Below the pieces are notes generated by a model. It had not been told where the DNA came from, did no database searches, and saw only the letters and a program-made list of their open reading frames with translations. Position numbers and translations under genes: made by a program. This document shows, in pieces, positions 1 to 45,362 of a DNA stretch of 45,362 nt; positions within the stretch are counted from its first letter, which is position 1; each line of letters begins with the position of its first letter. The stretch lies in the IMG/VR virus record IMGVR_UViG_3300025387_000027, positions 1-45,362 of that record; one strand, given 5' to 3'. The stretch is from a virus. Taxonomy: Duplodnaviria > Caudoviricetes.

Positions 1-2
1 AC

Positions 3-293
3 TATTCAGAACTTGTTCAGAGATTGCGTGGCAAAAAATTAAACTGCACTTGTGCCGCTAAGTCAGCCAGTGAATGTTGTTGCGATACAGGTTGGCCTGA
101 GAGCTTCTGCAATGAAGCCGCCGACGCCATTGAGCTTTTACAGCGCGAACTAAAGTGCGCGAATGAACTATGGGAGCAGCAAAAGGAACTGGCTTTGGAA
201 TATTTGGCTGACATAGAACTAAACGAGGAAAATAAACGCATCGCTGAAATAGAAGCGATTGCAGAACAGCGTTTTAATAAAAATTGGCGCTAA
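3..293 (+). CDS. Hypothetical phage protein, 5' truncated by the window edge
   Basis: Frame is open from base 3 (YSELVQRLRGKK...), with a Cys cluster and a coiled-coil-like EAADAIELLQRE segment typical of small phage early proteins; stop at 291-293. Confidence 0.65.
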   Translation, partial: YSELVQRLRGKKLNCTCAAKSASECCCDTGWPESFCNEAADAIELLQRELKCANELWEQQKELALEYLADIELNEENKRIAEIEAIAEQRFNKNWR

Positions 294-719
294 TTATACC
301 GAACGGTAAATATAACACCTTTTGCATAAAAAAGGGTGATATTTTTACTGAGCGGTAAATATTCTAAATCCAACATAAATGAGAATTATGTCAGATCGGA
401 CATAAAGCGGCAGATTGGCAGTAAAAGGCTCGCTAATTGGTAGTCAAAACATACCCAATTTTCTGACACTTTGACATACGGCAAAATGTCGTCGCAATCG
501 ACACGTTTTACAAATATGTCGCAAATGTCGGCTTCCTGCGACATATCTGGCAGATATGGATCATAAGTGACTCACAAAAAGGGATTGTGATCCATAAATA
601 AACAATACTTTACTTATCGTGATAAACCCTACACCTAAGTAAAAAATAGTTTATGTTTTGTCACTTACGCTAAGTCAGACTGTAGTTAGTAAATTATAAT
701 TAAACCTAAGAGTAAAAAC
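294..719. repeat. Non-coding array of overlapping inverted repeats/palindromes
   Basis: At least 12 dyads read directly, e.g. TACCG-AA-CGGTA 297-308, TTATGTCAGA/TCGGACATAA 386-405, ATATGTCGCA-N13-TGCGACATAT 514-546, CATATCTG-G-CAGATATG 542-558, TATGGATCA-N24-TGATCCATA 555-596; no ORF of 60 aa or more. Confidence 0.85.
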
Positions 720-956
720 TTATTGCTTGCCTCCCTGTATGCTGGACAGGTCGCCTTGTGGCAGCGTTTTAAATGAACGCCTAATAGCATCCAACATAAG
801 GACGCCTTTAGCCTTCAGCTCTGGATCTTTAATATGATCCAGCAAAGCTATACCGCGCCAGGTAGCTTCTGCTCTGGCTGCTACAGGATCTAGCGGCGGC
901 TCATCGTATTCAGGTGTCTCGATGTCAGAGAAGTCGTCATCGTCATCGTCTCTCAT
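720..956 (-). CDS. Hypothetical protein with acidic N-terminus
   Basis: 78 aa ORF overlapping the upstream gene, co-oriented with the late operon. Confidence 0.7.
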   Translation of the reverse strand: MRDDDDDDFSDIETPEYDEPPLDPVAARAEATWRGIALLDHIKDPELKAKGVLMLDAIRRSFKTLPQGDLSSIQGGKQ

Positions 957-1146
957 AACGCTTTTCCTTTGACTTAAAAGGCATGACTGGCTCGCCGCCT
1001 TTTTTCCATTCCATCAATACTGAATGATGGTTGTGGGGAGGGCCGAGGTCTGATGGACTTTCCCATCCAACCTCAAACGCTTTATTCACCCATGAAAAAG
1101 GAACATACAAAAAGATTCGATCATTGTGAGGATTGTTGTCTTGCAT
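943..1146 (-). CDS. Hypothetical protein
   Basis: 67 aa ORF starting immediately after the stop of the phosphoesterase gene. Confidence 0.65.
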   Translation of the reverse strand: MQDNNPHNDRIFLYVPFSWVNKAFEVGWESPSDLGPPHNHHSVLMEWKKGGEPVMPFKSKEKRYERR

Positions 1147-2448
1147 TTATGCCTCGAAAATACTTACCCAAGGAACGCTTTCTTCCGTGTCAGGATCTTC
1201 GACGAACACCTCGCGGTGCATTGTCTTGCCCCAACGAGGATGGACAAACCATAAAGACTGAGAAGGAACAGAAGGGGGAGCGCGAAGAGACTTTTGAGCA
1301 TATTCGTCCCATCCTTTCAGCGTGTTGTTGACGATGACACGCGGCAGCCAAAGCGTCTGATGCCAATGGCCGCAAAGCAAGATGTCGTAATCCCTGCCTA
1401 TGACTGATTGCTGGCGACCGACTTTCATTTCCCCACGGCTAATAGGCCCAATGCTTCCTATGATGCCATCGCCGCCTTTTGCGCCCATCATGTCGCCGTG
1501 CATGGCAAGATAGCGCTGGCTGAATATGCGGTAATAAACTTCATTGCTGTCAGGAATGTCGAAGACGATTTCTTTACGTCCAGCAAAATGCCGAGCGAGA
1601 AGCTGATAGATCAGCCAGTCGAAATTCTTGAAGACGTAACGCTTGAACTCTGGCTTGTGCGTAGTGCGCCCATGATTGCCAGCAGTGCAGGGGCAATAGA
1701 CATGGCCAAAGGCTTTAATCATTTCCTCAAGGCAGGTGATAAGCGTGTCACGGCATGTCAGCGCTGCCGGTATGACCTCTTCATCATCTGTAGCTTTGAG
1801 TTCTGGGTGCAGCCCCCCTGACACCATATCGCCCAATATATTAACAACAATCCCAGGATAGCGACCTGGCCCATGGTTAATACATAGGTCAATAGTCCTT
1901 TCAACAAGCCGCTTAGCGCGCTTAAGAAAGATGTCTTTGGAATACTCATTGACATGATTTGTCTCCGATAGGCTGACGTTTTCGCCGCAATGCCAATCTG
2001 ACCAAATCGTAACAGGAACTTCAGGCTCAGAGCCTTTAGTGCTTTTAGTATTCAACAGCCATTTTGGCGGTTCTGCTGGTGCAGCAACTATGCCACCAAG
2101 AATTTCCCTAATTGCGTCATCGTCTAATGAGCCAAGATGTGCGTCTTTTAAGCGGCGTTTAAGCTCGCCATTCTCCGCACGGAGAGCGGTAATAATTCTA
2201 GGATCTGAATTTTCAGTATCAACATACAGGCTCCAGTCTGGTTCAATGTTATGTTGTGTTTTGACTTGAGCAAGCATCCTCTGAATAGTTTGGCGATGAA
2301 CGCCTCTCTGATTAGCCACCTGCGCAATAGAGGATCTTTGATGGCTTACGGCTTTAATATGAGGAGGAAGACATCCATCACGTAGAAATTGTTCTATGGA
2401 CGCGATTAATTGCTTGGCTTCCGCCTTGCTAATTTTTTCATCCTTCAT
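1147..2448 (-). CDS. Calcineurin-like metallophosphoesterase with probable N-terminal HTH and coiled coil
   Basis: All five family motifs present: SDWHCG, LGDMV, GNHGR, MHGD, GHWH; N-terminal SIAQVANQRGVHRQTIQRML is HTH-like. Confidence 0.88.
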   Translation of the reverse strand: MKDEKISKAEAKQLIASIEQFLRDGCLPPHIKAVSHQRSSIAQVANQRGVHRQTIQRMLAQVKTQHNIEPDWSLYVDTENSDPRIITALRAENGELKRRLKDAHLGSLDDDAIREILGGIVAAPAEPPKWLLNTKSTKGSEPEVPVTIWSDWHCGENVSLSETNHVNEYSKDIFLKRAKRLVERTIDLCINHGPGRYPGIVVNILGDMVSGGLHPELKATDDEEVIPAALTCRDTLITCLEEMIKAFGHVYCPCTAGNHGRTTHKPEFKRYVFKNFDWLIYQLLARHFAGRKEIVFDIPDSNEVYYRIFSQRYLAMHGDMMGAKGGDGIIGSIGPISRGEMKVGRQQSVIGRDYDILLCGHWHQTLWLPRVIVNNTLKGWDEYAQKSLRAPPSVPSQSLWFVHPRWGKTMHREVFVEDPDTEESVPWVSIFEA

Positions 2449-2456
2449 AACCGCCT

Positions 2457-2693
2457 CTATTTCTCAGAGTTCGGAGGACGGATGAAATGCCACCATTTAT
2501 GGATGATCTGACTTGTTAGCCAAAGGCAGCCAAGAATAGGCAACCAAAGGGCTGCTGAGTCTGAAGTCTCTTTGAGACCAGGAAATGCAGGGCTGATAAT
2601 AGCTACTCCTGAAATGATTGCTGTAACTTTTTCGTTTGTTGTCTCAAACAAACTGGTCAAAATTTCCCAAATTGTTGGTTCATGATTTGTCAT
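2457..2693 (-). CDS. Small membrane protein, holin-like
   Basis: Two hydrophobic segments, last gene of the lysis cassette, 4-nt overlap with the o-spanin gene. Confidence 0.55.
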   Translation of the reverse strand: MTNHEPTIWEILTSLFETTNEKVTAIISGVAIISPAFPGLKETSDSAALWLPILGCLWLTSQIIHKWWHFIRPPNSEK

Positions 2694-2938
2694 TTGACTG
2701 CGCCTTTTTTGGTAGAAATCCAGCCGCAGTTGAGCGCAATCCCAACGGCATTATGTTCTCGTATCTGCGCGATTGTTGGCGGCGTGTCATGCCGCGAATA
2801 ATAAATAGCCCTTGCTGCCTGACAGAAGGAAATTCCGCTAGTCACGGAGGAAGGGGTCGTCGATTGGCAACCTGTCAGGATGAGCGGCAATGTCAGCACG
2901 AACAGCTTCACGCGCTGCAATAGCAAGTTGCGCATCAT
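2690..2938 (-). CDS. Outer-membrane spanin (Rz1-like lipoprotein)
   Basis: Lipobox LTGC after a hydrophobic leader, further Cys residues, overlaps the 3' end of the i-spanin gene in another frame. Confidence 0.8.
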   Translation of the reverse strand: MMRNLLLQRVKLFVLTLPLILTGCQSTTPSSVTSGISFCQAARAIYYSRHDTPPTIAQIREHNAVGIALNCGWISTKKGAVK

Positions 2939-3086
2939 GAATTTGCCTTTTCAAATCTTCCAATTGTTGTGTAGCGATCCCTGACTGCACAAGATCTTGC
3001 TCATGCAGCCAGGTAACAAAGCTCACATAGGCATTCGCTAGTTGACTAAATAGCGAAATTAATGCGGCTATAACCGTAGCGTTCAT
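2838..3086 (-). CDS. Inner-membrane spanin (Rz-like)
   Basis: N-terminal hydrophobic helix, coiled coil, C-terminal DDPFLRD; overlapped by a lipoprotein gene. Confidence 0.7.
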   Translation of the reverse strand: MNATVIAALISLFSQLANAYVSFVTWLHEQDLVQSGIATQQLEDLKRQIHDAQLAIAAREAVRADIAAHPDRLPIDDPFLRD

Positions 3087-3271
3087 TTAGAAGGCGTGTC
3101 AGGAATTGCGATTTGGATAATGCCTGTAACCAAAACGCCAAGAGTAGGGATTAGAGCGCCAATTTCAGTAGCGTGAGGGAGAAAAGCTAATCCGGCGATA
3201 AGCTTTCCAATTCCGCCCCAAGTTGAACTTTCTTTAAGGCGAGCAATAATCCATGGATAGATCGTATTCAT
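3083..3271 (-). CDS. Putative holin
   Basis: ARLKESSTWGG followed by two hydrophobic helices; GGAG RBS; lies between endolysin and spanins. Confidence 0.7.
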   Translation of the reverse strand: MNTIYPWIIARLKESSTWGGIGKLIAGLAFLPHATEIGALIPTLGVLVTGIIQIAIPDTPSK

Positions 3272-3280
3272 TTTAATCTC

Positions 3281-3382
3281 CTAGTTACAGTTTTCAGGTT
3301 GAACAAACGTGCAGTCGGCAATGTATTTTGCCGGTGTGCAGGCGGTTAAAAACAGCATAGAGGCGAGTAATATGCGGATCAT
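3281..3382 (-). CDS. 33-aa lipoprotein (below ORF-track cutoff)
   Basis: Hand translation MIRILLASMLFLTACTPAKYIADCTFVQPENCN; lipobox LTAC; ATGA overlap with the endolysin stop. Confidence 0.7.
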   Translation of the reverse strand: MIRILLASMLFLTACTPAKYIADCTFVQPENCN

Positions 3383-3852
3383 TTTACTCTCGCTGCTTGC
3401 AGGTGCATGGCGTCTACACGACTCCAGCGACCACCCCACGTCCAACCTTCATCTAAGAAGGCTTGGATGAGAGGATTGTCTTCTTGGAAAAAATGCTTTT
3501 TGCTTCCAAGCTGATTGTGTGGCGCGTCAAAATCGACAGCCAATCCAAAGGAGTGCATGGAGATCATTTTTAATCCACGCGCTTGGCGTATGACCCAATC
3601 ACCTGAAAACTGATCTGCATGAATTGACGCGATCTTGTCAGGATCTTTACCTGACCAATCCCAGACATGATTTAAAATGCGTGTCAGGCTGTCAGATGCG
3701 ATCTTATTGATCTTAATGTAGGGAATATGCAGTGGCCCCATGTGTAGCTGCCAAGGGCAGTTGACATGAACAATGTGCGTATTGCCCCATCCTGGAGCAT
3801 ATGGATTGCCAAATTTGCCAAGGCATTCTGATTGAAGCGGCCAAGTATTCAT
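3379..3852 (-). CDS. Endolysin, peptidase M15 family
   Basis: Zn-binding SMHSFGLAVD (SxHxxGxAxD), WTWGGRW and DAMHLQ (DxxH). Confidence 0.9.
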   Translation of the reverse strand: MNTWPLQSECLGKFGNPYAPGWGNTHIVHVNCPWQLHMGPLHIPYIKINKIASDSLTRILNHVWDWSGKDPDKIASIHADQFSGDWVIRQARGLKMISMHSFGLAVDFDAPHNQLGSKKHFFQEDNPLIQAFLDEGWTWGGRWSRVDAMHLQAARVK

Positions 3853-4362
3853 TTACACATACCTTCTGTATGCTCGCTCAACACGACCAAACGGCGATCC
3901 GCTGTTATGGCAACGCATGAGCTGAGCTGATGTTCTGGCACCTTTAGCGATGCAAGCTTCCATGTGCGCAACGCCAGCAGCAATGCCGCCAGCACAAGTG
4001 CGAGCTGACGCACGGCTGACACCAAATCGTTCTGGGTGCATGACCTGAAAGACGCCTGTTGCGCCGCTGCGATTAACAGCCCCACAGCGACCGCCTGACT
4101 CAATACGAGCGATTTGAAGGGCAGTTGATACCCATTCAGAGCCAATTCGCGCTGACACATGGTCAGCAATCATTTGATTAACGCCTGAGTTTGTATCTAT
4201 ATGGATACGTCGTCCGTGCTTACGGCTGACGTATTGTGGTTCAATTGTTTGTTGACCAAATGCTTCTTCAAAAAAATCAGATATTGGATCGACAGAAGCA
4301 GAAGCAGGAGTTGAAACAAGCGCCGTCAAGCTGGCGATAACCAGTATAAACTTTTTCATCAT
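3853..4362 (-). CDS. Lytic transglycosylase (SLT-like) with signal peptide
   Basis: IARIESGG catalytic Glu motif, GATGVFQVM motif; N-terminal MKKFILVIASLTALVSTPASA leader. Confidence 0.85.
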   Translation of the reverse strand: MMKKFILVIASLTALVSTPASASVDPISDFFEEAFGQQTIEPQYVSRKHGRRIHIDTNSGVNQMIADHVSARIGSEWVSTALQIARIESGGRCGAVNRSGATGVFQVMHPERFGVSRASARTCAGGIAAGVAHMEACIAKGARTSAQLMRCHNSGSPFGRVERAYRRYV

Positions 4363-4380
4363 GCTCTATGGGTTGCGGCT

Positions 4381-4458
4381 CTATGGCCGCAGGAACACGT
4401 CCAGCACCCAGGAGCCTATGAATGTGGCGACCATGAAAACAATTGTTAATCTAATCAT
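4381..4458 (-). CDS. 25-aa single-TM peptide
   Basis: Hand translation MIRLTIVFMVATFIGSWVLDVFLRP with upstream GAGGGTG RBS. Confidence 0.45.
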   Translation of the reverse strand: MIRLTIVFMVATFIGSWVLDVFLRP

Positions 4459-4486
4459 AGTCACCCTCACGCTTTCGCGTTGAGTC

Positions 4487-4603
4487 TCATTGGATTTCTT
4501 GGATAATTATTATGACAATTTCTGCTAAAAACTTGCCGCAAATAAGCGCCATTCCAAAATTCATTAAACGCTTGATTAATTCCACATGATCTGGGTGCAT
4601 CAT
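4487..4603 (-). CDS. Small membrane protein
   Basis: MMHPDHVELIKRLMNFGMALICGKFLAEIVIIIIQEIQ; start moved to 4603 to avoid overlap with the upstream gene. Confidence 0.5.
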   Translation of the reverse strand: MMHPDHVELIKRLMNFGMALICGKFLAEIVIIIIQEIQ

Positions 4604-4613
4604 GGCAATTAAT

Positions 4614-5438
4614 TTAATTGCCAGTGCAGGTATAATTGACTGGAACGGCAGATGGCGGCGTTGCTGAAAAATGTATTCTAAAACCTTGGCTATAAGGTAA
4701 AGCCGTAGCGCCGTTGTATGCTTGTTCAATATACATTGCTACTGAGCCTAATGAAATTGCTGGCGTTAATGAACAATAAGCGTAGTTTGGATATGGCGTA
4801 GTAAACTTAACGCTGCAAGTTGTTGGAGTGCCTGATAATTTAATCTGACCGCCTTGATTGCTGCTGCCTGCGGCAATTGTCGCGCCAGTTCCACATTCTG
4901 TGGCTGATAAAGTATTTGGAAATATAGGCGAACTTGCTTTAACTAGAACATATTTTTCTGCGGCAATAATACCAGGCTGAGACGCCGTATTGGTTGTAGC
5001 GTATGCGTTAGACGTTGCAAAACTTGATGCGACAATCGTTGATGAAAATGTTTGAGAAAGATCCCATGTATTAGAAGTGCTTAATAAAGGAATAGTCGCG
5101 CCTGCAGTGCCTAAATTGTAGGTTGCGGAAGTGCCTACAACCGTTGTCGCCCCTGACTTAAAAGTAACGCCATTTGTTTTAGTGCAAATAATATTTGTTC
5201 CTGTTGTTACACAATCACCAGTGATGCCTGGATTTGCTGTTCCTGTCCATGTTCCACCAGAAGTAATTGTTCCAATAGGATACCATTGCGTTCCAATGTG
5301 TATTCCGACTTGATATGGACTGACAGTTCTGTTCATTCCCCATTCTACAGTTGTGGCATTGCTTGAATCAGGCCAAGATTGAGCTGATGCAGAAAGTGGA
5401 AATAAAACAAATGCTGCAAGAATATTCAATATTTTCAT
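4614..5438 (-). CDS. Fibre-like protein with Sec signal peptide, paralogue of 19195-20523
   Basis: Leader MKILNILAAFVLFPLSASA; Thr/Ser/Gly-rich body; shares WG..SPY..G..WYP.GT..S.GTW and a 4-Cys C-terminal domain with the 442-aa protein. Confidence 0.7.
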   Translation of the reverse strand: MKILNILAAFVLFPLSASAQSWPDSSNATTVEWGMNRTVSPYQVGIHIGTQWYPIGTITSGGTWTGTANPGITGDCVTTGTNIICTKTNGVTFKSGATTVVGTSATYNLGTAGATIPLLSTSNTWDLSQTFSSTIVASSFATSNAYATTNTASQPGIIAAEKYVLVKASSPIFPNTLSATECGTGATIAAGSSNQGGQIKLSGTPTTCSVKFTTPYPNYAYCSLTPAISLGSVAMYIEQAYNGATALPYSQGFRIHFSATPPSAVPVNYTCTGN

Positions 5439-5713
5439 CGTGGTAAGGCTCCTGCAGCAACTATTAACGCAGCCATTTGAAGATCTGTGTAACCAAGCGT
5501 CGATTTGATAAAATTATACAGGTCGTCGCCTTGACTAAACCAAATGCCATTTGTCCATTCGACATTAACGGTGCTGGTTACGTCTGCATTAATTGCGTCT
5601 GACACTTGCTGCATAAGTGATTGAGCAATAAGCGCTCTTTTAATTTGACCAACGGTGACTGTGCTTAATCCGAACGTAGGGTCATAATCATTTATCTGAT
5701 CGGTTATTGTCAT
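5435..5713 (-). CDS. Small helical protein resembling tail-fibre-associated (chaperone-like) domains
   Basis: VTVGQIKRAL...VEW...STLGYTDLQMAALIVAA aligns by eye with the N-terminus of 18292-19176 and the C-terminus of 30312-30749. Confidence 0.6.
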   Translation of the reverse strand: MTITDQINDYDPTFGLSTVTVGQIKRALIAQSLMQQVSDAINADVTSTVNVEWTNGIWFSQGDDLYNFIKSTLGYTDLQMAALIVAAGALPR

Positions 5714-5757
5714 TTAGATAACCTTGCGCTAAGATTCCATTATCAATGGAGTCAATC

Positions 5758-6012
5758 ATGATTAAAAAAACTGTGTTTGTAATGACGCTGCTTGTGTCAG
5801 CGCCTTCGGTTGCTTGTGACGAACATTCCGCTTTTGATTATCTCAAGACAGATCCAGTGGCGGCAGCAATTGATCGCCAGACAATTGAATTAGAACGGCA
5901 GCAAAGACTTAGAACTGCTGAAGAAATTTATCGTGATCCCTACGGCGACTCTATTAATAGCCTAAACAACACCATGCAGCTTCAAAATACGATCTTAATG
6001 CCGCCGCGCTAA
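5758..6012 (+). CDS. Exported hypothetical protein, moron-like
   Basis: GGAG RBS before ATG 5758, leader MIKKTVFVMTLLVSAPSVA; fills an otherwise empty gap on the strand opposite the late operon. Confidence 0.7.
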   Translation: MIKKTVFVMTLLVSAPSVACDEHSAFDYLKTDPVAAAIDRQTIELERQQRLRTAEEIYRDPYGDSINSLNNTMQLQNTILMPPR

Positions 6013-9000
6013 TCAGGCGTATTGACGGTATAGCGAAGCATCTGCCTGACAAATGGATATGAGCTAAAAGGAAGCATCCTTTCCGCCGCGTTCTTTTGCC
6101 CTTGAGCTATTCGCTGACCGCGATACATGGTCATGGGAATGCCAGCGACGGTGTTAATGTCTTCTACTAGACCAACCGTTGGCCCCATGACAGCGCCCAT
6201 AAGCGTCCTGTTTTGTATTCTTTGAGATTGGCGCTGAGCGCCTTCGTCAAATACTTGCAATGGGCTTTTAATAGGATTGAAGCCGGAAGCTTTCTCAATC
6301 GCGTTGGCGACCTCCATGCCGCCAGCAAGTATGCCGGAACGATCCAACCCTTCAGCAATCCACCAGCCAGGCTTTTTAGAAAAGTCAGGCTGTTTACCCT
6401 CTCTATTTCCAGAAATACCTTTAAGCCAAGTTGCCATCATGCCTATCGTAGACATGGCAATCATGCCGCCAAGAAAACGCGCCTGGTCTTCTTGTAAGCC
6501 CCTTAAAAGCACTCTTTGATGAGCAGACAGGGCAAAGCGGCGGAACTGCATCATAGCCGCGCCAACTGGCGTATTAACGAATAAGGGCACGTCAGCCACG
6601 CCGCTTGTCGTGATGATGGAGTCAACGTCTTTATTTATCGCGGCATAGAACGCTCTTTGGGCGTCTAGGTCTTTCCAATTGGCCGATTTAGCCACCTTTA
6701 CGCCATCTGTCAGATTGCCGTGTTGTTTAAACTGAGCGTCAATCTTGCTCGCCATGTTAGCGTCAATGCCAAGATAGGCCAGATAGGCTTTTTCTGTTTT
6801 AGAAATAGATCCGTAGTTTGCTGCATTTTGCAAGATACGGTTCTGAGTCATGACCGCAGCAATGGACTTCTGAAAGTCAGTAACCATGCGTATGCCGTTC
6901 CAAACGGAAGCTACGCTGGTCAGATTCTTCATTATCGCCTCTGTTGGCGACAAGGTAGAATAGGGGTCAGATATTTCTGACATAGTTGCCATCCTATGTC
7001 CAAGGGCTTGCTCAGCAATATTTCCAGCGAGCTTGGCCTCCTCAACAGACATTTTAATGCCGTCAAGGTTAGTTAATAGATGTCCCATTGTTTGCATATA
7101 TGGCATCAAGCCATGGACCATTGCAGGGCGAACTGTTTCTGACAGGGAGGCAAGAGAAGCCTCACCCATTGAGCGAATGTAATTGTAGTGCCTAGCAAGG
7201 CGGCTGACATGATCGAAGTTACGTTCCCAAGGATGGGCGAACTTTGAACCGACGCCACGCATAATATCCCAAACGCCTTCAATGTCTGTCAAATCGCTCT
7301 TGCGCGATATTTCCAGCGCCATACGTTGCTTTTCGTTAGCTGCGCGTTCGCTAAGCTGAGCATAATGAGCGTTAATTTCCTGCTTGATTTGCTCAATATC
7401 CAAATGACCAAACTTATTTGCCAGCTCAACGTCTGCTGACATCATACGAACATAACGCTCACCAACTCTGTCAATGTTGTCTTCCAGAAATTCCTCAATC
7501 CAATAATCAGGAATACCAAAAGTGCGCTCTTTAAGAGGACCGCGCGACTGGATCTTAATCAGCTCTGGGCGCGCAGTTCCTTCTGTGCGGCCTGTCAGCG
7601 TATTAAATACCTCATCAGCTATGTGACCAGAAACTTCGCCTGGCTCAATACCAAAACGCTCCTCGCGCTCTCTAATACGAGCCGCCTCATACTGACGAAG
7701 CTTTTCAGCCTTGCCAAACATTTCACCTTGCTGAGACATTTTAGTGATTGTGTCAGCAGTTTCCTTGTCAAAGTCGGCTTGCCATTTTGGCATAGACCGC
7801 TCTATCCACTGTTGAACAATTCGCTTAAACTTTGGCTCTTGAGCTATCAGCTTGTTTCGATTCCACATTCTCGAAAAATAGCTTGACGCTGTGTCTACAC
7901 TTACGTCTTTTGGCAGAAGCCCAGCTTTGATTGCTGCTTCTTTTAATGGATCAAATACGTCAGAACGCCATTTCTTAGCGACCGCCTGTATATATTGATT
8001 GTCAGATACGTCACCTCGACGCATGGCGCGTCCAACTAAATCCTGAAATTGTTCGCGTGTCAGGCGAGGGCCAGCGCTATTTGCTTTGGCATAATCAGCG
8101 TATGACTTATTCATAAACTCAACAGAACGGCGAAGACCGGCGTTCCATGTTTTCATAAAGGTTTCTGCCGCTGGCTCGCTGGCAACGCCTTCCATATTCT
8201 TTTTAAGATAAATTGGGTTTTCAAACATCTTTAAGCCGATCTCACGGACAACCGCAGATGGGCTATGAAGGACGCGGAGTAGGGGGGTAAATTGTGTCAT
8301 GCCGCCCTTTGTTGGGAAGCGTGACAAGTTAGCAATCGTTGATGCTATTTTACCGGCAATAGAATTGCCCTCTAAATCAGCAGGTAAAACAGCCGCCGCG
8401 CTAACGGAGGCAGGTTTAGAATTAAGATTTGTCTGGTCAAATATGTCAGGCTGCTGCGTATTAGCCTCATCAAACATACCGCCAGGTGGTTCATTGCCGC
8501 CAGTTAATGGGGCCTCCGCGCGTCGTTCAGCAAGCGCCTTATCGCTAATGCGCTCAGCGCCAGGTATTACGCCTTGCTGCTTTCCTTCTGCGCCTGTTTC
8601 GTATGTCTGGCTTGTTGAATTGTCTTCCAGCCGCTCAGAGCTATTTTGACCTTCTCCGCGTCCTCCGGCTTTAGATCCCCCTTCAGAGCTTTCTCCAGCC
8701 ACGCGATCAGCCTCGTCAACTGATGGTCTGAAAGTTTCAAACGTGGACGCGATGTCGTCAAGTGATCGTCTGAAAGTTTCAAACGTGGACGCGATGTCGT
8801 CATCTAATGGGTTCCTGACCTGAGAATTTATATCTATGGATGAAGCAAGGCGCTCAGTTGCCTCTGCAATTGCGTCGTCTGGCTCAAGATCGTCATGGAT
8901 CATAAGCTCAGCAGCTCGGTCAATAATAGACTTATGAGTGCCGTATCCAGAATAAAGTTGCGTCAGCTCGTTTATGTTAGCCTTTAATCGGCGCTCAAAC

Positions 9001-11729
9001 TCACGACCGCGAGCCTGAAACTGGCTTTCCAAAGCCCTGTCTTGATCTTTTAATTTGTAAACAGGCTCATCTGACAGGACAGCTCTAACAAGATCGTCAG
9101 GCGTTGAGTCAGCAGGTAAATAACCTTGCTCCTCTGCCATTTCTCTCATGCGGTCAAGCGCGTGACCTTTCCTATTTACTAAGCCTGGAAAACGCTTGTG
9201 AATGTCAGCGGCTTTAAGTTCGCCCTTCCAATCTTTAATTCCGCCTTGAGCGCGTATAAAGCCTATTAATGTTTGCGGCTCTTTTACAGCCGTTGGCTTT
9301 TCATTGAGTATGCTTGAGACTTCGGTAATGTCTTGGTGGATTGGAGAAACCTCAACAGCGCCGCTTATCTGTTCTGGCGCAGTTACCGCCTCCGATTTCA
9401 TGTATTGATTAGCGTATTGAGAAAGACGATCAAGAAGTAATCTTGCGTCTTCCGCGTCACCGCCAACTCTCTTTTCTGTGTATGCTACCGTCTCTTTTAA
9501 GATTGGATATGGGTCGATATTATTCGCCTGCATATCCTCAATAGTTCTTGCTAACGAAAGAACTGCTATACGCTGCGTTTCTGAGTGTGATGATATTGGC
9601 GCAGAAATATCTGGCAGATCAGGAGCCGTCCAAGCAAGCTCCCTTGCTAGATTGTCAATGTCAGCTTTTGCACCGCTCTTGGCTTCGTCAACAGCAAACT
9701 CAAGATTAGATAGACGATCACGAAGAGATTGAAGGCTTTCTGTGTTTATGATCCGATAGTTGTCCGTCCCATAAATAACTCCCATCGCTTCTTTGGCTTC
9801 CGGCGTGTCATATGAGCCAAACTTTTCGTATATAATGTCGTCTATCTTGTCTGTATTCCCTTTACGCAGGAATCCTTTAATCTTGTCGGCTTCTTCGCCA
9901 AATAGCCGATCAATAAGCTCGCCTTCATATCTCTTTCCAGCATCAATCAGCGCGTCTATCTCCTCAGTTTTTGGAGCAGACGATAAGCGCATTGTGTCGA
10001 TTGAGCCTGACTTAAGAGCGCCAGGTATGTCAGAAAGCATTTGAGAAGCTGTCAGCGGCTTATTATTAATATTAGCATCGCCAATAATCACATCGCCGGA
10101 TTGCTGCTTAGCTGCGACGGTTTGAGGGCCAGCTTCAAAATTTACACCGTTAAATTGTTGATCTTTTGGCGCTTCACCTAAAGCTTTAATTATTTTCTTG
10201 TCGAGAACAACAACCTGATCTTGAGCTAATTCGCTGTTTATTTTTTTGTAGGAATGAGCTGCTGAATCAGAAAGCTCGAAATGGCTAATACCATCTTCTT
10301 TCATGCGTTCTATGAATTTATCTAATCCTTCGCCTTCGATGGCATCTAAAGTTTTTCCATCATGGTGTTTTTGTTTCCATTCATTAAGAAGAATTTCTTG
10401 ATCTTGCTTGTCTAACTCATCAAATGGTATTCTTTCTCGAATACCTTTTTTTGCGGCATCTTTATTAAACCCATATTTTTCCGCATAATAATTATCTATA
10501 TTTTCAGTATTTTTAAAAAATCCTTGAATTATTATACTGTCGTGTCCAGACTTACTGGCGTAATCTTTCAGTTCTATTGGTGTTAATATTTCATTATCAG
10601 CCAAGCCAATTTTTGATCGTATAGTAGCCACGGTTTCTGGCGTAACAAGCAAACCATTTTTTGGGCTAAATTTAACATTTATAACCTTGCCAACAGCCCA
10701 CCGGCCCATGCCAGAACCGCCGTCATTAGTCCAAACTCCGTTGTTGTCTAAATAAACAGAGTCACCAAAATTCCCACCATCATCATCATATCTGCGGCCT
10801 TCGTAACTATCGACAAACTCATAAGTTCCAGTTTTCCCAAACGCCTCTGAAGCTTGCTTGTTTAGCCCATGACGTAGCTCAAACTCGCCTGACACGGAAA
10901 GATGAGGTTCGCTTGCCGTTTCTTCGCCTGGCATAACACTTACTTCGCCAGCAACATTTGCTTCCGGCTTTGCGCTAGAAACTAGCGGCGGCATTTCTCT
11001 TGGCGTGACAGGCAGCATGTCAGCGCTTGTCAGCGGAGCCTCGCCCATCAAATGACGGCTTAATGCCTCTTCACTGGCTCTATATTCAGCGCCGCTTAGA
11101 AGCTTGCCGCCAGCAGCGCCTAACAGGCTACCAAGGATTACAGATGCGCCAATTCCATTAATGGACTCTTCCGGCGTTCTGGTTTGCTGAATAGATTGTA
11201 GAGCGCCTTCTTGAACGCCAGCAGACACGCCAGCAAGAGCGCCTGTTGTGGCGGCTGTGCGTAATATAGAAACGCCGCCTTTAGCGCTTCTTACAATAGC
11301 GCCGCCTGGGAGTAATGACGGCCAGTCAAGTGCGCCAGCAGCTATTTGAGCAGGAACGGACTTATACCATGGAGCTGTCGCTAAAGTTCTTCTGTCAGCT
11401 TCTTCTTGGTCGATCTGCGCTTTACGCATATCAAAAGCAGCTTGATTATGCGTGTCAGCAAATCTATCCCAATGAAGCATATAAGGCGTATCTTTGACCT
11501 GACTCCAAGGGTCAAAACCTTCCTCTTGTTGAGTAGGCAAGAACTTGTCTTTTTGCGATAGATAAGAGCCAATTGTATTTTGTTGTCTAAAAGCAGCTCC
11601 CATAATTTCATCGCCAGCAGGCGCGTCAGATCCTTGCTCAACATCCTCTAAGCCAGGCGTGACATATGCCTTATCTGGCCGCCCAATGATTGAATCAATG
11701 GAGCCTGGTGTTATCTCAACAATTGGCAT
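6009..11729 (-). CDS. Large internal virion (DNA ejection) protein with polyvalent-type inserts
   Basis: 1906 aa, last of three internal virion genes after tail tubular B; Ala/Gly-rich hydrophobic N-terminal segment, long helical C-terminus, ART-like insert at about 10180-10885. Confidence 0.8.
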   Translation of the reverse strand: MPIVEITPGSIDSIIGRPDKAYVTPGLEDVEQGSDAPAGDEIMGAAFRQQNTIGSYLSQKDKFLPTQQEEGFDPWSQVKDTPYMLHWDRFADTHNQAAFDMRKAQIDQEEADRRTLATAPWYKSVPAQIAAGALDWPSLLPGGAIVRSAKGGVSILRTAATTGALAGVSAGVQEGALQSIQQTRTPEESINGIGASVILGSLLGAAGGKLLSGAEYRASEEALSRHLMGEAPLTSADMLPVTPREMPPLVSSAKPEANVAGEVSVMPGEETASEPHLSVSGEFELRHGLNKQASEAFGKTGTYEFVDSYEGRRYDDDGGNFGDSVYLDNNGVWTNDGGSGMGRWAVGKVINVKFSPKNGLLVTPETVATIRSKIGLADNEILTPIELKDYASKSGHDSIIIQGFFKNTENIDNYYAEKYGFNKDAAKKGIRERIPFDELDKQDQEILLNEWKQKHHDGKTLDAIEGEGLDKFIERMKEDGISHFELSDSAAHSYKKINSELAQDQVVVLDKKIIKALGEAPKDQQFNGVNFEAGPQTVAAKQQSGDVIIGDANINNKPLTASQMLSDIPGALKSGSIDTMRLSSAPKTEEIDALIDAGKRYEGELIDRLFGEEADKIKGFLRKGNTDKIDDIIYEKFGSYDTPEAKEAMGVIYGTDNYRIINTESLQSLRDRLSNLEFAVDEAKSGAKADIDNLARELAWTAPDLPDISAPISSHSETQRIAVLSLARTIEDMQANNIDPYPILKETVAYTEKRVGGDAEDARLLLDRLSQYANQYMKSEAVTAPEQISGAVEVSPIHQDITEVSSILNEKPTAVKEPQTLIGFIRAQGGIKDWKGELKAADIHKRFPGLVNRKGHALDRMREMAEEQGYLPADSTPDDLVRAVLSDEPVYKLKDQDRALESQFQARGREFERRLKANINELTQLYSGYGTHKSIIDRAAELMIHDDLEPDDAIAEATERLASSIDINSQVRNPLDDDIASTFETFRRSLDDIASTFETFRPSVDEADRVAGESSEGGSKAGGRGEGQNSSERLEDNSTSQTYETGAEGKQQGVIPGAERISDKALAERRAEAPLTGGNEPPGGMFDEANTQQPDIFDQTNLNSKPASVSAAAVLPADLEGNSIAGKIASTIANLSRFPTKGGMTQFTPLLRVLHSPSAVVREIGLKMFENPIYLKKNMEGVASEPAAETFMKTWNAGLRRSVEFMNKSYADYAKANSAGPRLTREQFQDLVGRAMRRGDVSDNQYIQAVAKKWRSDVFDPLKEAAIKAGLLPKDVSVDTASSYFSRMWNRNKLIAQEPKFKRIVQQWIERSMPKWQADFDKETADTITKMSQQGEMFGKAEKLRQYEAARIREREERFGIEPGEVSGHIADEVFNTLTGRTEGTARPELIKIQSRGPLKERTFGIPDYWIEEFLEDNIDRVGERYVRMMSADVELANKFGHLDIEQIKQEINAHYAQLSERAANEKQRMALEISRKSDLTDIEGVWDIMRGVGSKFAHPWERNFDHVSRLARHYNYIRSMGEASLASLSETVRPAMVHGLMPYMQTMGHLLTNLDGIKMSVEEAKLAGNIAEQALGHRMATMSEISDPYSTLSPTEAIMKNLTSVASVWNGIRMVTDFQKSIAAVMTQNRILQNAANYGSISKTEKAYLAYLGIDANMASKIDAQFKQHGNLTDGVKVAKSANWKDLDAQRAFYAAINKDVDSIITTSGVADVPLFVNTPVGAAMMQFRRFALSAHQRVLLRGLQEDQARFLGGMIAMSTIGMMATWLKGISGNREGKQPDFSKKPGWWIAEGLDRSGILAGGMEVANAIEKASGFNPIKSPLQVFDEGAQRQSQRIQNRTLMGAVMGPTVGLVEDINTVAGIPMTMYRGQRIAQGQKNAAERMLPFSSYPFVRQMLRYTVNTPD
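8713..8802. repeat. In-frame 42-bp tandem duplication
   Basis: 35 identical nt at 8726-8760 and 8768-8802; encodes DDIASTFETFR twice. Confidence 0.95.
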
Positions 11730-11740
11730 TAATTTACCGC

Positions 11741-14143
11741 CTAAAATTTAGCAGCTAAAGAACTGACAGGAGGCAGTGCCCTCTGATGGTAATTGGAAAC
11801 CTCATTTATTCCATGCTGTTTTACAGCTTCATGCAGAGCATCAATGTCAGGAACGAAAGCTAGGCCAGGATTAAGAGCTTGACGTATGCCATTTTTATCA
11901 GTCCAAAAAACCTGATATGGAGGAGGCTGATTGCTCCAGTAGGCTTTTGATGTCACGCCGCCATCAATTGGCTGAAGCTCAATTGTAGAGCGATCAACAT
12001 CGTGTCCTGTATGCGCCTTAATTTCTGACACGACCTGATTTGCCAAAAGCTCAGAAACATTGGGAATAAATCTTAGAGCAGGGGATTTTTCTGGTGGATA
12101 GCGCATGGCGACTTCTTTGCCATTAATATTTGTAACCCCCCAAACTCTATTAAATTGATTTTTAGCTAAATTCCTCGACAGTTTATAATCGCCGTTATTG
12201 TCGTAATTTTCTCTAATAAGAGATTTGTAATCTTCAACAACAACTTGACGATCACCTTCTCTAAACGCAATTTGAGCTGGACTTGTTCTTAATCCAAAAA
12301 ATGATGGCGATCCAAAGTGCTTTTCAAGATCTGCTTGCAAAACGCCGTCTTGCTCATCTTTAGCAATATCTTTGTTAAAACCATATGTGTCTGCCTGCTT
12401 TTTCATTTTTTCTTTGTAAGCAGGATCGCGCTCTTGGATTATTTTTCTGGCAGCTTCATCTGAAGTTAATCCTCGATAATCAACATAATGCTGAAATTTA
12501 GAAGCCGTATCCTGAATGTCTTTTGCGCCAGGATCAGGATCAAAAATAGCATTATTGCGCTGCATAAGGTTAAGCGCAATACCAGCAGATTGAGCAACTT
12601 TGTCTGGATCGTCAGAATTAATCCCCATCCGAATACCGCTCGAAGCAGCAGGAGGAAGGGCTTTTGTTTTATCAACTATAAGGGTCATGGCTTGCGCTGG
12701 ATTATCGCCACGAGTAATCATTTCACCATATGCCAGATCAAGCGTCTTTTTACCTTCGCTGTCATACGGATTAATTACCGTTCCGCTGTTCACAGCATTT
12801 ATTGCTGTATCAACAGCCATTTGAACTTTATTAGCATGAGCTATTTGAGCGTCTTGCTGCGCAATTCTATTTTCTGCGTGATACGCCATAGCATGAGCGT
12901 CAGCAGGATCTATTAATGAGGCTATTCGCGTATCTAAAGGCGTTCCTGTTCCTGTCGTTTGACCAAATATTTCTCGACCATAACGCAAGCGTTGAGCGCC
13001 GCCTTTAGCTACACCTAATCCACCCTTAAAGCCTTCAGGCCGCTCATATTGCAAGCCAGCGCTAACAGCTTCGTCGATATTTCTGGATGTTCTTAAAGCA
13101 TTTCCAGCAGCCGCCTCAGAGCCGGTAAGCTCATGCTGAGCAAAAGCAAGCTGAATACCAAGGTCATTCCATGGCTTTCCATTGGCAGCGGCAAACTTTT
13201 TTAAGTCTTTAGCTCGGCTGCCATTCCATTGACCTATGCCAATACTGTCAGATCCGTCAGCGCCGTCCCCTGGGTTAATTGCATTAGGATCTAGCCGACC
13301 GCCGCTTTCATGTAAAAAGTGCGCCATAATGGCGGATGCTTGATGGGGTTGCCATCCTTGCGACTGAAAGTAACCTACGCCCTGCTTAATTGCTTCATTG
13401 ACGTTAGTAGGTCTTAGCAGACGGATTTGGACATCATCAGGCTGCATACCAACCCAAGATTTACCAAAATCGCTCGCCCACTTTTCTTTTGCGTTATGAG
13501 CAAATTCATTATTCCAAAATCCTTTAGCAACGCCAGTATCAATTAATGGGCCTGCTTGACTGACAAGCTCTGCCGTCATTTTAGGATCGTTGGTGCTTAA
13601 TCCTGCTTTTCTTAAGTCGTCAAGTTTTTTCAAAAGCACGGCTTTATCAGCATCAGTTACAATCGTGCTAACGCGACCATTAGCTTTTTGTATGCCATCT
13701 TGAACCTGATTTGCTGCCCAATCATCAAATATGGGTCGTAAATGATCTGGTAAAGAACTAGAAGCTGTTAATGCGGCTGTCTGATATGCGCCTGGGTAGT
13801 TTTGAGCAATTCTTGCTGGATCTGTTTCTGTTTGCGCTTGTTCGTCTAAATTGTTTTTATCAAGCAGGAAATTGGTTCTTGCATTGGTTAATGCAACATG
13901 ATTTTCCACACGTTGCTGATCTTCTAAATACTGCAATCCAGTAACAGCAGCCTTCGTAATTCCTTGCCCTAGCGCTTCTCCTCCACGTGCTTGCGCTTCG
14001 CCTAATGCCATTTGCTGACGCCCAATATCACGCATGTCAACGCGAGCGTCTGGGACAAATGGTGTAGGGTAATTATGAGCGCCGCTACCAGGGTCGAGTC
14101 TGGGGGCGCTTCCTAATGATGTAATGTCAGGAAGAGTTGGCAT
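11741..14143 (-). CDS. Internal virion protein with phage tail lysozyme (Phage_lysozyme2-like) domain
   Basis: ASAIMAHFLHESGG...SIGIGQWNGSR...QLAFAQHEL...YERP at about 12970-13400; position in the ejection-protein cluster. Confidence 0.82.
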   Translation of the reverse strand: MPTLPDITSLGSAPRLDPGSGAHNYPTPFVPDARVDMRDIGRQQMALGEAQARGGEALGQGITKAAVTGLQYLEDQQRVENHVALTNARTNFLLDKNNLDEQAQTETDPARIAQNYPGAYQTAALTASSSLPDHLRPIFDDWAANQVQDGIQKANGRVSTIVTDADKAVLLKKLDDLRKAGLSTNDPKMTAELVSQAGPLIDTGVAKGFWNNEFAHNAKEKWASDFGKSWVGMQPDDVQIRLLRPTNVNEAIKQGVGYFQSQGWQPHQASAIMAHFLHESGGRLDPNAINPGDGADGSDSIGIGQWNGSRAKDLKKFAAANGKPWNDLGIQLAFAQHELTGSEAAAGNALRTSRNIDEAVSAGLQYERPEGFKGGLGVAKGGAQRLRYGREIFGQTTGTGTPLDTRIASLIDPADAHAMAYHAENRIAQQDAQIAHANKVQMAVDTAINAVNSGTVINPYDSEGKKTLDLAYGEMITRGDNPAQAMTLIVDKTKALPPAASSGIRMGINSDDPDKVAQSAGIALNLMQRNNAIFDPDPGAKDIQDTASKFQHYVDYRGLTSDEAARKIIQERDPAYKEKMKKQADTYGFNKDIAKDEQDGVLQADLEKHFGSPSFFGLRTSPAQIAFREGDRQVVVEDYKSLIRENYDNNGDYKLSRNLAKNQFNRVWGVTNINGKEVAMRYPPEKSPALRFIPNVSELLANQVVSEIKAHTGHDVDRSTIELQPIDGGVTSKAYWSNQPPPYQVFWTDKNGIRQALNPGLAFVPDIDALHEAVKQHGINEVSNYHQRALPPVSSLAAKF

Positions 14144-14165
14144 TAATAATCCTGCCTTTAAAATA

Positions 14166-14915
14166 TTATCTTGATACTGGATTAGATGCAGCGCCGCTTA
14201 AATCTATTGGAGTTCCGACGCCAGTTGTATTCCCATTCCAATTTGAATAAGGGCTTTGAGACTGTTTATATGCCAACCCTATATTTGCTGCATTGCCAAG
14301 CAATGTCCCACCTGCATTCATGTATCCATTTTTTCGAATCATACTTGCATTGGCACGATCAATATTTCCTTGAGCTAAAGCTTGTATGCCAGCAGCATTA
14401 TAATTTCCTGCCTGCTGTCGTAATGCGGCAGCCTGTTGTTGAGCGCCGTATAAAGCAATATTTCCTTGATCTATCGCTGCATTTCTGGCTGTTTGACCGT
14501 TATATAAATCAACGAGTGTGTTGTATCTGCTTTGGCCACCAACCTGGCCTGCGAGCATAACTGTGCCAGTATCAGAAGCCGTCCCACCTCCAGATGCAGC
14601 TTCGGCTTGAAGCTTTGACAAAGCAAGCTTACCTTGTAGTGCATCTTGACTAGCTTGAGCCTGGGCTGAAGCTAAAGCGTTATCACCTTGGTAATCTGCT
14701 GCCTGCTTTTCATATTGTCCTTCCAGCAATGCGTTTTCAGCTTGTTTATTTGCATAGTCAGCTTGAGCTTGTTGTAAGATAAAGTTAAAAGGGGCCATTG
14801 CCATCATGTTATTAGAAGCGGCGGCAGAAGCATTAGATCCTGCTATTGTATTATAGGCGCTTATGCCGCTACTAGCTAAGCCAGCGATAGCGGCGGCCGC
14901 TGCAAGGTCAGGCAT
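14166..14915 (-). CDS. Internal virion protein (T7 gp14-like position)
   Basis: Ala/Gln/Gly-rich with hydrophobic N-terminus, AASGG motif, synteny. Confidence 0.7.
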   Translation of the reverse strand: MPDLAAAAAIAGLASSGISAYNTIAGSNASAAASNNMMAMAPFNFILQQAQADYANKQAENALLEGQYEKQAADYQGDNALASAQAQASQDALQGKLALSKLQAEAASGGGTASDTGTVMLAGQVGGQSRYNTLVDLYNGQTARNAAIDQGNIALYGAQQQAAALRQQAGNYNAAGIQALAQGNIDRANASMIRKNGYMNAGGTLLGNAANIGLAYKQSQSPYSNWNGNTTGVGTPIDLSGAASNPVSR

Positions 14916-15286
14916 TATTTAATCTCCAATATCCAAAGCTTGATGCCGCCAATTTCACTTAATTTAAAACCAAACCGTTTTAACCATCTAATAGATGCTG
15001 GTGTTTGATCTTCTGAATAACTGGCGACTATTTGTTTAAAATTGTGTTCTTTAACCCAATTAACAATCCTATGACCTGCTTTATGCAACGCGATAGGATT
15101 ATTTCTGGCTTCGTCCGTAAGCTCAGAAAACGCAAGCTTCAGACCATTGGGTAAAAATGCAATTCCACCCAATGCTATAATTTTGCCTTGCTCATTTCTG
15201 CCTGTTAATGACACAACGCGATAAGGTGGTTGTTCCCTAAATTCTACAAAGTCAGCCCCAGTCGACCAATCAACGCGCATGACCAT
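14915..15286 (-). CDS. GNAT-fold virion assembly protein (T7 gp13-like)
   Basis: IIALGGI and ASIRWLKRFGFK motifs; directly downstream of tail tubular B. Confidence 0.7.
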   Translation of the reverse strand: MVMRVDWSTGADFVEFREQPPYRVVSLTGRNEQGKIIALGGIAFLPNGLKLAFSELTDEARNNPIALHKAGHRIVNWVKEHNFKQIVASYSEDQTPASIRWLKRFGFKLSEIGGIKLWILEIK

Positions 15287-18200
15287 TAGCCGCTCGTCTC
15301 TATCTCAAACGTAAAGCCAAGGACGGTAGCAGGACGAGGGGAGGCGGCCTCTACATAAATACGAGAGTCGGTATTCCACATGCCATTAAATTCAAATTGC
15401 TGATAATCGTAATTATTCCAAATAGTATCTGACTGTGTTGAAACACCGTTTTCTACTAATGGCAAATTATCTGCAGTATATGTGTTTGTTAATTTGTCAT
15501 ATTGTCCGTATCTTACGCCCTGATAATGAGTATGGTCGAGAATGAACCCAATCTTGTTGACGCGCTTAGCTTTATTTAAAGCGGTTCCATCTTTAGCAGC
15601 AAAAGCGAGTTTAGCTGATACAAATTGTGCAGTATAAGGCAATCCAACAACAGCATTAACAACGGCGATGGGAAGGCCGGTAATCTGTCCGTTTGTGACA
15701 GTATAGGTTCCAAGATCTCGTCCAATTCCATTAGCATCATCTGTTGCACTTGCGCCCCAAACCGAAACAATTTGACCTTCAAGATATGAAAGACCAGTAA
15801 GGGCAGTCGTTGCCGTTCCATAATACAATGAATGGCAATCAACTAACTTATTTCTGTTTGCACCTTGACATTCATCGAGACGCGCAAACTTTTCAATGCA
15901 GCGAACAGTCTGTCCATTTATATTTCGCTTTACGACAACATAAACATTGTCTTCTAAATCTCCTGGGAGAACAGCTACTCTTTCATAAAAGCCGTTATTT
16001 GCCGCTGTATATCTAAACCATGCTGTTACGTCGTCATCTTCATCCCAAAGCAACAAAGCAATTTGTCCGTCATTTCTGACAAACCAAAAACGTGTATCGT
16101 ATTGCCTTTGCAAGGCTGTTTCTGTAAATCCAGAAAATCCAATATCAGGATTAAGTCTTGTTAAATCAGTTGCTTTGTATTCATAGGTTGCTGTCGTAAA
16201 TTCTATCATATAAATACGACGACCTGATCTTTGAATAAAAATACCTTTTGTATCAAGTGATAATCCGCGAATATTATACGTTCCTTGCGTATTGCTATAT
16301 TTAATATTGAAAGTAGTTGGCGTTAAAGGTTCATCAAGGGCTGTCGATCTAGCAGTAATAACACCTGCATCTGTTCCTATTGCCAATCGGCCCAATGACA
16401 TCATAAAATTACAATTTTGAATTGGGCCTTTTCCTATTGAACGATCAATGGGGGCCGCTTCACCGACTGCGTCAAAATTAAATGAATTATATGTATCTGA
16501 TACAGATCCCCATATTCTAGCATTTCCAGACCACCATAAGCGACCTTCATGAATAGCTACGCTTGTAGGCCAACCATCATTGCCGTTCCATTCACCCAAA
16601 CGCCACTGAGTTGTTGTGCCAGAACCAAAACTTTTTGCTGCAGAGAAGGGTTTTAATACTTCAATATTTGCGCTACTTCCTGAATTAATACTTAATATTC
16701 TTGCTACACCAGCGCCCCCACCAGAGCCTATTGAAAGATTGCACGTTGCTGAACCTGATGTATAACCCTTCATATACAAACGGTAATAAACTTTGACGTT
16801 ATTCATTTTGTCGTCAAATGTTTTCGTTGCTGCTGCTGTGAATACATAATTAGTTGAATCAACCTCAACAAAATCAGCCAATCCTTCTGGATCAAAAGTT
16901 CTTTGTAAAGATATTGTCCCCTTAAAATCAGAGGTAACAGATATTGTAATGTTAAATTGTCTGTCTGTAGTCGTTTGTGAAGTTTGAGTGCCAGAACTAT
17001 TTACATAAGGAATAACAGACGTTCCAGTTACCATAAGCGGAATTGTCGCCGTATCGGCTACGTTAAGAGTTTCTGTAGTATCTTGCCCTTGATGAAATAG
17101 TCTTATTAAAGCTCCAACCATATCATTATTAAAAAAAGATGAGCTGCTAGATGTCAAAGTAGTGTCGCCTCGCAATGCTCCAGGCGTCATTTGTATAGAA
17201 GCATCCCCTGTTGTTGCAGGAAATGGACCGTCATCTGTCAGATATTTAACAATAGACCATGAATTAAATGCACGTCTTTGAATAACTCTCTGTTGCATAC
17301 CGGCTGTTGCTATATAAAGCACATCCGCTGATTGATCGTATTTTAATGTATTTAAATTTGTCATTGACCATGGAGTCGGCAACACCATAGGGCCGCCAGC
17401 CTCAATTAAAATTGGATTTATAATTGCAGTAACAAGTCCTCGGCTCTCGATCTGAATGTATATTTGATCGTTTTTGCCAGACAATGCTTGTGGGCTAGAC
17501 GAGCTTGCGACTGTTTGAGAATTATTAATAGTATATGTTCCAACGCCTCCAGTGCCGCTTCCAAAAGCTGTAATGATGGTTCCGTTTGTAATATTTGACG
17601 CATTAACTGATTGATTGATTGCGATTGAACCGCTTGTTACAGATGTTACAGTTAGAGTTGTTCCTGAAATATATCCAGTATAAACACATGGCGTTGGAAT
17701 AAAATTTAATGAATGCACGCCAGGAGCTAAAATAGTTGTTGGAAAAACATCTTGCATATCCTGAGACGTTCCAACTTTTAAATTAACATTTTCTCCTTTT
17801 TGAACTGATATTCTTACGCCATGTGATTTATTTTGATTTTCAGCGCAATTTATTGTTCCGTAAGCATAAGATATAGAACCTTGCGTTACACCTTTGATTA
17901 CAAGATTTCCAATTGAATCAATTGAAACGCTTGCTTGATTTGACGCTACAGTTGTCCAAGATGAAAACGGCTGAATTGTGCTAGTCACTGTGTCGCGTGT
18001 AATTAAAGCATCATTTAGCCATACACGCATATTGCTATCTGTTAATTCAATTAATCCTGTATCAGTAGTTGCGTATATAAATTCAAGTAATTTACATGGG
18101 TTATTGTTTAACGTATTCCCAATAAATTCTGTTCCAGGTCGCAATGTCATTGGTCCCATAATAAGGGGCGTCCAATTAACCATTGTGTCAGCAGACAATC

Positions 18201-18288
18201 GAAGTTTATCGACATCAACGCGCCCTAAAGCAAGCGCGGATACTTCTCCATGATTAGGAGAATAAAATGGGATTTCTTGACGTGACAT
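15286..18288 (-). CDS. Tail tubular protein B (nozzle)
   Basis: GEVS...[46 protein letters not shown] motifs of podovirus nozzle proteins. Confidence 0.88.
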
Positions 18289-18291
18289 ATT

Positions 18292-19176
18292 TTACCAGTT
18301 CTTGATTGAATTGCTATAATAGCCAATATAACCACGACGAATGCGGCTCGTCGTCCATGTGCCAAGCGGCCATGGTGTAGGAGGCTGATCTAGTGCGTCA
18401 TTTGCTGAAGCGCGTTTAAAATATTCTCTCTCACGCTTTTCGATCTTGTCGCTAAATTCGCCGTTTTGCGTAACACGATCAACAATTGTTCTTGCCAAAG
18501 CCGCGCCAACATATTCAGCATAATCTGTCGGCCATGCAGAAATATTATTACCTAGTGTGCTAGAAACATATCTAACGTAAATAGTGTCTGCGTTTGCAAG
18601 CCAATATCCATCTTGATCCTGGTAATTACGCAATGGAGGGTCAAACGTCTCTGATGTTGAAACCCATGTGGTCTTTACCCAATCCGCAGGTTTTTGAAAT
18701 GCAGACTGATAGCCAAAGGATGGCGTGATAGCGCTGGCGGAATCTATTTCAATTGCTCTAGTGGCAAAATTCCAGTTTGTTGCTCTTAAACACAACAATA
18801 AAACATCGTTGTATTCATCGTCCAAATAGCGGCGCGACTCTCTGCCTTCTGATAAAGATGAAAGTTTGCGCTCGCCAAGATGTCGCAATGCTTTATTATA
18901 AAGTGTTAATTTATTATTTGCATTAAATACGACGCCGTTTGGGTCGGCAAAGCCTTGCGCTGCTATAAACAGCGCGGCCATTTGATCGTCAGTCCACCCA
19001 AATGTAGATTGAGTTAAAATAGAAAGTGCGTCGCCTGGAATAACATTTACAGCACTATTAAACTCAATCCATACAGGATTGCCTTTGTTAGCCGTTACCG
19101 CTTCGTAAAGCGTTTCCATGCTACCTTGTTGGGCGACAGCGTTAAAAAATTGCTGACGTGTTACAGATTGAGTCAT
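18292..19176 (-). CDS. Tail tubular protein A (adaptor) with an extra N-terminal domain
   Basis: LYNKALRHLGE, WNFATR, FGYQSAFQKPADW, LARTI motifs; about 80 additional N-terminal residues. Confidence 0.82.
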   Translation of the reverse strand: MTQSVTRQQFFNAVAQQGSMETLYEAVTANKGNPVWIEFNSAVNVIPGDALSILTQSTFGWTDDQMAALFIAAQGFADPNGVVFNANNKLTLYNKALRHLGERKLSSLSEGRESRRYLDDEYNDVLLLCLRATNWNFATRAIEIDSASAITPSFGYQSAFQKPADWVKTTWVSTSETFDPPLRNYQDQDGYWLANADTIYVRYVSSTLGNNISAWPTDYAEYVGAALARTIVDRVTQNGEFSDKIEKREREYFKRASANDALDQPPTPWPLGTWTTSRIRRGYIGYYSNSIKNW

Positions 19177-19194
19177 AGCAATTCCTGTTATTAA

Positions 19195-20523
19195 TCAATA
19201 ACCATGGCAAACGTAGCTAATGCCAAGTGATGTAGCACTTGTATAATTTACAGTGAAACCTGTTTTGCTTTGCGTTGAAATATACATACCGGAATTTGCA
19301 GCACCAACAGGACTAACAGCACAATAAGCTGTTGTTGAGTATGCTGTAGCAAAGGCAATTTGACATGATGTGGTTGCCGTGCCGCCGCTATAAAGCTGAC
19401 CGCTCATCATATTGCTGCCAGTCTGCACTGTCGGACTCGTTCCACAATTTGATATTGTGATGCCTGTTGTTGTTCCAGTGCTTAAACTATAGATAGCGTA
19501 TAAAGCTGTAACCTTACCTGTTGAATCGGCTATAAATTTGCTTGACGATAGATTTAACGATGTTCCTGTGGCTGCGCCAATATTTGGTGTTGTAAGCGTT
19601 GGCGAGCTTCCAAAAGATGTCAGCGAAGATGCTGTTACGCCGCTATTAAGCGTAGATCCAGTCAAGTTGCCAGCAGCAGCAATATTAGCCGTTATAGATG
19701 TATTACAGGTAAAACCTGTTCCGCTAGTCCATGTCAAAGCGTTTGATGCGCTACTACATGAGGGCATTACAAAAGCTGTAGGCTGAGCGCTCGTTGCTGT
19801 CGCATTTGTAATGACGGTATTTGCAGCTATTGAGCCGATATTCCCTACAGGAATTGTTGTTGCAGCATTGCAGGCACTATTTCCGTTGCAATAAACATAT
19901 CCTGTCAGCGCTTTCATAATTGGCGCTACCGTATCTGTCTGTGTCAGCAACCATGTGTTTGCAGCAGATAAAAGTGCAGTTGAGCCATTTACAACATTTG
20001 TAACAGGAACGTTTGTTGAAGCAGAACAAACGCTTGACCCATTACAATATACATACCCTGTAAGAGCCGTCATAATTGGCGCTAAAGTTAAAGTTTGGGT
20101 TGCCGACCAAGTATTATTGGCTGATAATATTGCCGTAGAGCCGTTGACAATATTAGCTACAGGAATAGTTGCTGAAGCCGTGCAAGCGCTCGCGCCGTTA
20201 CAATAAACATAACCTGTAAGAGCCGTTATAATGGGAGCTTGTGTTAGCGTTTGTGTCAACGACCAAGAGTTTGCCGCTGACAAAATAGGTGTGGTCCCAT
20301 TTACAATATAGCCAACAGGAACAGCCCATGTGCCAGATGATGATACCGTGCCAAGCGGATACCAGGTTCCAGCAAGGTTCGCCCCAAAAGAGTAGGGGGA
20401 CGTTCCCTGCGTAATGCCCCATGACATTTGATAATATGTCAAGCTTTTTGCTTGATAAGGGCAAAATAATAGCGCGGCTAAGAAGATTGCGCTTTTAAAC
20501 TTGGCACGGAAATTTAGCATCAT
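19195..20523 (-). CDS. Fibre-like protein with Sec signal peptide and three 52-aa repeats
   Basis: Leader MMLNFRAKFKSAIFLAALLFCPYQAKS; fibre motif SPTLTTPNIGAATGTSL; Cys pairs. Confidence 0.72.
   Translation of the reverse strand: MMLNFRAKFKSAIFLAALLFCPYQAKSLTYYQMSWGITQGTSPYSFGANLAGTWYPLGTVSSSGTWAVPVGYIVNGTTPILSAANSWSLTQTLTQAPIITALTGYVYCNGASACTASATIPVANIVNGSTAILSANNTWSATQTLTLAPIMTALTGYVYCNGSSVCSASTNVPVTNVVNGSTALLSAANTWLLTQTDTVAPIMKALTGYVYCNGNSACNAATTIPVGNIGSIAANTVITNATATSAQPTAFVMPSCSSASNALTWTSGTGFTCNTSITANIAAAGNLTGSTLNSGVTASSLTSFGSSPTLTTPNIGAATGTSLNLSSSKFIADSTGKVTALYAIYSLSTGTTTGITISNCGTSPTVQTGSNMMSGQLYSGGTATTSCQIAFATAYSTTAYCAVSPVGAANSGMYISTQSKTGFTVNYTSATSLGISYVCHGY
19852..20319 (-). repeat. 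Three tandem 156-bp (52-aa) coding repeats
   Basis: ALTGYVYCNG recurs with exactly 156-nt spacing (19889, 20045, 20201). Confidence 0.92.
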
Positions 20524-20963
20524 TAAGCCGCCATAGCTCTGACATGGGATTTAATGTAATCGAGCGCCTGTTCGCGCGTTTCAAAGCCGTCTTTAATAAT
20601 CTGATTGTCAGACAAACGGACAACTGAAAACTTACGATGTGGGCCTTTCCAAGCCGCCTCAAACTCAGGGCTAACCATAGCAGCCGCGACAGGCTCAAGA
20701 TCGACCTTGCGAAGAAGCGCCATCTTTGCCCAATTACGTCCAGCAGCACGGACATAAAGCTCAGCAAAGTAACTGCCGTCTTCCGCGTGAATTTCTACGA
20801 GATCACCTGGCTTAAACTTAACAGCCACAAGCGACCAGTAAGAATCTTTTAAGATGTCTTCAAACTTTGTGCCTTCTTCTGGCACGATATGATGGGCCTG
20901 ACGCGCAAATTCGACAAAGCTTAATCGAGATTCGCGTATCATAGGGACGCCAGCTTCTTGCAT
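20523..20963 (-). CDS. Conserved hypothetical morphogenesis-region protein
   Basis: GGAG RBS before ATG 20963 (MQEAGVPM); the longer ORF-track start lies inside a terminator. Confidence 0.75.
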   Translation of the reverse strand: MQEAGVPMIRESRLSFVEFARQAHHIVPEEGTKFEDILKDSYWSLVAVKFKPGDLVEIHAEDGSYFAELYVRAAGRNWAKMALLRKVDLEPVAAAMVSPEFEAAWKGPHRKFSVVRLSDNQIIKDGFETREQALDYIKSHVRAMAA

Positions 20964-20975
20964 ATTATACTCCAC

Positions 20976-21006
20976 AAAAAAGAAGGGGGCCGGAATGGCC
21001 CCCTCC
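20976..21006 (-). terminator. Rho-independent terminator
   Basis: GAGGGGGCC-ATTCC-GGCCCCCTTC followed by T6 on the minus strand. Confidence 0.85.
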
Positions 21007-21014
21007 AAAACTTA

Positions 21015-21317
21015 TTAGCTCAGTGTCAGAGCGCCAGCGGCAGATGTCGTCGTGGCAGTCGTGCCAAGAGACGCAGCGCCAGTTGAGCTGCTTGAGCTTA
21101 CGACAACAGTGATTGAAACGCGCGTATTGGTCGTGTCGTAAACGAACACAAGATCGCCAACATCCATTCCAAGGGCATAGCCATTGGAAAAGTAGCCAGA
21201 GCCAAGAACCGTTGCGATAGCATCGGTTGATTTATAAGCCCAAAGCTGTGGGCCAATTTGGTTGTCCATAGGAGCCGGAACAAGAAGCGCCGGTGGGTTT
21301 GACGTTGAATAAGCCAT
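21015..21317 (-). CDS. Putative capsid decoration/cement protein
   Basis: 100 aa gene right after the capsid gene, strong AAAGGA RBS, WAYKSTD...GYF...VGDLVFV motif. Confidence 0.6.
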   Translation of the reverse strand: MAYSTSNPPALLVPAPMDNQIGPQLWAYKSTDAIATVLGSGYFSNGYALGMDVGDLVFVYDTTNTRVSITVVVSSSSSTGAASLGTTATTTSAAGALTLS

Positions 21318-21341
21318 TGAGGCTTCCTTTCATGAAAGTTG

Positions 21342-21374
21342 AAAATAAAAAGCCGTAGCGCTAGGCCACGGCTT
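21342..21374 (-). terminator. Rho-independent terminator after the capsid gene
   Basis: AAGCCGTGGC-loop-GCTACGGCTT then TTTATTTT on the minus strand. Confidence 0.7.
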
Positions 21375-21379
21375 AATTA

Positions 21380-22237
21380 TTAGTATGCAGAACCGTCGTG
21401 GTTTACGACAACGACACCCTTCGTCTGCAACAGCTTCGATCCCATGAAGATCGTGCTGCGAGCGAAGTAATAATCGTCTTCCTCGTTGTAACCAGCTTTA
21501 ACGTCCATTTCGCCAGTGTTGACGGCATGGCCGATAGCGTCTTTATGGAAGGCAAAGCACTTCTCAGCAGACGTCGCTGCACCAGACAGGCGTGGATGCC
21601 AAATCCAGTTAAAGCCAGCCCAGCGCTCAACTTTACGCGTTCCATTAACGCCAAGATCTGCACCAGAATCAATGAATGGAAGGTTCATGTCAACCCAATC
21701 ACGCGAACCAAATTCTTTGGTCTGCATCAGGTAAGCGCGGAAAGCTGGCGAAGCGACGAAGAACATGTTTTCTTCTTCATCGACGGCAACTTCGTTTTTA
21801 CCAAGGATTGCCTGAGCTTTCATAACAAGGCTCAAAGAGGCAGTCGTAGCCGTGCCAGTGTTGTTGCTGGCGTTAGCAAGCTCGCCAAGGATGTCCTGGT
21901 CGATCTTACGGTTCATGACTTTAATGGTCGTTTCCTGCATAATACGGCGGCCATCACCCTGCGAAGCAAAGATGTTGAAGCCGGTGCGGCGTGGCTTGTC
22001 GTGCCATTCCTGCAACGTCGCCGTATATTGGTTCAGGTTGTCAGCGCGGCCTGGGATTAGACCGTTTACGCCACGCGTAACAGCCGCAGCGTTGCCAGTA
22101 TCAGCAACCAGGAATACTGCCTGATTACCTTTAATAACAGACTCCGTTACGCAAGCTGAGCGCAAAAGAGACTGACCTTGCTCGAAACCGGCAATAAATT
22201 CCTGCCGGTATTGTAACTGAAAAGCAGTATTTGACAT
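21380..22237 (-). CDS. Major capsid protein
   Basis: MSNTAFQLQYRQEFIAGFEQGQSLLR..., MNRKIDQDI, W.GFNWI, CFAFHKDAIG; AAAGGTG RBS; downstream of scaffold. Confidence 0.9.
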   Translation of the reverse strand: MSNTAFQLQYRQEFIAGFEQGQSLLRSACVTESVIKGNQAVFLVADTGNAAAVTRGVNGLIPGRADNLNQYTATLQEWHDKPRRTGFNIFASQGDGRRIMQETTIKVMNRKIDQDILGELANASNNTGTATTASLSLVMKAQAILGKNEVAVDEEENMFFVASPAFRAYLMQTKEFGSRDWVDMNLPFIDSGADLGVNGTRKVERWAGFNWIWHPRLSGAATSAEKCFAFHKDAIGHAVNTGEMDVKAGYNEEDDYYFARSTIFMGSKLLQTKGVVVVNHDGSAY

Positions 22238-22239
22238 TT

Positions 22240-22427
22240 TGAAGCACCTTTCGGTTTGGAAAGACGCCTCGATCTGGTTGTCCATAGGCGCGCGTTATGG
22301 GTTGCCGCTGACCTAAAACCAGCGAGCCACTTAGCGCCCTATGGGGCTTCTCGAATGCGTATGGGTTGGGTTAGTTGCTCATTCAGCCAGGGCTGCATAT
22401 GCAGGTTGTCTAGCCGCTCAGAGCGAA
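22240..22427 (-). promoter_or_regulatory. Structured RNA leader of the capsid gene
   Basis: Two multi-stem domains with three copies of the internal loop G-RCAAC-C / G-CY-C, plus a short CTTTC/GAAAG stem covering the RBS. Confidence 0.65.
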
Positions 22428-23360
22428 TTACGCAGCGCGTCCCTTACTTTCTCTGGCGACTTTAACGCCAAGAAGTTCTTGATAACGTGCTTGCATCTTT
22501 TTATCGGCCCAATATTCTTTGGTGCCGACTTTCTTTTGAAGCGTTGACAGCTCGTCTTCAGCATTAGCAAATCCATTTGACGGAACAACTGTTGCCGTCG
22601 GATTAGCTTCACGCGCGATTGCCGCCATCACTTTTAGAAAACGTGGATCATCGCCTAATATTTTTCCGTTAGGCAGTCTTGCCTCATACAATTGCGTCTT
22701 AAAATCATCAGGCGCAAATGAGTCCAAAACATTATTAATCGCATTTAAGTTTTTGCGATATTCATTGCCCCATTCACGACGAAGGTTATCTTCAGCTTCC
22801 TGATGATTGCGCTCATCAAAATCCTGTATGAGATTGACATTCCGTCCTTGCTGCGAAGCGTAAAAATCTGCGATCTTTTTTGCATATTGAGAAGGAATGT
22901 TATTTTCATGAGCGTATTTGGCAAAATCATCCAATAGCGGCTTGTCAGTGTCAGACCAGACAAAACCATCGCCTAAATCGAAGCTATAGCCATCTGCACT
23001 TTCAGGAACGCCATTCTCCGAACGCCACGCTTTTAATTCTTGCTCTGTCGGATTGTCAGGCAGAGATGACCGTAAATTGCCAGATGATAATCTTTGCTGA
23101 GCATCACGATAAGCTTTTGCCAGGTCAGACGGAGAGTTAAATCTATCAAGAGTTTTAAGATAGCTTTTATCCTCACCAGCAAGTTTTGTGCGCCAATCTT
23201 CCGGCCAGTCGGCAGGAGTAGATACCGGCTGATCGCTACCGTTTCCGCTTGCGATTGTTCCTAGTTTTTCTGAGCCTGTGTCAGACGCAGAAACGGCGTC
23301 GCCTTGAGGGGAAACGCCGTCATTTGAAGCCATACCGCCGACGCTTAAATCGTCACTCAT
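22428..23360 (-). CDS. Capsid assembly scaffolding protein
   Basis: DWRTKL...FNSPSDLAKAY, GVPESADGY, LRREWG motifs; between portal and capsid. Confidence 0.82.
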   Translation of the reverse strand: MSDDLSVGGMASNDGVSPQGDAVSASDTGSEKLGTIASGNGSDQPVSTPADWPEDWRTKLAGEDKSYLKTLDRFNSPSDLAKAYRDAQQRLSSGNLRSSLPDNPTEQELKAWRSENGVPESADGYSFDLGDGFVWSDTDKPLLDDFAKYAHENNIPSQYAKKIADFYASQQGRNVNLIQDFDERNHQEAEDNLRREWGNEYRKNLNAINNVLDSFAPDDFKTQLYEARLPNGKILGDDPRFLKVMAAIAREANPTATVVPSNGFANAEDELSTLQKKVGTKEYWADKKMQARYQELLGVKVARESKGRAA

Positions 23361-23643
23361 TCAATTCGTCCTCTAAGGAGGCTGACGGCATATTTATGAG
23401 CGACACAATTTCCAGACCGACAAATCTCTTGCCGGACGCAAAGTCAGAATCTCTCGGACTGTCTGGATAAAAGGTCGTGTCAGCTACGCCACACGCCACG
23501 TTTAAAATCCAATTGAGGGCGCGTTTTTGCTGCCCTTCACTGGCTCCGCCAGACGCGAGCGCTTTAAGGGCATACACGTCTGCTTTATCGCAGGGGGAAG
23601 GTTTCCACGGCCTGCGATCCGAAGATCGTTTTCTTATTGGCAT
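23353..23643 (-). CDS. Bbp19-like small head-module protein
   Basis: EGQQKRALNWI...FASGKRFVGLEI; conserved position between portal and scaffold. Confidence 0.65.
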   Translation of the reverse strand: MPIRKRSSDRRPWKPSPCDKADVYALKALASGGASEGQQKRALNWILNVACGVADTTFYPDSPRDSDFASGKRFVGLEIVSLINMPSASLEDELNE

Positions 23644-23648
23644 TTACT

Positions 23649-25328
23649 TTACGGTGCTATTTGTTGATCGCCTGGACGCGGAGCTAGTGCATCGCTAAAT
23701 TTTTTTGCTGCACCGCCTGCTTGTTCAGCCATTTGCGCGGTTGCTTGCGCTTGCGCCATTTCTTGCTGTTGCTGCGCTTGCTCTGCTTGCTGAGCCTGCG
23801 CTTGCATCTTCGCCATCTGGGCTTGTTTTTCATCAACAAACCAAGCAGCAGGAGCGCCAGCACCTTCAGCGGCATCACGGAACGCACGATCCATATCCAT
23901 GTCATGAACAACCATAGGATCAAGTTGTGCAGCAGTCTGAAGAAGCTGAGCAGTAGACATAAAGGCTTGGCTATTAGCTCTTGTCTGAGCAGCTTGTAGA
24001 GGGCTTTCAAAAGTAAATCTAATGTTTTGACCTGACAGAGACGGCGGCATATCCCAGGGGTTTCCAAACGCGCCGTTGCGAAGAAGGATGTCAAACGTCC
24101 GATCACAAAGAGCGCCGTTGTATTCCGTTTCCATTGGCTCAAAAAGAGGAAGGGCGCGTCTGATGTATTCCTCCACGCGCTTTTGCGTTTCAAACGCTGT
24201 CATGTCTCCCTTTAATTCTGGGAGCTGGATCTGATTGAGATAAAAAGCTTCTGTAATAAGCTCTCTGACTTTTTGCTCTCTTGCATCGCCCCATTGAAGA
24301 CCGCTTTTATCCAAAGGCAATGGGCGCAACGCTTCGCCTGTTCTTTCGTCATACTCAGCGTCAAGGTAAGTAATGCCGCCAGCAAAAAGATTAACGCCGC
24401 CTTGAATGGCGTCGCCCACCGCCATCATCGGAGGGTCAACAGCTTTTTGACCTGCTTCCATTAATGTCAGCGTCATTTGCTGCAACATTCTGGCGTCAGA
24501 AATGGCAATTACGCTTGCTGGTGAATATGCGTATTGAGATCCTGCGACGGTCTGCCAACGAGGAATAATGTATGTGTTTTCAGGAACACCCACTTCTTCA
24601 AGAATTGTTTCATTATCAGCATCTATATATATAGAAACAAATGGATGTTTTTTCTTAGTATTTGATAAATCATAATCATTTGATGGAATAATAATATGAC
24701 GACAATTTATTTCTTTATAAGGATCTTTTTCTAAAACTTTATTTATCTTATCGCTAACAGTTTTTGGAAATAACTGAGCTAATTGACGCGCTGTTGGCTT
24801 CCATTTACGATGGACAAGATCAACTTCAAAGTGATAATTTTCTGACCAAGCGACATCTCGTAAATGCCAACACCTAAAAAGCAAGCCATCATTATCCCTG
24901 TTTAATTCAACAGAAATGACTGCTTGTCCAAAAGCCGCAAAATCATGATCGCCTTCGCGCGTTGCTCTAATAAAACCAGAGCGCGTGTCATACATATAAA
25001 GGCGCATTTTATCGCTGGCCCAATCGAGCCATTGACGTGAAGCAGGATCGCGGTTGAGCTGTTCAATAGGCGTCCTAGCGTGAAACCAAGGTTGGCCGCG
25101 AGGGCGAAGCATTGCACCAATTTGATTTGCAAGATCGCGCCGACACATAGCCGGAACACCTGTCATCAAATGGGCGGCAAACTCTTGTCCTATTGAACGC
25201 GTCGTTGTAAAATCGGCACGCTCCACATAGAAATTTTCAGCTATTGATTGCCAAAGGCTGAGAATTTGGATGCGCGAGGAAAAGAGGCGCTCACCTTGTT
25301 CGATGAGTTCCTTAACCCTGGCTTTCAT
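23649..25328 (-). CDS. Portal protein (head-to-tail connector, T7/BPP-1 type)
   Basis: WQSIAE, PRGQPWF, PRWQTVAGSQYAYSP, KAVDPPM, MTAFE, ESPL motifs; Gln/Ala-rich C-terminus. Confidence 0.92.
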   Translation of the reverse strand: MKARVKELIEQGERLFSSRIQILSLWQSIAENFYVERADFTTTRSIGQEFAAHLMTGVPAMCRRDLANQIGAMLRPRGQPWFHARTPIEQLNRDPASRQWLDWASDKMRLYMYDTRSGFIRATREGDHDFAAFGQAVISVELNRDNDGLLFRCWHLRDVAWSENYHFEVDLVHRKWKPTARQLAQLFPKTVSDKINKVLEKDPYKEINCRHIIIPSNDYDLSNTKKKHPFVSIYIDADNETILEEVGVPENTYIIPRWQTVAGSQYAYSPASVIAISDARMLQQMTLTLMEAGQKAVDPPMMAVGDAIQGGVNLFAGGITYLDAEYDERTGEALRPLPLDKSGLQWGDAREQKVRELITEAFYLNQIQLPELKGDMTAFETQKRVEEYIRRALPLFEPMETEYNGALCDRTFDILLRNGAFGNPWDMPPSLSGQNIRFTFESPLQAAQTRANSQAFMSTAQLLQTAAQLDPMVVHDMDMDRAFRDAAEGAGAPAAWFVDEKQAQMAKMQAQAQQAEQAQQQQEMAQAQATAQMAEQAGGAAKKFSDALAPRPGDQQIAP

Positions 25329-25331
25329 ATA

Positions 25332-25670
25332 TTAGGCACCAAGTTTGGTATTATTGAAACTATCCGTCTGAGGAGCTGCTGCAGACGCCGTTGTATTTGG
25401 TGTTGCGTTTCCAGGCGCAGCCGCGAGAGTGCTTTTCTTTTTCTTGGAACCGCCAAGAACATTAGCTTGCTCGCCTTGTAAATTGTTTGAAAAGTTATTT
25501 CTGGCAGCTTCCGCCGCAGCAGAAGATTGCATATAAGGCATAGGCGCTACTGCAGGAGCAGTCGGAGCCGGAGGAGGTGCGGCGGCAGATGCCGCTTGTG
25601 CAGATTGAATTGCTGAAATAGCTGCAAGTTGTTGCATTGTGTTATTGCCGCCACCGCCACCTTTACTCAT
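25332..25670 (-). CDS. Small low-complexity virion-associated protein
   Basis: MSKGGGGG start, Pro/Ala-rich, ends KLGA; typical gene just upstream of podovirus portals. Confidence 0.65.
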   Translation of the reverse strand: MSKGGGGGNNTMQQLAAISAIQSAQAASAAAPPPAPTAPAVAPMPYMQSSAAAEAARNNFSNNLQGEQANVLGGSKKKKSTLAAAPGNATPNTTASAAAPQTDSFNNTKLGA

Positions 25671-26034
25671 GATCGTTCCTTTCGAGATCAAGCTGAAATG
25701 CTGTATATTTTGGTTGAAACCCTATTTTTGGGACAATTCTCTCAAAGCCTTTACGGCCTATTGCTGTAATTGCTGATGCGCCAATTTCGTTTGCAAACCT
25801 TTTTAATTCTGGCAAATAACGCTCAACTGCCATTGCATAATTACCAGCAACAATAAAAATGTGTAGTTTTGTTGTGCGTGGATAATTAATAATTTCAGTT
25901 ATGACAGCGCATTGATTGTCTCCCCAATATTGAAGAGATCCATTTTGAATACCTTTTTCAATATCTTCTAAGGTATGTGTGCTGCCACCATGTTTAAGAG
26001 CTTTTTCAAAAAGCTGCTTTAAACTTTGTTTCAC
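25663..26034 (-). CDS. Hypothetical protein, GNAT-like fold
   Basis: AVITEIINYP...LHIFIVAG...GRKGF pattern; GTG start overlapping the terL stop. Confidence 0.6.
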   Translation of the reverse strand: MKQSLKQLFEKALKHGGSTHTLEDIEKGIQNGSLQYWGDNQCAVITEIINYPRTTKLHIFIVAGNYAMAVERYLPELKRFANEIGASAITAIGRKGFERIVPKIGFQPKYTAFQLDLERNDHE

Positions 26035-27608
26035 TTAGATTTCCGTTTTAATGAAGCATAACCAACATTTGCTGTTGATGGTCTTTCAGTCCAAGCTTTT
26101 AAGCGTTTTTTTAAAGCTATTTCGCCTTGCGCTAAAGCCATAACAACAGCATCGCCTTTGTCAGTCGATCTGCCTATTCGCTTACGAATGTCTTCTTTTG
26201 ACTCTATAAGAATGCCAGAACTGCCAAGGCTCCATGTAGGAGCGCACAAATCAGCGCGTAGATCAGGATCATGAGGCAATGCAATTTTAGATCCGCCTTC
26301 CTGATCTGGATTAAGGGCTTCTCTAAAGCGCCACCATACTTCCGCTCTCTTATTGCGGAAGGTAAGTTTTGATCCGTCATTTGCAACTGTTGTTGATTTG
26401 TTTGAAGCGTTAAATCGCTCACAAATTATACCATTGTCTTTTAGGCGGCTTAACGTGTCTCCGCCATAACCACCACCCATATCCAGAACGACGGGACAAT
26501 TATCGCGGCGATACTTGACAACAAGAGCCGCCACAGATGATCCATCAGGCGTATCCGACCCATTGACCGCAACAGGAGGCAAATAATATCCGCCATATCG
26601 ACACGCCACTACAGTTCTGTCAGAGCCGCCTTGAGCAATATCAACTGCCATGGCTGACATAAGGCCGCCTTCTGGCTTTCCATTTTTCCAGCGCGCCTCT
26701 GCCGCAATGACCCATTGCGTAGGAATGACTTGAAAATCAGCATCAGCTCGCGCGGCCATAAAGTTACCGTCACGAACAGCCGATCTAATTGGCTCTGGCA
26801 GGCCGTCAAGCTTAGCCTGATAGCCAGAGTTAATTAGATAAGGATTGTCCTTTAAGCTTGCCGGAATAAATGTCCGGCTCATTGGAATACTTGGACCTGA
26901 CGAGCCAGGTAAATTAACCGGCTCTGGTCCATCTACTTCTAAATCACTGCCGTCTGGAGCAGTAACATACCAGCGCAACTCGCCATGCTTGGCAGGGTTG
27001 CCATGTGTCAGATCTAACCATGGGCGAAATACGCCAATAATCCAGTCGCCTTCCGCATCCACTGGAGGGTTGGTCGCCAGCAATGCTCTGACACGTTGAT
27101 TTTGATCTGTCGTTCTCAACCAGCCAAGATGGAACCTGACTTGCAACTCCAAAAATTGAGTAGCCTCGTCAAAAACTTTCAAATCAAATGGATGGCCTTG
27201 CCAGTCTTGCTCGTCTCCGAGGTGCTGGTTTCCGGCAAACTGAATGTATCGTCCGTCTTCTGTCCTCAAAAGAGGCGGTGGCGATCCATTGTAGCCTGAC
27301 CGCGTTCCATTAATTTCAATGGCGCGTTCCGTCAGAGCTGACAGGTTTGCATATTTACGGCGTAAAACTAGCGACCGACGGTGTGCGGTAAACGCCAATC
27401 CAAGGCCAAGATCGGATTTGCCGCCACCGCCCATACCACCATAAAGCAGTATGTCAGCAGGACAAAAATACGCTCTTGTTTGTGCGCCAGGGGAGGGTAG
27501 CCATTTATAACCAGACGTGGCTGCCGCAGCGCGTTCATATAACGCTTTACGCTCTGCCTCTGGCAAGCCGTCAAGGCTCGCCATAAGGTCATTAAGAACT
27601 TGCGACAA
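26031..27608 (-). CDS. terL: Terminase large subunit
   Basis: Walker A YGGMGGGGKS, Walker B VFDEAT, ATNP coupling motif, nuclease AVDIAQGGSD and STDKGDA. Confidence 0.95.
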   Translation of the reverse strand: MSQVLNDLMASLDGLPEAERKALYERAAAATSGYKWLPSPGAQTRAYFCPADILLYGGMGGGGKSDLGLGLAFTAHRRSLVLRRKYANLSALTERAIEINGTRSGYNGSPPPLLRTEDGRYIQFAGNQHLGDEQDWQGHPFDLKVFDEATQFLELQVRFHLGWLRTTDQNQRVRALLATNPPVDAEGDWIIGVFRPWLDLTHGNPAKHGELRWYVTAPDGSDLEVDGPEPVNLPGSSGPSIPMSRTFIPASLKDNPYLINSGYQAKLDGLPEPIRSAVRDGNFMAARADADFQVIPTQWVIAAEARWKNGKPEGGLMSAMAVDIAQGGSDRTVVACRYGGYYLPPVAVNGSDTPDGSSVAALVVKYRRDNCPVVLDMGGGYGGDTLSRLKDNGIICERFNASNKSTTVANDGSKLTFRNKRAEVWWRFREALNPDQEGGSKIALPHDPDLRADLCAPTWSLGSSGILIESKEDIRKRIGRSTDKGDAVVMALAQGEIALKKRLKAWTERPSTANVGYASLKRKSK

Positions 27609-27614
27609 AAGCTA

Positions 27615-28061
27615 TTAGCCGTAGTTGGCCGTAGCAAGAGTCAAGAGTGAAAGATGATCTGGGATAATGTTAGCGACGACAGTGAATGCCGTTTTAGCCG
27701 TGTCAGTGATTGACAGGACTGCAACACCAGATGAGTTAGTCTGGACAATGATGGACTTTTTAGCGGTTGGCTGACCAAGATCAGCGCCAGTCGTGCATGT
27801 CACTGCGCCAGAAGCGGTCGTAGCCGTAAGACCAGCGCCGTTCGTAGCATCGTCTGACAGCGTGACAAGGAATGAACGAACAGCAGCCACGGCTACGTTT
27901 TCGTGATCGACAAGCTGAAACGTGACTTTTGTTGCGTTTGTGCCGTTCGTAGCGGCGGTCATTGTTACGTCTGACCAGCGGCCTTGAGCAAGAACGCGGT
28001 TAGCAAGTGATAAGCCCAAACGACGACCATGCAATTCAGTAAGTGTATATGGAGCTGGCAT
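27615..28061 (-). CDS. Putative virion protein, beta-rich/Ig-like
   Basis: Thr/Ala/Val-rich, strong AAAGGA RBS. Confidence 0.55.
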   Translation of the reverse strand: MPAPYTLTELHGRRLGLSLANRVLAQGRWSDVTMTAATNGTNATKVTFQLVDHENVAVAAVRSFLVTLSDDATNGAGLTATTASGAVTCTTGADLGQPTAKKSIIVQTNSSGVAVLSITDTAKTAFTVVANIIPDHLSLLTLATANYG

Positions 28062-28102
28062 TATGTTTCCTTTCCGATATTTTCGCTAAATGCGTCCGCG
28101 AA

Positions 28103-29158
28103 CTAGAAATATGAATATCCACCGACTCCGTTCACGGACGCGGAGCCAATAGCGGCGGCAATTGCTTGAGGTGGGATAGCCACGCCAAGAGAAGATCCGG
28201 CTGCGTTTGCAATACCGAAACCATAATTAATCATTATTCCTAAAGATAAACCTGATGCTGATGCTTTTGACTTAGCAATAGCAGAGCTAACAAAAGTTCC
28301 TGTGCTTGTGTTATTACAAATAAACGGTTCGGCAACTTTCCAAATTGCGACAAAATTACCTGTTGCTATTGCATCTAAAGAATAGCCAGGAACAAAAACA
28401 GATGGTTGTAAAACACCTGTTCCATCAGCGTTAGCAATTGCTTGCGCAAACGAAGAGTAAGCCCATGCTGCAGGCATAAAGCCAGAAGCGCTGGATGTTG
28501 CCGATCCAACGCCTGTTACAGCATAAGGACTTATAAAACCGCTACTTGAAGAACCTGTTGCGCTAACAGAACGAGAGGCAAATGTTGCCGCAAGACCTAC
28601 GGCTTTAGCATTATTTAAAAGTGTTGAACCAAAAGCTATAGGCGATCGAGCAAGAACTTCTGCGCCTAAAACGTTGGTTTCGGCAATTCCATTTAATGAA
28701 CTACTAGAACTACCAACCGATTGAAGGGCATTAGCTCCAACGCCTGCAGCGCTTGAACCAGCAATTGAATTTCCAACACCTGTTAATCCGTTAGAAATTC
28801 GAACTGAAATATATGTAGAAGCTATCGGACCCCATAATATTGGAGCCGAAGCAATTGGACCACCAAGATTGTCAAACGCAACACTATTAGAATACGCCAG
28901 TCCGTAAGTAGACCCTGACGAAAATAATTTTGCTTGATTTAATGATGCGCCGACTACATTAGTCGAAACTATTCCAAAGGCATTTGCTTGCGTAATAGCT
29001 TTAGATGCGCCAGTTCCTAAAACTGTCGCAACGCCAACAACTGAAAAAACACCAACTTTTGCTGCTACACCAACAGCAAGGGTTGCTGCAGTGCCGGTTG
29101 CGGCAGCAACCGAATATGCTGTAGATAAATTTTGACGATAAAGCGTAAGAAGAGACAA
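28103..29158 (-). CDS. Ala/Gly/Ser-rich fibre-module protein
   Basis: TTG start with GGGGGAG RBS; extended small-residue composition. Confidence 0.6.
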   Translation of the reverse strand: MSLLTLYRQNLSTAYSVAAATGTAATLAVGVAAKVGVFSVVGVATVLGTGASKAITQANAFGIVSTNVVGASLNQAKLFSSGSTYGLAYSNSVAFDNLGGPIASAPILWGPIASTYISVRISNGLTGVGNSIAGSSAAGVGANALQSVGSSSSSLNGIAETNVLGAEVLARSPIAFGSTLLNNAKAVGLAATFASRSVSATGSSSSGFISPYAVTGVGSATSSASGFMPAAWAYSSFAQAIANADGTGVLQPSVFVPGYSLDAIATGNFVAIWKVAEPFICNNTSTGTFVSSAIAKSKASASGLSLGIMINYGFGIANAAGSSLGVAIPPQAIAAAIGSASVNGVGGYSYF

Positions 29159-29202
29159 ATCAGCTCCCCCCTTACGCTATTAGTTTGTGACCTTAATTAA
29201 AG

Positions 29203-29973
29203 TTAGCGAACCCAGAAACCAATCTCTGGAGCAAACGTCGCGGCAGAAGGCGTAGACATTACTGGATACCAAAGATAAACAAGAGCTGTTTGGTTGGGGC
29301 CAATAATAACAGGCGGTAAACCTTGTGGAATCACGTTTGCAACACCTGACGTAATTGAAATTTGGCCAGAAGCACTTTGCTCCACACCGCCAAAATTTAA
29401 CAACCATGTGTCGCCAATTACATTTATAACAGATGCAGATAAAGCAGGTCGAATATTCCTAATGCCAACGACAGTTCTGGCGTTAGCTGATGCAGCTGTA
29501 GCAGTCACAGCGCCAGAATAAATAATGACGTTAGACGCAGCAGAAGTAGCCATGTTTGGAGATACTGGCGAAAGAGATGTGCCGCCTGATGAATATCTGT
29601 TGCCTTGGTCAACAACTACGCCAATAGCCGTATAACCAGCGGTTGTCGCTGAGGCGCCTGCAGCAATTGCAACAAGACCAATATAATCAAGATAGACTCT
29701 CAAGTTGGTGTTGTTGTTATATACCGTAAACATCGGCGCGGTTGCCGTGTAAGACGTGTTGTAAGCAGACGCCAGACCTGTTTGCGCGTTGTTTGCTACA
29801 TAATACGAGCCTTCGTCTGCCAAAACATGCGATTTACGAATGGCTGGCATCGTAAATACTTCGCCGTATGATCCTTGACGAACTGCAACGTCGTTGTTGA
29901 AACCGTCTGGATTTAGAGAAGGTAAAGCGCGTGAGACAATTCCCTTGATAAGCGCCTGTGGTGAAAGTGCCAT
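29203..29973 (-). CDS. Putative virion structural protein
   Basis: 256 aa beta-rich ORF, TAATG-coupled to the upstream gene. Confidence 0.6.
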   Translation of the reverse strand: MALSPQALIKGIVSRALPSLNPDGFNNDVAVRQGSYGEVFTMPAIRKSHVLADEGSYYVANNAQTGLASAYNTSYTATAPMFTVYNNNTNLRVYLDYIGLVAIAAGASATTAGYTAIGVVVDQGNRYSSGGTSLSPVSPNMATSAASNVIIYSGAVTATAASANARTVVGIRNIRPALSASVINVIGDTWLLNFGGVEQSASGQISITSGVANVIPQGLPPVIIGPNQTALVYLWYPVMSTPSAATFAPEIGFWVR

Positions 29974-30302
29974 TAGTTAGCTCCTAGTAAGAATGATGGA
30001 TATTCAACTGGTAGAAAGCCATTTAAAGCGGCAGCGCGAACCTGAGCTAATTCCAAATAAGCCGCCTGCGCTTGTAATATTGCGTATGGATCAATTACTG
30101 TTACAGGCGTTTGATCTGACGCAATAACAACAGGAATAGATAGCAAGCTAGTTTTTTGACCAGCATTAATCAAATATTCAGCGTTTGAAGAAACGCCACC
30201 AAAGTCTAATTGAACAACTTGTGTTTTAGCGCCAGCTCCACGATCAACATCACGAACTGTATCGCCCCCAGAACCAGGGTTAATTACTGTATTATCGGCC
30301 AT
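29973..30302 (-). CDS. Putative fibre-module protein
   Basis: MADNTVINPGSGG...QVVQLDFG...SIPVVIASDQ, GAGG RBS. Confidence 0.6.
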   Translation of the reverse strand: MADNTVINPGSGGDTVRDVDRGAGAKTQVVQLDFGGVSSNAEYLINAGQKTSLLSIPVVIASDQTPVTVIDPYAILQAQAAYLELAQVRAAALNGFLPVEYPSFLLGAN

Positions 30303-30311
30303 TTAATTTCC

Positions 30312-30749
30312 TCAGACGGATAAATTATTTGCGTCAATAAAAAATTGATCTACTTGAGCATCTGTCAAATTTAATGTTTTAGCCAACAAGCTAATTGCTG
30401 CAGAATTTCTATTGGCAAAATTGCCATACTCCCATAGCGTTTTTAAAGCGATGTCAGTAGAAGCATCTATTGCCGCCTGCGCTTGGCCTAATAAATTATT
30501 GTTAATTAAAACAACGCGAACAGCCCACAAAGGAACTTGCAAAGGAACATTCGGAGCAGGGGCGTCCATTTGCCATTCAATTATTTTATGTCCAGAATAA
30601 TCTGTTTCTAATTGAGGACTTATTATATGATCGCCATTTGGCAAAACAATCGTATTAGGGAAATTTGGTAACTGTCCCCATATTCCACCCCATGATTCAA
30701 TTACTGAATCATCAGATGATTTGACAAGTTTATAGCCAACGGTTTGCAT
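30312..30749 (-). CDS. Tail-fibre-associated protein (chaperone-like C-terminal domain)
   Basis: WEYGNFANRNS...LNLTDAQVDQFFIDA; follows the Gly-rich fibre gene. Confidence 0.65.
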   Translation of the reverse strand: MQTVGYKLVKSSDDSVIESWGGIWGQLPNFPNTIVLPNGDHIISPQLETDYSGHKIIEWQMDAPAPNVPLQVPLWAVRVVLINNNLLGQAQAAIDASTDIALKTLWEYGNFANRNSAAISLLAKTLNLTDAQVDQFFIDANNLSV

Positions 30750-30751
30750 AG

Positions 30752-31606
30752 TTACATTCCTAACATTGGCATGTTCATACCGGATGGTTTTAAAGGAACA
30801 TATGTAATGATAATAATTCCGTCAGAACCAGAGGATTTTGCAGAATAAAAATAATAGTTTGAAGAATCAAAGTTTCCTGCTCCAGCGCCACCTGCACCGT
30901 ATAATCCAGGGACAGGTGTTGGCAACGCGCCTACTCCTGAAAATGCGGATGTCGCTCCTCCGCCAGAACCGGCATAAATAGTTCCGTTAAAATATTCAGT
31001 TCCATTTGTTGCAGAGGCTACCGTTCCGTTATCAGCAGCTCCTCCAGTAGATCCTGAACCTGTAGCCGCAGTTGCCGCATTTCCACCATTTCCATTAGGG
31101 CCTGCCGCGCCGCCACCGCCACCGCCAGGTGCTGCCGGAGTAACGCCAACTCCATTCCCAAAATAAAAACCACTTGCCCCATTACCACCACTATATTTTA
31201 TTGTTCCAACGCAAGATGTTGAGGAGCCTCCTAATCCGAAACTAGCTGTTGTTCCAGCTTGTCCTCCTTGCGCAAACAAAGTTGACGTATTTAAGAAATA
31301 TGTATTTGCTCCAGAAGCATATGAACCATACGTTGAGCTGCTAGATGCACCAATTTGATACGATATGCTTGCGCCTGGCGTCAAAGTTATGTTTGAAATT
31401 GACGCAAACGCACCACCACCGCCACCACAACCGCCAGTGCTACTAATTATTGGTAAATAATATGGCGGTCCTATATTACCTATTATTATTCCAAAAGAAC
31501 CGTCGCCACCGTAACCTCCAGCGCCAATAGCCGCTATTGTATTAACTGCAGAAAAATCATTTGGAACAGTCCAAGACGTTCCTGATGTTAAAAATATAAC
31601 AGTCAT
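30752..31606 (-). CDS. Glycine-rich fibre/receptor-binding protein
   Basis: TSGTSWTVP start, GGGGG tracts, GSDGIIIITY end typical of phage Gly-rich domains. Confidence 0.78.
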   Translation of the reverse strand: MTVIFLTSGTSWTVPNDFSAVNTIAAIGAGGYGGDGSFGIIIGNIGPPYYLPIISSTGGCGGGGGAFASISNITLTPGASISYQIGASSSSTYGSYASGANTYFLNTSTLFAQGGQAGTTASFGLGGSSTSCVGTIKYSGGNGASGFYFGNGVGVTPAAPGGGGGGAAGPNGNGGNAATAATGSGSTGGAADNGTVASATNGTEYFNGTIYAGSGGGATSAFSGVGALPTPVPGLYGAGGAGAGNFDSSNYYFYSAKSSGSDGIIIITYVPLKPSGMNMPMLGM

Positions 31607-33012
31607 TGCAGGGCTTTAAACATATATGTTGCAACGCTATTTATGCGTCGAATCATCAAAATGTATTTGTTTGAAGCGGTTGTTGCGTACGTATCGCCAC
31701 CGCCGCCTGTTGGTGCGGTAAAACCACTCATTGTGATGGTTCCGCCGCCAGTACCGGAATTGGTAATAAGAATATCAATCGCGCAATCGCTTGATGGTGC
31801 ATTTAATGTATGAGCGCCATTGTTGGTATAATATTGATAATTTCCATTAGCAGAATTAAACGTTATTGTCCCACTTGAAATTGTTCCAATGCTATACGGA
31901 GAAACTGTGTATCCAATAGAAATGTTAGAGGTAGTGGATGGAGATACAACAGCAGCCCAAGAAGTCGCGCCAGACCCATCTGTTTGTAAAGCATACCCTA
32001 ATGTTCCGTTGCTTGATGGCAACTGAAAAACAGTTGAGGTGCCAGCAGCAGCAGCAGCTTTTAACGTAACAGATCCAGATGTAGAGCCATAAAAAGTAGC
32101 AATACCTAAATTGCCGCCATTTGCTCCCAAGTAAATAGACGAAGTTGAACCTGTAAAACTATTTGAAGCTGTCCATACGTTTGACCCACTAAGTCCGGCC
32201 ATTGTTGCGTTAGTCGATGGAAACGTAATTGTGGTTCCATCTGTTCCAGCAAAAGTCAATGTATTACTTGCTGTTAAGGTTTTACCATCAGCTATCGTTA
32301 GCGTCGCGCCTGTCGCTGGCGCAGAAATTGTTATTTTATTAACGCTTGTCGCTGACGCAACGCCAAGGGTAGGCGTCGTAAGGGTTGGGTTTGTTGCAAG
32401 AACAGCACTTCCTGTGCCTGTGACAGCCGTTAATTGCGTTCCATTAATTTTAAACACATTGCCGGTTGCGGCTGTGTCAAAAGTTTTATTTGTCAGCGTG
32501 TCTGTTGTAGCTTTTCCAACAAACGTGTCAGAAGTTGCTGGAAGCGTCAGCGTTGTTGCTGTTCCAGCGACAGCATTTGCCTGAATTGTAACAGAGCCAG
32601 ACGTTGAGCCGTAAAATTGAATTGAGCCTAAATTTCCGCCATTTAAACCAAATGAAAATTGCGGTGACGTTCCAGTAAAATTTGTTTGATTTCCAGCCAG
32701 AATAAAATCAGCAGCGCTAGGCGAAAGCATTGCTATAGCAGAAGAGGTGGCTGATATTTTTGATGTGCCGCCAGCGCTTGATGCTAATACCGTATTTCTG
32801 ACAAGCCTTGTGCCAGAAACATAATAAACGCCTATCCCAATTTCCCAATTATTATTATATGGATCTTCAATAACATAAGGGCAGCTATCGCCGTCGTTGA
32901 GAGCGCTATTAAAAGATAAAAATCCACTTACAGGGCTACCAAGAGTTACGTCGCCAACGCCAGGCGCTCCAACAACGCTCATTTTTATTCGGTTGCCAAG
33001 CTTATATGTCAT
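31603..33012 (-). CDS. Tail fibre protein
   Basis: N-terminal NRIK...TLG...GFLSF...WEIGIGVY...RNTVLASS anchor domain; TDTLTNKT and PTLTTPTLG shaft motifs; internal duplication GxNGGNLG..FYGSTSGSVT. Confidence 0.8.
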   Translation of the reverse strand: MTYKLGNRIKMSVVGAPGVGDVTLGSPVSGFLSFNSALNDGDSCPYVIEDPYNNNWEIGIGVYYVSGTRLVRNTVLASSAGGTSKISATSSAIAMLSPSAADFILAGNQTNFTGTSPQFSFGLNGGNLGSIQFYGSTSGSVTIQANAVAGTATTLTLPATSDTFVGKATTDTLTNKTFDTAATGNVFKINGTQLTAVTGTGSAVLATNPTLTTPTLGVASATSVNKITISAPATGATLTIADGKTLTASNTLTFAGTDGTTITFPSTNATMAGLSGSNVWTASNSFTGSTSSIYLGANGGNLGIATFYGSTSGSVTLKAAAAAGTSTVFQLPSSNGTLGYALQTDGSGATSWAAVVSPSTTSNISIGYTVSPYSIGTISSGTITFNSANGNYQYYTNNGAHTLNAPSSDCAIDILITNSGTGGGTITMSGFTAPTGGGGDTYATTASNKYILMIRRINSVATYMFKALQ

Positions 33013-33030
33013 TGCGGCGACCTAGCTTTA

Positions 33031-33459
33031 TTAGGACTCGGTAATCGTCGAAGCTGTGGTCAACTGAGGCGTAACGCCAGAAGCAACAGCAATATTGGGC
33101 GTAACAGTGCCGGTATAAAGAATTTCGCCTGTTCCTGTTGAAGCCGTGCCAACGGCAAAGTTTGTAATGGTTGCAGAACCAGCCGTGCATTGGCCAAAGC
33201 TGATCGTCGCATAAGGCGATACGCTATTGCCTGTTACCGTCCAACCAGAAGAAGAACGCGCTACAGCTACGCGAGCATAACCTGTATAACTTGCTTCATT
33301 GCTTGTTTGATTGCCTGACGCGGTAGGATCTGCCGTATGAAGGCTAACATACAAATTCGTCAAAGGAGACGTAGCCGTGTTGTCTGCGATATTTGTAATG
33401 CCGGTAGCATTGAAAATCAGCGCCAATAACTGATTATCAAATGTTGAACCCTTTGCCAT
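33031..33459 (-). CDS. Fibre-module structural protein (LYVSLHTADP family)
   Basis: LYVSLHTADP...NEASYTGYARVAV motif, commonly next to phage fibre genes. Confidence 0.75.
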   Translation of the reverse strand: MAKGSTFDNQLLALIFNATGITNIADNTATSPLTNLYVSLHTADPTASGNQTSNEASYTGYARVAVARSSSGWTVTGNSVSPYATISFGQCTAGSATITNFAVGTASTGTGEILYTGTVTPNIAVASGVTPQLTTASTITES

Positions 33460-33471
33460 GTCAATCTATCC

Positions 33472-33831
33472 TTATTGATCGCGGCCACGAAGAAAAACGT
33501 AAACCGTCAATGCTGTTGTGCCATCGCCAGCCGTAACAGTAGGGCGAATATATTCCGTCGATTGCTGAATGCTTTTAATGCCAGCAGCCGTAAATGTAAG
33601 GTTTGTTCCGCTTTGATCTGTCAGTGTAGCCCAAGTCGTGCCGCCGTCATTTGAGCCTTGCAGCGTTACAGAGCCGCCTGTGCCAAATGTACCAAGCACC
33701 TGCACAGAACGTGTAGGGTAATCGTTGAGATCTACAGCAGCGCCAGAGTCGCCATTTGCTAATGGCGCCCATTTAATCTTGTTTGTAGAAAGTATCGTCG
33801 TCGGAACGAGGACGGAAGAAATTGTAGCCAT
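33472..33831 (-). CDS. Putative virion protein, beta-sandwich
   Basis: SVQVLGTFG..SVTLQGSNDG..W...YIRP pattern. Confidence 0.65.
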   Translation of the reverse strand: MATISSVLVPTTILSTNKIKWAPLANGDSGAAVDLNDYPTRSVQVLGTFGTGGSVTLQGSNDGGTTWATLTDQSGTNLTFTAAGIKSIQQSTEYIRPTVTAGDGTTALTVYVFLRGRDQ

Positions 33832-33833
33832 AA

Positions 33834-34460
33834 TTAATCCTCTTTGCCCTCTGGTTGAGAGTGCTTAGATAGTTCAAGAATGAATGCGATTTGACGCGCG
33901 CTTTCTAAAGGCGTTATTTCCTTTGCTTCTAGCTTTTCGCCGCCTGATGTAATGTCTGTTTGAACCCTGTCAGAAAAACGCGCAGGATCGAGCTTGCCAG
34001 CAATCCACTTACGATTGTCAGCTCTTAGCTTTGAACGCGCAATTAGCTCATAATTAACGGAGCCATCAGGCTTCACGTCTTCTTTTGCCTCGTCAGAGAT
34101 CTCAATGACCTCATCGGCATATATGCTTGCGCTTACCCTTCTGGCAGCGCGCATGTCAGCGCCAAACTCAGCATCACGCTCCTCTTCACGATGAACCGTA
34201 AAATAGGAAGGTATATGCTCGTCCTGGCATATATGCTTCATTAACTCGCCAGAGGCGACGCGCTGAACAATTTCTTCTTTCAGCTCAGCAGTCAGCTCTA
34301 TCTTGTTCCACTGATTGCGCCTCTTAGGAGGAATAACCTCCCCACTTAAAGGCTTTGCGCCAAAAATCTCTTCATCAGCCTGACGCTTAATTTCACGGTT
34401 GTAAGCCTTCCGAAATGCTTGCTTGCCTTTCGGAGCTTCACCCATATGCACGTCGCTCAT
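33834..34460 (-). CDS. terS: Terminase small subunit (Sf6/P22-like)
   Basis: EEIVQRVASGELMKHIC...P...TV HTH, ADEVIEISD, ARSKLRADNRKWIAGKLDP. Confidence 0.88.
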   Translation of the reverse strand: MSDVHMGEAPKGKQAFRKAYNREIKRQADEEIFGAKPLSGEVIPPKRRNQWNKIELTAELKEEIVQRVASGELMKHICQDEHIPSYFTVHREEERDAEFGADMRAARRVSASIYADEVIEISDEAKEDVKPDGSVNYELIARSKLRADNRKWIAGKLDPARFSDRVQTDITSGGEKLEAKEITPLESARQIAFILELSKHSQPEGKED

Positions 34461-34810
34461 TTAAGGAATTTAAGCTTATAATAAGTGCTGGCGAACATAG
34501 CTTCCAAATCATAAAGCATGTTCTCAATAGCGCCGTTCCCACGGCATATCTCATCACAATGCTCACCAAGCCATTTAGCTTCAGACTGAATCTGATCCAT
34601 AATAGCTTCGCGGCTATAGGGCAGGGGAGCAACAGGGCCAATCAATCCAAAATAACCCTGATACGCCTCAACGATACCATCCACCTTCTCAATGATCTCG
34701 TCGTAAAATTTACCTAGCGCCTTATGCTGCGCATAACTGCGAGACGCCCAATGCGCGACATGGCTTGCGTCCCTTAACGCAAACATGCGCCCAACGAACT
34801 CTTCGATCAT
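34457..34810 (-). CDS. Ferritin-like four-helix protein (DUF5856-like)
   Basis: HVAHW...SYAQHKALGKFYD...DGIVEAYQG...YKLKFLK. Confidence 0.8.
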   Translation of the reverse strand: MIEEFVGRMFALRDASHVAHWASRSYAQHKALGKFYDEIIEKVDGIVEAYQGYFGLIGPVAPLPYSREAIMDQIQSEAKWLGEHCDEICRGNGAIENMLYDLEAMFASTYYKLKFLK

Positions 34811-34813
34811 TAT

Positions 34814-35032
34814 TTAGACCCTTGAGGGCTTGTGACTTCCGGCAATGGTGCGAGAGTGCTTTTTCTGTCCGGCCCTCGCGGCGGAAAGCTCTTTAGCGTC
34901 CGAAGCGCGTTCAGCCGCACTTCCTTCTCTTTTGCCGGACTTACGGTCGGCTGACTTGTCGGCTTTTGATCGCTCATAAGACTTCATGCCTTTTGATCCT
35001 TGATAAGCAGTTTGTGGGGCCATGTTAGGCAT
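34814..35032 (-). CDS. Small basic hypothetical protein
   Basis: Lys/Arg/Ser-rich, TAATG-coupled, AAAGG RBS. Confidence 0.65.
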   Translation of the reverse strand: MPNMAPQTAYQGSKGMKSYERSKADKSADRKSGKREGSAAERASDAKELSAARAGQKKHSRTIAGSHKPSRV

Positions 35033-35643
35033 TATTGGCCGCCTTTCATGTAAGACTTTAAATTATCCAACATGCCGCGCTGCTTGTCCGTGAATTTAAA
35101 GTCGTCAATTACTCTTTGCGGCCATTGACCAACCGTATAACCTCGCATGACAGAATCCGTCATGTTTTGCATAGCGCGATCTTTTGATTGACCAGACTTA
35201 ATGCTGTCAGTGTAATCAGGCTCGCTTTGCATGATCTTTAGCTGACGAGGCGTAAAGGTGCCCTTTAAAGCTTCGCGTGTTGCGTTAGCTTTCGGATCAA
35301 CATGAAGAAATTCAGCCGCTAAATCATGGTGTGAGAATTTATCAGGACGATAAATTTCAATACCTGTATGATCCATAGGAAATTCATTGGGACGCTTAAA
35401 ATCCCCAGCACCTTCCTCGTTTGGACCAAACGTCTCTGCGTAACCAGCATTTGACCGAGGACTAATTTTAACATGAGGATTGTGCTGATTAATAAATGGA
35501 TATTCCTGACGCGCCTTTGTCAAAACATCAGGCTCTTGTGGTCCAGTTGGCATTGCAGAAGGTGGAGCAGGTGGGGTTGAAGGAGCAGGTGACGGAGCAG
35601 ACTGCTGAGCTAATTGAGCTAAGCTAGACTGCAACCCTGCCAT
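35032..35643 (-). CDS. Hypothetical protein
   Basis: TAATG-coupled start at 35643; Pro-rich N-terminus then globular domain. Confidence 0.7.
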   Translation of the reverse strand: MAGLQSSLAQLAQQSAPSPAPSTPPAPPSAMPTGPQEPDVLTKARQEYPFINQHNPHVKISPRSNAGYAETFGPNEEGAGDFKRPNEFPMDHTGIEIYRPDKFSHHDLAAEFLHVDPKANATREALKGTFTPRQLKIMQSEPDYTDSIKSGQSKDRAMQNMTDSVMRGYTVGQWPQRVIDDFKFTDKQRGMLDNLKSYMKGGQ

Positions 35644-35867
35644 TACGCACACCCTGCCGTGTCAGTTTCCTCATCCAGCTCATACGGTTCCAAATAAGCT
35701 TGAGCCTCAACCATGTCGGCCATAGCCGCTAAAGACACCTCAATGCCTTCCAAAGCTTCCGCAATGCGCTGAATTGCAATCGACTCACTGTTAAGTCCAG
35801 TTTGACGACGCGCCGTTCTTGCTTGCGCTTGTCCTAACAAGACGCCTGTTTCGCGTGGGCCTGTCAT
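35643..35867 (-). CDS. Hypothetical protein
   Basis: 74 aa, ATGA overlap upstream, TAATG downstream. Confidence 0.65.
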   Translation of the reverse strand: MTGPRETGVLLGQAQARTARRQTGLNSESIAIQRIAEALEGIEVSLAAMADMVEAQAYLEPYELDEETDTAGCA

Positions 35868-36373
35868 TTGCGCGTCCTTTGATTAATGTAGCCTTCAGAC
35901 TCTTTCTCAATCAAAGCAGCCAACGCGTCCTTCTTGCGAACGCCAGTGCGAGCCGGTTCAGCAAACTTGTTCGCCCTCATCGCCGTCGAGCCATGAGCAG
36001 AATCCTCACCAGCCCAAACAGACTTGCCGCCGCCAACATTCTGCAAAACTTCAGACGTCGCAGTAGGCGTCATAGGCGTCGAGCCGCCTTTGGAGCTGCC
36101 AGCGCCAGAAGCGCCATTAACAAGATACGTTGCGCCTTGCGTCTGCGTATCAGCCTTGCCAGACGTGCCTTGCATATTGCGCACATACTTATCGACGCCA
36201 GCAACATCAGCCTTCTGACGCCACGCTGTCCCTGTAGGTGCGCCCATAGGATCAGAAGGACTTGTCGATGAATAAACTTGTATAGGACGCCCATTGTCGT
36301 CCAAAGCAGGCTTGGCAGCGTAAGACGCAAGCGTCGCCAGATTAACTTTCGGCGCTGGAAACAAACTTGCCAT
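35864..36373 (-). CDS. Hypothetical protein, first gene of the late block
   Basis: GAGG RBS; 169 aa, Gly/Ser/Thr-rich. Confidence 0.7.
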   Translation of the reverse strand: MASLFPAPKVNLATLASYAAKPALDDNGRPIQVYSSTSPSDPMGAPTGTAWRQKADVAGVDKYVRNMQGTSGKADTQTQGATYLVNGASGAGSSKGGSTPMTPTATSEVLQNVGGGKSVWAGEDSAHGSTAMRANKFAEPARTGVRKKDALAALIEKESEGYINQRTRK

Positions 36374-36420
36374 ATACGCCTCTATGCCGTGTTAGCCGGA
36401 CAACAACTTCCATAATGTCG

Positions 36421-36491
36421 ATTTTTGAAATTTTGTGGGGAGCCGGTCTGGGGCTGGGGCTGGTTTCGCCAGAGGGGGGTGTAGGGGGGGG
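36421..36491. other. T-tracts followed by five G-runs (possible G-quadruplex or packaging-associated site)
   Basis: G4 36437, G4 36450, G4 36456, G6 36474, G8 36484, in the gap upstream of the late block. Confidence 0.5.
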
Positions 36492-36701
36492 CGGCTGGCC
36501 GAAATCAAGGGAACAAACCAAGAACGAGGTATCTGGATACCACATAACGCGACGTTTCGCGCCGCCAACTGTTGCAAGAGCAGTTGATTGCGCGCTTATG
36601 TTATTGAAAGGATTGATGCACGTTCCAAAGACCAAGCAGGAACGCGGCAAAAGGCGCTCGCAAAGCGCCTTGTGCATTTCTGACGATCAATTCCTAACGT
36701 G

Positions 36702-37241
36702 TCAACAGGCCGCGAAATAAAGCGCCAAGGCTTCCAACGACTTGATAGCGCGTAATTTGTCTTCATAGTTGAAAGCCGCCTGGCCGCGCCCTTCACACAA
36801 TCGACGCGCTGCGCTTTCTCCTAGCAATCCTTGAGACAATAAAACCGTGTGTGCGCGTTCAAAGCGCTTGACGGCGCGCTTGTCTTTCTCGCTCAGCTCT
36901 TGCCCTAATTCGCTTTCAATATCAGGCGCTTGCGTCTTTGCGCCGCGCTCTAAGCTTATCGGTTTAACCTGTAAAGGCGTTGCGCCAATAGCCTGATAAT
37001 ACTCAAAAGCAATCTCTGCCCAGGCCCAGCCTGCTCCGGCTTGCCTGGACGTAATATCTCCAGCAAGCAGCAGGCGACCGAGTTCAGTCCCTAGTCGCGG
37101 ATCACTTGCGGCAGCAATAGCGCTTTCTGACAGACGCTTAATAGCAGCAGGCGCAAAGCGCGGCTCTTGTTTCTTTCTGTCAGCGCGTCCGTTCGGCTCG
37201 CGTTCAAGCTCCGGCTTTCTTTTGCGTCCTACTCTCGCCAT
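36702..37241 (-). CDS. Hypothetical protein, possible late-gene regulator
   Basis: Likely start MARVGRKRK...REPNGR; C-terminal RAIKSLEALALYF helix; sits just upstream of the late block, where lambdoid Q genes lie. Confidence 0.6.
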   Translation of the reverse strand: MARVGRKRKPELEREPNGRADRKKQEPRFAPAAIKRLSESAIAAASDPRLGTELGRLLLAGDITSRQAGAGWAWAEIAFEYYQAIGATPLQVKPISLERGAKTQAPDIESELGQELSEKDKRAVKRFERAHTVLLSQGLLGESAARRLCEGRGQAAFNYEDKLRAIKSLEALALYFAAC

Positions 37242-37330
37242 GTCAGATCCTCGCGCGTGTACATGCGTAGCTGTCAGCAAAGCGCCCTCTCTTTTGGCCT
37301 TTCCGTATAACTTTCTGGATTGCTTTCTAA

Positions 37331-37554
37331 TCGCGCTAAGCTCAACTAATCGCGTTGACTGCTTTCTTGCGCTTTCTGCTTGCGCTGATTGCACTGTTTG
37401 CGCTGACTGCTTTCTGTCAGCGTTATCTCGCGCTGATCGCGTTGATTGCTTGCTTGTTGCGTCTTATCGCGTTGAAGGCTTTGCGGTCGCTTCTGGCGCT
37501 CCAGGTGTTCGCGCTTACGCTTGCTTACGCTTGTTCAGCGCTGGTCGCGCTAAG
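37331..37554. repeat. Ten dispersed direct repeats of TYGCGYT
   Basis: Copies at 37331, 37350, 37367, 37380, 37398, 37428, 37437, 37467, 37509, 37545, several extended to TYGCGYTGAYTGC. Confidence 0.8.
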
Positions 37555-37639
37555 AACAACCAATGAATAAATAGCTAGCACGACATGTCAGCTTGTTTGT
37601 GAATAAAAGGCGCTTTCTTGATTGCTGTTCAATTACATC

Positions 37640-37800
37640 GCCGCCTCTTGACAGGTTTTTCTCACGCGACATACGCCTTATTTATTCTTACAACTGCTTA
37701 TTATTATAAATATTTTAATTATATGTTGTTTGACAGCATTTTATGGCTTGATAATTACTAGCAAACATGTTTTTGATTATGTCAGCGCAAAATCACTTGC
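37640..37800. promoter_or_regulatory. AT-rich divergent promoter region
   Basis: Strand switch point; TTGACA at 37648 and 37730 on +, but no canonical -10 at 17-bp spacing. Confidence 0.4.
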
Positions 37801-37802
37801 GC

Positions 37803-37837
37803 CGGTTGTCACCACCAACCGTAAACATAAAGGCAAC
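37803..37837 (+). promoter_or_regulatory. CACCAC-loop leader hairpin 1 plus AAAGGCAAC RBS
   Basis: CGGTTG-TCACCAC-CAACCG. Confidence 0.7.
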
Positions 37838-37841
37838 GATC

Positions 37842-37940
37842 ATGAAAACACTTGAGACAATTATATTCACTATAGCCGCAATGGCTTTTGTGCCGCTCAT
37901 GAGCTTTGCGGCGCTTTGCTTGTTCACTCGCTCTTTTTAA
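37842..37940 (+). CDS. 32-aa membrane peptide
   Basis: Hand translation MKTLETIIFTIAAMAFVPLMSFAALCLFTRSF; same leader as neighbouring genes. Confidence 0.65.
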   Translation: MKTLETIIFTIAAMAFVPLMSFAALCLFTRSF

Positions 37941-37942
37941 TC

Positions 37943-37975
37943 GCTGACACCACCAGCAATACAACGAAAGGCAAC
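37943..37975 (+). promoter_or_regulatory. CACCAC-loop leader hairpin 2 plus ACGAAAGGCAAC RBS
   Basis: GCTG-ACACCAC-CAGC. Confidence 0.7.
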
Positions 37976-37979
37976 CACC

Positions 37980-39401
37980 ATGAACGCACCGATTAAACTC
38001 TCAGGCGCAGCTAGAGGCGCATTGCGCAAGGCTATTACTAGCAATCCTAGCTGGCCTGCTTATCGCTCAACAAATGGCTTGACCATTGACACCATGAGCG
38101 CCGAGCAATTGCTGACGGCCGCTTCATTATTCTGCATCGACGTGGCAAGCGTGACGGCTGACGCTGACGCTGACGACATGAGCGACGAAAACCACAAGCC
38201 ACGGCCACATAATAGCGACGAAGTGGCGGCTCTTACCGATAGAATTTCAAAACTAGGCAACCAGGGGTTTGTTTCTGACAAGGATAGTGAGTTCGCTAGA
38301 GCAATCATTAAAACGATATTGGACAAACAACACGGCTCAGCGACCGTTAAGCAATATCGTGTTCTGGAAAAAATCGCAGTTCGTGCAGGCTCTAAGGCTG
38401 ACAAGGCTGGACACCAGGAAGCGCCAAAGCAGGCGGCCGTTAAAGGCGACCTATTTAACGGCAGCTATGCCGTAAAGCAGGCACCAGCAGCGCAAGCAAT
38501 TCCGGCAGCAAATGACGCAGCCGCTCAACTTGCTTCACTTATCGCGCAAATGGCTGGCTCAGCGATTAATCCTGAAACAGTGGCGCGCATTGTTGACGAG
38601 CGCATTAACGCAGCGCTGGCGTTAATTCCTAGCGTCAAAATCGAATGTAAAGGCTTTGACGGCCAATGGCGCGACATGGAAGGCCACCAGCACCCACAAT
38701 TTAAAAACATGCTACGCGCAGCAGGCTCGCGCATGGCTAATGGCTTTGCGCCTAATATCTGGATTGCAGGCCCTGCCGGATCAGGAAAGACACATGCCGG
38801 ACATATGCTTGCAGACGCGCTTGGTTTGCCTTTTCACTTAAATGGCGCCCTTAGCATGGCTTTCGAGTTGCTAGGTTTTATTGACGCAGGCGGCGCATAT
38901 CATCGCACACCGTTCCGCGAAGCTTACGAGCATGGCGGCATTTATATGTTCGATGAGGTTGACGGCTCAGACAATGCCGCACTGCTTGCGCTTAATGCAG
39001 CGCTTGCAAATGGTCATTGCGCTTTCCCAGACCAAGCAATCAAACGCCATCCAAGCTGCATCATCCTCGGAAGCGCGAACACATGGGGACTTGGCGCAAC
39101 TGCTGAATACGTGGGCCGCGCTAAGATCGACGCAGCATTTTTAAGCCGCTTTCCAGTCCGTCTTAATTGGCAATATGACACAGCGCTTGAGGTAGCCATA
39201 AGCGGCAATGAAGGCTTTGCACGTCGCGTTATTGCAGCGCGTGAACGTGCGCACCAGGCAGGCGTTAAAGTCCTAATTGACCCACGCGCTTCACAAGCAG
39301 GCGCAGCGCTTATTGCGGCAGGCTTTACCAGCGATGAAGCGGCAAACCTTACCTATCTTGCAAACCTTTCGGCCGATCAGCGCCGCATTGTGGAGGGCTA
39401 A
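37980..39401 (+). CDS. MoxR/CbbQ-like (dynein-related) AAA+ ATPase with long N-terminal extension
   Basis: Walker A GPAGSGKT, Walker B YMFDEVD, sensor-1 SANT, arginine finger DAAFLSRF. Confidence 0.9.
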   Translation: MNAPIKLSGAARGALRKAITSNPSWPAYRSTNGLTIDTMSAEQLLTAASLFCIDVASVTADADADDMSDENHKPRPHNSDEVAALTDRISKLGNQGFVSDKDSEFARAIIKTILDKQHGSATVKQYRVLEKIAVRAGSKADKAGHQEAPKQAAVKGDLFNGSYAVKQAPAAQAIPAANDAAAQLASLIAQMAGSAINPETVARIVDERINAALALIPSVKIECKGFDGQWRDMEGHQHPQFKNMLRAAGSRMANGFAPNIWIAGPAGSGKTHAGHMLADALGLPFHLNGALSMAFELLGFIDAGGAYHRTPFREAYEHGGIYMFDEVDGSDNAALLALNAALANGHCAFPDQAIKRHPSCIILGSANTWGLGATAEYVGRAKIDAAFLSRFPVRLNWQYDTALEVAISGNEGFARRVIAARERAHQAGVKVLIDPRASQAGAALIAAGFTSDEAANLTYLANLSADQRRIVEG

Positions 39402-39404
39402 CCA

Positions 39405-40277
39405 ATGCGCAAATTTACTCTTGAAGCTTGCCAATCAGTGCAAAAACTAATCGACCGAAAAGCCGTCGATCATTGGGCTTTGTTTGATAGCCCATCAGAG
39501 CTTGGTGAATACGCCAAACAAAATTGCATGGCATCAGATAACATGACGCGCCGAAGCTATGATTTTTTCGGCACAGATACAGGCTTACAGGCAGTTAAAA
39601 AAACACGCGAGGGCGACATTGCCCTTGTCGCTAAATCCGACGCCTTGCTTGAGCGCTTTGAACGCTTTGCTTTTGATACGAGCTGCAAGGGTTGGGCTGA
39701 CGACGTAGCAGGCGCAATCCCTAACGTGCCTGCTTACCTGGCTGGACATCCTAACGCTATGCGGCGGCGCGTGACATATCGCGACGCAGGCGCGCCGCTT
39801 GCTGTCATTGTTGACCTGACGACTAGCTGCTCAATCACTGCTGACGCTATCGAAAGACGTGGCGCAGCCGTCATGGCGCTTGTTCGCTTGTTAGCAATGA
39901 AGCGCCCTGTTGAATTATGGGCTGGCGTTATGGTTGACGCTAACACTCGCAAAGATTGCGCGGCAGTTTTTACAAAGATTGAAACCGCACCGCTCGACCT
40001 GGCGACGGCCGCCTATGTCCTAACCAGCGCAAGCTTTCCGCGCCGCCTCTGCTATGCCTATGCAGACACGCGCCATTATTATTCCGGCTCTTGGCCCTAC
40101 AACAACCACAAGGCAACCAGGCAGCTATTAGCAGACATATGCAAGCCAGCATTTCATCACGTAACCGAGGCGCTTTGTATTCCGGCCATCCATGTTGAAG
40201 ATCAAATTGCAAACGATCCAGAAGGCTGGATAGAGGCGAAGCTAGCCGAATTGACACCAGTAGACCTCGCAGCATGA
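39405..40277 (+). CDS. VWA-like partner of the AAA+ ATPase
   Basis: DVAGAIPNVPAYLAGHP..M, beta-strand VIVDLTTSCS (degenerate MIDAS), RGAAVMALV helix; adjacent to the ATPase gene. Confidence 0.7.
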   Translation: MRKFTLEACQSVQKLIDRKAVDHWALFDSPSELGEYAKQNCMASDNMTRRSYDFFGTDTGLQAVKKTREGDIALVAKSDALLERFERFAFDTSCKGWADDVAGAIPNVPAYLAGHPNAMRRRVTYRDAGAPLAVIVDLTTSCSITADAIERRGAAVMALVRLLAMKRPVELWAGVMVDANTRKDCAAVFTKIETAPLDLATAAYVLTSASFPRRLCYAYADTRHYYSGSWPYNNHKATRQLLADICKPAFHHVTEALCIPAIHVEDQIANDPEGWIEAKLAELTPVDLAA

Positions 40278-40343
40278 GGGCAGCGAGAAGGGCGGCGCTG
40301 CCATACTAGCGGCCGCCTTTCCTGAAGCGCTTCAGGGCCTTCT

Positions 40344-40380
40344 CTGCCTCACCACGGCAGGCAACAAAACGAAAGGCAGC
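40344..40380 (+). promoter_or_regulatory. CACCAC-loop leader hairpin 3 plus ACGAAAGGCAGC RBS
   Basis: CTGCC-TCACCAC-GGCAG. Confidence 0.7.
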
Positions 40381-40384
40381 ACCA

Positions 40385-40597
40385 ATGGGACATTTTGCAA
40401 TTGTTGTATCGCGCACAATTGGACAAACCGCGACGATATACCTTGAAGCAACAAGCAAGGAACAAGCAGAACATAAAATTAATTGTTTAATTGAACAAGA
40501 GGAGCTTGAGGAGGCTTATGAGTATTTAATGTGGGAAAATGAGGAGATATTTGACGGACCAGAACTCTGTCAAACTGTAAAAGTCAATAAAGATTAA
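40385..40597 (+). CDS. Small acidic hypothetical protein
   Basis: 70 aa, LEATSKEQAE motif, very Glu-rich. Confidence 0.7.
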   Translation: MGHFAIVVSRTIGQTATIYLEATSKEQAEHKINCLIEQEELEEAYEYLMWENEEIFDGPELCQTVKVNKD

Positions 40598-40599
40598 CA

Positions 40600-40635
40600 G
40601 GCGAAGCACCACACGCCACCAACACGAAAGGCAAC
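40600..40635 (+). promoter_or_regulatory. CACCAC-loop leader hairpin 4 plus ACGAAAGGCAAC RBS
   Basis: GGCG-AAGCACCACA-CGCC. Confidence 0.6.
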
Positions 40636-40639
40636 ACAG

Positions 40640-41014
40640 ATGAAAGCTTATCTTATAAACCCAAAAGCAGGCACCATTTCCCAGGTCGATATAGACGGCG
40701 GATTGTCTGACATGTATCGACTACTGGATTGCCAGCTAGTTGATGTTTTGCGCGACGCTATACCAGGACACGACATTTGGCTTGACGATGAGGGGCTAAT
40801 GTTTGAGGACGAAGCGCCGCATGGTTTGTTTTATTCAAAACGAACAGGGCAGACATTGGCAGGCTTAGGGCTTGTCTTATCGTCCAATCAGGAGGGCGAC
40901 TGCACAGCGGCGACTTGCTCAGCGGAGGACATAACTAAATACGTCCAGCCAATAGCCGAGATAAACCACGAAGAAAAATCAATCTATCTCGGACATTTTA
41001 AAATAGCAGCTTAA
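40640..41014 (+). CDS. Hypothetical protein (DUF3846-like)
   Basis: MKAYLINP...DIWLDDEGL...LAGLGLVL pattern. Confidence 0.7.
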   Translation: MKAYLINPKAGTISQVDIDGGLSDMYRLLDCQLVDVLRDAIPGHDIWLDDEGLMFEDEAPHGLFYSKRTGQTLAGLGLVLSSNQEGDCTAATCSAEDITKYVQPIAEINHEEKSIYLGHFKIAA

Positions 41015-41021
41015 TAAAGCA

Positions 41022-41072
41022 GGGCGGTCGGCCACCACAGCCAGACCGCCCCTACACACCGACCAAGGCAAC
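41022..41072 (+). promoter_or_regulatory. CACCAC-loop leader hairpin 5 plus AAGGCAAC
   Basis: GGGCGGTC-GGC-CACCACA-GCC-A-GACCGCCC. Confidence 0.7.
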
Positions 41073-41081
41073 GAGGCCAGC

Positions 41082-41351
41082 ATGGTAAAAAAACAATTAT
41101 CAGAACATGACGCCGCTAGACAATGGCGCGAAAATCTTGGCTTGACACGCGCTGCCCTGTCAGAACTGTCAGGATATAGCCAGCAATCAATCGCAGACTA
41201 CGAGCTAGGCTATCAAACAAACGGCAAACCTATTGATTCGGCGGCCTTCAAGCGCTTCAAGCTTGCTTGCGCCGCCGTCCATGCCGGATTGTCTTTTGAT
41301 TGGTCAAAGGTAGAGCTTGAGCATGTCAGAAAAGAAAAAATTATAATTTAA
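41082..41351 (+). CDS. XRE-family HTH protein
   Basis: WRENLGLTRAALSELSGYSQQSIADYELG. Confidence 0.85.
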   Translation: MVKKQLSEHDAARQWRENLGLTRAALSELSGYSQQSIADYELGYQTNGKPIDSAAFKRFKLACAAVHAGLSFDWSKVELEHVRKEKIII

Positions 41352-41372
41352 TAAGCACCAATTCCTAACAAG

Positions 41373-41828
41373 CTAATCACCAATTCCCCTGCCGAACAAC
41401 GACTCAAGCAAGGCGTCTCCAATCTGAATGGAGGCGTCTTTTTTATTTGAAGGACCACTTCCCACAGGCTTGTCAGGAGCAGGAAGTCCGGCTTTAAACT
41501 TTCGGATCATTTCCTGAACGCGCTCACGACTAGCCGCGGCTTCCTCTGGAGTCATAATGTCCAATGGCCTGCTAAACTTATGCTGGCTTGGCTTGTGTGG
41601 TTGAGTCGCTGACACGACCTTCTCACAAGCCTGTCTGACTTCACCTGCTGACGGAGGAAACTCACGCGACTGGCGCGTGATATTCCGGCAAGCCGCGTCA
41701 ACGACGCTTTCATCGTATATCTCGACACAACTCAAGAAAGCTTCCATCGTCTCCCTGATCTGCGCTCCGCTCGGCCTGTAGCTTGGGAAAGCTGAGAACA
41801 TTTGTGTCAGCGATTTTAGCTTGCTCAT
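41373..41828 (-). CDS. Hypothetical replication-associated protein
   Basis: Likely start MSKLKSL; VDAAC...FPPSAGEVRQAC motif seen in genes following phage replication initiators. Confidence 0.6.
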   Translation of the reverse strand: MSKLKSLTQMFSAFPSYRPSGAQIRETMEAFLSCVEIYDESVVDAACRNITRQSREFPPSAGEVRQACEKVVSATQPHKPSQHKFSRPLDIMTPEEAAASRERVQEMIRKFKAGLPAPDKPVGSGPSNKKDASIQIGDALLESLFGRGIGD

Positions 41829-42171
41829 TCTCTTTCTCGCGGATAGCGGCAGCCAGCATAGCCAAGCCGTCTTTTCTTGGGTCAAACATTGCTAACGTAG
41901 TCGTGTATTCGTCTTCCCAACGGTCGTTGTTGAGAAAGGTTGACGCGTGAAGCCATGGGCGCGTGGGATTCATCGCCATCATGTCAGTGTATCGTTTGAC
42001 GCCTGACATGATGATATCGAGCGACGCGCGCTTCCTGGCAGCCAAGAAAGCTTTGTGAGCTGCTTTTTTGCCTTCCTTGTGTTTCCAGTTAGGCCAGAAA
42101 ACAATCTCAAACTCGTTAGGCTGCGCTACAGATGCGACCAAACTGTGCTGCGAAAGCCAAAGCGTCTTCAT
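41710..42171 (-). CDS. Protein resembling the C-terminal domain of phage replication initiators
   Basis: FEIVFWPNW.HKEGKKAAHKAF...HASTFLNNDRWEDE; start uncertain (42171 or 42327). Confidence 0.65.
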   Translation of the reverse strand: MKTLWLSQHSLVASVAQPNEFEIVFWPNWKHKEGKKAAHKAFLAARKRASLDIIMSGVKRYTDMMAMNPTRPWLHASTFLNNDRWEDEYTTTLAMFDPRKDGLAMLAAAIREKENEQAKIADTNVLSFPKLQAERSADQGDDGSFLELCRDIR

Positions 42172-42661
42172 GTCTTCCAGTAAAGATAGGACGCCCAACT
42201 TCTGGCTCTGGTTCAGGTTCAGGTTGTTCAAGCACTGGCTCAGGTGTTGGCTCAGGTGTTGGTTCGTCAACGGTTTGCTCAGATGCTTTTGCGGATCTTT
42301 TGTCCTGTTCATATTTTTTTCTCCCATACAACAATACGGCTTTGACCGATTTAATCTGATCTAAGATAATCTCATCGCCATCGTTGACGCTTTTTTGCGC
42401 CATGTTGCAGGCGTGAAGCACAGTCGTGTGATCTTTAAGCAATGATCTGCCAATTTGCGTAAAGCTGGCGGTCGTAAATTCTCTAAGGCAATAACAAGCC
42501 AAACGCCGCGCTCTCATTGTTCTGTCAGGCTTTCGATGTGAAAGCATGTCAGCCATTGACACGCCTGTAACAATAGACACCGCTTTAACAATTTCCTTAA
42601 TTTTGTATATTTTATAATCCTGAGAAAAAGGATCGTCGCACCATTGTTTTTCTTCTTGCAT
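42116..42661 (-). CDS. DnaA domain IV-like HTH protein with Pro/Glu-rich tail
   Basis: RARRLACYCLREFT..SFTQIGRSL.KDHTTVLHAC. Confidence 0.85.
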   Translation of the reverse strand: MQEEKQWCDDPFSQDYKIYKIKEIVKAVSIVTGVSMADMLSHRKPDRTMRARRLACYCLREFTTASFTQIGRSLLKDHTTVLHACNMAQKSVNDGDEIILDQIKSVKAVLLYGRKKYEQDKRSAKASEQTVDEPTPEPTPEPVLEQPEPEPEPEVGRPIFTGRHEDALAFAAQFGRICSAA

Positions 42662-42868
42662 TTACGCCTCCTGACTCAACTTATATTTACTAACGGCTGC
42701 CTTGATCGCTCGCTCGTTACGTTTTAACCAATATAAACTTTCTAACGCTGCATCTAATTTTGGTTGAACAAACTTATATTCGCTAGGCTTTAGCTTTTCT
42801 CCGCGCGACGCAACGGTAATTAGCGTTTCAATTGCTCTAATCTGGTTCTCAAGAGGGACGTTACTCAT
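42662..42868 (-). CDS. Hypothetical protein
   Basis: Likely start MSNVPLENQI, overlapping the upstream stop. Confidence 0.6.
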   Translation of the reverse strand: MSNVPLENQIRAIETLITVASRGEKLKPSEYKFVQPKLDAALESLYWLKRNERAIKAAVSKYKLSQEA

Positions 42869-43130
42869 AGCTTTTAGCGTCCAAGCTTTTGACAATGAGC
42901 TGACAATATCCGGCGACATCGTGCCAGCTATCGACGTAATTAGGATCGCCTTCAACAATCCTTGCAAGCTTGTTAGAAATCATTTCTAACGTCTCACGCT
43001 GACATGGAGACAGCCTCATCCAGTTCTTTCCTGACCTAATAGCCGCTTTAATCAACTGCGACCTATGAGCAACGTCTTCGTAATCACCGTAAGTTTTTTG
43101 GCGTTCGCCTAATGTTGCTTCAACGTCCAT
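42861..43130 (-). CDS. DUF6378-like protein
   Basis: Likely start MDVEATLGERQKTYG...KLARI..GDPNYVDSWHDVAGY. Confidence 0.75.
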   Translation of the reverse strand: MDVEATLGERQKTYGDYEDVAHRSQLIKAAIRSGKNWMRLSPCQRETLEMISNKLARIVEGDPNYVDSWHDVAGYCQLIVKSLDAKSYE

Positions 43131-43131
43131 G

Positions 43132-43662
43132 TCAGCGCTCCATGCACATTGCTGCTGTGCTGCTATATGAACCAAGCGCAGGATTGATCCGCTTGGGAAG
43201 GCTTCTTGAGTTTTTTCTGGTGTAATCAATGCAGCCATTTGGGTGATGCTTTTTAAGATCAGCAAGAAATCGTCTGTTTGTTTCTTTAATCCTGCCTCTT
43301 GAATCTGGTTCTTCGTCATGAGGCACTTCTTCTTGAGACTTGGCTTCTTCATCCAGCCATAGATTTGACCATCTAATGTCAGACGTATTGCCATTGAGTG
43401 ATACAATGGGACACTTTGGAAAGTCGCCGCAAACAATTAGATATGCAGCTCTTGCTGCTATGATGGTTTTCTTATTAATCACACAACGACCGCGAAGGTT
43501 GCCATCATTTGCTGGCATGATCTCAACTTTTTGACGTGGCGTGCATTCAGTTGCTTTCAGCCATATTTCTCCAAGCTCTGGGTCGTATTCGCAACGCGCG
43601 AGAATAAAATCTCGCACGTCAACACGCTCCTCGTTACGATAAATTTCTTTTATCCCTGTCAT
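43132..43662 (-). CDS. Degenerate HNH-endonuclease-like protein
   Basis: YDPELG...AARAAY..VCGDFP..PIVSLNGNTSDIRWSNL matches the HNH_3 scaffold but lacks the His residues. Confidence 0.6.
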   Translation of the reverse strand: MTGIKEIYRNEERVDVRDFILARCEYDPELGEIWLKATECTPRQKVEIMPANDGNLRGRCVINKKTIIAARAAYLIVCGDFPKCPIVSLNGNTSDIRWSNLWLDEEAKSQEEVPHDEEPDSRGRIKETNRRFLADLKKHHPNGCIDYTRKNSRSLPKRINPALGSYSSTAAMCMER

Positions 43663-43919
43663 CGCTTGTTCCTCCTCATTTCTTCCCACATGACTTCAGC
43701 CACCTCTCGCGAAATATCGCGCTGCTTCGGTCTATTGTGTTTGCTCTCCAGCCTGTCCCTGAAACCCTTGCTACGCGCCACATAGTCGCGAAGCTCAATC
43801 AAATTGTTTGCGTAATCATCCTGATTGTTTTTGCGAAAGGCAGAAATTGCAGCGTCAAGCGCGTCAATATTTTTCTTTATGCGAAGCTCGACATGATTAT
43901 TTGCGGTTGTTGGCGTCAT
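43659..43919 (-). CDS. Hypothetical protein
   Basis: Likely start MTPTTANN with ATGA overlaps on both sides. Confidence 0.6.
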   Translation of the reverse strand: MTPTTANNHVELRIKKNIDALDAAISAFRKNNQDDYANNLIELRDYVARSKGFRDRLESKHNRPKQRDISREVAEVMWEEMRRNKR

Positions 43920-44320
43920 AGTGGCTGCTGTAAGTTGGAGATAATGATACGCACACACGCCTTGTCAGCGTATCTTTTGTGCGCTTCGATCTTGGAAACT
44001 TGCGCGTCGTCGTGCCAAACAACACCATTGAAAGCGTCTTTAAGAAGCTTCACGACATTGTCGATGTCAGGCTTTGATGACTTCCAACCAGTCTCTTGTT
44101 TCTTTTTGGCAGACCAGGAAGCAGGCGCGACGTAAAACGCGCCGACTTGAAGCAGGAGAGGGCCTTCAAATAATTCTTTGCCGGCCATTGCCTGCTCAGC
44201 AAACAGCCTTGCAACAGCCATAGCGTTTGCTTGTTTGGTTGGCGTGAACCGTCGCTTGCCATGAGCGCCAGCGCGAGCAAAAGGCGTAGCTTCGCCAGGT
44301 ATTTCAATTTCTACGAGCAT
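43916..44320 (-). CDS. rusA: RusA-family Holliday junction resolvase
   Basis: KPDIDNVVKLLKDAFNGVVWHDDAQV. Confidence 0.92.
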   Translation of the reverse strand: MLVEIEIPGEATPFARAGAHGKRRFTPTKQANAMAVARLFAEQAMAGKELFEGPLLLQVGAFYVAPASWSAKKKQETGWKSSKPDIDNVVKLLKDAFNGVVWHDDAQVSKIEAHKRYADKACVRIIISNLQQPL

Positions 44321-44334
44321 ACGATCACCATCAG

Positions 44335-44387
44335 AATAAAAGGCCCAGAGCGGAGCTGGCAGGGCAGAGGCCGCTCGACGCTCTGGG
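44335..44387 (-). terminator. Long hairpin, probable terminator/attenuator between cro and rusA
   Basis: CCCAGAGCG...CGCTCTGGG 9-bp stem (44344-44387) with inner GAGC/GCTC, followed by TTTTATT on minus. Confidence 0.55.
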
Positions 44388-44451
44388 AGTCACCTACGTT
44401 CAGGGAGGACGAACGCAGGAGCTAAACGCGACGCAACACGCAACAAACGCT

Positions 44452-44574
44452 TTAAATAACCTTCAAGGTTAAGATGCAGGCTAAGGCTACACAGCCGCCC
44501 ATGATGATTGCTTGCGCGACCATCACGGCAATTTCAAAAGAAGCGTAAAGAAGGGTGAAGGCGTAATCGCTCAT
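44452..44574 (-). CDS. 40-aa membrane peptide
   Basis: Hand translation MSDYAFTLLYASFEIAVMVAQAIIMGGCVALACILTLKVI; ATGA overlap with the cro-like stop, GGGGGA RBS. Confidence 0.55.
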   Translation of the reverse strand: MSDYAFTLLYASFEIAVMVAQAIIMGGCVALACILTLKVI

Positions 44575-44780
44575 TGATCCCCCCATATGTCAGGGCGAAT
44601 ATCGGCAAGCTGAATGTGATTGCTCAGCTCAGCGACGATTTTCTTTGCGACTGCTGGAGAGGCTTGGCGTTCGCCAATCTCAATTCGATTGATCCACCAG
44701 CGCGTGACGCCAACGCGATCAGCAAGCTGCTGCTGCGTTAATCCGTTCTTTTGTCTGGCTGCTTTTAGTGATTTGCTCAT
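44571..44780 (-). CDS. Cro-like XRE HTH regulator
   Basis: LTQQQLADRVGVTRWWINRIEIG...IRPDIWG; divergent from a second HTH gene. Confidence 0.88.
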   Translation of the reverse strand: MSKSLKAARQKNGLTQQQLADRVGVTRWWINRIEIGERQASPAVAKKIVAELSNHIQLADIRPDIWGDQ

Positions 44781-44877
44781 AGCAAACTAAGTAATCTTAA
44801 TGAAAACTATGAGTCAATTGCCTGAAAAGTAAACAAATCAAAATAATTTGCTTTTAGTAATTTTTTTTAAATTGATT

Positions 44878-44891
44878 AAGTAAATTTACTT
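44878..44891. promoter_or_regulatory. Candidate operator of the Cro/CI-like switch
   Basis: Perfect palindrome AAGTAAATTTACTT; 10/14 matches at 44789 and 44840. Confidence 0.6.
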
Positions 44892-44929
44892 GCTTGCTAT
44901 TGGGTTAATAAATCCTTAATAAGTTGGCT

Positions 44930-45256
44930 ATGAGAAAACAAATTAAAGGCTACGTTCAGCCAAAACGAAAGCCTCTTGCCAATCTCAAAGCTTGGAGAAT
45001 CCATCAAGGTATGAACCAAGAACAAGTAGGTGATTTAATGGGCGTTCATAAAGCTCAAGTTTCAAATTGGGAAAGCGGAGTTCGCGCCATACCTGAGAAA
45101 AAACTTTCAGCTTATTGCGACGCTATAGGAATAGACATTGTTGATATTTACAGGTTGCCAGAACACGAAAGCATAGACGCGCTTCTTGAAAACGCCACTT
45201 CTGAGCAGCGTTCAAAAGCAATTCAAATAGTTAAGTTATTGCTTAAACAAGACTAA
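44930..45256 (+). CDS. CI-like XRE repressor without S24 peptidase domain
   Basis: LKAWRIHQGMNQEQVGDLMGVHKAQVSNWESG; 108 aa from ATG 44930. Confidence 0.85.
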   Translation: MRKQIKGYVQPKRKPLANLKAWRIHQGMNQEQVGDLMGVHKAQVSNWESGVRAIPEKKLSAYCDAIGIDIVDIYRLPEHESIDALLENATSEQRSKAIQIVKLLLKQD

Positions 45257-45362
45257 CTTACTCGTTTGTAAAAATTTCAATCATTTCAAGAACAAGACTC
45301 AACTGACGTGGCGATAATGTAGCCACAATGTCAGCTATTTTCTCTTTAATATCAAAGCCCTG

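Follow-up and report, generated by a model that had tools for sequence, protein, structure and literature searches.

Five hairpins carrying CACCAC in their loops on stems of unrelated sequence were found in the 45,362-nt stretch of viral DNA analysed here (the window), each in the leader of one plus-strand gene. On the sequence comparisons described below, they are a well-supported predicted structural motif with a small known family. Tentatively, we read them as loop-specific RNA sites that may control translation initiation of each cistron, a plausible though far from secure interpretation.

Hairpin units in the leaders of one operon

The operon comprises six plus-strand genes, five of which are initiated independently, and all five of these have a hairpin unit (Table 1). 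The sole gene without one, encoding the DUF7192 (VWA-like) protein, starts 3 nt past the ATPase stop behind GGAGGG and is therefore presumably translationally coupled. The initial annotation had described this distribution, together with the CACCAC loops on differing stems, an A/C-rich spacer after each hairpin and AAGGCARC 4–9 nt before the ATG. All of these features were recovered, with AAGGCARC lying 4 nt before the ATG in four units and 9 nt before it in the fifth. The hairpin-to-ATG distances of units 1–5 were 20, 22, 24, 22 and 30 nt, whereas the stop-to-hairpin distances of units 2–5 were 2, 66, 2 and 7 nt (unit 1 has no upstream gene). Because the former were nearly constant and the latter varied, the hairpin position appears to be tied to the start rather than to the upstream stop.

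Table 1. Features of the plus-strand operon and its hairpin units (positions in the window)
Feature	Position	Strand	Details
Promoter-like site of the operon	37730..37758	+	TTGACA, 16 nt ending TG-A, TAATTA; predicted from the sequence
Unit 1	37803..37844	+	5′ leader of first gene; hairpin CGGTTG-TCACCAC-CAACCG 37803-37821; spacer 20 nt, contains AAAGGCAAC; ATG 37842
32-aa hydrophobic peptide gene	37842..37940	+	No family in Pfam or PHROG
Unit 2	37943..37982	+	Hairpin GCTG-ACACCAC-CAGC 37943-37957, 2 nt past stop; spacer 22 nt, contains ACGAAAGGCAAC; ATG 37980
CobS-like AAA+ ATPase, 473 aa	37980..39401	+	phrog_249, E 1.9e-45
DUF7192 (CobT/VWA-like partner), 290 aa	39405..40277	+	PF23822, E 1.3e-20; phrog_1909; without unit
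Two G+C-rich hairpins, DUF7192 stop to unit 3	40283..40342	+	Fold of 40278-40415
Unit 3	40344..40387	+	Hairpin CTGCC-TCACCAC-GGCAG 40344-40360; spacer 24 nt, T-free, contains ACGAAAGGCAGC; ATG 40385
70-aa gene	40385..40597	+	No known family; missing in one natural variant
Unit 4	40600..40642	+	Hairpin GGCG-AAGCACCACA-CGCC 40600-40617, 2 nt past stop; spacer 22 nt, T-free, contains ACGAAAGGCAAC; ATG 40640
DUF3846 protein, 124 aa	40640..41014	+	PF12957, E 4e-10
Unit 5	41022..41084	+	Hairpin GGGCGGTCGGC-CACCACA-GCC-A-GACCGCCC 41022-41051; spacer 30 nt, AAGGCAAC then GAGG; ATG 41082
HTH (Xre-type) protein, 89 aa	41082..41351	+	PF01381, E 4.2e-07; last gene of the operon
Intrinsic-terminator-like hairpin closing the operon	41410..41440	+	12 pairs, then T run

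The CobS-like ATPase (1814 homologues; its AAA_5 match was weak and below Pfam's cut-off) was present in all 58 relatives' loci, DUF7192 in 34 and DUF3846 in two, and the 70-aa, HTH and 32-aa genes had no homologue in these loci beyond the window's own copy. Operons of this type, in which variable small genes accompany the ATPase and DUF7192, are widespread in phages. The promoter-like site ahead of unit 1 was skipped by the consensus promoter scan because its second hexamer ends in A.

The MFE folds of the leaders contained all five hairpins; only the unit 5 fold was better than its shuffles (z −3.5; the other four, z +0.4 to −1.5). Two of the stems have only four pairs, the unit 3 stem has six counting a G·T pair from 40343, and that of unit 5 has 11 (three pairs, a bulged A and eight pairs). 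The unit leaders are special within the genome: their spacers contain 4% T and 31% C, whereas 29 minus-strand genes have 27% T and 17% C in their 22-nt leaders. The shared extended ribosome-binding site was present in all five units as proposed, but it is an ordinary start signal, given that CGAAAGGCAAC-ATG starts are common among viral contigs; GAAAGG in the unit spacers complements the CCUUUC in which many 16S rRNAs end.

The window contains 11 CACCAC sites, no more than expected (11.7), and five of the 11 fall in the five leaders. The arrangement CACCAC-N4-40-AAGGCARC occurred five times on the forward strand of the window, and was found neither on the reverse strand nor in a backwards control. 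Under a fixed rule (four or more Watson–Crick pairs, with no more than 3 nt added to the loop on either side), a hairpin formed at four of the five unit sites versus 34 of 392 other CACCAC sites (8.7%) in the window and 55 relatives' loci; the failing unit site was the fifth, whose 11-pair stem is bulged. Multiplied together, the flank-shuffle probabilities gave 1.3e-5. The sites are exceptional in clustering, in lying between genes and in having a common downstream context, rather than in loop count alone.

Covariation bore out the earlier proposal that structure and loop are conserved while the stem sequence is free. Across five hairpins from two phages (the window and its relative L177), all six stem pairs changed on both sides, and 96.7% of cells were paired among these hairpins, which had been chosen for pairing; this level was reached by none of 500 shuffles, and slid controls gave 15%–53%. 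The G·T pairs in two stems (unit 3 and L177a, the first hairpin of L177) would be A·C mismatches on the other strand and therefore fit plus-strand folding only. A covariance model (R1) scored units 1, 2 and 3 at 25.8, 24.2 and 23.6 bits, respectively, and returned nothing above 18 bits beyond its five training hairpins over 60 sources (583 kb). Searches with Rfam covariance models (E up to 10) gave three weak unrelated matches, none at any unit, and a literature search on the loop word returned no described counterpart of the word or the scaffold. The element thus remains undescribed as far as Rfam is concerned, as the initial annotation had supposed. Its scope is narrower than envisaged there: the element is confined to one operon and so does not mark a genome-wide regulon. 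In a blind screen, recurrent 6-mers in hairpin loops gave a noisy result, several other 6-mers of the window reaching three to four loop sites.

Loop words in related phages

Conservation in orthologous leaders, proposed earlier as a check on the motif, gave a divided picture: the motif was present in L177 on different stems and absent from most relatives, including the closer L178. In L177, a metagenome relative whose ATPase is 59% identical to that of the window, the first leader carries TTAGCCG-TCACCAC-CGGCTGA (L177a) before a small ORF of 36 aa, hydrophobic and located where the window has the 32-aa peptide gene. The ATPase leader carries GCCGCGCCCTG-ACACCAC-CGGGGCGCGGT (L177b). These are the same 7-nt loops as in units 1 and 2. 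L177a starts a few nucleotides past a predicted transcript start (promoter read by eye), and L177b has the form of a textbook intrinsic terminator (11 pairs, the ACACCAC loop, then TTTTTCTTTCTT) between the small ORF and the ATPase gene, with no space behind it for a promoter. The relatives with more similar ATPases lacked the CACCAC motif. L178 (ATPase 75% identical in the best segment) contained no CACCAC, and L173 and L174 showed the same geometry with another loop, YTGCCAGA (TTGCCAGA), on stems of 4–5 pairs (TCCGC, CGGC, CCGC and CGCC) 20–23 nt before the ATG, with CCGAAGG as the Shine–Dalgarno sequence. Neither loop word was found in most relatives.

In L145 (69% G+C), CACCAC occurred 78 times on the operon strand versus 33 times on the other, and three 2-kb bins over the ATPase operon held 35 of the 78. 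These sites were partly unstructured and directly 5′ of a Shine–Dalgarno sequence, and partly in CACCACA loops, a pattern suggesting that the word may be read as a single strand. Past the last gene, a CACCACA loop lies on a 12-pair stem, with two further such loops within 150 nt. Phages with G+C contents of 46%, 60% and 69% share CACCAC although the rest of their non-coding DNA cannot be aligned, and retention of the word would therefore need selection on CACCAC itself. The CACCAC-type phages have only two proteins in common, the ATPase and DUF7192; both also occur in phages with another loop or none, and no candidate for a loop-binding protein emerged from this comparison.

Possible roles of the hairpins

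Under translational control, the element would act as RNA, bordering the ribosome-binding region of the mRNA on its 5′ side. The stem would serve only to display the loop in single-stranded form. The loop would be recognised by a trans-acting factor (a protein, or the 30S subunit), and initiation would increase or decrease jointly across the five cistrons. As a by-product, the repeated units could double as recombination points for the gain and loss of accessory genes. The terminator-like stems bearing the loop (L177b and L145 at 9041), judged by their predicted structure, point to transcription over translation. The stretch was found in no RNA run.

Such a transcriptional role, in which the hairpins are nut/boxB-like or attenuator sites, is possible but doubtful. 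A loop-bound factor would let RNA polymerase pass intercistronic terminators, or a ribosome completing the upstream gene would melt the hairpin and thereby link transcription with translation, and besides L177b and the 12-pair stem with its neighbouring loops in L145, this is consistent with the starts of window hairpins 2, 4 and 5, 2–7 nt past the upstream stop codon, and with GCTCTTT, which we take to be the boxA core, 6 nt before hairpin 2. However, GCTCTTT precedes only one of the five hairpins, is not enriched in the window (seven sites, 11.5 expected) and does not recur at the corresponding position in L177. On the plus strand, no window hairpin of the five was listed as an intrinsic terminator or is followed by a T run (3′ tails TAAACA, AATACA, CAACAA, ACCAAC and CTACAC), two have only four pairs, and the window operon contains no internal U-tract terminator on the plus strand, whereas L177 has one bearing the loop. 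Among the 53 ORFs of the window, none matched an antiterminator-annotated PHROG or appeared to be an N-type antiterminator, in a record that is 84% complete and a search that small arginine-rich proteins could escape. The constant distance is to the ATG and not to the stop, and lambda-type operons need one nut site rather than one per gene. The boxB-like antitermination suggested in the initial annotation thus found no consistent boxA, N-like gene or U-tract terminators in the window. We consider it unlikely that the hairpins serve mRNA processing or stability, with cuts just upstream of each leaving a protective 5′ stem-loop and an RNase E-resistant, U-poor leader. Their intercistronic positions, the A/T-rich sequence directly upstream of hairpins 2, 4 and 5, the nearly T-free spacers and the start of L177a near a predicted transcript start all agree with processing, and phage T7 early RNA has intercistronic processing hairpins. 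Nevertheless, 4-pair stems protect weakly, the leader folds contain no long RNase III-type duplex, and neither the invariant loop word nor the second word found on this scaffold is explained by processing.

Two further explanations were considered. That the units are mainly mobile expression cassettes resembling the PeSLs (promoter-early stem-loops) of T4-type phages, alike through recombination spread and used for accessory gene swapping, seems improbable. According to PMC2839356 and PMC4122927, PeSLs recombine as cassettes of stem-loop and Shine–Dalgarno sequence, and the order of stem-loop, Shine–Dalgarno sequence and start codon of a small accessory gene is present here; homologues of the genes flanked by units are rare or absent in the 58 relatives' loci. 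A Logan contig of run X4 matches 40308–40378, up to the AAGGCA of unit 3, and passes from there directly to a DUF3846-like start, so that it lacks the 70-aa gene and one unit, and in contigs of X5 and X6 the match ends at 40466 and resumes at 40607 and 40624, inside unit 4. The cassette junction proposed earlier is therefore visible in X4, but this is the only clean junction; gene gain or loss at units amounts to one junction in unit 3 and two alignments resuming in unit 4, few cases and all from contigs. If the units had spread by copy and paste, their stems should have stayed alike, but the stems are the sole differing part, and the word spans phages of very different G+C content with unalignable non-coding DNA. 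PeSLs carry, as their defining feature, a consensus sigma-70 promoter (−35, −10 and AT-rich upstream part), and their stems are mutually alike (GGGG...CCCC; PMC2839356); a sigma-70 promoter scan of 37300–41700 found no site at any unit. Less probable still are single-strand hairpins or cruciforms read as DNA by a nicking, priming or recombination enzyme. HUH-nuclease and attC-type sites, too, typically combine a conserved loop with a variable stem, but all copies share the gene orientation and a fixed ATG distance, and G·T pairs would be mismatched on the opposite strand. The 53 ORFs scanned yielded neither an integrase nor a Rep-type nuclease, and the hairpins (15–30 nt) are far shorter than attC sites, which are extended imperfect inverted repeats with conserved core sites; an integron attC identity is thus not supported.

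Returning to translational control, a broader and rather doubtful extension is a new class of loop-coded RNA operators, in which phage lineages would swap the loop word (CACCAC versus TTGCCAGA) on a fixed scaffold of a 4–11-pair stem, a 7–10-nt loop and a 20–24-nt U-poor spacer carrying the Shine–Dalgarno sequence. Both words contain NCCA, like the tRNA 3′ end. If this were true, matching RNA-binding regulators, or a host component reading CCA-like ends, could be expected, and such a loop reader would switch the genes of the entire accessory CobS/CobT-like operon individually on or off. If a factor does read the loop, the unit would be a compact, portable control signal by which expression is set for each gene of a phage accessory operon, and a naturally occurring “standard part” whose address, the loop, can be swapped and whose stem is free. 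The signal could also offer a route to learning when the CobS-like ATPase/DUF7192 operon is expressed.

Comparison with known regulatory elements

The units resemble lambda-type nut sites in being small RNA hairpins whose specificity would lie in the loop and not the stem. The loop words of lambda, P22 and phi21 differ by phage lineage, as the words differ between lineages here, and one relative carries its loop on a real terminator. In contrast to nut sites, there are five copies in one operon, each tied to a start codon, with A/C-only loops of 7–10 nt, an inconsistent boxA, no N-like gene found and no U-tract terminators after the window hairpins. Like the RNase III sites of the T7 early operon, the units are structured elements between cistrons of one early transcript; the T7 sites are long irregular duplexes, whereas these are 4–11-pair hairpins with a conserved loop. 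T4-type PeSLs are likewise short repeated units before small accessory genes that flank variable genes and possibly act as recombination points. The present units differ from them in the absent promoter, the partly T-free spacers, the unrelated stems and the conserved loop. If confirmed, they would be a further case of a regulatory unit doubling as a seam for the trade of small genes, known so far mainly from T4-type PeSLs. The loop word and scaffold, which had no Rfam match or counterpart in the literature searched on the word, distinguish the units from the thrS operator and the T4 RegA regulon. In those systems, initiation is controlled by a trans-acting factor at the 5′ border of the ribosome-binding region, and the likeness would extend to a hairpin or motif at that border read by one protein and, for RegA, to one repressor acting on many cistrons.

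A hairpin unit in the leaders of the plus-strand operon

The minus strand of the 45,362-bp virus record (completeness estimate 84%) carries nearly all genes, and the record's sole plus-strand island is the site of five units, each consisting of a hairpin with a CACCAC loop, an A/C-rich spacer and a Shine-Dalgarno sequence before ATG. Among 53 ORFs compared with PHROG and Pfam, the structural module was of the podovirus type (portal, major head protein, tail tube proteins and a 1906-aa internal virion protein), and further functions included a terminase, an exonuclease, a replication-initiation or primosomal-type protein and a RusA-like resolvase. Ahead of the island is an A/T-rich divergent region in which a promoter-like TTGACA-16-TAATTA was read by eye, and the terminator-like hairpin at the island's end may act bidirectionally. 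At the right end of the record, the arrangement of two divergent HTH regulators suggests a temperate-type switch; an integrase was not seen in the record at its 84% completeness. The nearest cultured phage has a Sinorhizobium host, and a Hyphomicrobiaceae genome bin contains one relative.

Positions of the hairpin units and associated features in the window and in L177, a relative found via the ATPase
Feature	Position	Strand	Hairpin 3' end to ATG (nt)	Upstream stop to hairpin (nt)	Details
Unit 1 hairpin	37803-37821	+	20		before the 32-aa peptide gene; no gene before it
Unit 2 hairpin	37943-37957	+	22	2	before the ATPase gene
Unit 3 hairpin	40344-40360	+	24	66	before the 70-aa gene
Unit 4 hairpin	40600-40617	+	22	2	before the DUF3846 gene
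Unit 5 hairpin	41022-41051	+	30	7	before the HTH gene
Plus-strand island	37842-41351	+			in order: 32-aa hydrophobic peptide, 473-aa CobS-like AAA+ ATPase, DUF7192 protein, 70-aa protein of no family, DUF3846 protein, 89-aa HTH protein
First small ORF	37842-37940	+			32 aa
Terminator-like hairpin	41410-41440				strong, 12 pairs and T run; end of plus operon, before convergent minus-strand genes
Cro-like regulator	44571-44780	-			69 aa
CI-like regulator	44924-45256	+			110 aa
L177 hairpin a			20		TTAGCCG-TCACCAC-CGGCTGA; before 36-aa hydrophobic ORF
L177 hairpin b					GCCGCGCCCTG-ACACCAC-CGGGGCGCGGT; before ATPase gene
L177 small ORF	1439-1549				36 aa

All five hairpins were present where the initial annotation had placed them, and each appeared in the minimum-free-energy fold of its leader. 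The hexamer CACCAC is not over-represented in the window (11 occurrences vs. 11.7 expected), and 5 of the 11 lie in the five leaders; the pattern CACCAC-N4-40-AAGGCARC occurred five times in the forward direction and never in reverse or in the backwards control. Under one fixed rule, at least four Watson-Crick pairs adjoined the loop at four of the five sites; of 392 further CACCAC sites, drawn from the window and 55 loci of relatives, 34 passed. The remaining one of the five sites has a bulged stem of 11 pairs. The product of the flank-shuffle probabilities was 1.3e-5. Units 2 and 4 have weak stems of four pairs each, and unit 5 alone folded better than shuffled sequence; folding thermodynamics by itself would have missed the hairpins. 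Screening blindly for 6-mers that recur in hairpin loops gave too much noise for further loop types to be defined. Reads from four runs over hairpin 5 carried ten differences, among them 41048 G>T, 41061 G>A and 41062 A>G; the others lay near the ends of pieces.

The distances to the ATG, when set against those to the upstream stop codon, indicate that the element is tied to the start codon it precedes. The single gene without a unit, encoding the DUF7192 protein, starts 3 nt past the ATPase stop codon behind GGAGGG and is therefore considered translationally coupled. The spacers consist of 46% A, 31% C, 19% G and 4% T, and the hairpin-to-ATG stretch is T-free in units 3 and 4, whereas the 22-nt leaders of 29 minus-strand genes contain 27% T and 17% C; thus, the operon has a leader design of its own. 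A predicted fold of leader 2 (37930-37971) joins the end of the small ORF (GCTCTTTTT) to the ATPase Shine-Dalgarno GAAAGGC around the hairpin; in this model, small-ORF translation could free the ATPase start. The fold did no better than shuffled sequence (z -1.25).

The extended ribosome-binding site shared by the units, which the initial annotation had treated as a distinctive part, proved to be an ordinary start signal, since CGAAAGGCAAC-ATG starts occur in many viral contigs. In the viral collection, CGAAAGGCAAC followed by ATG 2-5 nt on was estimated at 1500 stretches, close to our own chance estimate. In a sample, 67 of 121 such matches opened an ORF of 60 codons or more, far more than expected by chance, and many are therefore real starts; CACCAC lay within the 45 nt upstream of 4 of these 67, and the hairpin unit preceded none of them. 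Similar AAAGG/AGGA signals stand before minus-strand genes of the window. According to one study, CCUUUC, complementary to GAAAGG, lies in the 16S rRNA 3' tail of many bacteria, in which terminal bases of this kind take part in Shine-Dalgarno pairing; its data cover 13 species that include no alphaproteobacterium (PMC6288834). The only binned genome containing the relative L183 yielded no 16S 3' end, and pairing of GAAAGG with a CCUUUC tail is therefore an extrapolation from other bacteria. Because the ribosome-binding site is generic, the novelty lies in the hairpin and its loop.

Conservation and limits of the loop among relatives

Searches based on an ATPase alignment recovered 45 viral loci, 10 metagenome loci besides the window and one genome locus identical to L173; Sinorhizobium phage phiM5 was found by nucleotide search, and a single-protein locus search in viral contigs gave no match. 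The closest ATPase relatives (P0001-P0007) were 74-99% identical, and the leader comparison covered the loci other than their contigs. Both first units were present in L177, whose ATPase is 59% identical and whose G+C content is 60%. Its two hairpins have the same 7-nt loops as window units 1 and 2, down to the flanking T or A, on stems that share nothing with those of the window units. Across the five NCACCAC hairpins from the window and L177, all six stem pairs had changed on both sides and 96.7% of cells were paired (15-53% in slid registers), values that none of 500 shuffles reached, although the covariation count is an upper view because the hairpins were chosen for pairing. These results bear out the proposal that structure and loop are conserved and the stems are free. 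A tiny hydrophobic ORF opens both operons at the same position, with no detectable sequence similarity.

A matching scaffold occurs in L173 and L174 (63% identical), in which the loop TTGCCAGA stands on stems TCCGC, CGGC, CCGC and CGCC, 20-23 nt before ATG and with the Shine-Dalgarno CCGAAGG; the two loci show a compensatory change in the pair of units after DUF7192. In L145 (ATPase 55% identical, 69% G+C), CACCAC occurs 78 times on the operon strand vs. 33 on the other, with 35 of the 78 in three 2-kb bins over the ATPase operon, and the leaders have unstructured CACCAC tracts immediately 5' of a GAAGGA Shine-Dalgarno. This locus also contains three tandem hairpins with CACCACA-type loops (9041-9193; 12, 5-8 and 4 pairs) in a stretch of approximately 300 nt that lies beyond the last operon gene and has no obvious ORF; an RBS-like word, GGATTCCAAG, without ATG follows the hairpins.

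Other designs were observed in further loci. In L152, L153, L158 and L151 (ATPase 36-41% identical), leaders lack a purine-rich Shine-Dalgarno and are runs of A and C only, for example CACCAC-CAA-CACCAC-AAAAAA-ATG, and CACCAC is strongly biased to one strand (19:1 in L152). The low-G+C relative L170 has, on its minus strand (3619-7005), TCGTCGG-type loops on CTTTA/TAAAG-like stems, and 7 of the 10 CGTCGG copies there lie in hairpin loops. In phiM5, one long palindromic hairpin (TGATTTGTGTAAAAGACAAATCA) precedes both the ATPase and DUF7192 genes (approximately 812-845 and 2105-2140). The copy in front of DUF7192 is flanked by GGCGCC both 5' and 3', and the copy in front of the ATPase is flanked by it 3' only. 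As an intergenic repeat of this operon family, the hairpin is of a third and distinct kind.

The expectation that orthologous leaders carry the motif thus held for the two first units of L177 and failed for most other relatives, in which both loops are missing; among these is L178, whose ATPase shows the highest similarity over its best segment (75%). A covariance model built on the hairpin found nothing above 18 bits in 583 kb beyond its five training sequences. Judged from these sequence comparisons, the element is real and under selection, yet patchy, and its distribution does not follow the ATPase tree. The loose pattern CACCAC-N6-30-GAAAGGCARC matched an estimated 920 or so stretches of viral contigs, one match each and near a rough chance estimate, with the hairpin unit in none of the 128 examined. 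The unit-1 pattern CACCAC-N4-9-AAACRTAAAGGCA gave 12 loci, all coding or chance, with the ATPase at none.

Possible roles and comparison with known elements

A loop-specific control site for translation initiation is, at somewhat less than even confidence, the best explanation of the units, and what we infer beyond their anatomy and conservation is tentative. The element would act as RNA and be read at the 5' edge of the ribosome-binding region, whether enhancing or repressing. The fixed distance to the start codon, the presence of a unit at every independently initiated gene with none at the coupled gene, the plain single-stranded CACCAC next to the Shine-Dalgarno in L145 and the equal geometry that L173 and L174 combine with a loop word of their own all point to such an element; so do G.T pairs that fit the plus strand only, and a DNA-level signal appears very improbable. 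Antitermination or attenuation is the main rival, with a modest chance of being correct: in L177 a complete intrinsic terminator, located between the small ORF and the ATPase gene, carries the ACACCAC loop, and the hairpins of three window units begin within 7 nt of the upstream stop codon. However, a T run follows none of the five window hairpins. No ORF among those scanned matched an antiterminator or integrase family. A boxA-like GCTCTTT is inconsistent, standing before hairpin 2 only, not enriched and missing at the orthologous place in L177, and was judged to be chance. A processing or stability element is unlikely.

A mainly recombinational role, related to the cassette junction that the initial annotation had considered, is quite improbable. 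One clean variant junction was found: a contig from public sequencing run X4 matches 40308-40378; immediately past the AAGGCA in unit 3 it runs on into a spacer followed by a DUF3846-like start, so that the 70-aa gene and one unit are missing. In contigs from two further runs, X5 and X6, alignment is lost at 40466 and picks up again within unit 4, at 40607 and 40624. A contig of run X5 also skips 129 nt of the divergent promoter region (window 37660-37790), a strain difference there too. Within 58 relatives' loci, homologues of the ATPase were present in all and those of DUF7192 in 34, with few or none for the unit-flanked genes. The variant junctions and sparse homologues fit recombination at repeated units. 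In our reading this recombination results from the repeats and is not what they are for, since units spread by copy and paste would still have similar stems.

The element appears undescribed, as initially proposed: the units had no Rfam match even at a permissive threshold, and a limited literature search found no report of CACCAC as a phage intergenic hairpin or of phiM5 regulatory signals. Lacking a sigma-70-type promoter in the promoter scan, the window units differ from the PeSL cassettes of T4-type phages, of which such a promoter is the defining part (PMC2839356; PMC4122927).
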